This document shows positions 1 through 64,000 of a DNA stretch of 64,000 nt, one piece after another; positions within the stretch are counted from its first letter, which is position 1, and each line of letters opens with the position of its first letter. Source of the DNA: Yuukianura sp. NJ FZ-2021 (lineage: Eukaryota). A program made the translations under genes and the position numbers. The stretch covers positions 8,928,001-8,992,000 of the forward strand of contig CM102287.1 in NCBI GenBank assembly GCA_046563655.1. The letters run 5' to 3'. Under the pieces are notes generated by a model. That model made no database searches. It saw nothing but the letters and a program-made list of their open reading frames with translations, and was not told where the DNA came from.

Positions 1-184
1 AAATACTGGAACGAATGGCACTAACAACCAAACTGCGCAGGATCAAGGTCAGACGAACGGTTCTGTGCAAATCTCTGACACTTCAGTTCTATTCCTGGAA
101 GTCATTGTCATTTGTCTCATTTTCAAAAATTTTGGAGTCCAAGTTTTAACAAAACTGGCCAACTACCAAAAGAAATCAGCATGA
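1..184 (+). CDS. 3' end of a paralog of the Cys-rich secreted protein at 1239-3796 (gene begins left of window)
   Basis: Near-identical to 3613-3796 (NTGTNGTNNQTAQDQGQ...VLTKLANYQKKSA*); stop TGA at 182-184. Confidence 0.75.
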   Translation, partial: NTGTNGTNNQTAQDQGQTNGSVQISDTSVLFLEVIVICLIFKNFGVQVLTKLANYQKKSA

Positions 185-314
185 ATGGCAAAAATATGTT
201 TACTCTAATTATACTAAACTAAACTCCAAACTAATTCTAACCTAAAAAAATCTAAAAAAAAAACTAATGCAAAATGTTGGTTTTAATTAATTAATAAATA
301 ATGAATTAATTACT

Positions 315-850
315 TTAATTATGTTTTGGACGGTATGGTCACATGAGTCGTAGGTTTTGGAAGGAAACTCAAAAATGGAACGTCTTGGCCAATCATATTT
401 GCCTCTTCAATTCTTTCTGGCAAACTACGATGTAGAGTTTCCGGTAACAAAGCGGGTCAACCATGACACTAAAGGCTGGATGCATATCCCACATACCCTA
501 GTGTGAAAATTCAAAATTTCGAAATTTTGAAGGCAAATTTGCAGAAATTTTGGAAATGTTCACACAGTTTAGCCTTACCAACTAGACCACCGCAGACCAT
601 AACCCCAAGACCGGAGTTCTAAAAATTAAGTAACTCATCAACTATCGCTTTGTTTTTTGAACATTTTGAAAAAATTTTTGGAATTTTTTTTTTTAAATTT
701 ACCTTTGTCAATAGTTTCTACTGCAAATGAGTAAATGATGACGAAGATCATCGGGTATGCGGCAGTCAGAAACATTTCATAGACTAAATACAAAATGAAA
801 GTTCCGGGAACCCAGAGACTAATGTACCGAAGAACAGAGAGAACGAAAAA
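315..850 (-). pseudogene. Truncated, internally deleted copy of the SLC22 organic cation transporter gene
   Basis: 315-455 matches the last exon of the intact gene (3918-4057) with an extra T near the stop, then joins directly to sequence matching ~5117-5520; ~1.06 kb of coding region and the 5' exons are missing. Confidence 0.8.
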
Positions 851-1238
851 CTGATATTAGATTTGTAACTAGAAAGTAAGATTTGTGATCTCTAGTCATC
901 ATAATTTGTAGAATTTTTTAGTTTTTTACATTTTTAACTAAACCTGTGGAAGTTATTAGGTGATTGAATACGAGTTGACAAGTAAAGTTCTGAAATGTTT
1001 TTGAAAATTAAAAAAGTTATTTTCAGAATTTTGCCACGGCAACCGGAGTGACGTCAATAAGTTATTGATTATTTAACAAAATCGAAGAAACATCAGAATC
1101 GACACATTGCAATTCGAAATAAGTAAATCAAAAATATCGTTTGCTATGACTTGCTTTTTGAATTATTGTGTTCAAGAACTGCTTAAGTTCAGTACAAGTC
1201 AAACATTCCAAGTTTTCGAATTAAAAAAAAAATCAAAA

Positions 1239-3796
1239 ATGAAGTTTTTTACACAACTACGATTTCTCATCTTTTGTTTGTCCATTTGGAGTGGTACTGT
1301 CACCGCACAAGAGGAAGAAGTAAACTTCCCTCCTGGACCAGCTGAAAACGACACGAAAATATTCAATTTCCACATTTTCCTGGAATCAACTCTGGGCGGA
1401 TTGTTAATTGTAAGAAATCAATGTTACCTATATGGATTCAAGCATTCTATACGTTTCAAAATTTCGGAAACCTTTTATTAAAAACCATTTTTTAAAGATT
1501 TCATTCAATTATTGTTTTAGGGTGGATCAACACTTCCGAAAGAAAAGCTGTTGGAGATACAGGATTATCAATTAGCACAACGACAAGGGGATGCCTACAT
1601 GTTCAACCATTTCAAGTACTTTATCAATTTGTACGGATTTGACCTAGCTCTACGCGGGAATGCTAACAATATTCCATATCTTCCGCTTCATCCTCGTCCA
1701 TTGGACAATCTTCGGAAACATTGCACAGTCCAGGAACACGGAGGGGACATAATGGAGGATTTTCTGGCTGGAGGTCTCACTGAAGAGCACTTGGTGGAAT
1801 ACCCTCCAGACATCATTCCTTGTACTCCAGCCGGGTACATGCCAGTACTTCTGTGAGTCCGATCATAAACCATAATTAAATAGCGAGAGCTACTTAATGC
1901 ATCGAGCTTGTTGGTCGGGCCGACAACAGTGCAACATCTCCGGGATCTGTTTTTACCGGTGAACACCATGTGACCCGCGTGTGTTCACTGTTAAATGTCA
2001 TTCTGGTGGGTAAACTGCTGGGTCAACGGTCAAGGTCAACTTGTTTAATCCCGGGTAACACAAAAATGACCTCTGCAAAAGCTATTCATCTCTTCCAGGC
2101 AAACAACTTTCGTGTACATCACATTTCCACATTGCCCCAAATTACTTTCTACCGGGTCAAAGGACAACACTTTCATTTTACCATCTTTTGCATGCTACTT
2201 TCATGCACTCCGGGTTACAACTGGGTTTATTACCTAAACCCTAATGCTCCAGTCTTATACAAGCGCTAAAAAGTTACAAAATTAATTAAAGAACTTTGAA
2301 AGGTTAGATACTTTGTTGATATGTTTAGAATCGTATTTTCTAACGGTTTTTAGATGCCTTGCTGAACTTGAACCTGATCCAATTACTGGTAAACTTCAAC
2401 GGAATGGGACTTGCGTGTGTACACAGGAAAATATACGTTCAAAATGGACACCGTTTGTGTACCATGGAGTGACTGATACCGCAGCCAAAGGAACACCAAG
2501 GGAAAAGGAAGAGATTTCGTGTGTGGCCCAACTTGGGTCACTCTGCGATAACACAAGCCTCCCTTGCGAGGAAGGCGTAGAGTGCGTACAGGCTCACGAG
2601 AAGGGACCATCCTTCTGCGGAGGAACTATCGGGAAACTGGCGAGAGGATTCGGGTAATACGCTTTAGATCTAACTAAATTAAGTATTCCAAATCATTTGA
2701 ATTAACATTTAATTGTTGATTATTTAAGGGGTTCCATTCGGTTCACGGATAAACAGTTGGCAGATATCCTCAAGTCTCGTCAGTTTTCTACTCAGGAAGA
2801 AGTAGAAAACTATTTGATCCGAGTCACCAATTCCATCAATGTTCATAGCAGGGATTGTGATGTAAGAGCATAATAATCTACTAACACTATGTATTTACAA
2901 CTAAAATGGTCATCAGGATACTAACCTTATTTATATTTAGTTGTGTTTATTATTTTAATATTTTCTTTAAATTTGTAGCCTAATTACTGGGACTGGGTTG
3001 CCGGACAACTATTCAAAATCTTAAAATCAATCCAGAAAACTAACGCTACTGAACGAGATCTGGATGACAACATGGCGGAGGAAATGAGTGAATTTCTCGG
3101 TCCCTTTGACCAGCAACTCTTTGCCTACTATATGTCATCGGTGATTAAAGCCATGGGATACCTGAACGACGACGAGAGCCATCTGCAAACGGATCCAAAG
3201 TTTCGTGAACTTACTCGGTTGAGATCTGAGTATTATGACCTCAGTGACTACTGTCTCAACGAATTTCCACGCATGGCTTGTATTAAGAAAAAAACGGACC
3301 CACAGCGAGGTCTCTGTCTCTGCGCTTCGTCCAATGAAACTGGGTCAAGAGCATTCAATTACTTTCTAGAAGATGGACAATGTGTCGGTGGAGTTGGCGT
3401 AGTTTGTACCACAGTGCGGTAAATAGTTTTAAAAACATGTTTTACCGTACTTTTTTTCCTAACCGTGACCTTGAACTTGTCAGGGGGTCAGGAGACCATA
3501 TTTGTGCCAAAGGTCTCGTGTGTGAGCCCTACGCGCCTGACAAGTTCCGGGATATTCGAATCCCCGGACCCAGTTCTCACCTTGAATTTCACATTTGCAA
3601 ATACCCAAAAGGAAATACTGGAACGAATGGCACAAACAACCAAACTGCGCAGGATCAAGGTCAGAACGGCTCTACGCAGATCTTTGACACTTCAGTTCTA
3701 TTCCTTCTGCATGTCATTGCTATTTGTCTCATTTTCAAAAACTTTGGAATCCAAGTTTTAACAAAACTGGCCAACTACCAAAGCAAATCAGCATGA
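1239..3796 (+). CDS. Uncharacterised secreted or GPI-anchored cysteine-rich protein, 7 exons
   Basis: Signal peptide MKFFTQLRFLIFCLSIWSGTVTA; exons ~1239-1409, 1521-1853, 1884-1958, 2354-2653, 2729-2861, 2979-3418, 3484-3796 splice in frame with GT-AG; two similar Cys modules; hydrophobic C-terminal stretch. Confidence 0.7.
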
Positions 3797-3917
3797 ATGG
3801 CAAAAATATTTTTACTCTAATTAGACTATTCAAACTTTAAAAAAAAACTAAAAACTAAAAATTCAACTAATGAAAAATGTTGGTTTTAATTAATTAATAA
3901 ATAATGGATTAATTACT

Positions 3918-6300
3918 TTAATTATGTTTGGACGGTATGGTCACATGAGTCTTTGGTTTTGGAAGGAAACTCCAAAATGGAACGTCCTGCCCAATCGAAT
4001 TTGCCTCTTCAATTGTTTCTGGCAAACTGCGATGTAGAGTTTCCGGCAAAAAAGCGGAAGCTACCGTACCGATAACCGCTACTACCAGAAATGCTAAGTA
4101 TGTCAATGATGTTTCGGTCATAGCCTGCAAAAAATAAAATTTACAATATGAAATTTTTCAAAAACTTCTCTTCTTCAAAAAAAAATTAATTTATGAAAAA
4201 CTTACCATGAGTAGTATAGGTGGCGTTGCTAAATTTAGCGTTTCGGCAAAACCTATTGCAAACCCATAGCCCATGGCACGATGTTCTGTCGGAAAAATTT
4301 CAGCTGCTTGAAGTGGAAAAATCATTGATGTCGTTGATACAAAAAACCTACACATAAGAATTTTATCACAAAATTTTTTACACCAATTTTTTTTTCGTAA
4401 AGTGAAATTTTGAAAATTTTAACTACTTTACTTGCAAAACATTAAGGACGGAACGACCAAGTAGAAGTAATCTGGATACATTGTTCCGAATACCGCTAAG
4501 CCAAAACCGGCAGCACATGCAGCATGTGCAAATGTTTGTGACCAGCGTCTGCCAGCCTTTTCTGAAAATCAGACTTTTGGTCAGACATTTTCAGAAAATT
4601 TTCAGGTTTGAAATTTTTTTCGAGATGATTTTCAACTTTTCCAATTTTTTTTTACTGTTTTAGTGTAACTTACCGGCAAAATACCATCCGAACCACCCTG
4701 CCGGTAGTTCGACAATTGCTAGGAGGAAGAAATTTAGAAATTGATTTCCGGAGAGACTCGTCGTTCTAAAAGTGATTCCGTAGTAAACAATGACATTCGC
4801 TGCTGAAGAAAAACTTAGCAGAATAGTGTTTCTTGCTAATCGTTTTTTTGAAAACAGAGTCCAAATGCTACTTCGGTTTTTTCCTGAATTGATTTCATCT
4901 TGTTTATCTTTGACCCTGTGCAGAAGTCGTTCGAGTTGGCCTGGACCGAACTTGTGTCCTGTCCCATTGGTTGATGCAATTTGTTCCAAAATCTTCTTAG
5001 CTTCTTCTACTCTGTTTTGTGTTAAAAGCCATCGCGGTGACTCAGGAATGTACCCGTAAAAACAAAATGTTAGCAGTAGAGGTAGGGAGGTCAAGGTTCC
5101 AAACAGGTAATAGTCACGGGTCAACCATGACACTAACGGTAGGACGCATATCCCACATACCCTAGTGTGAAAATTCAAAATTTCGAAATTTTGAAGGCAA
5201 ATTTTCAGAAATTTTCGAAAATCTTGGCATATCAAGATAGTTCAGCCTTACCAACTAGACCACCGCAGACCGTAAACCCAAGATCGGAGTTCTAAAAATC
5301 AGGTATTCATCAACTGCAGCTTTGTTTTTAGAACATTTTGAAAATTGTTAGAAATTTTTTTAAAAATTTACCTTTGTTAAAAATTTCTACTGCAATTGAG
5401 TAAATAATGACGAAGACCATCGGGTATGCTGCAGACAGCAACATTTCAGCGACTAAATACAAACTGAAAGTCCCGGGAACCCAGAGACTGATGTACCGAA
5501 AAACTGAAAGGAGGAAACAGCATCCAAAGAAGCTCGGTTTTCTACCCCACCTTGATTTTCAAAACTAAAATTTTCAAAAATTCATTTTTTAAAAAACTTT
5601 TTTTAGTTTTACTTGTCCCCGGTCCAGCCGCAGATAAAAGTTCCCAGTAGACTTCCTACTATTCCAGCCATGAGTGCTACGGTTATGAGATCAGATCTGT
5701 CGCATACCCAGTCGTTGTGTGTCGCCATGGTACCGTCCAGTTGTGACTTGTCATAGTCCCACCCATGTTGACATGGAACTAGGCTGTGGTTATGCGGACT
5801 TACGTACATGTTGCATTGACTAAATCGTTCTAGTCCATCGGGACCAAATTCACTTAAACGTAGAAAAATATAAAGTTGAAGGGTACAGATTTCAAAAATT
5901 TTTTAATTTTGGTATTGTTTGAAATTTACCGCGGTATGGTTAAATTTTTCCATAAGCCCGGAGACGTTGTGTTGTGGTCTATGGGCAATGGGACATGACA
6001 CCAATGATCTGGAACTGTATACAGAAAAGTTGTGTTCATTACGAACAGTGGCAGGAGAAACGAGAATGGACAGAGCAGGCCGTAGAGCAAACATTTTTGG
6101 TATTTGCCATGCGATCCAACTAGTTCCAAAATATCTTCAAATTCTTCTATATTTTGGTAGCATTCATCCTATGATGTGCAAAAAAGTTAAAAAAAAAGTT
6201 CAAAATGTACCAAATTTTTGAAATTGAATGAAAAATTTCTTACTTCCTCTACATTTGTACTAGTATTTTCAAATGTTTTGTAGCCTCGATGTGGTTTCAT
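3918..6300 (-). CDS. SLC22 / organic cation transporter (MFS), multi-exon
   Basis: Typical SLC22 motifs: VPDHWC, PCQHGWDYD...DWVC, GWTGDK-GR, PESPRWLL, VELPA, GRR, AEIFPTEHRA, FLPET; the splice junctions checked are in frame. Confidence 0.9.
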
Positions 6301-7377
6301 TGTTCAAAATTTTAGTCCACTACTAACTTTAACAACAGAATACAACTCTTTACAAAACTGTAATCAACTAACTTTTCAATTAACTAGTGATAAAATTTGA
6401 CTTACTTACTTAGCTACAAACTTGTGGTTGATTTGGCCAACCACATGAATGGTATGGTAAGATTTTGATTTTGAATCTAGCAAATATACTCAGGTTACTA
6501 AAAAAATTAGTCAATGCCAAAGGGGGATGTTAGGTTTCAAATTAGGAACGAATATAAAAACCAGTTAGTTGGAATAAGTTGAACTTGAAATCAAGTTAAC
6601 ATTAGTTGATCCATTGCAGCTTGCAGCATCAATTTACAAAAATCAAGGTTAAACATACATAACATACATGTTATAACAACATAAGTGCTATATAAAATTG
6701 TTTTTACCAGTTTGAGCACTGCGTTTTCCATTTTGAAGGTGTGAAAAAAAAGACATAAAAAAAGAGTCTGGACAGGGCGTTTTCCTGTGAAAGGAAATTG
6801 CAGGTTAGAAACAGAACCAAAAAATGGCACGAGCGATAGATAGAATTACATAAAATTTTGCAAAAAAAAAAAAAACACACACACACACACACACGAGCCA
6901 ATTTTGAAATTTTAGGTTGACAAAAGAGTTTGAATTTAGCTGCTCTCATTTTCATTCTGAAAGGTCAAAGGTTAAAGTTTTAATCAAATGAGGATTTCAA
7001 TTGTTTAATTGTATTTTTTAGTGTCAATGTCAGTTTTTGTTTGCAAAAGGAACCAGAAGTGGTACAAAATTTATTACTGTTGAATGTTGATGATTACTTG
7101 TAGTATGTAATGAAGGATACACAGATCAGGCGCCCTTTTGATAAATGATAAATCCGATGATTTTGTGGTCAAGTGTAAACTGTTGTGTCAACATTTCTTA
7201 AATGTCAAGTAGAAGTCATACTTCAGTTAAGTTACAATTTTTTCATCTATGAAATTAGTAACTGCAAACATCACTTTCGAGTTTTCAAATCTAGCTTTAT
7301 CAAAAAGTATAAAATAAACAAAGTTTAACAAAGTCAAAGCGCAGTGGCAGATGAGACGCTTGGAAAATTTTGTCACG

Positions 7378-9825
<2,448 letters not shown>

Positions 9826-10725
9826 AAAATTTCTATTTTTGAGTGAATTTTTATAAAAAAAAAAAAATCAAATACAAATCAATTTTAAAATTCAAACGAT
9901 TTCAGCACGATACTTCAGACGTTGATTGTAAATCAGCAAAAAAGATGCTGTAAATACTTTACAAAATCAAGGCTAAACATAATATCTATAAGAATAAGTG
10001 CTATATGAATTTTTTTTAACTTTGAGTTCCGAGTTTTGCATTTCTGAAAGTGTGAAAACATAGACATCACAAAAAGTTTGAGTCTGGAAAGGGCGTTTTC
10101 CTGCGAAAGGAAATTGCAGGTTAGAAACAGAAGCAAAAAATGGCACGAGCGATGGAATTACATGAGCGATGACCTCTTGATTCTTTCAAGGTCACCAATC
10201 ACAATCACTCTCACTTTGTGCTTAAAATTCTTCTGTCAAGTACTGACTAGAGTTACGTATTTTCGAATTCCACACAATATACACTTGTTAATTTTGAAAT
10301 TTTAGGTTTGAAAAGTTCTGTGTGAATTTAGCTGATCTCATTTTTATTTTGGAAGGTCAAAGGCTAAGGTTTTATCAAATCAGATTTTAATTGTTCATGT
10401 GTGTTTTTAATGTCAATGTCATGCTTTGTCTACAAACGAAACAGAAAGTGGTACACCATTTTCATTTTTGATGATCAATTATGGATTCACAGATCAAGTG
10501 CCTTTTTGATTTTCGTGATTCGGAGAATTTTGTGTTCAAGTGTAAATTTTTGTCAACACTTTTTAAATGTCAAGTTGAAATGATACTTCAGTTAGGATAC
10601 AATTTTGACATCTATGAAACTAAAAACTGCAAACATAACTTTTAATCTGGTGTTTATCAAAAAGTATAAAATTGTACAAAGTCGAGGCGCAGTGGCAGAT
10701 GAGACGCTTGGAAAATTTTGTCACG

Positions 10726-13193
<2,468 letters not shown>

Positions 13194-13685
13194 CAAAAAC
13201 AAAATCCATTTTTGACAAAATTTAAAAAGTCAAATTCAAACCGACTCTGAAATCCAAAAGTTTTCAGCACTATGCCTGTGAACACTACGGCAAATTTAAT
13301 TTGAAATGAAAAATTAGTGATAGAAAGATTCCAAAATTTTAAGTTCAGAAGCTGCAATACTTTGTATAAAATATAATTGAAATTTTGAATTATAAAATTT
13401 AATTATACTGTAATTTATATCCTGATTTTGATTTTTTGCAAAACAAAGGCAAAACAAAGAGTTGTGTGTATGAATAACCTGTTTTTTGCATGTTTTTTGC
13501 CTCTTGAGTGCCCATTGTTTTCTGCAACAATTGACTCTTTGCTGCAACAATTGAATCGATCGTTGACCTAAATTTACGACTGCATCTTTTGCAAATCTTA
13601 ACGTTTTATAGCACGTTCAAAATTAAATTTCACGATGAATAAATTTGTTGACCACGCAGTTTTTGTACAAATGACTTCAATAGTT

Positions 13686-13758
13686 GGGCGTGTAGCTCAG
13701 TTGGTAGAGCGTTCGCTTAGCATGTGAAAGGCCCTGAGTTCAACTCTCAGCTCGTCCA
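13686..13758 (+). tRNA. tRNA-Ala (anticodon AGC)
   Basis: Cloverleaf: acceptor GGGCGTG/CTCGTCC with G3:U70 Ala identity pair, D arm gctc-agttggta-gagc, anticodon arm ttcgc-ttAGCat-gtgaa, T arm ctgag-ttcaact-ctcag, discriminator A, downstream T-run terminator. Confidence 0.95.
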
Positions 13759-14081
13759 AAAATTTTTGTTTTGCAAATTTTTATTGTTTCGAGTTTATAT
13801 TTAAATACATTTTACAATATTTTTTTTCGTCACGAGTCTGTTTCAAATTGAACAAAAGTGAATGGCGTGGAGGAATGTAATGGGATAATTCAATGGTGGG
13901 GCAGTAGGAATTGGAGGTGGGGCAGCAGTAGTTGGAGGTGGGGCTAAACAAAATTTGTAAAATTCTGGAATTTTTAATTTGCAAAATTTCAAGGAATTAG
14001 TTAAAATTTTGCGTTTCTAATTTATATAAGTTTTGTTAGCATTTTGGCCACTTGTTTGTATTATTTAGCTTTTTGGTTTGT

Positions 14082-16209
14082 TCATCCGTATAAGCTAAGT
14101 TCCTGGTTTTGAATGATGGGCATAAGTTTTCGCAGAATTGGTTCGAGCGCAACGTCATTTTCAACAAACGGAATAATTTGTTCCAGTTTTTCTAAAAAGT
14201 GTTTTGCATCTTGCCCCAGGGGATACTCATGTACAAGGTACATTGGATCTGTCCTCCTGCGAATAGCAATTGCTTGTCTAACAGCAATCAGCAATGCAGC
14301 AGCCACTTGCTCAGAAAGTTCAAGAATGTTGAGACAGTCTCTAGCTGCAATTGTGCCCATGCTCACTTTGTCCTGGTTGTGACCTTCAGTTGACCTCGAA
14401 AAAATTGATGCTGCCACAGTATTCTTGAGGGCCTCGCCGGCCCATGCTGAACAACTGATCTGAAGTGCTTTCAAACCATGGTCAATACAAGCCTCTCTTC
14501 CAGTAGCACCAGACAAATTCGCAGGAAGGCCATGATTGTAATTTGTGTCCACGAGCAGAGCCATTTGTCGATCCAGAAGATCAGCCAAGTTGGCAACCAG
14601 GATTTTCATTCCGTCCATAGCAAAAGCAATATGGCCTCCTAATTATATGTCACGTGATCATAAAACTCAAGGTTCTTCAAGAAACAAAAGGTTTTTTTTC
14701 TACGCCAGGTTGTCCCCTAACTCAAAAACTCAATGTTTTGAGAATTATTGTTGAAAACTTCGTCAAACATTTTCTCCTGAAGCTATTATTAATGGTAATT
14801 GTTGTGTGATTGAGATTGGAAGAGAATTGAAGGAAAGAATTGTTTTTTTTTTTGAGATTTTCGAAAATTCCGGGTTATTGGACAACCTGTTGTAGGAATA
14901 CAATTTGGTTGTCAATGAACCTTGATAAAACGTAATAATTCATAAATTCGCATTCATTTTTTTATAACAATAATAACTTTATATCATTTGGATCATCTTT
15001 ACCATAAAAATGTCCTCCGTGCAGAACGCGTTGACTGTCGACATCAATGATTGGATTGTCATTGGAGCTGTTTAGTTCTGATTCGATCAAAGTCCGAAAA
15101 AATGGAAGCGAATCTTCCAGCACTCCGATGACATGCGGCGAACAGCGAATGGAGTAACGATCTTGGATTCTCGGAATTTTGTTGTAGTCGGCCGGAGCGT
15201 CAGAAATCAGCAAGTCACTTCTGATTCTAGCAGCGACGAGTTGCTGTCCAGGGTGAGGCTTGACTGAAAACAAAGTTTCGTCATAGTGAAACAAGTTCCC
15301 ACGCAGAGACACAATGGCCAGAGATGCAATTCTGGAACAGAGTTTGGACAAGTACTGCGCACGACAGAAAGCCAAAGAAGCCAATCCAGTCATCACTGAC
15401 GTTCCGTTCATAATCGCCAGACCTTCTTTCGGTGCTAGCCGAAGCGGAGAAATTCCAAGCTGCCAAAAATTTAACCCCTTCCGTTCAAAATGTTGATCGC
15501 ACAATTTGGTCTTAAGATTGCTTAAGTTCAAACTAACTACTGAGAATTTCGTTTTTATAAAATATTTCGAACCTACCTGTTTCAGAACCGTGTCGGCTGG
15601 AACGATACTTCCGTTGTACCGAACATTTCGATCTCCGCAGAGTGTTGCTGCAACGTAGGACAGTGGAGTGAGGTCTCCAGAAGCTCCGACTGATCCAGTC
15701 GAAGGAATGCAAGGCAAAATGTCCAACTGTAGAAAAGTGACCAGTTTCTGAAGCAGTTCGAGCCGTACGCCTGAGAATCCTCTGGCCAGAGATGCTAATC
15801 GAGCGACCAAAATGCTGCGTGTTTCAGCTTCATTGAAATGCACTCCCATTCCGCAGGCGTGGTAGAGACATAGGTGATTCGGAAGGTCAGCGACAAGGTC
15901 TTTGCCGATCATCACAGTACAATTGTTGCCATAACCAGTGTTTACGCCATAAATGATCAAATTTTCTTCTAAAAGCTTTTGAACAGTTTTGTGTCCCGCT
16001 TCAATCTGATTGCAGTAGGATTCGTTTGGAGACAGAATGACATCTACAGTTCGTCTAGAAATGTTCCAAACATCTTCAATTGTCAGTTGATGTTCTCCGA
16101 TTACAATTGGATTCCTGGTTAGTTGACCTTTAACCTGCATCTTCATTCCGTTTTGCTTACAAATGCCGTTAGTGTGACTATGGTAATGTCCGTTGGTTGC
16201 AAGATCCAT
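14082..16209 (-). CDS. MIO-dependent aromatic amino acid ammonia-lyase (HAL/PAL/TAL family), bacterial-type sequence, 3 exons
   Basis: IYGVNTGYG, GSVGASGDL (ASG MIO triad), KEGLAIMNGT, QDRYSIRC, NDNP, HGGHFYGGH, STEGHNQDKVSMG; exons 16209-15577, 15459-15003, 14638-14082 with GT-AG introns. Confidence 0.93.
14664..14925. mobile_element. MITE-like inverted-repeat element in intron 2 of the ammonia-lyase
   Basis: Left ctacgccaggttgtcc (~14700) is the inverted complement of right ggacaacctgttgtag (~14881); a related copy lies at ~45238-45470. Confidence 0.65.
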
Positions 16210-16782
16210 TGCGGATGAAGTGTCGTTGGCGACTGTTCTCAAGTAGGTGTGAAATGTTCGTATTTATAAGCTAACCATCAAAACGAATTTATGACTGTGA
16301 CTGATAGTCTACGCTAATTAAAAAAATCTTCCAAGGGTAGGTTTTGTTGGGGTTCATTAAAAATTTAGTGCTGAGGAACTGCAAAATTAGCAATAAGATT
16401 TTGATCGACATTTGTGTTCTCAACCCTAACCTTGCTAGAAAATACTAATGACGGTACTGGTTCCACGTGCTGCATGAGATTCCATCGAATCATAAAAACT
16501 TTACGCTCAAAAAAATAGTAGAACGTCAAGTGCCTGTTAAAATAAAGGGCAAGTGTTTAAGATTTTAAATTTTTTTTTAGAATAGAGAACGCTTGAAGAA
16601 TACCAAAAAGCGAGGCATTTAATTAAAGCAAATTTTTTTTCCCACGAATTACATAATGAAAATTTTCCTTCTGCGACTAAAAAATGCTCCAAATCTGCAC
16701 AATTAGACTTCAGGCTTATTCTTACGTAAACTATGTTTAAATTATGTTCAACATTAATTAGAGTAAAATTATCTTTTCTCAC

Positions 16783-17044
16783 TATCTAGATGCAAGGTTT
16801 GTTGACTTGTGATTTTCTTTAACAGGTTGGGTAATACCTCATGTTTTTTCGATTTTGCAAGAAAAAGTATTTTTTCATTTCGGTACATCGTAGTCATAAC
16901 TATTCAGCCAATTTTTTTTTTAATTTTTGCATACAAATTGGTACCAATTTTTCGGATTGGTACTAATTTTTTTTAACAAGCGAGGGATTACCCAACCTAT
17001 TAAAGAAAATTTACTTTTCGTTGTGCAAGAACATTGTCTAGATG
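16783..17044. mobile_element. MITE-like palindromic element
   Basis: ~29-bp inverted repeat attttctttaacaggttgggtaatacctc (~16813) vs gagggattacccaacctattaaagaaaat (~16982), with outer tctaga matches; non-coding interior. Confidence 0.65.
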
Positions 17045-17093
17045 TATGATATGGATTTTCTCATGGTTTTGTAGCTTAGGTCATGTTATGACG

Positions 17094-18625
17094 TCAACCA
17101 AAAGTGAGCATGAGTCGCACAATAGATCGCAGAACAAAGTTTTTGAGAATAATGAGGTACGTATTTCTGCGTATTGAGTAGAATGAGCCAAGTTTGAATT
17201 TTAGTTCTGGACATGACTTTCTAAATTGTTTTGTAAGGATGTAGGTGTGGGCTCTTGGAAATTGACCTGATACGACTCTAGCCTGTGCCAGAATGCGCAT
17301 GAACAGAAAGAAGAGGCCAAAGGTCGTGACTCCAATGAGTAGAAATAGGATAGTTGTGTAGTGATTAACTGAACTGTGCAAAATGATTAGCCAAAATGAA
17401 ACTGTGATTTGGATTAAAGATGCGACGATTTGAGTTGATGCAATGACGATGTTGCAAAGTGCGTCTACTTCAGCAAGTAACAATGCAGTTGTGCGGTAAA
17501 AGAGTTCCACGTTCTTCCGAGCACGAGTTGTCGTTTGACCAATCACAGCCCTAGAGAAAGTATTGCGGTAAACACAAATGTTTAGGGAAAGTAAAAAAAA
17601 AAATTGGAGAAAAATGTATTAGTTTCAGAAAGCGAGTTTTTGTTTGAAAAGGACAAAATTTTGGGGAAATTGAGTAAAATACCTGAGATTTCTGTCCTGG
17701 ATCCACTTGATGGTACAACTGTCCACGACTAGGATGCCAATGACACAGTACATGAGACAATGTGTCCACAGTACACTTGACAATGCAGTGATGTATAGTG
17801 ACAGTACAAGTATTTTGTGAGGAATTGGTGACATGACCCAAAGTATGAACCGCATAAATACCAAATCCGAGGAGAAAAATAAGTAAAAGCCCGGGATTTC
17901 CACCATAGGTGAACAGATTACCAAAATTGTCGAAAATGTTATCATTTCGTCCAGTCGGCTTTTGTCGGGCGGAGTAACAGAGAAAATAGTTTCTAAAAAA
18001 GGAAACTTAGAATGAAAACATAGAATTTTAAGTTTAGAAATTTGAAATTTTGTGTTTAGAAACTTAAAATTTTGAGGTCAAAGTTCCTTTTTTGCGTTAT
18101 ATGATACAATTCCAACTTATGCTACGTTTTCTATGCCGTTTCTCTAGGAGAGTCTGAAATATGCCAATATGCATGCTTAGCGTGGACCTCACTATTCTAA
18201 TCAATAGATACATCTATGTGTGTGTGTTTCGTAAATTCTTTTGGAAACTTACGGTACTTTTGATTGTAAGCCAAGTAGTTGTTGAGTAAATGCATGCATC
18301 TGTCTAGTCTTGTGAGATAGAAAAATTCGAGTAGAAGAGCCATAGCAAAAATGCAGGCAATGCAGATGAGCATAAATGTTTCTTCGGTTGGTAGTTTTAC
18401 AAATACGGAAACTAATGCAAATTGAGCAAGTGCTATCAACTGCGTAGTAATGCTAAACCAAGTAACAAATTTCCACAAAGGTATTTTAATCTTCTTAAAA
18501 CACCCGTAATTTGTAGCTGGTTCAAATTTTAAATTTTTAGAATCAAATGACAACGGTAACAAATAGAAAATATTTCCAATCCAACAACAAAACTGAATAA
18601 GTTTAAACGTTTTTTTGGAAATCAT
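17094..18625 (-). CDS. Gustatory-receptor-like multi-pass membrane chemoreceptor, 3 exons
   Basis: Exons 18625-18253, 17992-17683, 17550-17094 splice in frame; many hydrophobic helices; C-terminus LKFKLGSFYSIRRNTYL...LMLTFG resembles the three genes at 42.7-47.6 kb. Confidence 0.65.
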
Positions 18626-19459
18626 TTTCGTCTTCAAAAAAGAAAGGAATCAAATTTTTTTTTCGAATTTGTTTGTGTCCAAATGCAATAACAGGAATGG
18701 TGGCGACACAAATTCAGTTCAGTGCTCTTCCTTTTGTTTACGAAGCTTCGATACTTTTTGATTTTGGTTTTGAAAGGTTATTTTTGGGACACTTTAGTAA
18801 GTTGTTTTTGTGTAAACTTCTGAAAAGAGGTTTTAAATTGAAGTTTTTACTATTATGCTCAAAGCTTTCAAAAACGTTTTAAAAATGACATTTTTTTTAG
18901 AAACAAACAACATAAAAAATTTAAAGAAACTCTTACTTATGGTCTTTTCAAAAAAAGAATTAATGTTGCGATTGCTGAAAATCTTATGTGAAAATTTAGA
19001 ACATACATCAACCTTGGAGTTAATTAAGACAATTTTAATTGGGTTTTCCCATAACGTCATCCAGGATGGATAGTGTAGTGAACAATTCCAAATTACATTA
19101 CAAAAAAATCTCAAATGTACGAATATGAAAACAAGTTTCTAAGCTAAAGCAAAAACACATGAAAAGGAACACAAAAACTACTAACTTTGCTATAATAGAA
19201 TTCATGGACACTCGATTTGAGCAATTTCCCTGATTTCATTTATGAATTTAGTTAATATTTTACCTTCCACTATGTTGTAATCTATGTAAAGTTACAATTT
19301 ATAAACTAAACTAAACATAAAAACTCCGGTCACACGTTTTTAGACTTGCAAGAAAACTTATATATTGACAATTCCCAAAATCTACGAACGAAGTATTTCT
19401 AAAATTTTACATTTTTGCACTACTTTTTTTTTGTTACAACGAATTTGTACAACTGTACA

Positions 19460-21068
19460 ATGCCCGCCAAACTAAAGTTTTTGTTCATGCCGGCTGATGG
19501 ACTGGGTCACTACAACGCCTGTTTTGGACTCGCTGGTGTACTGCGTGACAGGGGTCACAGCGTGACCTTTGTGGGGTCACTTAAATGGAAAGGCAAGTTG
19601 GCTGCTCAAGGATTTGTAGAAGAATTGTACAGTGTTCCAGGAGAAGAAAACGAAAGTGAGGAGCAATGTGGGGAAAGATGGGGCAAAATGATAGCAGCAG
19701 CCGCTCCAGTCTTTTCTCTTCCACCAATAGAAATGCACGAACACGTCTACTTACCCCTGGGGCTAACCGGAATCAGGTTGATTCAAGCTATCAACGATCA
19801 GCTGGCGGAAATTGTGCAGCGTGTTCAACCGGACATGATCGTTGCGGACTTGTTTCATCACATTCCTGGACTTATGGATCAAGGTATGTATTTTGAAGCG
19901 GTATCTACGGTATTTGAAACGGTACCGGTACAATTTTATTTAAAACGGGTACCCTTCATAAACTAAAAGGTACCAGAGTCGTCATTTCGACGGTATTTCA
20001 TATTAGTATTTCATATTTTTTTTTTAGGGTGATTGTATATGAAATGGTATTGATAAGTTAACGGTATTTTGTTGCGGTATTTGTAGGGTACCCCTGGATC
20101 TTAGCATTTTCATCTCAACCGTTACCGTTTTCCCGCCAAAACGTGCCGCCACCATTTGCTGGACTACCGACTACTGATCCTGACAACCACAAGCAAACTT
20201 GGGCACAATGGGACGAAAAACATGCCCAGATTTACAAAAATTATGAAAATGAGTACAACGAATTTCTAAAAAGCAAAGGAAGCAAGGAAATTAAATTTTC
20301 ATTTCCATATTGTTTGCAACACTTCTCCCCTCATGCAAATCTGTACATGTACCCAAAGGAATTGGACTACACAAGTATTCGGCCTAATCCGCCAAACTTT
20401 TTTCAATTCGACACATTCATGCGACCGGGAACTGGAAATTTTGAAATTCCTGAACAACTTAAATCGGGCCCTGGGAAAATAGTGTATTTTTCAATGGGGA
20501 CAATGGGCGCAGTTGAATTGAATTTGATGCGGAAACTGATTTCAATTTTATCAAAGTCTCCAAACAGATTCATTGTTTCTAAAGGTATGTGCGAATTTCA
20601 AAAAAATCCAAAATTTTGAAAATTTCTAAAAAAAATTTGGAACTTTTAGGCCCGAAAGGTGAAGAACTCGAGCTTCCTGAAAACATGTGGGGAGAAAACT
20701 ATGTTCCACAAATAGACGTGCTCCCATTGGTGGATCTCGTGATCACGCATGGCGGGAACAACACGATTACGGAATCGTTTTACTTTGGGAAACGTGTTCT
20801 CGTTCTGCCTTTACTTTTTGACCAACCAGATAATGCTCAGCGTCTGATCGAAACTGGACTAGGACTTGGCTTCAATCCATTCACTGTCACTGAAGATCAG
20901 TTGCTCGTTGCCATAGAAACGCTCCTTGGCGACAACGTCTTAGAACAGAAAATGGCCGCTATAGGACGCAGAATCCAAGCATCGAATAGCCAATCAAGAG
21001 CGGCCGATTTAATTGACCAAATGACAAGAAAAGTAATCCGTGACACTAGGGGCTGCCGACAGCAGTAA
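19460..21068 (+). CDS. UDP-glycosyltransferase (GT1, soluble bacterial/mite-like type), copy 1
   Basis: N-terminal DGLGHYN (catalytic His), RGHSVTF, VYFSMGT, signature VPQIDVL...ITHGGNNTITESFYFG...PLLFDQPDNA; exons 19460-19883, 20087-20584, 20651-21068; no signal peptide or TM anchor. Confidence 0.93.
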
Positions 21069-21594
21069 ATCAAGAGCAGAAGAGAAATTCTTAAAATTTC
21101 AAAATTCTCAAAAATTTTAATTTTTAGTTTCCAAATATCTAACTTTTAATTTCCAAATTTTTCTCGCCAATCACTAAATTGAGTATTCTGTTGTGTCTAA
21201 ATTTTCTTTTTGCACTATTTTTTTTTTGCTGAGCATAATTCGTGATGTTTTTATGAATAAAATGACCTCGTGATGTTTTGCAAAAACATCACGAGTTTTT
21301 AGCAATTCGTGTCACATGGTCATTTTAACCTTGTTTGTCCTCCACGCGCATCTACGTGACCTTTTCATTTATCACTGACTATCAATTGAGAATCTCAATT
21401 AATACAACCTTCAACTTAGCCAATAAAGCCTTTAATTCACACTCTAACTTGATATCTCATATTTTTAGTGAAAAAAAAACCGCTTCAGTGTTTAAAATTT
21501 TCACTTTCTAAACAAGCAGCTAAACAGTTGTGGAATTTGGAAATTAAAAGACAAATCGCATCCCTTGTGCCGATTTGAATTTTGGCGGTACAAA

Positions 21595-23906
21595 ATGTCG
21601 TCAGAGAAGTTGAAAATACTGTTTGTACCGGAAGACAACATGATGGGACCATTCAATGCCTGTATAGGCATAGCTTCTGTGTTGAGAGACAGAGGTCACG
21701 TGGTGACCTTTGCAGCATCGACAAAATGGGCAGGAAAATTGAAAATTCAAGGCTTCCAGGAAGAACTGTTCACTGGGCCAGACGAGGAACTTAATGCTAA
21801 AGGTGAAGCTGGAGATACTTTTGGTGACTGGATTACCGCAATTGCTCCAGTTTTGGCTCAACCGACTATAAAATTCCATGAAGCCATCTACAGCAAAATG
21901 TTGGAAGAAACAACCAAAATGATTATTCATACGAATGAACAATTCAAGGCAATTGTAGCACGAGTACAACCGGATGTGCTTGTGCTTGATCTGTGCCAGC
22001 ATGTTCCAGCACTCATGGATGCAGGTAATGTACATGCACGTATCAGGTGAAATGGCCAAAACAATTTGGCCAAAAGTGAAATGGTCAGAGGTGAAAAGGC
22101 CAGAAGTGAAATGGCCAACATAGGCACAACATAGGCAAAACATAGGCACTACATAGGCAAAACATAGGCAAAACATTGGCAAAACATAGGCACTACATAG
22201 GCAAAACATTGGCAAAACATTGGCAAAACATAGGCACTACATAGGCAAAACATTGGCAAAACATTGGCACTACATAGGCAAAACATTGGCAAAACATAGG
22301 CACTACATAGGCAAAACATAGGCACTACATAGGCAAAACATTGGCAAAACATTGGCACTACATAGGCAAAACATTGGCAAAACATTGGCACTACATAGGC
22401 AAAACATTGGCAAAATATAGACACTACATAGGCATTTTTTCCTAATTCTGATCTTTTCACTTTCTGGTCTTTTCTTATTTTGGCCATTTCACTTTTTGGT
22501 CTTTTCACTTTTTGGCCTTTTTAATTTTTGGTCATTTCCTTTCTGGCTTTTTCGCATTTTGGCCTTTTCACTTTTTGGCCATTTTAATTCTGATCTGTTC
22601 ACTTTTTGGCCATTTCACTTCTGGCCTTTTCACCTCTGACCATTTCATTTTTGGCCAAATTGTTTTGCCCAAATTACAAGGAATCGTACATGCGCGATTT
22701 CAAATGAAAAGATTCAAGAATACGCGCCACATGAGGTACATAAGTGCAATTACGGTACTTTGATTTCGTTTTCCAATAACATTCCGGAAAATTCAGAATT
22801 CACGAAATCTTAATTTTCGAAAAATTTCTCCTCCTAATAATAATTCTGGAATTTCTTCGCTCCATTTTGCATCCAATTTTTTTCTATTTTTTTTTTTCAA
22901 ATGAAGCTATATCTTTTTCATTTTTTTTTTTTTGAAGTTTCAGGAATACCGTGGATCCTCTCCGTATCATTGACTCCGCTAGGAATCTCGGGTGAAAACG
23001 CTCCTCCAGCTTGTTCCGGTTATCCCACAGAGGGTGACAAAAATGCCTGGAAATTGTACGATGAAGAAGTTGCCCGAGTTTACAAAAATTCGGACGCCGA
23101 ATTCAATGATTGGCTGGTTTCTCAGGGCAGTCGACCAATGAAAAGACAGTTTCCATTCATGATGGACTTTTCACCCTACGCCAATATCTACATGTACCCT
23201 GACGAATTGGACTACACTCCATTCCGCCCAAATCCACCAAATTTCTATCAATTTTCGTCTTTTGTCAGAAAATGTACCGAAACTTTTGAAATTCCGGAAA
23301 AACTGAAAAACGGTCCAGGAAAATTAATTTACTTCTCAATGGGAACTATTGGCTGCTGCGAAATTGGATTGATGAAGAAACTTATTTCATTTTTGGCCAA
23401 ATCACCAAATCGGTTCATTGTTGCCAAAGGTAAAAATGTGATTTACATTGTTGCAACATTTCAATATGTTTGAAATTTTGAACTTTGAAACTTTTTTTGA
23501 AACAGGGTGGAAAGGTGATGAGCTTGAGTTAAGCGACAACATGTGGGGAGACAAGTATTTACCGCAGTTAGCGATCCTGCCTAAGGTTGACCTTGTGATT
23601 ACCCACGGTGGGAACAACTCTGTGACGGAGTGCTTTTATTTTGGACGTCGCGTATTGGTTCTGCCGATTTTGTTTGATCAACCGGACAATGCACAGCGTA
23701 TTGTTGAAACTGGACTTGGGCTGGCATTCCATCCTTACAAAGTATCTGAAGAAGAGCTGCTGAAAGGAATTGAAACACTGCTGGCAGATGACCTATTGCA
23801 ACGCAGAATGACCGCGATTTCACGCAGAATGCAGTCGTCTAACAGCCAATCAAAAGCTGCCGATTTAGTAGAACAAGTTGCAAGGAAACAAAAAATTCAG
23901 CTTTAA
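21595..23906 (+). CDS. UDP-glycosyltransferase copy 2 (His replaced by Pro at the catalytic position)
   Basis: Exons 21595-22024, ~22944-23429, 23506-23906; signature LPQLAIL...THGGNNSVTE...FDQPDNA; N-terminal NMMGPFN. Confidence 0.9.
22038..22686. mobile_element. Foldback/MITE-like element with an internal 11-bp tandem array in intron 1 of UGT copy 2
   Basis: ~64-bp inverted repeats (22054-22118 vs 22606-22669) flank roughly 29 copies of cat(a/t)ggca(aa/ct)a at ~22119-22434; absent from the equivalent introns of the other three UGTs. Confidence 0.8.
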
Positions 23907-24162
23907 CTGTAACTCCTGCAAAACGAATCTAAACATTTGAAGACAAACAAATTTTAACAACGTAGCACAAAAGTAGTTCTTCCTCCACTAGATAAATGAG
24001 TCAAAAAATTTCTCTTCGCTTTACTAACTTCAGATTCGAATAAGTTTTTTATAGTCTTCAATAGTCAGCTGATTTTACACAGAAGTTTCATACTGTATAA
24101 GTTTCGGTTTGATTTTGTTTTTTTAGAAGTTTTAGAATTTCGTTGATTTTGTGTAAAAAAAA

Positions 24163-25682
24163 ATGTGTGAAAAGTTGAAAATTTTGTTTATGCCGGAAAC
24201 CGGTATGGTGGGATCCCTCAACGCTTGTATTGGCATTGCTTCTGTTTTAAGAGACAGAGGTCATCATGTGACCTTTGTAGTGGCAAGTACATGGGAAGGA
24301 ATACTAGAAAATCTAGGATTTTTGGAAGAGTTGTATTCGATTCCACCAAGAAAAAGTGATTCTGAAGAATCCGAAAATTCTGTTGATCCGATTTCACTGT
24401 CTCCTCTGGAACTACATGAAGCCTTATACGCAAAGTGTTTAAAAAAGGTCAACAGGACAATCCGTTATACACATGATCAGCTCAAAACAATTGTATCAAA
24501 AGTAGAACCGGACGTCATCGTACTTGATGTCTGTCAACATATTCCAGCACTCATGGACTCTGGTAATCCGCATGTGCAGATTTTTTTTCACTTTTCTACC
24601 AATTTGTGGTTGTAACGCCCTAATGCTTCTAAACGGTATTTTACGGTACTTGCAAAACTAAAATTCACAAAAAATTTTGGCGCACTTTACAAAAACGTTT
24701 TTTAGGAATTCCTTGGATACTTTCTATATCAATTATGCCGCTAAGCATTTCGAGAGTGAATGTCCCTCCTCCTTATGCTGGATTTCCTACGGAAGGAGAT
24801 CGAAGTGAATGGAAATCTTACGAAGACACAATTTCAAAAACTTATAAAATTTTGGATGAAAAATTCAAGGAGTGGCTGGTTAGCGTAGGAAGTGAGCCAG
24901 TAGAACGACACTTTCCATTTCACCTTAAATTTTCACCTTACGCCAACATGTACATGTATCCACTTGAGTTGGACTACACCGCCTACCGTCCAAATCCGCC
25001 AAATTTCTTTCAATTTGATGGTTACGTGACAAAATCAACCGAAGTTTTTGAAATTCCTGAAAAACTTGAAAATTGTCCAGGAAAACTGATTTACTTTTCA
25101 ATGGGAACTACTGGATTCTGTGAAGGACTGCTACTGCATAAACTGATTTCAATTTTATCAAAATCTCCAAACAGATTTATCATCTCCAAAGGTATTTTTG
25201 GAAAAAAGTGATTTCAAAAATCAAAATTCAAAAACTTAAAAATGCTTGTTTTGAAAATGTTTCAAGGTTGGAAATGCGACGAGGTTGAGCTGGGTGAAAA
25301 CATGTGGGGTGAAAACAACATTCCGCAGCTAGCTGTCATCCCATTGGTCGACCTTGTGATTACCCACGGCGGGAACAACACAATTACGGAATGCTTTTAC
25401 TTTGGAAAGCCTGTTCTGGTTCTTCCGATGCTGTTTGACCAACTTGACAATGCGCAGCGCATCCAAGAAACGGGACATGGACTGGCGTTACATCCCCATA
25501 GACTGTCTGAATCCGAGTTGCTGGTTGCCATAGAAACGCTATTGGCAGATGACCTCCTCCAACGCAGAATGAAATCCATATCGCGCAGAATCCAAGCATC
25601 AAATAGCCAATCAAAAGCAGCAGATTTAGTGGAAGAAGTAGCCAACAAGCATAGCAAACGAAAGCAAACTTTGAGTTTATGA
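24163..25682 (+). CDS. UDP-glycosyltransferase copy 3 (His replaced by Ser at the catalytic position)
   Basis: Exons 24163-24562, 24706-25191, 25267-25682; THGGNNTITE...FDQLDNA; N-terminal GMVGSLN; shorter first exon. Confidence 0.9.
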
Positions 25683-26067
25683 AAATTTGAAAACTAAAGT
25701 CTTGACGTTGCGATTTTAAAGAAGTTTGACAAAAATGTCAAAGTTAGGATGAAATTGTTATGAATTAAAAAATAAATGGGCACGTTGACACAGGAGTCAA
25801 TGCCATTTGTGAAATTTGTGAATGTCAGATTGACCTCTGCCAGTGTGAAGGTCATGATAAAGTAGTTCTGAAGTAGCCATAATCGTTGATAAGTTACTCA
25901 AGTGTTAGCATTGAAGATGAAATAGAAAGCATCAATCACTTTGACTTTAGTACTTGAATCTAGAGGTGAAATTTCATTTCAAAAACTTGTTTTAGAGATT
26001 TCTAAAAAAAATACAGTTTTTTTGTTGTGAACCGGCGGATTTCCAAGAAAATATTTCGGGCAGCAAC

Positions 26068-27537
26068 ATGGCTGAAGAAAAGTTGAAGTTTTTGTTTGTC
26101 CCCGTAGATGGGATTGGGCACTTCAACGCTAGTTTTGGCATAGCTTCAGTGTTGGTCGACCGAGGTCACTCGGTGACCTTTGCTGCCCCACCACAATGGA
26201 TGGGAAAACTGAAACCAATGGGATTCGAGGAAGAGATGTATACTGTATCAGACGAACCGGTACAAAGTACTGACGACAGTACAACAAAATGGATTCAAAT
26301 GATATCCGACACGGCTCAATCTTTTAGTCATCTTGTTGAAGTCCATAAACACTTCTACATCCAATTGTACATCCGAATTTGGAATTTCTACAGATATGCG
26401 CATGAGCAATTCAAACAAATCGTGGAACGGGTTAAACCAAACGCCATAATTTTGGATATCTTCTACCACGTTCCGGCGTTGATGGAAACCGGTAATTCGT
26501 TAAATATTTTGAATTTTTGAAACTCCCGCGTTTTATACAAATCGTGCGTCTTATACAAAAACATTTTTTTTTAGGAATTCCTTGGATTAACTTGATATCG
26601 ATTGCTCCACTAGCGATTTCCAGAGACAATGTGCCACCACCCTACGCAGGAATTCCGACAGAAGGCGATCCTACAGAATGGCAAAATTTTGAAACCGAAG
26701 TTTCAAAACTTTACAAAAATTTGGAAATTGAAAACAACCAATGGCTTAAAGATGTAGGAAGCAAAGAAGTCATACAATTCAAAATGCCGTACTTTATGAA
26801 ATATTCTCCTCACGCTAACATCTACATGTACCCAGAAGAATTGGACTACACAGCTTACCGCCAAAATCCACCTAATTTTTACCGGTTTGATGCCTTAGTA
26901 CGCAAGTCAAGCGACACTTTTGAAATTCCCGCAAAACTTGAAACCGGCCGTGGAAAACTGATTTACTTTTCAATGGGCACCGTTGGAAGCGTTGAGATCG
27001 GCGTAATGAAGAAACTGCTTTCAATTCTATCAAAATCTCCAAACAGATTTATCATTTGTAAAGGTACAATTTTCGAAAATTTTCACTTCGAAATTCCATA
27101 TTTCAAAATTTCGAAACTTAGGAGCCCGTGGAGATGAACTTGAGCTTGGAGACAACATGTGGGGTGCAAATCGCCTTCCGCAGCTAGCTGTCATCCCATT
27201 GGTTGACCTTGTGATTACCCACGGGGGGAACAACACAATTACGGAATGTTTCTACTTTGGAAAACGCGTTCTCGTCCTGCCTATGCTGTTTGACCAACTG
27301 GACAATGCGCAACGCATACAAGAAACTGGACATGGACTGGGATACAATCCGTACAAGGTGACCGAAGACGAGTTGCTTGTTGCCATAGAAACGCTACTTG
27401 GAAACGACTTACTGGAAAGAAGAATGACCTCCATTTCGCGCAGAATCCAAGCGTCCAATAGCCAATCAAAAGCGGCGGATCTGGTAGAGGAAATCGCCCG
27501 GAAACATTACGAATCTACAAAATTCCACCAATACTGA
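26068..27537 (+). CDS. UDP-glycosyltransferase copy 4
   Basis: Exons 26068-26491, 26575-27063, 27122-27537; DGIGHFN with catalytic His; THGGNNTITE...FDQLDNA. Confidence 0.93.
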
Positions 27538-28247
27538 AGGGGGTACTAGTTGAAACATTAGTGCAAACGGTTGTATGTGATTAATTTCAAGGGGTAAGAA
27601 ACTAGTAATTAAGTTTTTAAGCTTCAATTAATTACTGACGACCAATTAACATAAGGAGAAGTTTACTGAAATAAAATTCTAGAAATTGTTTGCCCAGCTA
27701 TGAAGAAGTGGGTGATTCTCTGTGCGTGGGTATCCTCTACTGCGACTTGGAATTTCAAAGATAAGACGAAGTAAACATTTGGTTTGTTTTCATTGAGATT
27801 GAAGGCGAGTTTGTTTACGAAAAGAAGGTCACGAGGTCAATCAATGTATAGGACGTTTTAATTAGTGCTACATGACGTAAATAACACATAAAACATAAGC
27901 TGTTGTGTGTCATTGTTTGGTGACTGGTTTGCCAGCTTCCCCATTGGTAAGGTAGGGCCTTTTTTAATAATAAAAGAAATAGAAGTTAAGTAGATATTGA
28001 TACGATTCAACTTGAATCGAATTGCTTGAATCATTCAAGCATCGAATATAGTGTGTAACGTTTGTTGTTCGCGATTAACACACCAGTAGTATTGCGAAAC
28101 TTACGATTAGTTTTAAGCTGTCAACGTGGTGAAAGGTGTTTGGCAGTGCCACATTATCCTGGAAGAAAAGTCAACGAATTTTAATTTTTTTTTGCTGAAA
28201 TAGGGACTCCGGGGTTGGGGGAAGTGCACGGAAGAGTCCGGTATTCA

Positions 28248-30896
28248 ATGGCTTTCCAGGGGTCGTCCGGTTCGGGAAACAGTTCACGCTCCCTGGAACA
28301 TGATAGTGGCGACAATGAAAACAGTGGTGGGATTCACATCAGTCCAAGTAGTAGCAGTGGAACCGGAAGTGGCGGTGATGTGATGTCCAGTGACCCTGTT
28401 CTTCCAGATCCTGACTTTAATAGTACCAATACGGATGCTGAAGAAGATGCTGTCGAACCAGGGCCTGTTGTAGTTAATGAGTCAGCCGAAGTTGATGTGA
28501 ACGCCAACGACGAACAATTGATTGAGGTTGATGACCTTGTTCCACGTCCCGACGAGTACCCAGAAGGCGTAGTTCGTTTTCCAGGGTTGTTTCCTGTTAT
28601 GAACCAAGGTCCCGACTTTAGTGATGAAAGCGACGATGATGGAGATCCCAATGAAAACGTTCAAAATGACGTTTACAATGATGAGGATGTTTGGAACCCA
28701 GAATCAGTTGGAACAAATTCGACAGACAGCTTGTCAAGTGAGTCCAAGTTAATAATCTAAAAAACTGAACAGTTATTGAACTTGTACAAATCAACACTCG
28801 ACTGAAGAAGTTGTAGTAAATTGAACCATCGTCAAAGTTGCCATGTCCTTGGCCCATGCAGTTTAGTTACACAAAGTGTTAAAACGGAATAAATATTTTG
28901 TAAGTATAAAATGAAAAAACATTTTTTCATTTTGATTCAATCAGTTTTTCTAATTCCACTTTTCTTGTTTGTTTTCTTGGTGCCACGTTTCTCGCTTACA
29001 AGTTACAAGAACTGCATGGGTGATGGATCGTATACTACGACTGGGTTCAATTGCTTGGCTTATTAGAAAGTTCCGACGTCGTCGACGTCTTCCCCTACCT
29101 CCGGCAGTAGAACGTATAACTTCATACTATACGTTTCCAAAACGTTTTAAGTAAATGTTGATTAATTTTAATCCTATTGTTCATCTTTGCAGGGGAAAAT
29201 GATTCTGGAGAAGAGGAAGAACCACCGGCAGAATTCGATCCAGAGTTACCAGCACGTCATATCGTGAGTTGAACGTAGCAATGCTATTTCACGCTTTCGT
29301 TAACTATGTTCATCAACTTCATCAATTGATTGTGCTGTTTCAGTATTTGGGAGAAGCTATGGAAGAACTGGAAGGCCGAGTTGTCTTGGAAGAAGAGTCA
29401 GTCATGGAAATCCCAATTGTTGTGATGAACTTTCACTTGATCCCTGGACAAACCTTGCCAATGACCGTATTTCATGCCGTTTTTCAAAACGCCATCCGCC
29501 GCTGCATTTTGAACGAAAGAATCTTCGGTGTTGTCAACAGTGGACTGGAATCTACTGCCTGGGATGGTCGCATAGTAGTGAGTAAAAATGCACTGGGAAC
29601 GGTTGCTGAAATTTATGAATTTCAAGAAGAGACTGATGTTCCTGCAAATCAAAATCCATTTGACCCTGACCCTATAATGGGCTCAAACTTTGCTCTCAAA
29701 GCCAAAGGAAGACAACGTTTCAATGTTCTGGAAGTGAGACGACAAGCTGATGGAAATCTAATGGCAAAAGTTAGAATTCGACCCGAAATACAACTGTCTC
29801 CTCCCATGACCCAACTCCTATCGAATGATCGTGTCAGATATCAATTTCCCATGCTCAGCTCCATTTCTGCTTCTAGTTCTTCTGTCATCGTTGAACAAGA
29901 AGATGAAGCTATTGCCATGGCTGGTTCTGGAGATGCATCAACTCAAATCGTTAGTGTTCACTAAACTTGTAACATTTTCCAAAAAAAAAATTAATTTTTT
30001 CTTTGTAGGTTCCAGACCATAAGCCACTGGAATCCCTGATTTCAGAAATCAATATCAGGAGACCACTAAGGAGATACTACGCAGCTCTAACACCGTGGCC
30101 AGCCTTTGTTTATGAAAATTACGATGAAAAAATTTTGGTTGAAAAAATTCACCGGAAGTTGCATAACGAACTGCGTGGACTCACTGAATCCCATTCCAGT
30201 GTTCCACTGGATCCAATTGAACTCAGTTTTTGGCTTGCCCAAAACTTAACTATGGACGATACCATTCGACTTCAAATTCTTCAAATGGATTCCTGTATCC
30301 AAAGACTCCGATTTGAATTAAGCCTTCTCCAGAACGTGGTAAACTTCGAAATTTTTAGCAAAAGAAGTTTAGTTTCTAATTGATTGAAATTTTAGTCTCA
30401 AGTAATAAGCTGCCGACGATGCATGAGCACCATTGGAGACCATGCAGATATTTTTGCCATGTCAAGTGAAGGTCCCCAGGGAACTTATGTCAATCCAAAT
30501 GGACATATTCATGAGACTCTGACTGTTCATGAAGTCAGGGAAATTGTTACGCGTGGATTTCCATCAACAGTAGCATCTTGGTTTCAGGGGTAACTTCTAA
30601 TTGTTATGTGAGTTAAGTTGATTACTTCTTAAATCTTATTGTTTTTTAGTTATTCTTGGACAATTGCCGAGTGTCGACGATGTCGCCAACATCTTGGTTG
30701 GAAGTTCAAGGCCACGGGAAGGTTGAAACCCAAAAAATTTTGGGGACTGGCTAGAAAATCCATAACATTCAAATACGATTTTTCACCGGATGGTTTGGGG
30801 GATAGACGAAATGCGTCTGATGGGCGATCCTCGAGTTCTAGTTCCTTTAGCACCACCATCACAGCACCAGTTCTTCCACCGTCACAACAATTTTAA
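28248..30896 (+). CDS. CRBN: Cereblon (LON N-terminal domain plus CULT thalidomide-binding domain)
   Basis: Acidic N-terminus; LIPGQTLPM, GTVAEIYE, KAKGRQRF, SFWLAQNL (LON domain); SCRRC, [38 protein letters not shown], FWGL (CULT); 6 coding exons. Confidence 0.93.
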
Positions 30897-32256
30897 GTAA
30901 AAGACACAAGCCTCTTCGCTTATATGAAACTGAATCTGATTCAGTTAGAACCACCGCTGCGCTTCAAATACTCTTGGCAAGATCCGAAGTCTTCAAGGAG
31001 AAACGGAAATGCGGGCTGTGTATTACCGTACGTACATCGCATGTCGGGTTATGGGAAGCAATTTTGAAAAAAAAAGTTGCGATGAAATGTTAAAATTGAC
31101 ATAAGGACACTTACGTTGTGGAAAAATGTGATTCTGAGAGAGTTGAAACTTGAAAAGTAATTTCGAGTGTGTAAGTGTGTTGAAAAGGACGCTAAAAGGA
31201 AACGGTTTAGAAGAGCGAGAGTAGAATTTTAATTTTCGTTTCGCAAGTAGAGTAACCAGAAAAATATTGAAGTGACATGCTCCAAGTCTGAGTAATTGAA
31301 AAAGTTAGAAATTTTAAAAAACTGTTCAAATTTAATCAATTTCAAAATTTCATCTGTTTACCATTGAGAGGCCAAATACTCTTATTAGTTTTTCTGCATT
31401 ATTGTCAATACTACATAGAAATTCCAAATCCATAGATCTTTTAGGAAACTCAAACTTTTTTTTTAATTCTCGGTTTTTGGTGCCGTTTTAAGTTACTAAA
31501 TTTCGAATTCGTTGCGAATGAAACCTGATAAAATTACCATTTTTCGTTTTACCAAAAAATGAAAAGAGTAAAGTGTTATGTACAATCCCGTGGGATTTTG
31601 GAGCTATGAAAACCATATGGAAGAAGAAAGTGTGAGAAACTAGAGATGTTTTACACTCTCTTTTTTTCGTTTTCGGTTTCATTTTATGGTAAAGTAGGCC
31701 TTCCGTTTTTTAAATTCGAAAGTTTTTGTGCGCTAACGCAAAGGCGCTGGAGCTGTTGGATCCAGTTTCATAGGAAGTAGCAGCAGCAGCACAACCTTCT
31801 CAAAATTCTGCTGTTGAAGGTTTTTGTTAGGTTTTGGTGGGTTGTTGGTCGTAGTCGAGTGAAAAGTAAGAGAAAGTATCGATCTTCTTTCTCTGAAGTC
31901 GCTTTGTGGAGAGACGAAGATCAGTTTCATGTCAAGGAACTTCGGAGAGAGACAAATACCCGGATTCAGCGTCTTCCTTCTCTAATGAATCAAAAGTAAA
32001 TCCCCGAATTCGGAAATTTTAAATTTTCTTGTTTGCTCTTCCCAATCCCGATGTTTCCCAGCATCACAAAGATCTTTGTGACTCTGAAGTTTTTTGTTTT
32101 CCTTGGCAGTCTTGTTCCATAGCCAGTTGGATCTACTCATCACTGTCTAAAAAAGTCAGTTTTTTAAATTTTTTGAAATTTTGAAATGTTCGTTTTTGAA
32201 AGTGGGCGTGAGTTAGAAATTTTGGAAATGTTTGTAACTGACTAGACTATGGCAAA

Positions 32257-35200
32257 ATGTTGCTCATCGTTTGGTTCTGGAGCAGTTTTGTAACATGGAC
32301 GTTCTTGGCTGAAGCTTCTAGAGCTCAAGTGATTGTTGATTACTGGAATGTCACAGGTTGGTAACTTTTTATGAAATTTTTACAAGTTTTTGAAAATTTT
32401 CCAAATTTTTCATTAATTGTTTTCAGATGAAGTGACCACTTTACCTACAACTTCGTTCTGGGCGAAGATCAAAGGTCGGAGGTCACTCGTTCGTGCTTTA
32501 TCGGACTCGCTTTTGTCCAATTCCGTCGCTCCGGATGAGGCTGAAGAGCTCAGAGGTTACAAAATGCAAATTTTGAAATTGAATTTTTTTTTCAAAATTT
32601 GATTTCCATTTTTGATTCTTTCTAGAGTGTGACAGAGTATTTACTTCTACTGGAGGAGTAGTAAATGGAACGTTTGCGTCTCCAAATGTCGAAGGCGCTT
32701 CAGTTCAGTGCGTTTTTACTTTCGTGCCTCGAGCGGGTGAAAGAGTTCAAATCACATTCACGGCATTCAACGTCCGTGGAATCCCTCCAGAGCAAGTTTT
32801 TTTTTTTCAAATTCAATCAAATTCCAATTTCGTTTTTATTTTTTATTTTATTTTTTTTTTCGAAATTGAGCTTTCTCTGTTCTAGATGTGCTCACGAATG
32901 GGTAGATATGTACACAGAAGTAGATGGAAGCGACGTGAGCGAATTGATTTCAACTCCATTTGCCGGGAGATATTGCGGTAAACCGTTGTTTCCGAAATTG
33001 CAAGTTTTCAAAATTTTGAATCAAATCAAAATCAAAAATTGAAATTTTACAGGTATGATTCCACCGCGGACGAGGATATCCCTGTACGGTGGAATCGCAA
33101 TTGGATTTTACTCGGACAAGAACATGAGTGCTGAAGAGGGAGACACTGTTCGCTTTCAGGGAACTTACACATTTATTAAAGAAGGTAATATTTATAATGT
33201 ATAATATAATATATTAATGTATAATTATTAGCTTATGTTATTTTTTGTAGATCGCTATGTCGTGGGTACTCCAGTTCCAAGGACGCTTTGTAGCTTTACA
33301 ATTTTGGGCACTTCGAAACGTAGTGGCGAGTTGCTGTCTCCGACGTACCCTGGCGTGTATCCAAAGGACCTGTCTTGCTCATACAAATTTGTTGGTACGC
33401 CAGGACAACGAATCCGAATTGAATTTAGAGATTTCGACGTCTTTGCGGGAGGAGCTCAGTAAGATTTGCCAAAAACTTAGTACAATTTTCAAGTAGATTC
33501 AAAAAATTGGTGTTTTTAGTTGCCCTTTTGATGATGTCAAAGTGTATGATGGACTGAACGCATCAGCTCCAATCATAGGAACTTACTGTGGACAGTACAG
33601 GTAGAAAACAAAATTTTGAACTCGATTTTAGAAAATTTTGATTTTTGTAAAAACAAAATTTCAGAAATTTGTTTCTCTACTCATCGCAACATCTTCTGCT
33701 TCTCAATTTTACTACAAATGAACGAGCACTGGAAACACAAAATCGGGGATTCTTTGCAGTTTGGGAATTTTCGGAAAGCTTTGTCAAATTAGGTACAGAA
33801 ACAGCTTCAATTACACTTTTTTGTTCTTTTTTCAAAATTTTTGCTTGTACTAATTACATTTTGGAGTTCAGATTTCATCACGAAGAACGCTGGAGAGCAC
33901 GTTCGTGGAACCGAATGCGATCAGCGAATTCTGAGTCAAGGGAAAGGAACATCAAACAGGTTCAAAACTTTTTCTAACAAAAAAAAAGAAACTTTTCAAT
34001 TGAAAAAACGTTTGTGATGTTCGTGTTTTTTTTTAGTTCTGGATCTGTCTACTCTCCAAACTATCCTTTTCCCTATCTTCCCAAAATCTACTGTCGGTAC
34101 TTCATCTACGGAGTTCAAGATCCACAGAATTTGGAACGAGTTAGAATTAGTTTTGACAAGTTTGATGTTCCCTCAACATCGCATAGTGAAGAAGAACAAT
34201 CATCATCATCTCATGCTTCGGAAAACAAGCCAAATAAGTTCGTTTTTTTGAAAACTTTTGTTTTGAAAAGTTTGCCAAATCGAAAAGAAAAAGTTTTGAT
34301 GTGAAAAGTTTTTGAAATTGTTTTCTTTTCCTAAGGTGCGGTGACGGCTACTTGAAAATTTATGTTAAAGGACAAGAAGTGACACAAGCATTTGACAAGC
34401 ACGACTACGAATTTTGTGGGAAAGAGTTGCCACATGAAGTGGCTTCAGATGGACCACGCGTGGTACTCATTTTTAGCAGTGGAGAGACACAAGGTTCTGG
34501 ATTCAAAGCGAAATACTCATTCGAAACAGGTAAATGATGCAAAGATGGAGCAAATTAATCAATTAATGAGTGTAATTAATTAGTCGAACTTTACAGAGTA
34601 CAGGGTACCTGGAACGCCTGCGCCGGATGGATCATGTAGATTTTCATACTCATCTGGATCTTCAAAACGCGGAGAATTCAATTCGCCGCGATTCCCTTCC
34701 AACTATCCATCAGACCTTAACTGTGTCTATGTCTTCCATGCTGAGCCTACTGAACAAGTTCGAGTTGTCTTTGATCACTTCAAAGTCAGATTGGACAATA
34801 GTAATCACACTGGGTAACAAAACATTCCTCAATCTGAAGCACGCCAGTTTGCAGAATGAATTTATCCAAGTGGTATTACTCCGAATGAATTACTGCGAAA
34901 AGATTTACTCCGAAAGTCGAATTACTCCGAACGACAACTTACTCCAAACTGTTATTTTAGAATAAAATTTACTCAGGTTATGTCAGAAATCATAAATTTT
35001 GTGTTGGGTTAGGCTAAATGTCATTAAGAAATTAAGGTTTTATATAGCTCGAAATTCGTAATAGTTAGATTTGCTGTGCTCAGGTTTTCGCAGTACAGTT
35101 GTCTTTGGGGGTAATTCGAGAATTCGACTATGGGAGTACGACGTTTTGAAGTATTTCGTTCGAAAGAATAAACTTCGGAGAAATTCGTTCGACTAAATGA

Positions 35201-36614
35201 CAGAACCGATAAATACCAACTAACCTAATCCTATTTTATTAATTTCTGGACAGAGGCGCCTATGGACAAGAAGTATGTCACCAAGATTGGGTCGAAGTTT
35301 ACAACGTTTTTAAAGGCAGACCAGACCGCCTTGTGGGACGCTACTGTCATCTCTCTGCGCCAGGCCCAATAGAGTCTCACGAAGAAGCAGAAGCTGTCAA
35401 AATTTTACTTCACACTGATTCAGAAGTAAGAAAACCCCTATTTTTTCCCATTAGTTGCCTAACTTTTTGGTGCTTTTTCCAAAATTTTGATTTTGAAACG
35501 AATAGGGTGTCCTAAGCGGGTTCAAAGCAAGATACATTTTCTTCACAGCAACTTCCATTTTTGGCGGTACGCACAAAAGATTTCCTTACAAAATTTAAAA
35601 AATTGTCAAAATTTGTTATTATTTTTCTGTTTTGTGGATTGTTTAGAATGTGGAATGAATTTTTCATCAAAATCGAGTGGATTGATAACGTCTCCTGGTT
35701 GGCCAGGGAAGTACGAAGGGCCTCGGAATCGCGAAGGAAGCAATCGCTGCAACTGGTTTCTGGCAGTACGGCCAGGGCATAGAGTACTTCTACATTTCAG
35801 TAAATTCTCAATTGAAGGAGATCCAGCTAGTAAGTAGCACAAAACTTCAAAACAAATTAAAAACATAACTTTACCATTCCAAAAACTTGTGTGATAAAGG
35901 AAACTTTTCTTTATTGATTTTTAGCACGAGGATGTCCGTCTGCTGCTGTCCGAATTTGGGAAGATCCAGACGGCCTTCCAACTGAACTCTGCGGAGAAAA
36001 CACACCCACTGCTCCACAGATGCAATTTATCTCTCAGCGAAATCTTATGAGAGTCACGTAAGATGCAACCGCTAAGTTCTAACTTTTTTATAACATTTTT
36101 ATAGCAAAAAATTTGAAATTTTTAGATTTATTACTGCTGACAAAGCCGTTGGAAACGAAGGGTTTTATGCAATATGGACAGAAATCCAGGAACGTCCTTC
36201 GCTAACTTCTGCCTGTCAACCTGGTTACATCAAATGTGACCAAAATCCGTTTTGTATTACAGACAAACTTCGGTGTGACGGAACCAATAACTGCGGTTTA
36301 TCCAATGGGAATCTGGACTCTACAGATGAAGATGCATGTAAAAACTTTCTTTTCAAAACTTTCTCATTTTTTTCTTCTCAAAACTCTATGAATAATATTT
36401 TGTGATGTTCTGTGTAGGTGGAATCGAGTCAGAGATCAATTTGGTTCTGGTGATTGGCCTCTGTGGGGCTTGTAGCACATTTTGTCTTCTTTCGCTTTGT
36501 GCTTGGAGTCATCGCAAAAGACGAAAACGAAGACGCCGAATGCAACTGCGCCGACCACCAATTCATGTCTGTGACAACGCTGGAGCTAGATTTGCTGCAA
36601 TGGACAACGTTTAG
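32257..36614 (+). CDS. SOL-1-like (suppressor of lurcher) type I membrane protein: signal peptide, 4 CUB domains, LDLa module, TM helix
   Basis: MLLIVWFWSSFVTWTFLAEASRA; repeated CUB motifs (SPTYPGVYP, SPNYPFPY, SPRFPSNYP, TSPGWPGKY, GRYC); LDLa-like C...CITDKLRCDGTNNCG...DE; TM LVLVIGLCGACSTFCLLSLCAW followed by RKRRKRRRR; ~15 exons. CUB count read by eye and may be five. Confidence 0.8.
34850..35200. repeat. Degenerate foldback-like repeat in an intron of the CUB gene
   Basis: Several ttactccga-like units at 34877-34950 and inverted-type units (ttcggag, gggagta) at 35105-35185. Confidence 0.4.
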
Positions 36615-36997
36615 ATGACCACCGCCATGGACATTAACGTTTTAAGCCACACGCGGGCTCTAGAATCTCCTGTTTTTCAGCTAAGTTTCTGTTTGTTAAA
36701 GATTTGATTTAAATTAAGCTGCAATTCGGTTCGCTACTTCTTAGAAATCAAAAGACAATCAAAAATCCAATGCACTTTTGTAAATAAAAAATAAGATTTG
36801 GGCAAACTGCGTGCGTCATCAGCGTTTATATTGCACTCTTATGCGGAAATGTATTTTGAGAATATTTCTAATATTTCTAAAGAGGGCACGGAATTGGTTC
36901 AACAACAATTGGTTCAAATTAAAAGGTTCAAAATTAATTGGTTCAAAACCAATTTCTGCTAACGGTATATTTTATTGTTGCTAATAGAATAATATAC

Positions 36998-38368
36998 TTA
37001 TTTCTTAAGTTTTGGAAGATGATTTTTTGCCAAATTGAACACCTTGTCGTAGGTCAACTGCTCTTTGCCCATATTTCCGAACCAAATTTCCTTGCTTTCT
37101 TCGGTCATAATTTTGTCCGCGTCTTCCGGCATTGTTTCCAAATCTGGTATGGCACCAGCCTGAGCCGACAAAATTGGCGCCAACATGAAACCAGTTGCAA
37201 GGCCATACAGGCGGTAAGCATCATACTCCTCATACAGTTGTTCCAAGCTTAACGCAGGGTCAAAGTATCCAAGTTTTTTCGTGAAACTGCTGAAAGCATC
37301 GTAGTACTCTGCTAGCAACTCCTTCTCATGATTGTTCAAAATTGCCTTCTGTGGTGAAGTGTACATAAAGTAGCCAATATCTAAACATCGACTACCTACA
37401 CGACACAACTGGAAGTCAACAAATTTGAGGTCAACTGGTTTCTGCTGACTGTCATATTTGAATAGAAAGTTGTTTGTCCAAGTATCTGAATGTCCAATGA
37501 CAGCAAACTTTGTCCATCCGCACGTCAGTCGATGCATTTCTGGCCAAAATGTATCGTCAAACATATTTTGAAGCTTATCGGCGATTTCGGAGTTTTCAGG
37601 ACTCTTGTCACGAACCATTTGAGCTTCGCGCGTAAAAGTTTCACGGAGCCATTCTCGCGTCATCTCGGGCGTTTCGAGTTTGAACAATTTTTCGCCCAAG
37701 AAGGGATACGCAGTCATCATTCGGTCAAAGTCTCCTTGAAATTGGGCAAACGAAATGGCGTGGTATTTGGCCAAGGCGCGAAGTACGAATTTCGAATCCT
37801 CCAACCCAAGGCCTTCCCGCCTACAAGCCATTCCAAATCTGAAATTTCAAAAAAAAAAAAATTGAAAAAAGAAATTGAAATCGAAGAATTTACGCGTTTA
37901 CTTGAGTGGTCGAAGATCTTGGAGAGCAATGTAGTCGTCAATTCCAGTTTCAGAAGTGCGTGCAGCATACAATTCTGCCCACGGCGTGAAAATTTCGTCG
38001 TCACTTAATCCGCGATCTTTTTGAAATTCCTTCATACTCGGCAAAACCTCTTGGTACATTTTACTTTCTTTGGAGAACGCTTGAGCATCAACGATCATTG
38101 CAACGCGGGCAGCATTTTTTGGCATAGTTTTGACCATTGCTTGAATTCGTTTTGTGACTTCTTTGTTCTTCTTCGACTTCAAGTCAATTCCAACAGCGTA
38201 CATGATTGACATGAAATTGTCACCGAGTTGCGTACCCAGTTTGGCCTCATAGTTTACAATTTCCCAATCTTCATCTTCTCCCCTTGTAATTTCGGCTACA
38301 ATGTCAGGCGTTATGACCTCTTCTGGTTTAAGCTTAATGTCGTCTACAGCTGCATTCTGTTCTGCCAT
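36998..38368 (-). CDS. Ecdysteroid kinase-like (EcKL / CHK / DUF227) small-molecule kinase, 2 exons
   Basis: GDNFMS, VKTMP, FSKESKMY, LAKYHA, HSDTWTNNFLF (Brenner-type motif), VDFQ, DIGYF; exons 38368-37902 and 37838-36998. Confidence 0.9.
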
Positions 38369-39463
38369 TTTTAAATTTCAGTGCAGGAAAACTTTTCACA
38401 AAATCTTCAAACTTTGAATTTCAAAACTTTCACGACTCAAATTAAAGACTTCCTTGAACCTCTTGCAAGGACGCACTGATTTTAGATGACTCAAATGTTG
38501 AAGACCAGATTACGCTTTGTTAGTTTTAGTATAGCACTTCGCTTTATCACAAAAACACTTCAAGAGACAATGGGAACTTTGAACAATTCATAGTACAATT
38601 GGTGATAAGCGGCCACTTTTATTCAATAATAAAGTTTTCCTTGGATACGAATTGAACTTTTGAAGCATTCTGCAACCTCACGTGGAAATTACTCTGAACC
38701 AAGCTGTCACATGCACTTACACGTATTTGTAACACGTATTTTGCAAGTCATATGAATTTACTTGACTGTGCCAATTTGAGTTCAAGTGAATATGAACTGT
38801 CCACTGATTTCACCGTAAGTTAACTTTGTAGTTGGTGCGCATTTTTCAAAAGGATAGAGATGAATACAACGATCATAATTGAGGCAATTTATGAGATTTG
38901 AATAGAAACGACCTTGGACGAACGTAGAGTACACATAAAGTGGAAGTTGTTAAGCATTTCGTACAATGACGCACTCCTAATGAAACTAAATTTCTCGACT
39001 TTACTCAAATTGTTCACGCTGAATTTCATCTATGTTATTATCAACTTGTTTTTTTTACTTCATAAAAAACAATGAATCATTGCCAATTTGTTTTTTAAGG
39101 CTCGTGTTGATAGTTTTCCTGAAAAAAAAGTTATGAGCATCAAAAACCGAAGCAAACGTTTCAAGGTTGATTGTGCTTGGGCATACAGATACAAAAATAA
39201 GAAAAAAAATTTATGATTTGACAACATTCGTTATAAACTTGAATACATTTTTGAATTGGGTCAAGATTGTGGAGAATTAGAACTTATTTTTATTGTTAAG
39301 CTAGGTCCGAAGGTGAAGTTTTTGACAGGTAAATTTAGATTTGGTTCAAAAATTCTCCATTTTTGTGTTGATAAAGATCAATTTTGATCTCAGAGCAAAT
39401 TAGTTTTGTTTAACGAAAGCTTGAAAAATCAAACAGAATTTGAATTTAATTTTTGTTTTAAAA

Positions 39464-40100
39464 ATGTCTAAGACTCTGCTTCTCCTGGGCGTGACCTTTG
39501 CTTTTACTTTTCTGTTTCTCTGTAATGCTTTTCCAGTAGAAGAAGAGGAAGACAGTGAAGATATTGATGACAGTGAAGATGAGACTCCAGCACCACAACA
39601 GAATCAGCGTAGCAAATTAGCGGAAGTGATTGCTGCTGGACCACGAAAGACTAAAAGAAGGCGAAATCCACGTCCGCAGCCCCAACCACGCCCATCTCCA
39701 CCGTCGTCGCATATGTCTGGTGGTTCTGGCCACACGGCACAACCAGTTGAACCAATTCCAAGTAAAAACTTTCTCTTTTGAACAATTTCAAAACACTTTC
39801 TCCTAGATTAGGTTTTGCACTTTTTTCATCCTACAAACTCACTTGAACTATAATTTGTTAGATATTTGTAAAGAGAAGGAAGTAAGCCACAACTGTCGGA
39901 CATTTACATGCGGCGAGCCTTGTGACCAAGATCGATCGACGGAACTGGCTGACGTTCCTTGCACAACAGCTTCTGGACGCCAGGCTAGACAGATAAGATG
40001 CTGCAAATGTCACCCGCAAGGACCAACAGTCATCAATATTTACAACAATTCCATTCAACAATGTGGTGCCAATGGTTGTACATTTGGAGAAGATCCATAA
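39464..40100 (+). CDS. Small secreted protein: signal peptide, acidic then Pro/Arg-rich segment, 10-Cys C-terminal domain
   Basis: MSKTLLLLGVTFAFTFLFLCNA; exons 39464-39761 and 39862-40100; AATAAA shortly downstream. Confidence 0.7.
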
Positions 40101-40872
40101 ATTCAACAATGAATTGACATGAAAGAACTTTCACTGAGAGTTCATGTATCGTACTACTATGTACATCCAAATAAACAATGAAAATAAAAGTCAAATTATA
40201 TAAAATACATATCAATCAAAAAATCTGGTGTATGGGAATGTTGTTACATAACACTTATTTTATTACACATCTCTTCTCTACTATTTGCTAACAAATACAA
40301 AATATTTTTTAGTATTATTTCATAAAGGTATGCAAAAAATTGCCCAAACAGGGCATGGGCACCTAGATGGACGTAGCTGTTAGTCGAATCTTTTTTGTGT
40401 TTTTACTTTTAAGTGTCAAGGTCATTGAACGAGGGGAGAGGTAAAAGGTTTTTGCAAAGTCAAAGTTAGAAATACAACTGTAAAATTTAAAATATGTAGT
40501 GTTAGTTTAATTATTATAATAGTTTAAAAACTTCAATCGTTCTAATGTTAAGTTTTCTGTTCCTTCTCTTTCCAAAATGGACTGATCAAAATTTTCAGAG
40601 CTCAAAAATGAAATGTAAGAAAAAGTTAAATTTGAGGTGTACTTAAGTTCACTTTTCTTTGAAATAAATTTAATTACTACAAATCTATATTGGAAATTTT
40701 AATCTCCGAAGGTATTGATGTTAATAGTTGATTTGTTTGAATTTTTTAGGAGATGTAACCCGATAAGGACCCGCTGATGAAGCGAAACTATTTCCGAATG
40801 ATGAAGTGAAACAATTTTTTTTAAATTAGAGTTTTAAAAAGTGTATAAATCACCCTGGAGGGTCGATACTGC

Positions 40873-42281
40873 ATGTTTCCTAATTCCAATATGCTGAATC
40901 AATCAGCAGTTGATGCCCTGTATTCTGCTACTTACTTGGAAGACTACTTGGATTCCGTTGAAAGTCTGCCAGATGATCTGCAACGTCATGTAACCCGACT
41001 CAAGGAAATTGATCTAGTCATGCAGAGTAATTTTTAAAAAAAATTTTTGAGTTGAATAAGTCAATTTCTATAAGAAAATTTTTTTTTGAACTTTTATAGG
41101 TTATTTCCGAGAGATATCTGGCAGTATGAAGCGATTACTGCAGTTGATGAAGAAAGTAAATGGAAATCCGAGTGAAATTTCACGTCTCCAATCTAGAATT
41201 CAGACGTTGCTAATCAGTTGTCAGGAGCTTGGAGATGAAAAAATTCATGTTGGACAAGCAATTCATGAAGCAATTGAAAGCAAGACTAGACAACTGGAGT
41301 TGGATAAAAAGAATCTCGGTAAAAGTCACATCCAACATTACAAACAAAAATTTTTTTTGCAGTATTGGATGTAACAAATGCTGAGTATTTTTTTATAGAA
41401 TCAGTGTACCGTGCGACGCCTTCAGCAGCAGATTCAAAGGAATCTACTGGACAAGTTCAACAAAAAGATGAACGCAAAAGAGTTCGGAGAATTCGACAAG
41501 AAACTTTTATTCCATCAATTCTTGGGCCGTAAGTCGAGAAATCTTGAATTGTCAAAAATTTTTTGCATTTCATTGATTGTAACGTTTTCAGTGCAACTCT
41601 TACACCTACTCTGTACAATGCTGACGGAAAGTGTGCCCAACCTACCGTAGTTGATCCTACTCCACCAGTTACCGCAAAACAAACATCATCAACTTCATCA
41701 TTTCACAAAAATTATCAAATTGATGAACAAAAACACACTCAGATTCAGTCTACTCCAGCCACCAATTCAGCTTCACAAACTGGTAGTGGTTTGGCTAAAG
41801 ACAAAACGAAGGATTCTGCATCTTTAGCATCAAGTTCCTCATCGACTCCGAAAAAGTCCGAGAAACGGGCACTAGAAGCCAATCAGACACAAATGAAACG
41901 ACCAAGACGGCGCCGGCGCAGTTCTACCAAGGCTCCTGAAAATCCGGTTCCACTTTTACCGATGGATCCAGATGAACCAACGTATTGTCTCTGTGACCAG
42001 GTAACTAAAATTTCCGGAATTTTTCCAAAAAGTTTTCAAAATTTTCTGAATTTTGAAATTTGATTCGTTTGTAGGTGTCTTATGGAGAGATGATTGGGTG
42101 TGACAACGATTTATGTCCGATAGAATGGTTTCATTTTTCATGCGTAAGCCTGTCAACCAAACCAAAAGGAAAATGGTTCTGTCCGAAGTGTCGCGGTGAC
42201 CGACCAAATCAAATGAAACCCAAGAATATTTTTCTCAAGGAACTGGAAAGTTACAACAAAGAAAAAGAAGAGAAGAACTAA
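40873..42281 (+). CDS. ING1: Inhibitor of growth protein, ING1/ING2-like PHD finger
   Basis: [19 protein letters not shown]-terminal domain, QELGDEKI, basic [39 protein letters not shown]...KGKWFCPKC; 5 exons; start at 40873 or 40891. Confidence 0.93.
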
Positions 42282-42675
42282 AGTTAAACTTAACTAACAT
42301 AAGAATCTCCATTTTTTCCACTTTACTTTTATGTTTTACACTTTCAATTTGAGCACAAATCAAGACAAAATGAAAAACGAACAATTTTCAAAATATACAC
42401 AAACTCTTAGCTTTTAAACCCTGTGAACAAATCTACAAATCATGAATAATGTTTTTAGTTACGTACTTTCAGTATTACTGTTGTTGCATGCCTATTTTAA
42501 TTAACTTTTGATGTTGTTATTAAACACGCTTAAAAACATTGAAAAAATGTCCAGTGGGTAGGAAATTTTTGCAAAAAGGGGCGGAGCTTAGGAAACAGAA
42601 ATGCGGTATGCTATGAATAATATATTATAAATATATAAATTACATTTTATACGAACATATTTATTTAAATATTTA

Positions 42676-43976
42676 CTATTTTGTTCCTAGCAGAAGGTTA
42701 ATTGTAGCATCAAAAATGAATCGAACAAAAGTTAAATATGTTTGTCTTTTGAAAACATAGAGCACTCCAAGCTTAATTCGCAGAGGACGTAACGTTTTGA
42801 GTTCCCGAGTGAATTTAGCTGACATGCGCACAGTGTCGACTGATTCCGACCATTTTTCTAGTAAATTTGAACTACGCATATGAATTAAACAACATACTCT
42901 ATTGAATCCAGACAAAAGAAAACAGTGTCCCATTGTAGACAACATGGTCAGACTGTACATCCATATACCGGCTGTTTCACAATTCATGCGAACTGACGTG
43001 TAGATAGCTTTGACGACCGTAAAACTTCCAACAACCATGCAAACTGAAATGAAACTTTCAAAATTATTATCAAAAAGAATGCTGTGTAGTTGGTACAAGC
43101 GGTAAATTTTCCAGTCCTCAGTTAAATCCTGTTCCGGCTTTCTAAAAATTTCAACAAGAATTTAAAAATTTGAGATCTTTGAGGTTAAAATTTTGCAGAA
43201 GTCTTTTTCATAATCTTGCCTGGGTTTACGAATTTGTAGTTCCAAGTTATATAAAGTAGCGGCCAAATACACGTAGATGATATAGAAAATTACGATAGCT
43301 GAAGCCATAGTTACCCAGTAAACATACATGTCCAAAATTGCTTCCGCAATTCTTGAGACCAAAAGCGATGAAATTTGCAATTTCGAAATGGCTTGGTCAG
43401 AAATTAAAAATGGAAAAATAACCAACGGTCCAACAATCATAACTACTAAACTGAAGTATAGCAAAATGCTGTTGATGTTTCTCCACAACGGTTGATAAAC
43501 AACTGTTTCGCATTTTTCTGAAAATAACAATACAAATTATTTTGAAAAAAAAAATTATGAACTTTTTAACTTATGTACTTTGTACTATTCATACCTTCCA
43601 GTAAAGCCTGGAACATAATAAACTGATTGAACATATACATTATTGCATGTGTTTTGTAGTACCAAATCCAGCAATGATACAAATACACAATTGAATTTTC
43701 CACAAGTACATTGTACAAATCTACAACTGTTTCAGGTAGCTGAATCTGATTGACCAAAAATTGTAGGAATCTAACGTCAACAAATATTGTACGACCAACT
43801 GCTAGTACTAGAAACATATTTTTCAAAACTTTTTTGAATTTTAGGTTGAATATTGTTTCTGACTTTGATGAAAACCTGTGTTGTTTCGTTTCAAGAAAAT
43901 TTCCGTTCATTCCAAACGGAATACCGAAAAACTTGTAAGAAAAATTTACTATAAAACGGATCAAAGCCAACTTCAT
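42676..43976 (-). CDS. Gustatory-receptor-like chemoreceptor, tandem copy A, 3 exons
   Basis: Multi-TM; C-terminus LRIKLGVLYVFKRQTYLTFVRFIFDATINLLL; paralogous to the next two genes. Confidence 0.7.
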
Positions 43977-44369
43977 CTTGACTTATCGTAGTATATGTTG
44001 TGAATATTTTTTAACACTGTCAGAAATTTGAACCAATTGGAGTTAGTGAATTGAATTTCTACACACTACCTACGTATTTGCCTCGTTTATGGAAATATTC
44101 AGTTTGTTTCTACCAAGGTATATAAGTCGATGTGTTAATGGGATGGTTGTGATAAGGAAAAAATAATAATTCCACATTTCCCATGTCAGTTTAAAAATTT
44201 AAGTAACGAGTAGACGAAAACATGGCGCCAATCAAAAGCACGCAGTTTCTAGTTCTAAATAAAAAACTTACTCTTGACCTCGGAATTTCTAAAACGTCAA
44301 CAATAATGTCAACCGAGCATTTTTGCAAATTTGCAAAATTTGATTACTTCAAAACAGCTAAATACTTTA

Positions 44370-45888
44370 TTATTTCGTGCTCAACAGAAGGTTAATTGTG
44401 GTATCAAAAATGAATCGAATAAAATGTAAATTAGTTTGTCTTTTGAAAACAAAAAAAATTCCAAGTTGGACTTCCAATTGACGCAAGGTTTTGAGGGTAC
44501 GGCGGAACGAATAAGCCGACATGCGTAAAGTCGCAACGGACGCTGCCCACTGATCAAGTACTTGTGAACTGCGCATGTGTATTAAACAGCATACTCCATT
44601 GAATCCAAATAGAGCCACGCAATGACCAATCGCAACCAATAGAGACACTGTGTACACGGAAGTACCGGCTGTTTCATAAGTTCGGATTACAACGTAGATT
44701 GAATTTATAGTCATCGCGCTTCCAATTAACATCGACACCAAAATAAAACCGCCGAAATTATTCTTAAAATGAATACTAAATAGTTGACGCAACCTGTAGA
44801 TTTTCCATTGCTCCAATAAATAAGCTTCCGTTTTTCTACGAATTTGACAAAACTTTAAATTACGAGCTTTTGTTCATGAATTTTGTGTTACGTAGCATTC
44901 ACGTTACTTACATGCATTCACGAAGTATTATCTTGAGGTTGTACAGTGTAGTGGCTAGATGCATGTAAACCATAAAGGAAAGGATCAAAGCAGAAGAAAA
45001 AATTGTAAGGGACACGTAGATATCCAACAAGGCTTCAGCTATTCTGAAACCTCGAAATGAAGAGACTTGCAATTTTGAAATTCCGTTTTCGGATATTAAA
45101 ACTGAACAAACTATGATTGGTCCAAAAATATGAGTTATCGAGACGAAGAATAGGAAAACTGTGTTGATATTTTTCCAAACCGGATTATAAACCTCTGCTC
45201 CATACTTTTCTAGAACGAAATTCCATAGAAATCAGGGTTAAGGTTACTTGACAACCGAAATACAACAAATTGTATTTCCTACAACAGGTTGTTCAATGCC
45301 TCAGCCTCAGGGTTTCCAAAAATCTTACTTCAGACAAAATTCTGCACAAATCCCACTTACATTACATACAAAAAATTTCCATAGAAAGGCAGATTTTTTT
45401 GTCAAATAAATTTTAAAACATCCAGTTATTGGACAACCTGGTGTAGAAAACGTTTTCTTTTTGTTTACGAACATTGCAAACAAAATTAAATGCTTGCAGT
45501 TTTTTTAAATTGTACCTTCCAGTGAAGATTGTAGAAGTATGAATTGGTTGAACATGTAAATTATTTCGTCTCTTTTGGAGTACCAAATCCAACGATGTTG
45601 CAAATGAAGAAACCAATTTTGGACGAACGGAGTATAAAAATTTGATATTGCATCTGGTAGCTGTATATGATTGGTAAGGTACTGCACAAATCTGATGGCT
45701 ATGAATATTGTACGAGCTGCAACTGTTACTAAAAATACATTTTCTAAAACCTTCTTGAATTTAGAAAATGTCGTGACTGACGCAACCTTGGCAGGATTTG
45801 GTTGCAGAAAAGTTCTATTCATTTGAAAAGGAATATAAAAAAACTTTGTAGAAAAGTTCACAAAATGGCGGCACCAACTTAACTTCAT
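44370..45888 (-). CDS. Gustatory-receptor-like chemoreceptor, tandem copy B, 3 exons
   Basis: MKLSWCRHFVNFS...YMFNQF; C-terminus FVFKRQTNLHFIRFIFDTTINLLL. Confidence 0.7.
45238..45470. mobile_element. MITE-like element, same family as the one in the ammonia-lyase intron, opposite orientation
   Basis: ctacaacaggttgttcaat (~45279) inverted to attggacaacctggtgtag (~45428); left arm aaggttacttgacaacc...aaattgtatttcctacaacaggttg matches the reverse complement of ~14878-14922. Confidence 0.7.
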
Positions 45889-46251
45889 GTTGACAGCAGG
45901 GTAAAGTTTTCGTTTTTGACATTGGCTTTTTAAAAAACGAGTTTTGAGCAAAAAAGAATTAAGTTCATTTTCAAATGTTCAACGCGTAGGCGATTAGTGA
46001 CATGTAAATATGAATTGGAATTGAAATTATTCAAACCACTTCATGAAATGACAGTGATAAAGAGAAACTAATTCCACCTTTCCCTTGCTAAATTAAAATT
46101 TGAAAAACGGGCCAATCAAAAATAGCACAACAATCTAAGAGAAATGTTGGTCTATAAAAAATTTCGCTCCTTTGTCCTTGAAATTTTTGAGAAATTCCAC
46201 ATAACGAGCATTGTGCCAAAGCACAAGAATTTTCACACGCATTTAAGAGAT

Positions 46252-47550
46252 TTATTGCTTTGTTGTCAACAACAGATTAACTGTAGCATCAAAAATGAAT
46301 TGAATAAAACTTAGATTTGTTTGTCTTTTGAAAATATAGAACATTCCAAATCGAATTCCCAGCGGTCGAAACGTTTGGAGTTCACGACACAAGGAGTCAC
46401 TTGACATGCCCAGAGTCGGAACCGTTTTTGCCCAATGTTCCAGTAGATTTGAACTGCGCATGTGAATTGAGCAGCAGATACCATTGAATCCAAACAGGGC
46501 AACACAACTTCCAGCGGCAACCATCAGCGATTGACTATATATTGATGTACTGGCTGTTCCATATGTTCGAACTGCCACATAAACTGATTCTACGGTAGCT
46601 GCGGATACCATTACCACACACATCAAAATAAAAGTTCCAAAAATATTCTCAAAGTGAATTGTGTACATTTGACGCAATCGATAAATGGGCAATTCTTTGA
46701 GTAAATTTGCTTCAGTAACTCTAAGAATTTGAAAAGAAAATGATAAATATGTTGTTGGGCAATTTTTGTTAATATTTTACCTGTGTACGTGAAGCTGTAT
46801 TTTCAAATTGTACAATGTAATGGCTAAATACATGTACACGATAGCGCTAATGACGATTACAGAAGCCATGATGGCGAGGGGCACATAAATGTCTAGAATG
46901 GCTTCCGTAACTCTGCAACCCAGAACTGAAGAAATTTGCATATCTGACATTCCATTTTCGGATATTAAGAATGGAAAAATGGTAAGCGGTCCAGCATAGA
47001 TTGATCCTGAAGTGAAGAAAAGCAAAGAGCTGTTGATGTTTGTCCAAAGGCGATCATACACACGTGATCCGTACTTTCCTTTAAAAAAAATCATATAAAG
47101 TTAGTATAAAATCATAAAATTTGCAGTAAAAGTGAAATTACAACATTATTTATTAAAACATGAAAGCTTGCCTTCCAATGTAGATTGTAGCGTCATGAAT
47201 TGGTTGAACATGTAAACTATTTGATGTGTTTTGTAGTACCAAATCCATCGATACAGAAAATAGAGAACTACAATTTGGATGTAAAACGTATACAAATTTG
47301 ATATTGATTCGGGTAGTTGGATTTGCTTAGTTTGAAATTGAAACATCTTAATGAAAACAAAAATTGTACGAGCAACTGCCAGTGCCAAAAACACATTTCG
47401 TAAAACTTTTTTGAATTTTGAAAATTTGGTTCTTGATTTTGTTGAAAATTTGTGAGGCTGCCTGTGTAGGATAGTTCCGTTCATTGCAACTGGAACATAG
47501 CAAAATTTGGAAGAAAAATTCACAAAATAGCGGAACCATTTCAGTTTCAT
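46252..47550 (-). CDS. Gustatory-receptor-like chemoreceptor, tandem copy C, 3 exons
   Basis: MKLKWFRYFVNFS...YMFNQF; C-terminus YIFKRQTNLSFIQFIFDATVNLLL. Confidence 0.7.
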
Positions 47551-48039
47551 GTTGACAGTAAAAGCAAGTTTCGTTTTTTGATTTCCAGTTTTCAAAAAAA
47601 CGTGAACATTTAATGTTCAAGTTAATTAACTTGTTATGGGCTATGTATTTTTTCATTAAAACGGTATCTAATGACAGAATGGAATTGGAAATGTAGTGTA
47701 ATGAAAAAAAAATCAATCCACCTTTTATCTGTTAATTTCTTTTATACAAATGAAGAAAACTTTCACCCAATAGAAAGCAAAATTTCCAATTTTCAAAAAT
47801 TTTCTATTTTTGTCCGTGAACTTTTTGCCAAAGGCAAACTTCCATTTCAGAAATGTCCTAAAAAAGATATAGAGACATGCGTTTTTAGAAACAGGAAGAA
47901 TCAAGATTTAAAAGTTAGCAATAATGGAGTTGCTTTCCTACACAATGTATCAAATGGTCTTCAATTTTTGTAGTTTCATGCTATTAGTTACGTTAGTCGC
48001 TTTAATTGCAATTAAGTTGAAAGAATTAAAGCTGGGAAC

Positions 48040-48191
48040 TAAACTAACGTCAATTCTGGAGTACATTCCTTCAAACGTAGCTTGAAATCGTTTCAAAGGA
48101 GACATGCCCGGTATCCAGTTGAGAAATGGAAATGAAAATACCGATTTCACTTCCTTTGCGAACCAAATTCAAAAGAAGTGCCAATTCTTTA
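48040..48191 (-). pseudogene. Isolated duplicated fragment of a P450 exon
   Basis: Near-identical to ~51025-51191 of the CYP gene (FSFPFLNWIPGMSPLKRFQ..FEGMYSRID, including the splice donor) but with an ~18-nt internal deletion. Confidence 0.85.
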
Positions 48192-48443
48192 ATATTTCCC
48201 CAATTAACTTTTCGCCGTTTAAAATTTCTAAAATTAACTTTTTGCCAATTAACATCAATTTTTCGCCAATTAAATTTATCGGGGAATGGTAACTGTTTTA
48301 ATTGGCGAAACTTTCATTGGCAGGGGAAAGCTAAATCAGTTTTGCTACTATTCTCCCTCCATATAAATGATGATCATTTCTCAAAAATCAATTCACATTT
48401 CGTGTCAAGTGTGGCCTTTAACTTTCAAAATTTGAAATCTAAA

Positions 48444-49745
48444 ATGCGGGTATGTAGCTTCTTTGAAAAATAAAATCAAATTTTAGCAAAAATGTTTGGT
48501 GATTAAAATTTCTTACAATTTGAATCTCACTTTTTAGAAATCTTTCGCGTTGGTTTTTGTTTTGGTGTCGACAGTCCAGTTTTCACATGGGAAAATTGTG
48601 AGAATTAACGATGCTGATATCACAGATACTACGAGCTCGAAGGAAGAAGAAAACGGAGACGAACTAGCATGCGGATCCTGTAAAACTAGATTACGCGAAT
48701 CTCTCCTTACAATTACCACTCTGAAAAAGGAACTCAAAACTGTTGAGGCTGAAAAAGAAGTAGCAGAAGGGAAACTGGAGGAATTGATTTCTGGAACTAG
48801 CACTGTCTACAACAAAATCTCTGGAATTTATGACACTGTGGCATGTGAATTTAAAACGGCCAATCTTTCATGTCCTGCGGGAAAGGAAATTCAAATTGAA
48901 AAAGCAGACTATGGCAGAAACGATCATTACAGATGCAGCACTACGTGGATTGAAACGACCGATTGTACGACCAACAACGCCTTGAAGCTGGTCAAGGAAA
49001 AGTAATTACCGCAAATATTTGAGTTTAAATAATGCATGAATATATACTCTATTATATAAAATATTATATTATACAAATCCCTTATTTTGCACTGTAGGTG
49101 CTCTTCAACGCAGTCATGCCGAATTGATGCAACTAATAGCGTGTTTGGGGACCCCTGTGTCTACACCCTCAAATACTTGAGTATTAGTTACTCATGCGTT
49201 GACGCTGAAGCGACGATGAAGAATAATAATCATAACATTTTGAAAATGGCACTCAAAATTGTTGAAGCTGAAAAAGAACAAGCTGAGGGCAAACTGCATG
49301 AATTGATTTCTGGAACTAAAACTGTCTACAACACAACGACTGGCATTTATGACACTGTGGCATGTGAATGGAAAACGGCCATACTTTCATGTCCAGCAGG
49401 AAAGGATATTCAAATTGAAAAAGCAGACTATGGCAGAAATGATAATTACACATGCAGTACCACGCGGATTGAAAGGACCAATTGTACGACAAAGAACGCC
49501 ATGAAAGTGGTCAAGAAAAAGTAATTACCGCAAATGTTTTAATTCAAATACTACGACAAATTAAAATTCATTATATAAATTACTTATTAAATTTTTACAA
49601 ATTCCATGTTTTTTGCCCCTGTAGGTGCTCTGCAACGCATTCCTGCCGAATTGATGCAACTAATACCGTATTTGGGGATCCTTGTGTCTACACCTACAAA
49701 TACTTGAGTATTAGTTACTCGTGCGTCGACGCTAAAGCCGAGTAG
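48444..49745 (+). CDS. Secreted rhamnose/galactose-binding SUEL-type lectin with two tandem coiled-coil+SUEL units
   Basis: MR|KSFALVFVLVSTVQFSHG signal (6-nt first coding exon); two copies of ACE...LSCP...ADYGR...C...FGDPC..T.KYL...C; exons 48444-48449, 48538-49001, 49099-49520, 49625-49745. Confidence 0.88.
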
Positions 49746-49965
49746 GCTGCAGTGTAGGGTTCAGAGAATAAAATGTTGTCATTACATATCAGAATAAAAT
49801 GCATTGCAGAAGAAAGTGTAACCTGTTGAGTTACTATATTTGGCGTATTGTTTAAACTTTTTATTTGTTCTTCTTTTTCATTTGTAGCAGGAAGGATTTT
49901 TAGGAAGTCTAACCAAATCTCTAGAAGCAATTTGATGCTTGAGGTATTGTTATGTCACTTAAAAT

Positions 49966-52045
49966 CTAACTTTTATTCACATGTCTTGCCCTAAATTTGG
50001 CAAAAAACGGCCGTGGTGAATTTGTAAATCCAGAAAGCGGTTCCAGATTAGGTTCATCTACGTCAGCATAAATTTCATAGTTTTGGAGAACCGAAGCAAA
50101 GAAAGTAAACATCGTTAGTAGTCCAATTGTTTGGCCAATACATATACGTTTGCCTAATTTGAAAAAAAAAAGTATGCAATTCAGAATAAATTGAAGTTGA
50201 AATTGAAAATTATCGAATAAAAATTCATTGCAAAAAAGTACCTCCGCCAAAATTTAAGAGTCCGTTGTTTTGGACCAACTTTCCTTCAGAATCCAGGAAG
50301 CGATCAGGTCGAAAATTTTCTGGATCGCCCCAACTTTCTGGATCGTTATGCATTTGGAAGATATTGAGCACGGCTAAGGATCCCTGAAATCCCAAACCAA
50401 TTTTAAATTTTTCCAAATTTCGAAATTAGAAAAAATCTGTAGAAAGTTTTCACAAGTTTCTTAACTTACAGATTTTACAGTATATTTTCCTAATGTAGTA
50501 TCACAGTTTGTAGTTCGAACTAGAAGAGGAAGGACATTGGTCATGCGCATAACTTCCCACAAAGTAGCTTCTGTATACGGTAATTTTTGGCGGTCAAAAA
50601 CTGTCGGGCTTTGACCGCTCAAGGTCATGTCAAGTTCGGCTTGAACTTTTTTTTGAACTTTTGGAAATTTAACCATGTAGAGAATAGCAAATGCCAAGGA
50701 ATTCGCAGTAGTGTCACTGGCAGCTGCAAGTAAATCTGCCACTGTTGCCATCAGTTGCTTGTCTAAAAAATTTCAATCAGAATTTCAAAAATTTGAAGAA
50801 AAAAAAACGAAACTTTTACCTGTATACAAACTCGCAGGCATTTCCGCTTCAGCCTTGATTTTTTCAAGAAAACTGTCGATAAAGTTTAGGTTTTCATTTT
50901 TAACCGAGTTGATATTTCTTCTAGCGTGAATGAGTTGCTAGATTTTGAAAGAAAATCTTTAAATACATTAATGATTAATTAATATATTTATATAAATAAA
51001 TAAGTTAATCTAAATAAATTAACTAAACTAACGTCAATTCTGGAGTACATTCCTTCAAACGTTACTTGAAATCGTTTCAAAGGAGACATGCCCGGTATCC
51101 AGTTGAGAAATGGAAATGAAAATACAGGGTGAATGACAAATTCAATTTCACTTCCTTTGCGAACCAAATTCAAAAGAAGTGCCAATTCTTTATCGTCGAG
51201 GTCAAACCGCTCTCCAGCAATTATATGCCAATTGACATTGAGTGTAGAGGCACGAAAGAGGTCATCAACCTGGACCAATCCGTTCTTCTGACTTATAAGC
51301 TTGTTCAAGTGCACCGTAAATGCTTCAACTTCATCGGTCAAAATAGAATGAGCGTTTCGCATTTTTCCAAAACCGTGTTCTATTAGAGTACGCGTCGCGA
51401 ATCGGCGAATTTCGCGCCATGACTCCCCGTCGTTAAATATCAACCCTAGCAAATTGCAGAAAAAGCTATTCGTTTGGTTTTTGAAAAGAAAGTTCAAATT
51501 TGGTGATTTTTTTAAGAAAAATTTTACCATATTTTCCACCAAAAGTGTGCTGGTGATAGAGCGATGTAGAAGGGAATCTGTCTACCCAATTTGGAGACGT
51601 CAAAATCTCTTTAATAACTTCACGATCTTCAGTTATAACTAGAATTATAATTTTTGAAACTGTTCTAAATTCTAATTTCTTACAAATTCTATAACAAATT
51701 ATTGGCAGAAATTTTTTCTTCTTACCATATTCTTGAACACCGCTTCTAAAACCCATTGTTTTTCCATACTTTTGACAAGCGCTGTGTAAAGCTTCATAGT
51801 TATGTTCTCGTTTGCCCAATAATGCAATTTGCAAAATTCCGCCGATAAGAGGTAGGGAATACGGTCCTGCATTTTTAATAAAAATAAGTTTTTCTAACAT
51901 TTACTTTTTTAAAAAAAATCAATGTTTTTGGTTTACCCGGAAGAATTTTTGAAGTTTCTAAGTGCTTTTTTCCTTTTTCTGTTTGAAAATAAAACGTTAT
52001 TACAAGCACAACAAAAATGGCCACTTCGAAAATTAGAGCAGCCAT
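49966..52045 (-). CDS. Cytochrome P450, CYP2 clan
   Basis: N-terminal anchor, PGP.SLPLIG, WREIRR, I-helix AAASDTTA, EVMR, FRPDRF, heme motif FGGGKRICIG across an intron. Confidence 0.92.
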
Positions 52046-52620
52046 TAAGTACCGATTCAAACTGAACTAAATTTGATGACAGAATTTTTTAGCAACGAAA
52101 TTTATACTATCTGCAACAAAGTTCAGTATTCATGGGAAGAAAGATTTCAAAAATTTCTCACATTTAAGTTTATGTTTTCCAACAACTGTGAGTTTAATTT
52201 GTTAAGAACAGCGAGTCACTCCAAATATGTGTCGTAAATTCAAATCAAGACAAACACGAACTTCTATGTTCACAAGAGTAACATGATTGCGAAAAAATGA
52301 GATGTTTTCTTGCCAATTAGCTTAAATGTAAAGACAGTTAGGGTTAGGAACCTTATAACTTATGGAGCGGAAGTTGCCAACTTGCATGTCACATGTCATT
52401 CAGTCTGTACCAGGAAAAGTAACGCAAAACGAAAAGAAATTTAGAACGAAGACATCTTTTCCGCCAATTGCAACATTATTTGAGCAAGAAATGTCAGATT
52501 ACCAAACTATGAAGTGTACACATCATACTTCGTGCAATCCCCTCATGCCGATGGATCGGCACAGTTTCGTTTGTTTATCCATTTGCTTTATTTTTTGCCA
52601 ACTTTTGAGCCTACTGTTTT

Positions 52621-55611
52621 CTAACAATGACAGTTTGTGGTAAACGGAAGACATTTGGCCACCAATTTCGAAAACTCTTTCCGAAATATTTGACCTTTGG
52701 AAATATAAATAAGGAAGTTAATAGATGAATTTATAATCAGCGGAATTCCCGCCATACTTTCAATATTAGCCGGTTCATCCCCTCCAGTAGCAACATAGAC
52801 CAGAATAAGAGCAGTATTTGTTACACTACAAATGACAAATACTGTTGTGACCGTAAGTAAAGTCGTTGTGATTCCAGCTAGTTGCCGATCCGGTTCGCCG
52901 TCTCGTCCTGAACTCTGTTGGCTCGATGCTGAAAGCCGAAGTCTGGTTCGCCTGGATACTCGGAGCTTTTTTGTATAAAAAAAAGTAATTAAAGTTAATT
53001 ATAATTAATATTTTATTAAATTGTGAGAATTTCCCAATACAGTCTTGCAGTGATATAATAGTAAGTTGTACCTGGTTCCAAATTTTACAATTGAGGAACG
53101 AGATTATTCCGATTGGAAGTAGACATACTATGGTAATCCACGTTTTTTGGTAGTAGTCCATGTACCACCGTTGACGTATCATACTGTTAACGTAGGGTAC
53201 TCGCAATGGGATTGTTACGTAGTGTTCGTCTTCTGGAACAAGGACTAATTTGGTGAGAAAAAATGACGCAGAAGACTCGAACCATCTTGGAAAGTTGAGA
53301 AAAGTTGCAAATATTAGAATCCCCATGAAACTGAATTTAGCAATCCGGATGCTCGTGAATCTTTTGGCATGTAGTGGCCAACAAACTGCAATGTAGCGCT
53401 CTATTGTCAGCAAAACAGTCGTGTACACGGATGCCGTTAGAGCTAAAACGAATATAAATTTTTCAGAAGCATTACACATTAATTTCTTGTTTAATAAATA
53501 ATAAATTCAGAAAACGGAAATTTTTCAGAATGTGTCGACATTTGAACATTTCGGTTGACGTTAACTAGGATACACCGAAATGTACCCATGACAGAAAAAT
53601 GTTGCAGTTGGTGCGGTAACGTGACACGGTACACGGAAATAAGACATGTAACCGTCGTTACCGTACCGTATTGCATACCGTATCGGCAGTCTTACCGATT
53701 TTACTAAGAGGGTACGCTATGATTCGCATGCGTAGACCATGTTCCAGAAGGTCGTAATACGTAATTCGGATTCCGAACAGATCGTAGTGTGAATAGGCCG
53801 AATGAAATCCCAGAAAGAGAAACGGAAGTGAGATTGCAAATTGGATTATAAATGGCAAGTAACAAATCAAAACAATAGAGTCACACAGAGTAAGTCCCAG
53901 TAAAATAACACTGGTTGAAGTACGCATGCTCTTTTGACATAACACTATAGCACTTAGAATGTTACCAATGATACCACCGATACAAGTTAGGCTTACTGCA
54001 ACCGCATAACCGTACACCACTACATCCCGAATCCAAATGTTGTAGCCATAGCTGAACTTTTTATGCAAATTTGCCCAAGTTCCGTTTACTTTGTGCAGGT
54101 CAATGATTTCCAAGTACAGAGGAGTACCAGTTTGAAGCAGAAATGCATCGAGGTCACGTGTGTCAAAACTTTGATACCCACGCAGACGCAAGCGACTAAT
54201 GGAATTTGTATTGAGAATGGCTTCCCATAGGGTGCTGCTGATTCGATGTTCGATGTCAACGCGCTGTAAAACTTTGAAAGTAGTGGTGAATTTCGTCACA
54301 AAATTTGTGTCCGTTGAACAGTTTCTGAGGATTAGTCGCTCCACTTTTGAAAATTGGAAATCAGTGCTTTGTTGTAGATGCAAGTTTTTTAGTGAAAGTT
54401 CTTTCATAGCAGAAGCGCTATTTTTTAGCATTGCGAAATCAAGGTTTAAGTCACTGTGCCAAATTCTGAGATACTCCAAATTCTTATTTTGAGTTACGAA
54501 TTCGCTAATGACGTCATCGGAAAGCCAAGTCTCTACTAGTTTGAGTCTGCGAAGTTTTCGCGGCGGAATTTTGATCAGGGACACGTTCATGACATTTCTG
54601 TCTAACCGCAAATTTGTCAAATTTTTGTAGTTTACGTCTCTCGAACTTGTCACTTGTATTCGAGACACTGAAAACCGTTCAAGTATCTAAAAAACAGCAA
54701 CCACAATTTTTTTGAAATTTTTCATGAAATTTTTTAAATTAGTCTTTTTTGCATTGAAATTTTACCTGTGCTGAAGGAATGGTCGCCAAATCCAGAAGCC
54801 CACTCTGGTCCATTTGAAGGTCAAGCAAATTAACACAAGATTTCAAAAATTGGGCAAAAGTACCGCCATTTTTTAAATTTACGTTTTTCACTACAAGTTT
54901 TACCACTTGGTTACAGTTAAACGAGTGAACATCAACAGTCGATTCAACCAGTGTTAAGTCCCGTGGAACAAAATACTTGACCAAACTGTACGGATCTCTT
55001 TGAATTTCTAACTTTGCAATTCTGGGGTCAAAGGTAACGATGTTTTTTAGTTCAGATTCAAGATGAATCTGCACAGTTTCTGAAATTTCGGTTCCATTTT
55101 TGAAAATAGTGAGAAGTGACATGATGTCCTGCTCTGAACTGAGACTAAACTGCCAGTTGAGCCTTGAAATGTACAGGTTCCATAACTTTGGCACTCGAAG
55201 TGTCCAAGGGAATACTTTATTGGTCCAAGTGACCCGGTCAAGGGTCAAGTCTTCAAGGGCCCAGCACCCTTGTAAGGACTCAAAAATTCTGGAATCATCC
55301 AAATCCAAGTACTCCAAATGAATACTTCGAAGGCCTTCGATATCCATGTGCTCGATTCCACTAAATTTTTCTAGCGGAAGCAACCGCGAATTTCCAATTT
55401 GGTGAAAGTGCGAACCAGGCTTAACTGGACACTGGTCATAGTGCTCCTCCCCCTGTGCAGATTTCAAAAATTTCAGTTTTCAAAAATTCAAATGTTTTTT
55501 CAAAATTTCAAAATACATTTCTACGTTGCTATACTCTGATTTAGAATAGAAATTTAGCAAATGTAATGTACAACGCTCACCTTTGACCTTGATTGAATCA
55601 AGATGAGAACA
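52621..55611 (-). CDS. Class A GPCR (FMRFamide/peptide-receptor-like 7TM) with a long leucine-rich-repeat-like ectodomain; start codon not located
   Basis: Exons ~55611-55580, 55453-54766, 54686-53696, 53442-53072, 52965-52621 splice in frame; GIIGNILS (TM1), LTLCDS (TM2), LTIERYIAVCWPL (TM3), NFPRWFE (TM4), INSSINFLIY (TM7); LxxLxL repeats N-terminal in the same exon as TM1. Confidence 0.8.
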
Positions 55612-58600
55612 ACTACAACAAAAATGGTTTTGAAATTCATAATTTTGTAAAAGGTGCAAGAAAAATTTTGTCGTTTTTTTTACTTTTGCTCCTTTCAACT
55701 TTTGAAATTTTGGTTATAAAGGAAGGAAACAATTAAAGAAACGCCGAGAACTTGATTACCGACAAGAAGAGATTTGAAGACGCTTCCTTTGTATGTTAAT
55801 TAAATTTGCCGCATAAACAAAGGCATTGTGGTTTCGGGTTCTGTTTGAACAGATAAACTACAATTACTTTTTAACGAACTTGGGAAATTCTAACTGTTTT
55901 CCTTCTTTTGTCTAACTTTTTAGCATAACCTAAACCCAACTCTTTTGACAATAATTGAAATCAAAATCCCAGAAGTTAGTCCGTTTGTATTCTAATTAGT
56001 CAACTTTTGATAGAGATGTCTATTAACGTTTTGTTCAAAAATTCCCGCCTTCTGCCGTTTTTTGTCCTCAAGCCTCTCTTTCCCACAACCTTTGAAATTA
56101 CATGAACTTAAGCCTGACACGCACGGATTTCAAAGTGCGTGCGCAGTGCTAAGCTCCCCTTCTTCCTGCTTCCTCCCATTTTTTATGTAGAAAGAGGGGA
56201 GAAAGTTGCTGTGGCTTCGTCGTTCTTATGCTTTATGCCTTGCAGTTGCATCGAAAGCGAAAGTCAGCTTTTTTGGATCTTTCCTCAACATTGACTCGGG
56301 AACTGAAGTTTCAGATTCAGACCGAAAATATCGAGCAGAGGATTCACAAGTCCTGGATACAAGTCTCTCCTGCAGCTGTTTTGTTCCTACTTTCGCATTT
56401 CATTAATCTAACTTTGATTGAAGTTAAAATTTAAGTAGTTAGTTCAGTATTAAGTGTCAAGTGACTAAGGTTAGGTTGATACGACTAACATTACAACGGA
56501 TAACACTCACGTTTACATTCAAGACGGAAAGCGGAGAGGGCAAGGAGCACAGGAGTGAGACAGGTAAATGCTTTCCGCCTCATTCAACATTTAAGCAACT
56601 TTCTCTCCCTAACTTTCTCTTTCTGATATGCAACCTACCCTATCATATTCATATATTTTTCTAGTTTTTGATTTTAGTTTTTGAAAAAAAAACTGCTTTT
56701 GGAAATTAAAATAAACGATTTTTTGAACGAAATTTCTTATAATGCACATTGCATCGCGGAGGGAATAATAAATCTAAAAAAAATCTCTTCTAAGTTCTTT
56801 GTTTTTTTTTTTTTAATTTTTAAATTTAAACAACTTTAAAAAATTAGATTAAAGGTTTTGTACTACGAGGTTACTAAATCTCCTTTAGCAAAGATTGGAA
56901 TGAATGTTTGTGTTTCATGAAATTGGAAAGTTGTGTGTTTTTGTTTCATTTTTTGAAATTACAAAAAGAAAGCTGCGTGTGTTATGGATATTAAGTAGAG
57001 AAAGCAAATGTCCATAATTAATTGCTTCATGTTGCTACTTGGACGTTTAGCGTCTTTTCGTGTTCCAGGATCACAACGTTCAATCTTTACTTGTTAAGTG
57101 CACTGTTTTAGTGGATTGGAAATAGGGAAAGATTAGGCATAAGTTAAAGAGGCAGTGCCAGAAAGAAACTGAAGTTGTGGGAATTTCCTTGATTGTTTAA
57201 GGAGTTGCTCAACCCACAGAAAAGGAAACGAATTTGAACAGTTCTTTGCTTGTAGTGAAAGTCGATTTTTTCTGTGTAGAAAAAAGTACAAAAAAGAAAA
57301 TTGGATTGGAAAAGTATAGAAAGCCTTCCATTCATTTCACCTCCTGAGAATTACGATCTACCACACAAATCTTCTTTTTCTTTGGAATTCTGTAGTGCTG
57401 TTGCGGACTTTTTCATTTAAGTGTGAAAGTACTTTGAAGTTCCAACTGTGTGACAAAATCAATTTCAAGTCGGTTGTAAATGTGTACAAAAAGCTGAAAA
57501 GAATTCGTAAAAAAGAATTTTTGTTCGAAAAGGAGAAAGTTGGTAGTATTAGCTCATCCGAAATGTTTCCATTCCATTACAAAGCTTTATGTGAAGAAAG
57601 TATAGCAAAGTTTCGATTTTCTTATAAGCTTAGAGGGAGTAACTATTCATCAGATACCATCAGATTGTGATTCATCCTTGATAGGCTATGATTTCAGTGG
57701 TGGTGAAAAGTTTTCCCCAGAGAAAAGCGGATGCGGGACACTTAACAAGTCTATCGAAGGGCCCCCTTGTAAAAGTACCCTCATCGTGCCAAAGTCCCTA
57801 GCGCATGCACTGTCATTTGGACAATTTCAATTGAAATGAGGGTAGTTTCTACCATTTCCTTTTGTAACGAAGTCCCCCCCCCCCCTTGTGTGGACAATCA
57901 AAGTCCCTTGGTAATACACTGGTCTTGCTTCAGGACTCGTCGCAATCAGCTTCCGCATCTCAGTTAGCACAAAATAAGTCAAAATGCCCTAGGGTAAACC
58001 TAACCTTGCATGAACCTTGCCCACAAGGTTAAATTCAGTGACAACAAAGGTAAAAGCGCTGCCGTTGTACTAAAGTGCACTTGAAACAGTGGGCGGTGTT
58101 AATTTTCAAGTGACACTTAAAGAAAGAACAAAGTGAAAGTCGATTTAGTCAAAATTTTGGTTTTGAGGGGGGAAATTCTGAAGTGGAAAGTTGAAATTTA
58201 CGTTCCGAGTTTTCAAGTGCTGAGTTGAAAATAAGTGTAGGTGCGGTCGAATAAATCTTATGGTAACATTTGCACTTAAAACATAAAACTGAAGCTGAAC
58301 CTAACCTTTATGCACTGGATGTTGTTCAAATATTTGCAAACGAAATGGATACAAAGTGGAAAGCGATCCGTAAGGAATTAATCCATTTTGAAGATTAGAC
58401 AAAAACAGCGCCAGATTCAAAATCTAAATATTCAACTCCACTTTCACCTTGACTGATGTAAAAACTGAAGTAAAACCACAATACCCAAAAACTTGTTCAG
58501 AAATTTCTTAAGCTAAATTTTTTTTTTGAAATTTGGTAATCTTTTTTTTTTTGCTTTTAAAGGGTTTGAAGGAAATAAAGTTGGTCTGTTGTTAAGTGCT

Positions 58601-59973
58601 TGTTTTTTGGCAGAATAACGACCACAGTGGAAATTAAGAAAACTTTTCCTATTGTTTTTTCTTTCTTCAAGTTCAAGTTCTGTTTTACTTCACTTTTGAG
58701 CACTAAAGCGTGTGGTAGCGCAGTACTTCAAAATACACCGGCGTACCGTGGCATCCTGGGATCCGTGTACCCCAGAAGTGAAAGTGGAATTTGATTATTC
58801 TGCTCTCCAAAAGTTTTCTTCCAGAAATTCCTCAGGGGAGACCATTTCCAAGGGGGAGGGAGAGAAAAATGGAGAAAGTGGCGCGGCATTTGAAATTGTT
58901 CGAGAAAGCAGAAGTCATTAGACTTAGCTTTCTCGAATCGTCTCCAGCCACCACTTAAACAGCGGGAGTTTGAAAGGAAATGGCCATAATTAGAACTTTC
59001 TCATCCGCTCCAGGCAGTCCTCGGACTGGATCAGAATGTGTACCAACAACATCTTAAAGTTTAGTCTAAACAGGTTCTTAGATCCCGGATTCTCCAAATT
59101 CCATTAAGATCTTCTTGTTTTATCAAATCTTGTCAACAGGAACCTCTAAAACTTGAATTAGAATTTTGAAGAAAACGCTTTAAAAAACTCAACTTTCTCC
59201 ACTTTTTTTTTTACTCAAAACAAAAACCCCAAAAATGTCAATTTAAAAGTTAATGTTGCCTTCTTTCTATGTAATTTTTTAAAGTTGGAGGAATTTTGAA
59301 TTTTCGAAATTTGGATTTTTGAGTACGACCTTCCCCGCCCCCATTTTTTTCATAAACTCCCGCTCTTCACTTGGGAGTTGAAGTGAAAGTGATTCTTTAA
59401 CGAGACAGTAGAAGTGACCTACCCTTTCCCTTGTTAAAATGAGAAATGTGTGACTTGAGTGACAGTTTTGCAGTTGATGGAGGCCTTTAACGATGAGAGA
59501 TGAGTCATCAAAGTGCACTTTTCAGTCAAGTCCCCCTCCCCTTGCAATCTAGCACCCCAAACGCTCGAAAGAGTACCGCAGCGGTGGTAACATCGTTGCA
59601 AGTTGTTAGTAGCATCAGTGGAAGAGGAGCAAGTTCAGTTTTTGGAAGGGTGGAAATCGGGTATCTTCCGAAATGCATTCAACTGAAAATCAAAATGGAA
59701 AACTCGTATTCTGTTCCTCTTTTGGAAAAGGAGGGAAAGGCAGATTGAATTCAAATTTTCTCTTTTTGAATAAAGTTGTCTCTTTTGGTTCTGTTTTTAG
59801 GAGGGGAGAAGACTTTGGATAACCGTGGAATCTCCAAATAACTTAAGACTGAAACACATACGCACAAAATCAAAAAGACTGAAAAAATTCGTATGCTGGA
59901 GCATTTGGTGGGAATTCGGAGCATCCATTCCTAGAAATTGAAATTTTGAGTTTGGGATTTTCGAAATTTCAAA

Positions 59974-60231
59974 ATGAGCGACACTGGTTCGACGAGAACA
60001 CTGAGCAGTGCTGGCGATGACCTCGAAGATGCTGCGCCACAACTAACTCCGGAGGTCATCCTCATTAACACGACGGCAAAATTTCGAGATGGAAAAAAAG
60101 TAATTACGAAATTCGTTGAAAAAGTTCGCAACGAAACAACTTTTCTCCCAAATTATATGGAGTTACAAAATGTTTTTATTTCCAGTGGCGTCAACGATTC
60201 TGCGTTTTGTCAAAACTTTCTCCAGTAGCAG
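59974..60231 (+). other. Probable first exon of a gene continuing to the right; product unknown
   Basis: Kozak-like caaaATG at 59974, GC-richer open frame, strong donor cag|gtaag at 60231/60232 and possible donor after 60123; reading frame ambiguous. Confidence 0.35.
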
Positions 60232-60542
60232 GTAAGACTAATAAAAATTTTAAAGGTAATTCTATTTACTATTTTTAGGCATTTTGAAAAAAAAACTTAA
60301 CTTTGAAAACAAGTTGCTGGCTTTTTTTTTTTTTTTTTTAAATCGAATTTCCAATTTTATGAAGGAAATAAAGGGAAATAGAAAGCACATGTTTCTAGTC
60401 TCATTTCAAATTTGAAATAGCTTTTGATCTCGTAGCCTTCTTTTGACACTAACAAGTTATCTTGAGACTAAAAAGAAGTTTAGACTTCTTCTATACTATT
60501 CATGAACGTAGTAAGTGAAAGTGTTGGTGCCTGTGTTGTATT

Positions 60543-61383
60543 TAGGGGTCGGAATCAGGAGCGGGTTTCTTAAAATCCGGATTTCGGATTTTGACGGATT
60601 TCAATCCTGAAATCCGGATTTCAATTTCTGTGTTAACTCCCATAAGAAATTCAAAATTGGTTTAAGCTGTCAGAAATGCAGGTTGGAAACACTCGTAGCT
60701 AAAACCTTGATGATAAATTCGGCGTGTTTATTTTTTGAATCAAATTACTAGTGTTGAAAAAAAATGAAACATTGGCACAACATTAGCACAACATTGGCAC
60801 AACATTAGCACAACATTAGGACAACATTGGCACAACATTAGGACAACATTAGCACAACATTGGCACAACATTAGGACAACATTGGCACAACATTGGCACA
60901 ACATTGGCACAACATTAGCACAACATTAGGACAACATTGGCACAACATTGGCACAACATTGGCACAACATTAGCACAACATTGGCACAACATTGGCACAA
61001 CATTAGGACAACATTAGCACAACATTAGCACAACATTGGCACAACATTGGCACAACATTAGCACAACATTGGCACAACATTGGCACAACATTAGCACAAC
61101 ATTGGCACAACATTAGCACAACATTGGCACAACATTGGCACAACATTAGCACAACATTGGCACAACATTAGCACAACAATACAAAATACGAATTTTACGA
61201 ACCCTGAAATTGAGTTTATCTGAGGTTGGCTATTTTTTTTTTGATACCGCACATGCCCTCGAATAGCTATTGAAATACGTAGAAATCCGGATTTCAGTAT
61301 TTAAAAATCCGAATTTCAGATAATCCGAATCCGTCAAAAATCCGGATTTGAATCCGGAGCCAAAATCCGGATTCCGACCCCTA
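60543..61383. mobile_element. Non-autonomous hAT-superfamily DNA transposon (841 bp) with an internal 11-bp satellite
   Basis: 14-bp TIR taggggtcggaatc / gattccgaccccta; perfect 8-bp target site duplication gttgtatt at 60535-60542 and 61384-61391; subterminal aatccggatt palindromes; no transposase ORF. Confidence 0.92.
60770..61177. repeat. Tandem array of ~37 11-bp units catt(g/a)g(c/g)acaa
   Basis: Direct reading; three variants cattggcacaa, cattagcacaa, cattaggacaa. Confidence 0.95.
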
Positions 61384-64000
61384 GTTGTATTGCACTGTGA
61401 CCTTTGGCCCATGACTTTGAGCTTGTCAGATTTTTTCCAGGTTTAGTCAGCCCCTGCTTTCACATTTTCTGATTCCTTAAGGTTAGGTTTTGTAAAAGTA
61501 GCTCATCTTTCGTATTTCCGTCGATCACGTTTGGTTCAATCCACTTATCGTTTGGTTTCCCTTTTTAATGCCTTTTGTGGCTCCAGTATAAAATGGGAAA
61601 CGTGGGAAATAGACGCCTTTGGCATACAAAATCAAAGAACTTGAACAGAAACCAAGGTGCTGGGTGAAGGCCAAAAATTGTAAAAATGGTAACTCCAAAC
61701 CTGTTTTTTCCTGTTCCAAACATTACCACTTACCGTCGGAAGTGCGTAGGGTCGTTAGTAGACTATAATCAACTCACTCGACCATACTTCTCTTGCCAAA
61801 AAACCACAAAAAACTTCAGCTATCATACGATTCCAATGACTCCATTTATTCACAAACAAGAAATTTTATGAACCGAAAAGATAACACAAAATTTTGAAAT
61901 TTTGGCGACTCGCACTTTTCCATTGACTGTGCAGAACAAAAGAGGATGAGAAAAGCGTTTCCCTTCGCAATAAATCTTTAGTATCTTTTGAGAAAAAAAA
62001 TTGACGAAATTAGCAAATGTACATGTGTTTAAAAAAGTGTTTTTTAAAAAAAGTGTATTTTTTTTTATTTCAAATTTTTCAAAATCAAAAGTTGTTATGT
62101 AATTGTGTAAAACGCTTCCGTTTTCATCTTTATCCCATCCACATACTTGTTTGATATTGCGTGTCTCCGTTGTCACTGAGAGTGAAAGTGAAAAGCGAGT
62201 GACAGTGAAAGTGTTAGATCGTGCCGTGCCACACCTAGAAGATTTGAGTAGATTTATGTTCTGGCAGCGACGGAAGACAGTTTATAGGAAGTCGGTAGCA
62301 ACTAGAAAGCTATGCAAGAGACTAGAAAAGTGGTTTTGGAAATCAGCTGCTAGATGTTCTGGAAGAGCCAAAGACGTAGTCAAAAAGGAAGGAAGTTTTA
62401 CGGCGGAAATGAAAAGAAAGTAAATTTTCTCCTAAGCAGAAATTTCATTTTCAGTTCCGAACTTTCTATTCAATGGTAGTATGTACGGTGCTTAATAGAA
62501 AATAAATGATCTTCTGTCACAAAAACGAAACGTCTTAAGCTTCCTCCATTTTTAACAAGTTCCATCCTTGTCGTTAGCAGCAAAAGTTCTTTCTGATGAA
62601 GATGCTCTACGACTCTTTTGCAAAGGAAAGTGAAAATTCGTGTCTTGCGTAGAATGCAGAAGTGAAAGTTTTCATAACTCAAAGCTGGTTTTGGTGAAAG
62701 TGAAAGCGAGATTTCACTGCTCTCTGGCGTGGGTTTCGAAAGTTTGTGATATCGATTCAAACAGCAACTTTTCCTGAGAAAGCTAGATGGAGAAAGTGGA
62801 GCTTTCACTTTACAGTTTCACATGGAAATGTTTGGGCATGACTTTGGAAACCATTACTTGTTGTTATACAATGACACAGTCAATTTCGAAATTTTAATTG
62901 CCTCTGCGTTTTTAAAATTTTGAATATTGAGAGGATTCTTGCTTAAGATGAAAGTCAATGTAAGGTTAAGTTTCCCAGCAGATTATTATAGTACTCCCTT
63001 AGCGGAACTTCTTTGCGGTAGCTGAGAATGTGAAAATTTCATATATTTTTTGAATTATTTTAAAATTTGGTGCAGTATGGGGGGCCACATGTGTTCAAAA
63101 TTTCGATAAATTGGTTTTCTCCGTGTTCGATGACACTGTAGGAGGAATTGAAAGTGATTCTCTGTGGTTTCCATTGTATTTGTGCAGATGGTGGATCCCA
63201 TAGGAAGGATTACTGTATAACCAAAACCAATGCATCAGATTCAGTTAGGATTTTCAATTGTGTCTTTTGTATGGGTGCTGCTAGTTTCGCATATGCAAGT
63301 AATACGCAGAGTGCGTAACGCATTTTCTGAATCTGTACACATGCTAGTTTCTCTTGAGGTTAGGCACAGGAGAGACGGAAATGCAATGAGCCAGAGATTG
63401 ACGATGACATATGAACCGAATCCAATGCAAAATAGAACCAAATAAATCAAAAACTGAAATTTATTTCATGGAGGGAGCAATGGGTTAACAGAATAAAAAA
63501 ACAAGCACAAATTTGAAAAAGAGCAAAATTTTTGTTGTTACAGTTTTTCATCCCCTTCTGTGATTCGTCAAAAAAGTTGATCTTGATCAACATCCACAAG
63601 ATTACTATCATCTTTTCAACTCTGCTTTAAATTATGTGATATCAAATTTCATGTGAATGATTAATTCTTTATTGTCGAAATAACTAGATTTTGATTCCTG
63701 GTAATGATAAAACAAATATAATTTAAAACCAAAAGTTGAAATTTCCAGTTTTTATTATTCGAAAAAAACTGAATTGGATTATAACATGAATTTTTTGTAT
63801 AGCAAAGTGGATTTGAGCAAAGGGCGCTTCAGCTTAAACAATTCAACTATTCACTGATTTTATAATCAACAAAAAAATGTTGGCCATAAAATGAAACTTA
63901 AAAAGGAAACACCCTTTCATACATTTTTTGTTTCACAAAATTGTTCGCAATTGTCAAAACATGCGTGGGTTAATCAAAAGACTAATCAAAATCCCAAATA

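Follow-up and report, generated by a model that had tools for sequence, protein, structure and literature searches.

Closest described systems

Defences based on a glucoside and a glucosidase are found in several insects, such as the cyanogenic glucosides of burnet moths, the salicin of leaf beetles, and the myrosinase systems of flea beetles and aphids. In these two-component defences a UGT makes the stored glucoside and a GH1 enzyme is kept elsewhere, and the window analysed here (the whole stretch of DNA studied, 64 kb of what is probably a springtail genome) has genes for both kinds of enzyme, with compartment signals that fit this scheme. However, the compounds and enzymes of the insect systems have been shown experimentally and their genes are generally unclustered, whereas the window is known from genes alone. 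Closer to the host, the available part of PMC5490193 describes a beta-lactam cluster in Folsomia candida, in which foreign biosynthetic genes lie adjacent to each other in a springtail, as here. According to the same source, all the genes of that cluster come from one known microbial pathway; in the window, by contrast, the bacterial neighbours of the lyase are missing and the UGTs differ from the lyase in origin and range.

Regarding the individual enzymes, the window lyase belongs by tree to the same subfamily as the ammonia-lyases of bacterial aryl-polyene (APE) clusters (Iodobacter, locus L003; Stenotrophomonas, Massilia and Collimonas), with which it shares the MIO motif, a [YF]-H pair and an N-Q-D-K stretch. 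Unlike them, it stands alone in an animal genome and carries two introns, as well as about 30 additional N-terminal residues that are absent from most bacterial relatives. Among solved structures, the best matches to the lyase are cyanobacterial PALs (Anabaena 2nyn, 3czo and 5ltm; Nostoc 2nyf), which have the same short bacterial architecture but present F-L where the window lyase has Y-H, and are farther from it than the APE-type enzymes. For the UGTs, the closest sequences and solved structures belong to a bacterial-derived family of mites, Folsomia and bdelloid rotifers. The mite and window enzymes share an MGT-type C-terminal donor motif and the lack of signal peptide and membrane anchor, and the mite genes also lie in tandem arrays, as far as the available part of PMC9113151 describes them. 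Nevertheless, identity between the window UGTs and the mite proteins is only 30-43%, two of the window UGTs (UGT2 and UGT3) have no N-terminal His, and the host is springtail-like.

Gene content of the locus

The first-pass annotation had proposed that an SLC22 transporter, two GH1 glucosidases, an ammonia-lyase and four UGTs, interrupted by a tRNA and a chemoreceptor-like gene, could form a cluster for the synthesis, glucosylation, transport and activation of a phenylpropanoid-type (or urocanate) glucoside. The parts list held: all eight genes were found, apparently intact, at or near the positions given to them, with tRNA-Ala and one multi-pass membrane gene interposed. The identities, intactness and adjacency of the genes were demonstrated, as was the origin described below.

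The SLC22-like organic-ion transporter (MFS; 3918..6300, reverse strand) was defined from ORFs, Pfam (Sugar_tr, 6.9e-9, and also MFS_1) and its best solved relatives, which are OCTN2, OCT1-3, URAT1 and OATs. Exon 1 covers 6300-6244, exon 2 begins at 6168 and the gene closes with a stop codon at 3918-3920; the start lies 132 bases past the ORF that was probably seen in the first reading.

The two GH1 genes follow on the forward strand. GH1_1 (7351..9825) encodes a secreted family-1 beta-glucosidase in about 11 exons and was identified by Pfam (Glyco_hydro_1), motifs and tblastn, whose pieces span residues 40-500 of the homologue P0179; its ends were set by in-frame extension to start and stop, and its inner borders are approximate. 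GH1_2 (10699..13168), which also matches Glyco_hydro_1, is a recent tandem copy with 87% DNA identity across 2.5 kb, introns included (dN 0.067, dS 0.244 over 383 codons). The NEP and ENG motifs are kept in both, and both N-termini are hydrophobic, of the secretory type, in agreement with the signal peptides claimed before. The pair is a single recent duplication of a native, springtail-type gene. Downstream, ARAGORN detected tRNA-Ala (anticodon AGC; 13685..13759, forward strand). No extra UGT or GH1 copies were found by tblastn across the 64 kb. The wider window also contains EcKL, P450, lectin and receptor-like genes.

Origin and domestication of the ammonia-lyase

The MIO-type aromatic amino-acid ammonia-lyase (14082..16209, reverse strand; 548 aa) was identified by Pfam (Lyase_aromatic, 1.6e-105), phylogeny and active-site columns. 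Its best relatives are bacterial HAL/PAL/TAL lyases, at 50-54% identity, and one Folsomia protein; identity to the bacterial APE-type enzymes (54-60%) is about the same as to Folsomia (58%). In a tree of 49 rows (IQ-TREE 'quick' search, SH-aLRT support), the window lyase groups with the Folsomia candida protein and with L081 and P0001, both from metagenomes, in one clade (SH-aLRT 99), which is nested among 17 rows of lyases from Pseudomonadota and Myxococcota (SH-aLRT 97), the eukaryotic clade joining long branches in this quick search. The N-termini of P0001 and L081 are unlike that of the window lyase. These results bear out the claim of a bacterial-type, horizontally acquired lyase. The subfamily appears to be that of APE clusters, a context seen at one locus, L003, where the lyase gene is accompanied by ApeI-like, ApeP-like, ketosynthase, LolA-like, GT2 and halogenase genes. 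Of 16 APE ORFs of L003 compared with the window, only one matches it, and the remaining 15 are absent.

The gene has three exons (16209-15577, 15459-15003 and 14638-14082) separated by two GT-AG introns, 117 and 364 bases long. Intron 1 coincides exactly with a gap in the homologues and its position is common to the window and L081, and the alignment with a bacterial homologue crosses intron 2 without loss. The possibility of bacterial contamination or an assembly chimera was considered, since the named nearest relatives are mostly bacterial, but it is extremely improbable: a gap-free lyase alignment is obtained by removing two spliceosomal introns, one of them in a position shared with L081; GC3 is 0.42, within the 0.36-0.48 of the neighbouring host genes, while the loci of the nearest bacterial relatives have a G+C above 45%; both flanks are intron-bearing animal genes on the same contig; and Folsomia has annotated related proteins. 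Moreover, the comparison with L081 (pN 0.22, pS 0.79) indicates purifying selection. In view of its introns, its host-like GC3 and this selection, the lyase is a bacterial gene that has been domesticated. It was probably transferred from the APE-cluster subfamily into an ancestor common to the window host and Folsomia, after which it gained its introns and the codon usage of the host and stayed under purifying selection.

Predicted substrate of the lyase

Urocanate had been offered as a second possible product, in which case the enzyme would be a histidine ammonia-lyase serving histidine breakdown or UV screening. This is very unlikely. It would agree with the name 'histidine ammonia-lyase' that the Folsomia relative bears at NCBI, and with the HAL models that give the top NCBIfam scores (284 bits) on lyase exons 1-2. 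However, exon 3 favours the tyrosine-lyase model (140 bits vs 55-74 for the HAL models), and the closest solved structures are the cyanobacterial PALs. Furthermore, the hutH cut-off (539 bits) is passed only by L070 and L080, HutH rows scoring 676-690 bits, and is not reached by the full-length relatives L003, L001 and the Folsomia protein (381-387 bits).

Two positions separate HutH from the others. In the window lyase and throughout the aromatic-lyase clade these are [YF]-H and N-Q-D-K, except for two actinomycete rows with F-L, whereas the nine rows outside the clade, L070 and L080 among them, present S-H and E-D-H; the Y-H or F-H pair appears in 118 of the 119 parsed lyase matches. The window enzyme is very probably not a histidase, because Y-H and Q stand at the positions that are S-H and E in HutH (N-Q-D-K in place of Q/K-E-D-H). 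To our knowledge, no member of the [YF]-H subfamily has been assayed, and hence we infer the substrate, L-tyrosine (or L-phenylalanine), just from sequence and bacterial context. The lyase would convert it to p-coumarate (or cinnamate).

The UGT array

Four UGT genes lie in tandem on the forward strand, each with three exons: UGT1 (19460..21068; 446 aa; exons 19460-19883, 20087-20584 and 20650-21068), UGT2 (21595..23906; 438 aa; exons 21595-22024, 22944-23429 and 23506-23906), UGT3 (24163..25682; 433 aa; exons 24163-24562, 24706-25191 and 25267-25682) and UGT4 (26068..27537; 442 aa; exons 26068-26491, 26575-27063 and 27122-27537). Intron 1 of UGT2 contains minisatellites at 22067-22656. The four are old tandem copies, mutually 56-62% identical. 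All lack a signal peptide, and in the search for a membrane anchor no 19-residue hydropathy window exceeded 1.39, so the description of these proteins as cytosolic-type stands. The N-terminal motif is G-H in UGT1 and UGT4, G-P in UGT2 and G-S in UGT3; the His that UGT2 and UGT3 lack is kept in most mite relatives.

Among 15 matches, all ten that carry a name are 'YjiC-like' UGTs of acariform mites. The best NCBIfam family is MGT, exon 3 of UGT4 matches UDPGT, EryCIII-like_C and Glyco_tran_28_C in Pfam, and the closest proteins with solved structures are UGT203A2 and UGT202A2, which we take to be Tetranychus urticae proteins that accept flavonoids and other plant phenolics. Enzymes of this bacterial-derived family are promiscuous towards phenolics. 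According to the available text of PMC9113151, where Ahn et al. (2014) are cited, mite UGTs group with Folsomia, rotifer and bacterial UGTs. Judged by their sequences, UGT1-4 are members of this known bacterial-derived family of mites, Folsomia and rotifers, so that horizontal acquisition, suggested before for part of the locus, extends to them. They would most likely act in the cytosol, transferring glucose from UDP-glucose onto small molecules that are phenolic or lipophilic.

One pathway or independent neighbours

The proposal that these genes act as one pathway fared worse than the gene list. In 160 bacterial and metagenome lyase loci (stored flanks of up to 10 kb, with many contigs shorter), no UGT (GT1), GH1 or SLC22 relative was found near the lyase and therefore there was no co-transfer. 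The family ranges also differ, with UGTs in mites, rotifers and Folsomia, and the lyase in Folsomia alone among the named arthropod matches. Nor did linkage in relatives find support, as the single related eukaryotic contig, that of the nearest eukaryotic homologue L081, has flanks unlike the window and no tRNA in the sequence that is visible on either side (upstream 0.4 kb, downstream 1.6 kb).

In arthropods, secreted GH1s, arrays of UGTs and SLC22 carriers belong to the ordinary equipment for detoxification and digestion. A true metabolic cluster would use them otherwise: the lyase would produce p-coumarate or cinnamate, one or more UGTs would turn it into a glucoside or glucose ester for storage, the SLC22 carrier would move it and the GH1s would free the aglycone on demand, either in a two-component defence or to supply precursors of aromatic defence compounds. 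We regard this as improbable, but there are counterpoints to independence. Four non-homologous families, every gene intact-looking, fit one route (make, glucosylate, move and release an aromatic acid) within 24 kb, and the UGTs, with neither signal peptide nor anchor, and the GH1s, with secretory N-termini, are separated by compartment as a two-component system would need. The solved mite relatives of the UGTs, presumably acceptors of plant phenolics, also agree with it. Aromatic defence compounds are known in springtails (PMC11376146, whose available part gives nothing firm on their biosynthesis), and the antibiotic cluster of Folsomia, derived from horizontal transfer, is a precedent (PMC5490193, in its available part). 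Against it, the evidence tying the genes together is so far their adjacency; besides the 160 loci and the flanks of L081, the lyase and UGT families differ in age as well as range, the GH1 pair arose very recently by duplication of an ordinary gene of springtail type, and the usual catalytic His is absent from two of the four UGTs.

A narrower coupling, in which one adjacent UGT conjugates the lyase product for storage, solubilisation or excretion and the GH1 pair and SLC22 gene are unrelated, is also unlikely, if slightly less so. Just one membrane-protein gene lies between the lyase and the array, both are foreign-derived and now under host control, and the promiscuity of the UGT family towards phenolics would suit this role. 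Nevertheless, the two are on opposite strands, a high-copy repeat lies between them in addition to that gene, and adjacency is again what links them.

Chance co-location among detoxification paralogues, the alternative also named in the first-pass annotation, is more likely than the pathway reading, and we infer that the neighbours act independently. The explanation that we consider probable, with some reserve, is a horizontally acquired Tyr/Phe ammonia-lyase placed among independent arrays of environmental-response genes. The locus would then be a part of an arthropod chromosome, most likely that of a springtail, where genes are dense and three independently evolved sets of such genes lie side by side, the GH1 pair and the SLC22 organic-ion carrier probably serving digestion or deglycosylation and excretion. 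Even so, this genome, probably that of a springtail, carries a bacterial-derived lyase beside genes for enzymes that attach and remove sugars.

The interposed membrane gene

The gene between the lyase and the UGTs (17094..18649, reverse strand; defined from ORFs and nearest Atlas clusters) had been described as chemoreceptor-like. Its product is a multi-pass membrane protein whose family is confined to arthropods, but the receptor identity is just a lead: the Pfam search gave no match, and the Atlas clusters closest to it consist of arthropod hypothetical proteins (0.96-0.98), with 7tm_7 clusters at 0.87-0.88. It is possibly related to gustatory receptors. Three more ORF sets that resemble this gene by eye are located at 42676-47616.

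A bacterial-type ammonia-lyase in the locus

The window is eukaryotic in character, with a G+C content of ~36%, a single tRNA and short GT-AG introns, and every gene that the first-pass annotation had listed at 3918-27537 was confirmed. Lyase, UGT, GH1 and SLC22 genes all lie within these limits, which brings together at least three non-homologous families, one of the features by which a metabolic cluster is recognised. The most solid new point concerns one of these genes, which represents a domesticated aromatic ammonia-lyase of the aryl polyene (APE) type in springtails, a type named after the bacterial pigment clusters.

The lyase gene (14082-16209, minus strand) has three exons and encodes 548 amino acids. 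Its stop codon is 323 bases from the tRNA-Ala(AGC) gene (13685-13759) and 914 bases from the end of the second GH1 gene. The protein matches Pfam PF00221 along its whole length (1.6e-105 for exons 1-2 and 7.8e-33 for exon 3) and carries the MIO Ala-Ser-Gly triad in G-S-V-G-A-S-G-D-L, together with Y-G-V-N-T-G and Q-D-R-Y-S-I-R-C. The columns of the MIO, Tyr-loop and Q-D-R-Y-S-I-R-C motifs are invariant in 18 aligned sequences.

Among 5.8 billion proteins, the best relatives were bacterial histidine, phenylalanine or tyrosine ammonia-lyases (HAL/PAL/TAL) of Massilia, Stenotrophomonas, Methylococcales and other taxa, with 50-54% identity. A Folsomia candida protein (P0003) and a metagenome protein (P0001) were also among the best matches, and Folsomia is the only named arthropod in the best 120. 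A metagenome search added the lyase of contig L081, which is 67% identical to that of the window. In this contig (1-3691), an intron of 87 bases coincides in position with window intron 1, and window intron 2 is lacking. The homologues are gapped exactly at window intron 1, and a bacterial homologue aligned across intron 2 without loss. The GC3 of the window lyase (0.42) is inside the range of the adjoining host genes (0.36-0.48), and its comparison with the L081 lyase gave a pN of 0.22 and a pS of 0.79. The introns, the GC3 and this pN/pS contrast all speak for a gene of the host. Another lyase relative, P0002, is 671 amino acids long, with a middle part that is apparently repeated internally and a precomputed PF07531 label.

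A phylogenetic tree of 49 rows was built with IQ-TREE using a quick search. One clade (SH-aLRT 99) unites the lyase of the window with those of L081, P0001 and Folsomia, and it is nested among lyases of Pseudomonadota and Myxococcota in a set of 17 rows (SH-aLRT 97). The proposal that a bacterial-type lyase was acquired horizontally is thus supported by its bacterial relatives and by its nesting in a bacterial clade. A single transfer behind the four lyases is likely, not proven, because the branches of the tree are long.

The bacterial setting of the subfamily can be seen in Iodobacter, where the lyase gene (locus L003) is accompanied by genes for ApeI-like, ApeP-like, ketosynthase, LolA-like, GT2, acyltransferase and halogenase proteins. 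This is an aryl-polyene cluster. When 16 open reading frames (ORFs) of the Iodobacter locus were searched against the window, the lyase alone matched (1/16). The window lyase fits the APE-associated lyase subfamily, for which there is no curated model, since it is nested in that clade and has the [YF]-H residue pair. No published description of such an ammonia-lyase in any arthropod was found in the literature. The terms 'ammonia-lyase' and 'PF00221' are absent from two supplements of the Folsomia genome paper; its other supplements, and those on bioRxiv, could list the gene.

Substrate class of the lyase

The first residue pair is the selectivity switch of these enzymes, being F-L in PAL, H-L in the TAL of Rhodobacter and S-H in HAL, whose Glu touches the imidazole. 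At the two stretches compared, S-H and E-D-H occur in the nine rows that fall outside the aromatic-lyase clade, and two of these (L070 and L080) pass the equivalog cut-off of the histidine ammonia-lyase model hutH (TIGR01225, 539 bits) with 676 and 690 bits. The window lyase does not have these HutH-type residues and presents Y-H and N-Q-D-K. [YF]-H and N-Q-D-K are seen in its eukaryotic relatives and in the rows of APE type, and the F-L pair appears in two actinomycete rows. Among the best 120 lyase matches, Y-H was found in 63 and F-H in 55, with one parsed oddly and one unparsed (either pair in 118/119 parsed matches).

Regarding the model scores, the window lyase was scored on hutH exon by exon only, giving 284 and 55 bits, and its full-length relatives (the Iodobacter L003, L001 and Folsomia lyases) reached 381-387 bits, below the cut-off. 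The top score of exon 3 was obtained with a tyrosine-lyase model, and among solved structures the cyanobacterial PALs are nearest. Because of the residue pairs, the hutH scores, the exon 3 model and the PAL structures, we infer from sequence that the window lyase would belong to the tyrosine or phenylalanine lyases and not to the histidases. The option of a urocanate product, also raised in the first-pass annotation, is disfavoured, as the HutH residues are missing and the relatives fall under the hutH cut-off. The public name of the Folsomia protein P0003, 'histidine ammonia-lyase', is probably wrong as well, judging by its 381 bits against 539 and by its F-H and N-Q-D-K residues.

Aryl polyenes have a hydroxyphenyl head. 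This head, and the halogenase beside the bacterial gene, favour tyrosine as the better candidate substrate. The Y-H pair of the window lyase differs from the H-L pair of the Rhodobacter-type TAL, and the scores on the FlxA and BagA/FevW models were far under their cut-offs. This weakens the claim that the enzyme is of a known TAL type and does not affect the claim that it acts on tyrosine. The window lyase may also have aminomutase activity. We know of no assayed member of the [YF]-H lyase subfamily.

Neighbouring UGT, GH1 and SLC22 genes

Four UGT genes are located at 19460-27537 on the plus strand, each with three exons and a product of 433-446 amino acids, and no further UGT or GH1 copies were found within the 64-kb window. 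The four share two intron positions, the second having been fixed by full-length scoring. Among family models, the bacterial macrolide-type MGT fitted best, and UGT203A2 and UGT202A2 came out as the top solved relatives, human UGT2B domains scoring far lower. All four UGTs contain the donor motif H-G-G-N-N-[ST] ... D-Q-x-D-N-A. The description of these enzymes as soluble agrees with a hydropathy scan, the only method applied, in which neither a signal peptide nor a C-terminal anchor was seen (top 19-residue hydropathy 1.01-1.39); the proteins begin directly at the first beta-strand.

The search with exon 2 of UGT1 returned 15 relatives, and the named ones were all 'YjiC-like' proteins of acariform mites (10/10). 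Since the copies share 56-62% identity with one another and 30-43% with the mite proteins, the UGT array is old. According to PMC9113151, the UGTs of mites arose by transfer and cluster with Folsomia, rotifer and bacterial ones, so the UGT family has already been described there.

In GT1 enzymes the N-terminal His is the catalytic base. This residue is kept in UGT1, UGT4 and 9 of 13 aligned relatives, and is absent in the other 4. In UGT2 and UGT3 (together 21595-25682) it is replaced by P and S, respectively, which suggests that these two copies may be inactive or may rely on another base.

A set of minisatellites inside intron 1 of UGT2 (repeat region ~21974-22656), with periods of 11, 15, 16, 31 and 47, gives rise to a long spurious minus-strand ORF. 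In the DNA runs, the summed contig depth over 21974-22656 and over ~16790-16990 is ~20 to 100 times that of the adjoining bins, and both stretches are for this reason regarded as high-copy repeats.

The two GH1 genes, GH1_1 (7351-9825, plus strand) and GH1_2 (10699-13168, plus strand), are given as start, stop and homologous pieces, so their inner exon borders are inexact. These pieces span a springtail-type GH1 nearly end to end, and both copies match the GH1 profile and carry both catalytic glutamates (NEP and ENG motifs). The signal peptides previously assigned to them agree with the hydrophobic N-termini of both copies. Their DNA is 87% identical across 2.5 kb including introns, with a dN of 0.067 and a dS of 0.244 over 383 codons, which points to one recent duplication with both copies under constraint. 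As for other GH1 proteins, identity is 63% to Allacma fusca, up to 66% to metagenome proteins, 58-59% to beetles and 56-58% to Folsomia and Orchesella.

The SLC22-like carrier gene (3918-6300, minus strand, exon 1 at 6300-6244) has Sugar_tr and MFS_1 matches. Its family membership was judged on one exon, which is closer to SLC22 members than to sugar porters: against solved proteins it matched OCTN2, OCT1-3, URAT1 and OATs at 2e-16 to 7e-5 and xylose symporters at 3e-4.

Linkage of the genes and possible common pathway

The comparison covered 80 bacterial genome loci and 80 metagenome loci with a lyase relative and with flanks up to 10 kb. The queries for co-transfer (tblastn) were the UGTs, the GH1, mite or springtail homologues and the SLC22 exon, and none of the 160 lyase loci gave a UGT, GH1 or SLC22 match. 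The lyase, the UGTs, the GH1s and the SLC22 carrier consequently did not arrive together, and the idea of a linkage that is conserved or inherited from the donor was not upheld in this weak test, which lay outside springtail genomes. Moreover, the flanks of the lyase in contig L081 (0.4 kb upstream and 1.6 kb downstream) contained nothing like the window and no tRNA. An ORF from ~2818 of that contig, downstream of the lyase, gave no Pfam match; its start may resemble an amidotransferase.

Four DNA runs were also compared with 7300-27299. The contigs listed are only 325-1207 bases long and none spans two genes, so they are uninformative on linkage. The 'joints' in these runs, with sides of 20-31 letters and 80% likeness, were treated as cross-matches of paralogues or repeats. 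In run X5, from a second study, the lyase piece (15284-15863) has a depth of 72 and the UGT pieces 3.5-6.6. This contrast may stem from a second, more plentiful source of a similar lyase within the sample.

The cluster idea is considered here as a minority possibility. In its full form, the lyase would produce p-coumarate or cinnamate from tyrosine or phenylalanine, the UGTs would turn this product into a stored glucoside, the SLC22 carrier would transport it and a secreted GH1 would release the aglycone. This would be a springtail entry route into phenylpropanoids, made from parts of different origin, with a lyase from a bacterial pigment cluster and with genes gathered after transfer through selection for clustering. 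The outcome would be a two-component defence, or a supply of precursors for the oxidised benzoic acids and substituted benzenes that serve springtails as chemical weapons. The functions of the lyase, UGT, GH1 and SLC22 genes do fit one route, and their compartment signals suit a two-component system. Springtails also use aromatic defence compounds, on whose biosynthesis the available part of PMC11376146 is nearly silent, with only a hint.

The adjacency is real; a pathway gains nothing from the linkage tests, either at the 160 lyase loci or in the L081 flanks, and the UGT family is far wider-ranging, and the UGT array older, than the lyase. Furthermore, the window is rich in fast-evolving families of environmental response (EcKL, P450, SUEL-lectins, look-alikes of the membrane gene and an LRR-GPCR), and in such regions the chance of meaningful-looking neighbours is higher. 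Taken as a joint claim, the full pathway seems quite improbable. The coupling of the lyase with the UGTs alone is also unlikely, at roughly one chance in seven by our estimate.

The step from aromatic amino acids to cinnamate-type acids defines the phenylpropanoid chemistry of plants, fungi and some bacteria, and to our knowledge the making of these acids in this way has not been described in animals. A conserved, intron-bearing lyase under purifying selection would open a testable genetic route to the origins of springtail aromatic defence, and it would extend the list of bacterial enzyme classes domesticated by soil arthropods. Should the UGT, GH1 and transporter genes prove to act with the lyase, the locus would be a metabolic gene cluster of a kind rare in animals, put together from separate transfers. 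Otherwise, it would be an unremarkable stretch of genes for detoxification and digestion in which a single foreign gene stands out.

Membrane gene and other genes of the window

Between the lyase and the UGTs lies a gene at 17094-18649 (minus strand) that had been called chemoreceptor-like. Its multi-pass membrane nature was confirmed; its identity as a receptor is only a lead, coming from 7tm_7 clusters at 0.87-0.88. In the Atlas it falls with hypothetical proteins of arthropods (0.96-0.98), and a Pfam search of this gene and of the look-alike ORFs gave nothing above noise. These look-alikes are three tandem ORF sets at 42676-47616 (minus strand), similar by eye to the membrane gene and with an alike C-terminal stretch.

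EcKL (ecdysteroid-kinase-like) is a pancrustacean family. One gene of this family is found near the array at 36998-38377 (minus strand), with two exons (Pfam 5e-41 and 9e-19), and is a candidate detoxification gene. Along with the GH1 identities and the grouping of the lyase with that of Folsomia, it suggests that the host is probably a springtail or else a hexapod closely related to springtails. Further on, there are two adjacent similar SUEL-lectin-like ORFs (48538-49524, plus strand), a cytochrome P450 (50988-51900, minus strand) and a rhodopsin-type GPCR (52621-55479, minus strand) whose N-terminal ORFs are leucine-rich by eye. Finally, the gene at 29203-30383 (plus strand), just after a Ser/Gly-rich acidic ORF (28185-28760), encodes a LON substrate-binding domain, and our guess is that it could be cereblon-like.

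Follow-up and report, generated by a model that had tools for sequence, protein, structure and literature searches.

The ammonia-lyases that stand closest to the gene described here belong to the aryl-polyene and xanthomonadin-type gene clusters of bacteria, and are represented by the proteins of Jeongeupia (L001), Stenotrophomonas maltophilia (L046) and Corallococcus (L025). In four of the five bacterial loci that we examined, the homologous gene lies within an aryl-polyene-type cluster. Our survey of the aryl-polyene and xanthomonadin literature brought up no biochemical work on the lyase of these clusters, and a sequence search of the PDB returned no close solved structure for this clade. 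The best match there, the PAL of the cyanobacterium Anabaena variabilis (2NYN/5LTM; 186.7 bits, E = 5.6e-54), is a distant one. The name RmXAL, considered as that of a proteobacterial enzyme, is used in the literature for a cinnamate-producing enzyme and was set aside.

What bears on substrate choice is a pair of residues. Weise et al. (2017; PMC5651878) treat Tyr-His (YH) as an established TAL motif, their example being BagA, a strict TAL; Phe-Leu (FL) goes with PAL, and Phe-His (FH) is possibly intermediary. The pair of the A. variabilis PAL is Phe-Leu in the same text, in contrast to the Tyr-His of the protein examined here. The BagA/FevW TAL of Streptomyces shares with that protein the Tyr-His pair, FYGGH and HNQDKVSM (BagA-like rows P0172 and P0173), but the BagA-like rows form a clade of their own (95/95), outside the 41-row group that holds our protein. 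Metazoan HAL and bacterial HutH (TIGR01225) have in common with it the PF00221 superfamily fold, the MIO triad and the catalytic tyrosine, and differ from it in the selectivity and substrate-pocket motifs and in their place on the opposite side of the tree. Two of the HAL sequences, P0245 and P0259, carry an N-terminal extension of about 113 residues ahead of the domain.

Gene structure and genomic setting

The window, by which we mean the whole stretch of DNA analysed, comprises 64,000 nucleotides of a contig from the springtail Yuukianura sp. NJ FZ-2021. On its minus strand, from 16209 to 14082, it holds an ammonia-lyase gene of 548 codons, the three exons of which join into 1647 nt with a single terminal stop. 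Exon 1 (15577–16209, minus strand, 211 codons), whose open frame has its first ATG at 16209, matches positions 1–168 of the PF00221 profile (184 bits, E = 5.8e-54). Exon 2 (15003–15459, minus strand, 457 nt) continues at positions 170–323 (166.9 bits, E = 8.6e-49), and exon 3 (14082–14638, minus strand, 557 nt including the TGA at 14084–14082) at positions 326–452 (112.8 bits, E = 2.2e-32). The profile, with its gathering score of 27.3 bits, is thus followed continuously over positions 1–452 of 466 across both junctions, so that the splice model is right. The sequence-only reading that preceded this work had placed two GT-AG introns at exactly these coordinates. Intron 1 (15460–15576, minus strand) has 117 nt, is GT..AG, of phase 0, in frame and stop-free; intron 2 (14639–15002, minus strand) has 364 nt, is GT..AG and of phase 1. 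Their GC content is 32% and 30%, respectively, as against 45–47% in the exons. The metagenome relative P0150 leaves the family alignment at the very residue where intron 1 falls, which suggests an intron position common to both, and the eukaryotic relative L090 is without an intron at the site of intron 2.

Within intron 2 lies an inverted-repeat element of about 260 nt, similar to a MITE (14667–14925), with arms at 14667–14721 and 14874–14925. The imperfect 55-nt inverted ends align with a score of 35, compared with a mean of 16.7 and a maximum of 25 after shuffling. Its end motif is found again in both orientations, 30 kb away, at 45262–45297 and 45424–45450. That the intron holds a host MITE, as had been proposed, is therefore borne out as regards the inverted repeats and their recurrence in the window; the identification as a MITE is only partly confirmed.

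In composition the gene resembles its surroundings. GC3 is 0.39–0.47 in the lyase gene and 0.36–0.48 in nine neighbouring host reading frames, versus 0.70–0.97 in four bacterial homologues. The neighbours include GH1, MFS, cereblon (best match Folsomia, 55%), EcKL, P450 and GPCR genes, and intron-split arthropod-type genes occur on both flanks, in agreement with the animal neighbours noticed at the outset. By themselves, the cereblon match and the gene families present point to a hexapod host, most likely a springtail. Two introns, codon usage of the host type and about 34 additional N-terminal residues set the animal gene apart from the bacterial aryl-polyene lyases. It is also solitary, with none of the ketosynthase, ApeI/ApeP dehydratase, LolA and MMPL partners of the bacterial loci: a scan of 79 reading frames of the window found no ketosynthase, ApeI/ApeP dehydratase, AMP-ligase, LolA or MMPL family.

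Phylogenetic position

A protein search returned 7970 of 8000 scored candidates at E <= 0.001. The best 120 listed share 45–54% identity with the window protein, and the sole animal name among these 120 is Folsomia candida (P0003, 52%); all the others named are bacterial "HAL/PAL/TAL family" or "aromatic amino acid ammonia-lyase" proteins. P0003 is XP_021959042 / OXA48659, annotated "histidine ammonia-lyase". A careful maximum-likelihood tree, computed from 69 rows and 526 columns, unites the window protein with P0150, P0121, L090 and P0003 (100/99), a grouping present in 100% of 200 bootstrap trees; three of the five are metagenome sequences, one of them from a clearly eukaryotic contig. L090, which came from a metagenome search with P0121 that did not recover the contig of P0121 itself, and which is 80% identical to P0121, is the nearest DNA relative of the window gene, the two proteins being 66% identical. 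The reading frames of all five sequences are open throughout their known extent. A search of genome contigs with the window protein alone matched 163 stretches, none of them a relative, and was repeated with an alignment of matches. Six high-identity fragments (P0235, P0179, P0213, P0247, P0158 and P0225) were considered as candidates for additional animal copies. The majority resemble bacterial genes of high GC with frameshifts, and the careful tree does not include these fragments.

The animal clade lies inside a clade of 27 rows with proteobacterial and myxobacterial enzymes (96/93), its sister bacterial lineage being a polytomy. Vertebrate HAL (Rhinatrema, Microcaecilia, Salvelinus) is nested within HutH (100/98), on the opposite side of the tree. 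A single clade of both animal groups, the arrangement that the sequence-only reading had named as contrary to its own view, and which was tested after the tree had been seen, is rejected by the AU test (lnL difference 258.6, p-AU 1.3e-64). The phylogeny that had been called for thus places the protein among bacterial HAL/PAL/TAL-family enzymes, apart from vertebrate HAL and bacterial HutH. The gene is not confined to the Yuukianura genome, as it is present in Folsomia candida and in three eukaryote-like sequences, so that the transfer is old and shared. We take this to be one old passage of a gene from a bacterium to the springtail lineage. We would propose that a common ancestor of the window animal and F. 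candida acquired an ammonia-lyase gene that had belonged to an aryl-polyene pigment cluster of bacteria. In the host, spliceosomal introns and a short N-terminal extension rich in His and Asn would have been added, codon usage would have shifted to that of the host, and purifying selection would have retained the gene.

The literature on ammonia-lyase transfer in springtails and arthropods, in a search that covered few subscription journals, gave no paper on such a gene, and the term "ammonia-lyase" is absent from two supplementary files of the Folsomia genome paper. A rotifer "histidine ammonia-lyase-like" gene (PMC12220480) was considered and dismissed, since its best match is animal and it is not marked as a transfer.

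Catalytic motifs and family models

Judged by its residues, the window protein is furnished with everything that a MIO enzyme needs. Exon 1 encodes the catalytic lid-loop Tyr87, the substrate-selectivity pair Tyr116-His117 (15859–15864, minus strand, translating to YH) and the precursor of the MIO electrophile, Ala176-Ser177-Gly178 (15676–15684, minus strand, translating to ASG). This triad appears as ASG in 28 of the 29 printed alignment rows; P0201 has SSG, and L090 has a gap, the region being uncovered. Exon 2 encodes Asn229 (NGT), QDRYSIR at residues 310–316 and the start of HGGHFYGGH, which straddles intron 2 (15021–14631), while HNQDKVSMG (residues 450–458) is found in exon 3 at 14381–14355. 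All the residues typical of the MIO superfamily, A176-S177-G178, Y87, N229 and Q310-R316 (Gln310, Arg312, Tyr313, Arg316), are present and aligned, as are the NDNP and NQD motifs.

In YH, NGTS, QDRYS, HGGHFYGGH and HNQDKVSMG the protein agrees with the bacterial clade that contains its own, YH, HGGHFYGGH and HNQDKVSMG being shared with the bacterial aryl-polyene-type lyases. Identity to the Jeongeupia protein is 59%, and the window protein keeps 170 of the 188 columns (90%) that are invariant across 18 bacterial sequences, against an overall identity of 59%. At those sites HutH and HAL have instead SH, NGTQ, GGNFHG and (Q/T)EDHVSM, forms seen in every printed HutH and HAL row except the C-terminally aberrant isoform P0259. 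In the columns of Tyr116-His117, HutH and vertebrate HAL show SH, and aryl-polyene-type and BagA-like enzymes YH or FH. Every motif quoted in the sequence-only reading is found in the translation of this gene, and the contrast that it drew between Ser-His with GGNFHG in HAL and Tyr-His with GGHFYGG here is exactly that of the alignment. The Folsomia protein, although in the same 100/99 clade and with 52% identity along exons 1 and 2, has Phe-His, GAMFYGG and TTGLG where the window protein has Tyr-His, GGHFYGG and NTGYG, and in three of the animal-clade sequences methionine replaces His361. Phe-His is also found in some bacterial members. In view of these differences, specificity may vary within the clade.

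The family models place the protein apart from the histidases. Summed over the three exon pieces, which were scored separately on the NCBIfam models, the window protein reaches about 339 bits on hutH TIGR01225 (cut-off 539.15) and about 357 bits on NF006871 (cut-off 524). Its clade mates P0003 (380.9 and 391.5 bits) and P0121 likewise stay below the cut-offs of the HutH models, at 381–400 bits. True HutH proteins score 625–706 bits, those of three bacteria in which an aryl-polyene-type gene is present as well scoring 625–659, and the vertebrate HAL P0245 scores 761.5 bits on the HutH/HAL model. The same summing gives about 343 bits on NF041222 (BagA/FevW TAL, cut-off 1000 bits), and about 259 bits on the PAL model TIGR01226 (cut-off 519.15), whose pair is Phe-Leu as opposed to YH. 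Exon 3 finds its best NCBIfam match in BagA/FevW TAL, with 140.1 bits versus 73.5 for HAL. The three pieces score 120.3, 119.5 and 63.7 bits on Phe_D_beta_mut, and the protein reaches the equivalog cut-off of no aminomutase or PAL model. That this is not an ordinary histidase, as first proposed, is upheld by scores, replaced motifs and tree alike.

In the mechanism that we envisage, Ala176-Ser177-Gly178 would self-cyclise into the MIO electrophile of a cytosolic, homotetrameric lyase. The enzyme would act as a TAL, deaminating L-tyrosine to p-coumaric acid, possibly with some activity on phenylalanine, and would not make urocanate from histidine. L-tyrosine is put forward as the most likely substrate because the selectivity pair is Tyr-His. 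The initial view had been that this pair leaves the substrate open; it does so less than was thought, YH being a TAL motif in PMC5651878. The assignment of tyrosine as main substrate, which we regard as somewhat probable, rests on a two-residue motif and one paper, and the sequence does not separate lyase from aminomutase.

Alternative explanations

It might be held that the gene is a contaminant or the product of a chimeric assembly, or else an ancient animal gene inherited vertically, and it is true that, among the best 120 matches listed, the nearest named relatives besides Folsomia are all bacterial. Yet a contaminant would hardly display two spliceosomal introns whose low GC is host-like, a GC3 similar to that of host genes, a repeat in one intron that recurs elsewhere in the window, and host genes flanking it on both sides in one contig; vertical descent, in turn, is at odds with an animal clade nested inside a bacterial one and with a single springtail as the sole animal name in those 120 matches. 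We find either account scarcely credible, and take the bacterial origin and true integration of the gene to be practically certain: the idea of a bacterial gene domesticated in an animal, already voiced from the sequence, fits its bacterial nesting, host flanks, spliceosomal introns and a composition like the host's. That the gene is a mere relic of the transfer, decaying or silent and devoid of present function, would agree with the mobile-element-like insert of intron 2. It is quite unlikely, however, given a frame of 548 codons that is intact, five animal-clade sequences open over their known extent and, despite complete amelioration of base composition, the retention of 170 of the 188 bacterial-invariant columns and of all catalytic motifs. 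The gene is probably still functional.

As for what it does, the same acquired gene could encode a PAL, a bifunctional Phe/Tyr lyase, or a tyrosine/phenylalanine 2,3-aminomutase giving a beta-amino acid. Folsomia and Shewanella-type members have the Phe-His pair, possibly intermediary according to Weise et al. (PMC5651878), the exon pieces score nearly equally on aminomutase and lyase models, and our literature search found no biochemically characterised member of the clade. We nevertheless deem this rather improbable: the pair in the window protein is Tyr-His, which the same paper cites for a strict TAL, the protein attains no aminomutase or PAL equivalog cut-off, and in bacteria the gene occurs where there is need of an aryl-acrylate starter, which is the product of a lyase. 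Much less probable still is that the enzyme serves as the animal's histidase, producing urocanate in place of the canonical HAL that arthropods reportedly lack (one review, PMC9002059, has arthropods without the histidine-utilisation pathway). The name histidine ammonia-lyase given by NCBI to the Folsomia orthologue and the histidine at the second selectivity position, as in HAL, would accord with such a role, but the HutH scores lie far under the cut-offs, SH, NGTQ, GGNFHG and QEDHVSM are all replaced, and HutH and HAL are remote in the tree. The explanation that we prefer overall, with a moderate degree of confidence, is a long-resident gene of bacterial origin in a hexapod, most likely a springtail, encoding a TAL-type enzyme.

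Neighbouring genes and significance

Four tandem genes for bacterial-type MGT/YjiC glycosyltransferases, a family labelled UDP:flavonoid glycosyltransferase in sources, lie 3 kb from the lyase. A stretch of 25 kb takes in the lyase, these four genes, two genes for GH1 beta-glucosidases and one for an MFS sugar-type transporter. One may speculate that the lyase is the entry enzyme of a clustered animal phenylpropanoid pathway, together with the glycosyltransferases, GH1 and the MFS transporter, in which phenolic glucosides derived from p-coumarate would be made and stored, and the aglycone released on demand. We consider this unlikely. Were it true, springtails would possess a plant-like two-component chemical defence, or a UV or cuticle chemistry, put together from genes that were acquired from bacteria on no fewer than two separate occasions.

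To our knowledge, animals are generally held to lack PAL and TAL, the entry step to phenylpropanoid chemistry. The gene adds a clean case of gene acquisition in springtails, with a single origin, introns gained later and full compositional amelioration, and it adjoins a second bacterial-type gene family, the glycosyltransferases. It is directly testable, as its orthologue is found in a laboratory model, Folsomia candida. Should the TAL-type reading be correct, the label "histidine ammonia-lyase" that these genes bear in public databases would be misleading, and an animal lineage would be able to make p-coumaric acid from tyrosine by itself.

Gene structure and host setting

Three open stretches on the minus strand, at 16209-15577, 15459-15003 and 14638-14082, join cleanly into a single coding sequence of 1647 nt, which specifies an MIO-type ammonia-lyase of 548 residues and has one terminal stop. 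Both introns start with GT and end with AG, and their GC content is 32% and 30%, against 45-47% in the exons. The Pfam profile of aromatic amino acid lyases, PF00221, matches the exon translations with E values of 5.8e-54, 8.6e-49 and 2.2e-32. The positions matched (1-168, 170-323 and 326-452 of 466) are continuous from exon to exon, an independent support for both splice junctions. All the motifs quoted in the sequence-only reading were recovered where it had placed them. The first intron (15460-15576, minus) has 117 nt and is in frame and stop-free. As its length is a multiple of three, a transcript retaining it would encode an insert of 39 residues, not a truncated protein; the PF00221 profile has no room for them.

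The second intron holds an element of about 260 nt with imperfect 55-nt inverted ends, the alignment of which scores 35, against a mean of 16.7 and a maximum of 25 for shuffled sequences. The end motif of the element is found again, in both orientations and about 130 nt apart, at 45262-45297 and 45424-45450; this region, 45262-45450, is probably another small MITE-like element. The intronic element would fit a MITE-like host repeat, the inverted ends and the recurring end motif lending partial support to the host MITE proposed earlier.

The gene belongs to the animal genome and is not a contaminant. When 79 long reading frames across the window were scanned, those with family matches proved to be arthropod-type genes split into exons, so that the lyase does have animal neighbours on both sides, as had been proposed. 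They comprise an MFS sugar-type transporter (4663-5241, minus), two tandem GH1 glycosidases (8238-9488 and 10639-12863, plus), cereblon (29.2-30.4 kb) and an ecdysteroid-kinase-like gene (37.0-38.4 kb), together with CUB/LDLa, SUEL lectin, P450 and rhodopsin-type receptor matches. The two GH1 genes are convergent with the lyase gene. The best match of the cereblon piece is from Folsomia candida, at 55% identity, and the next named one is from a stick insect, at 41%; judged from this one gene, the host is most likely a springtail not close to Folsomia. At 0.39-0.47, the GC3 of the lyase exons is bracketed by the values of nine host frames nearby (0.36-0.48), and that of four bacterial homologues is far higher (0.70-0.97).

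Bacterial origin of the lyase

A word-indexed protein search scored 8000 candidates, 7970 of them with E <= 0.001. The best 120 of these 7970 share 45-54% identity with the window protein. They name a single animal, Folsomia candida (XP_021959042, 'histidine ammonia-lyase'); every other name given is that of a bacterial ammonia-lyase ('HAL/PAL/TAL family' or 'aromatic amino acid'), the sources including Massilia, Stenotrophomonas, Andreprevotia and Methylococcales. The best match, P0001, taken with its full-length cluster mate P0121, is a metagenome protein whose Asn/His-rich N-terminus resembles that of the window protein. In another match, P0002 (671 aa, NCBI; high-GC-looking), the lyase domain appears to be duplicated over its middle and C-terminal part, with 2-3 matched stretches per NCBIfam. 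More distant members came from 1.84 billion representatives, searched exhaustively with HMMER; 7767 proteins had E <= 0.001, among them three vertebrate histidases recognised by name.

A maximum-likelihood tree was built from 69 rows and 526 columns (LG+C20+F+G4 by PMSF). It covers representatives of 440-700 residues; locus L082, the fragmentary homologues, which were inspected separately, and, for run time, most of the 150 representatives were omitted. The window protein pairs with P0150, a metagenomic gene call (100/97), and P0121 with L090, a metagenome contig (100/99). With the Folsomia protein they form a single clade (100/99), recovered in all 200 bootstrap trees. This animal clade is nested in a clade of 27 rows (96/93) with enzymes of Chitinibacteraceae, Oxalobacteraceae, Lysobacteraceae, Cellvibrionaceae, Shewanella and Myxococcota, no single bacterial sister being picked out. 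The vertebrate histidases lie on the opposite side of the tree, inside bacterial HutH (100/98), and constraining the five animal-clade sequences to join them costs 258.6 log-likelihood units (p-AU 1.3e-64). The phylogeny thus bears out the proposal of a bacterial-type enzyme, apart from the vertebrate histidases. A copy in a Nocardiopsis yanglingensis assembly (L033, 10001-11509) hardly differs in tree position from that of Stenotrophomonas maltophilia (branches 0.11 and 0.15); this looks like either a contaminated assembly or a transfer of very recent date.

The relatives also inform the age of the acquisition. L090 (1-3882 of a 4.5-kb contig, GC3 0.72) encodes a protein 80% identical to P0121. 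Its GC content drops from 56-59% to 37% directly after the stop, and an alpha/beta-hydrolase is split between two frames downstream, which makes the contig eukaryotic. The gene is uninterrupted where the window's lyase gene has its second intron. P0150, of 229 residues on a 3.7-kb contig, tracks the family exactly to the last residue of window exon 1; beyond it come a Val codon and unrelated residues, as would be expected if a prokaryotic gene caller had read on into an intron with the same phase-0 position. The animal copies share 52-66% identity; the simplest reading is a single acquisition, old and shared, after which introns were gained and the copies diverged.

Constraint and likely activity

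The catalytic set is complete: Ala176-Ser177-Gly178, Tyr87, Asn229, Gln310, Arg312, Tyr313, Arg316, NDNP and NQD. Eighteen bacterial clade members share 188 invariant columns, and the window protein retains 170 of these (90%), its overall identity to one of these members being 59%; the 18 departures are mostly conservative, and the other animal-clade sequences keep 90-93%. Such a pattern indicates long purifying selection after transfer, not decay.

What, then, does the enzyme do? The public name of the Folsomia orthologue would make it a histidase, which we consider very improbable. Summed over the exon pieces, the score is about 339 bits for the hutH equivalog, whose cut-off is 539.15, and about 357 for PRK09367 (cut-off 524); the cut-off of no other NCBIfam equivalog is attained either. 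As a control, four of five bacterial genomes carrying a related lyase gene have a second PF00221 gene; the three scored are true HutH (625-659 and 682-706 bits), the vertebrate histidase P0245 reaches 761.5 bits, and the aryl-polyene-type paralogues, the Folsomia protein and P0121 stay at 381-403 bits on the HutH models. The alignment agrees: HutH and vertebrate histidases have Ser-His as selectivity pair, with NGTQ, GGNFHG(Q/E) and (Q/T)EDHVSM, and the window protein and its bacterial clade have Tyr-His (here Tyr116-His117), with NGT(S/A), QDRYS, HGGHFYGGH and HNQDKVSMG. By family criteria the predicted protein is not a histidase, in keeping with the sequence-only reading, and our tests do not support the name given to the Folsomia orthologue.

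Weise et al. (2017; PMC5651878) give YH as a known motif of tyrosine ammonia-lyases (TAL) and FL as the mark of phenylalanine ammonia-lyases (PAL), with FH possibly intermediate. The window protein carries YH, and the best model for exon 3 is the BagA/FevW TAL (140.1 bits, vs 73.5 for histidase). It is on these two features that we read the enzyme as probably a tyrosine ammonia-lyase, which would produce p-coumarate. That it has PAL/TAL or aminomutase activity instead seems rather unlikely. Phe-His replaces Tyr-His in Folsomia, Shewanella and two further rows of the same clade, and the nearest solved structures, cyanobacterial PALs, match at only about 187 bits, hence provide no close template bearing on specificity.

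Gene neighbourhoods and possible pathway

In four of five bacterial loci (Stenotrophomonas maltophilia, Jeongeupia, Corallococcus and a Cellvibrionaceae bacterium) the lyase gene lies in the same cluster; at the fifth, in Massilia aurea, it does not. Encoded alongside it are Ketoacyl-synt_2, an acyltransferase, an AMP-ligase fused to an ApeI-like dehydratase, GT2, LolA-like and MMPL-like export proteins, a halogenase-like flavoprotein, DUF3261, ketosynthases, an ApeP-like dehydratase and a ketoreductase. Together they make up a pigment cluster of the aryl-polyene/xanthomonadin type, to which the lyase would be expected to supply the aryl-acrylate starter.

In the animal, a tandem array of four glycosyltransferase genes, of bacterial MGT/YjiC/YojK type (19469-27501, plus), lies 3 kb upstream of the lyase, past a 7TM-like gene. 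The latter consists of hydrophobic frames (17094-18649, minus) that have no Pfam match and, by eye, resemble a multi-pass membrane chemoreceptor. Each of the four genes aligns end to end with MGT/YjiC-type glycosyltransferases of about 430-450 residues, with the same two break positions; the third has an in-frame stop (25209-25211) inside a possible short intron. Their nearest Atlas clusters are bacterial, and their best named relatives belong to oribatid mites (Oppia nitens, 54%), spider mites, bdelloid rotifers and bacteria, pointing to a second family derived from bacteria beside the lyase; no Folsomia protein is among the 120 matches listed. The two GH1 genes flank the lyase on its opposite side, and a shared pathway of phenolic glucosides is conceivable. 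The downstream neighbour of the lyase is a different one in L090, which speaks against a linkage conserved on that side.

That springtails acquire genes horizontally is well documented, the enzyme belongs to a well-known family, and the Folsomia orthologue can already be found in public databases. In the open-access literature, our search found no description of a TAL/PAL-like gene of bacterial type from springtails or other arthropods. The case for the transfer is strong on phylogenetic and structural grounds; the tyrosine ammonia-lyase activity is what we still infer, and it is the biochemical activity that would make this finding matter.
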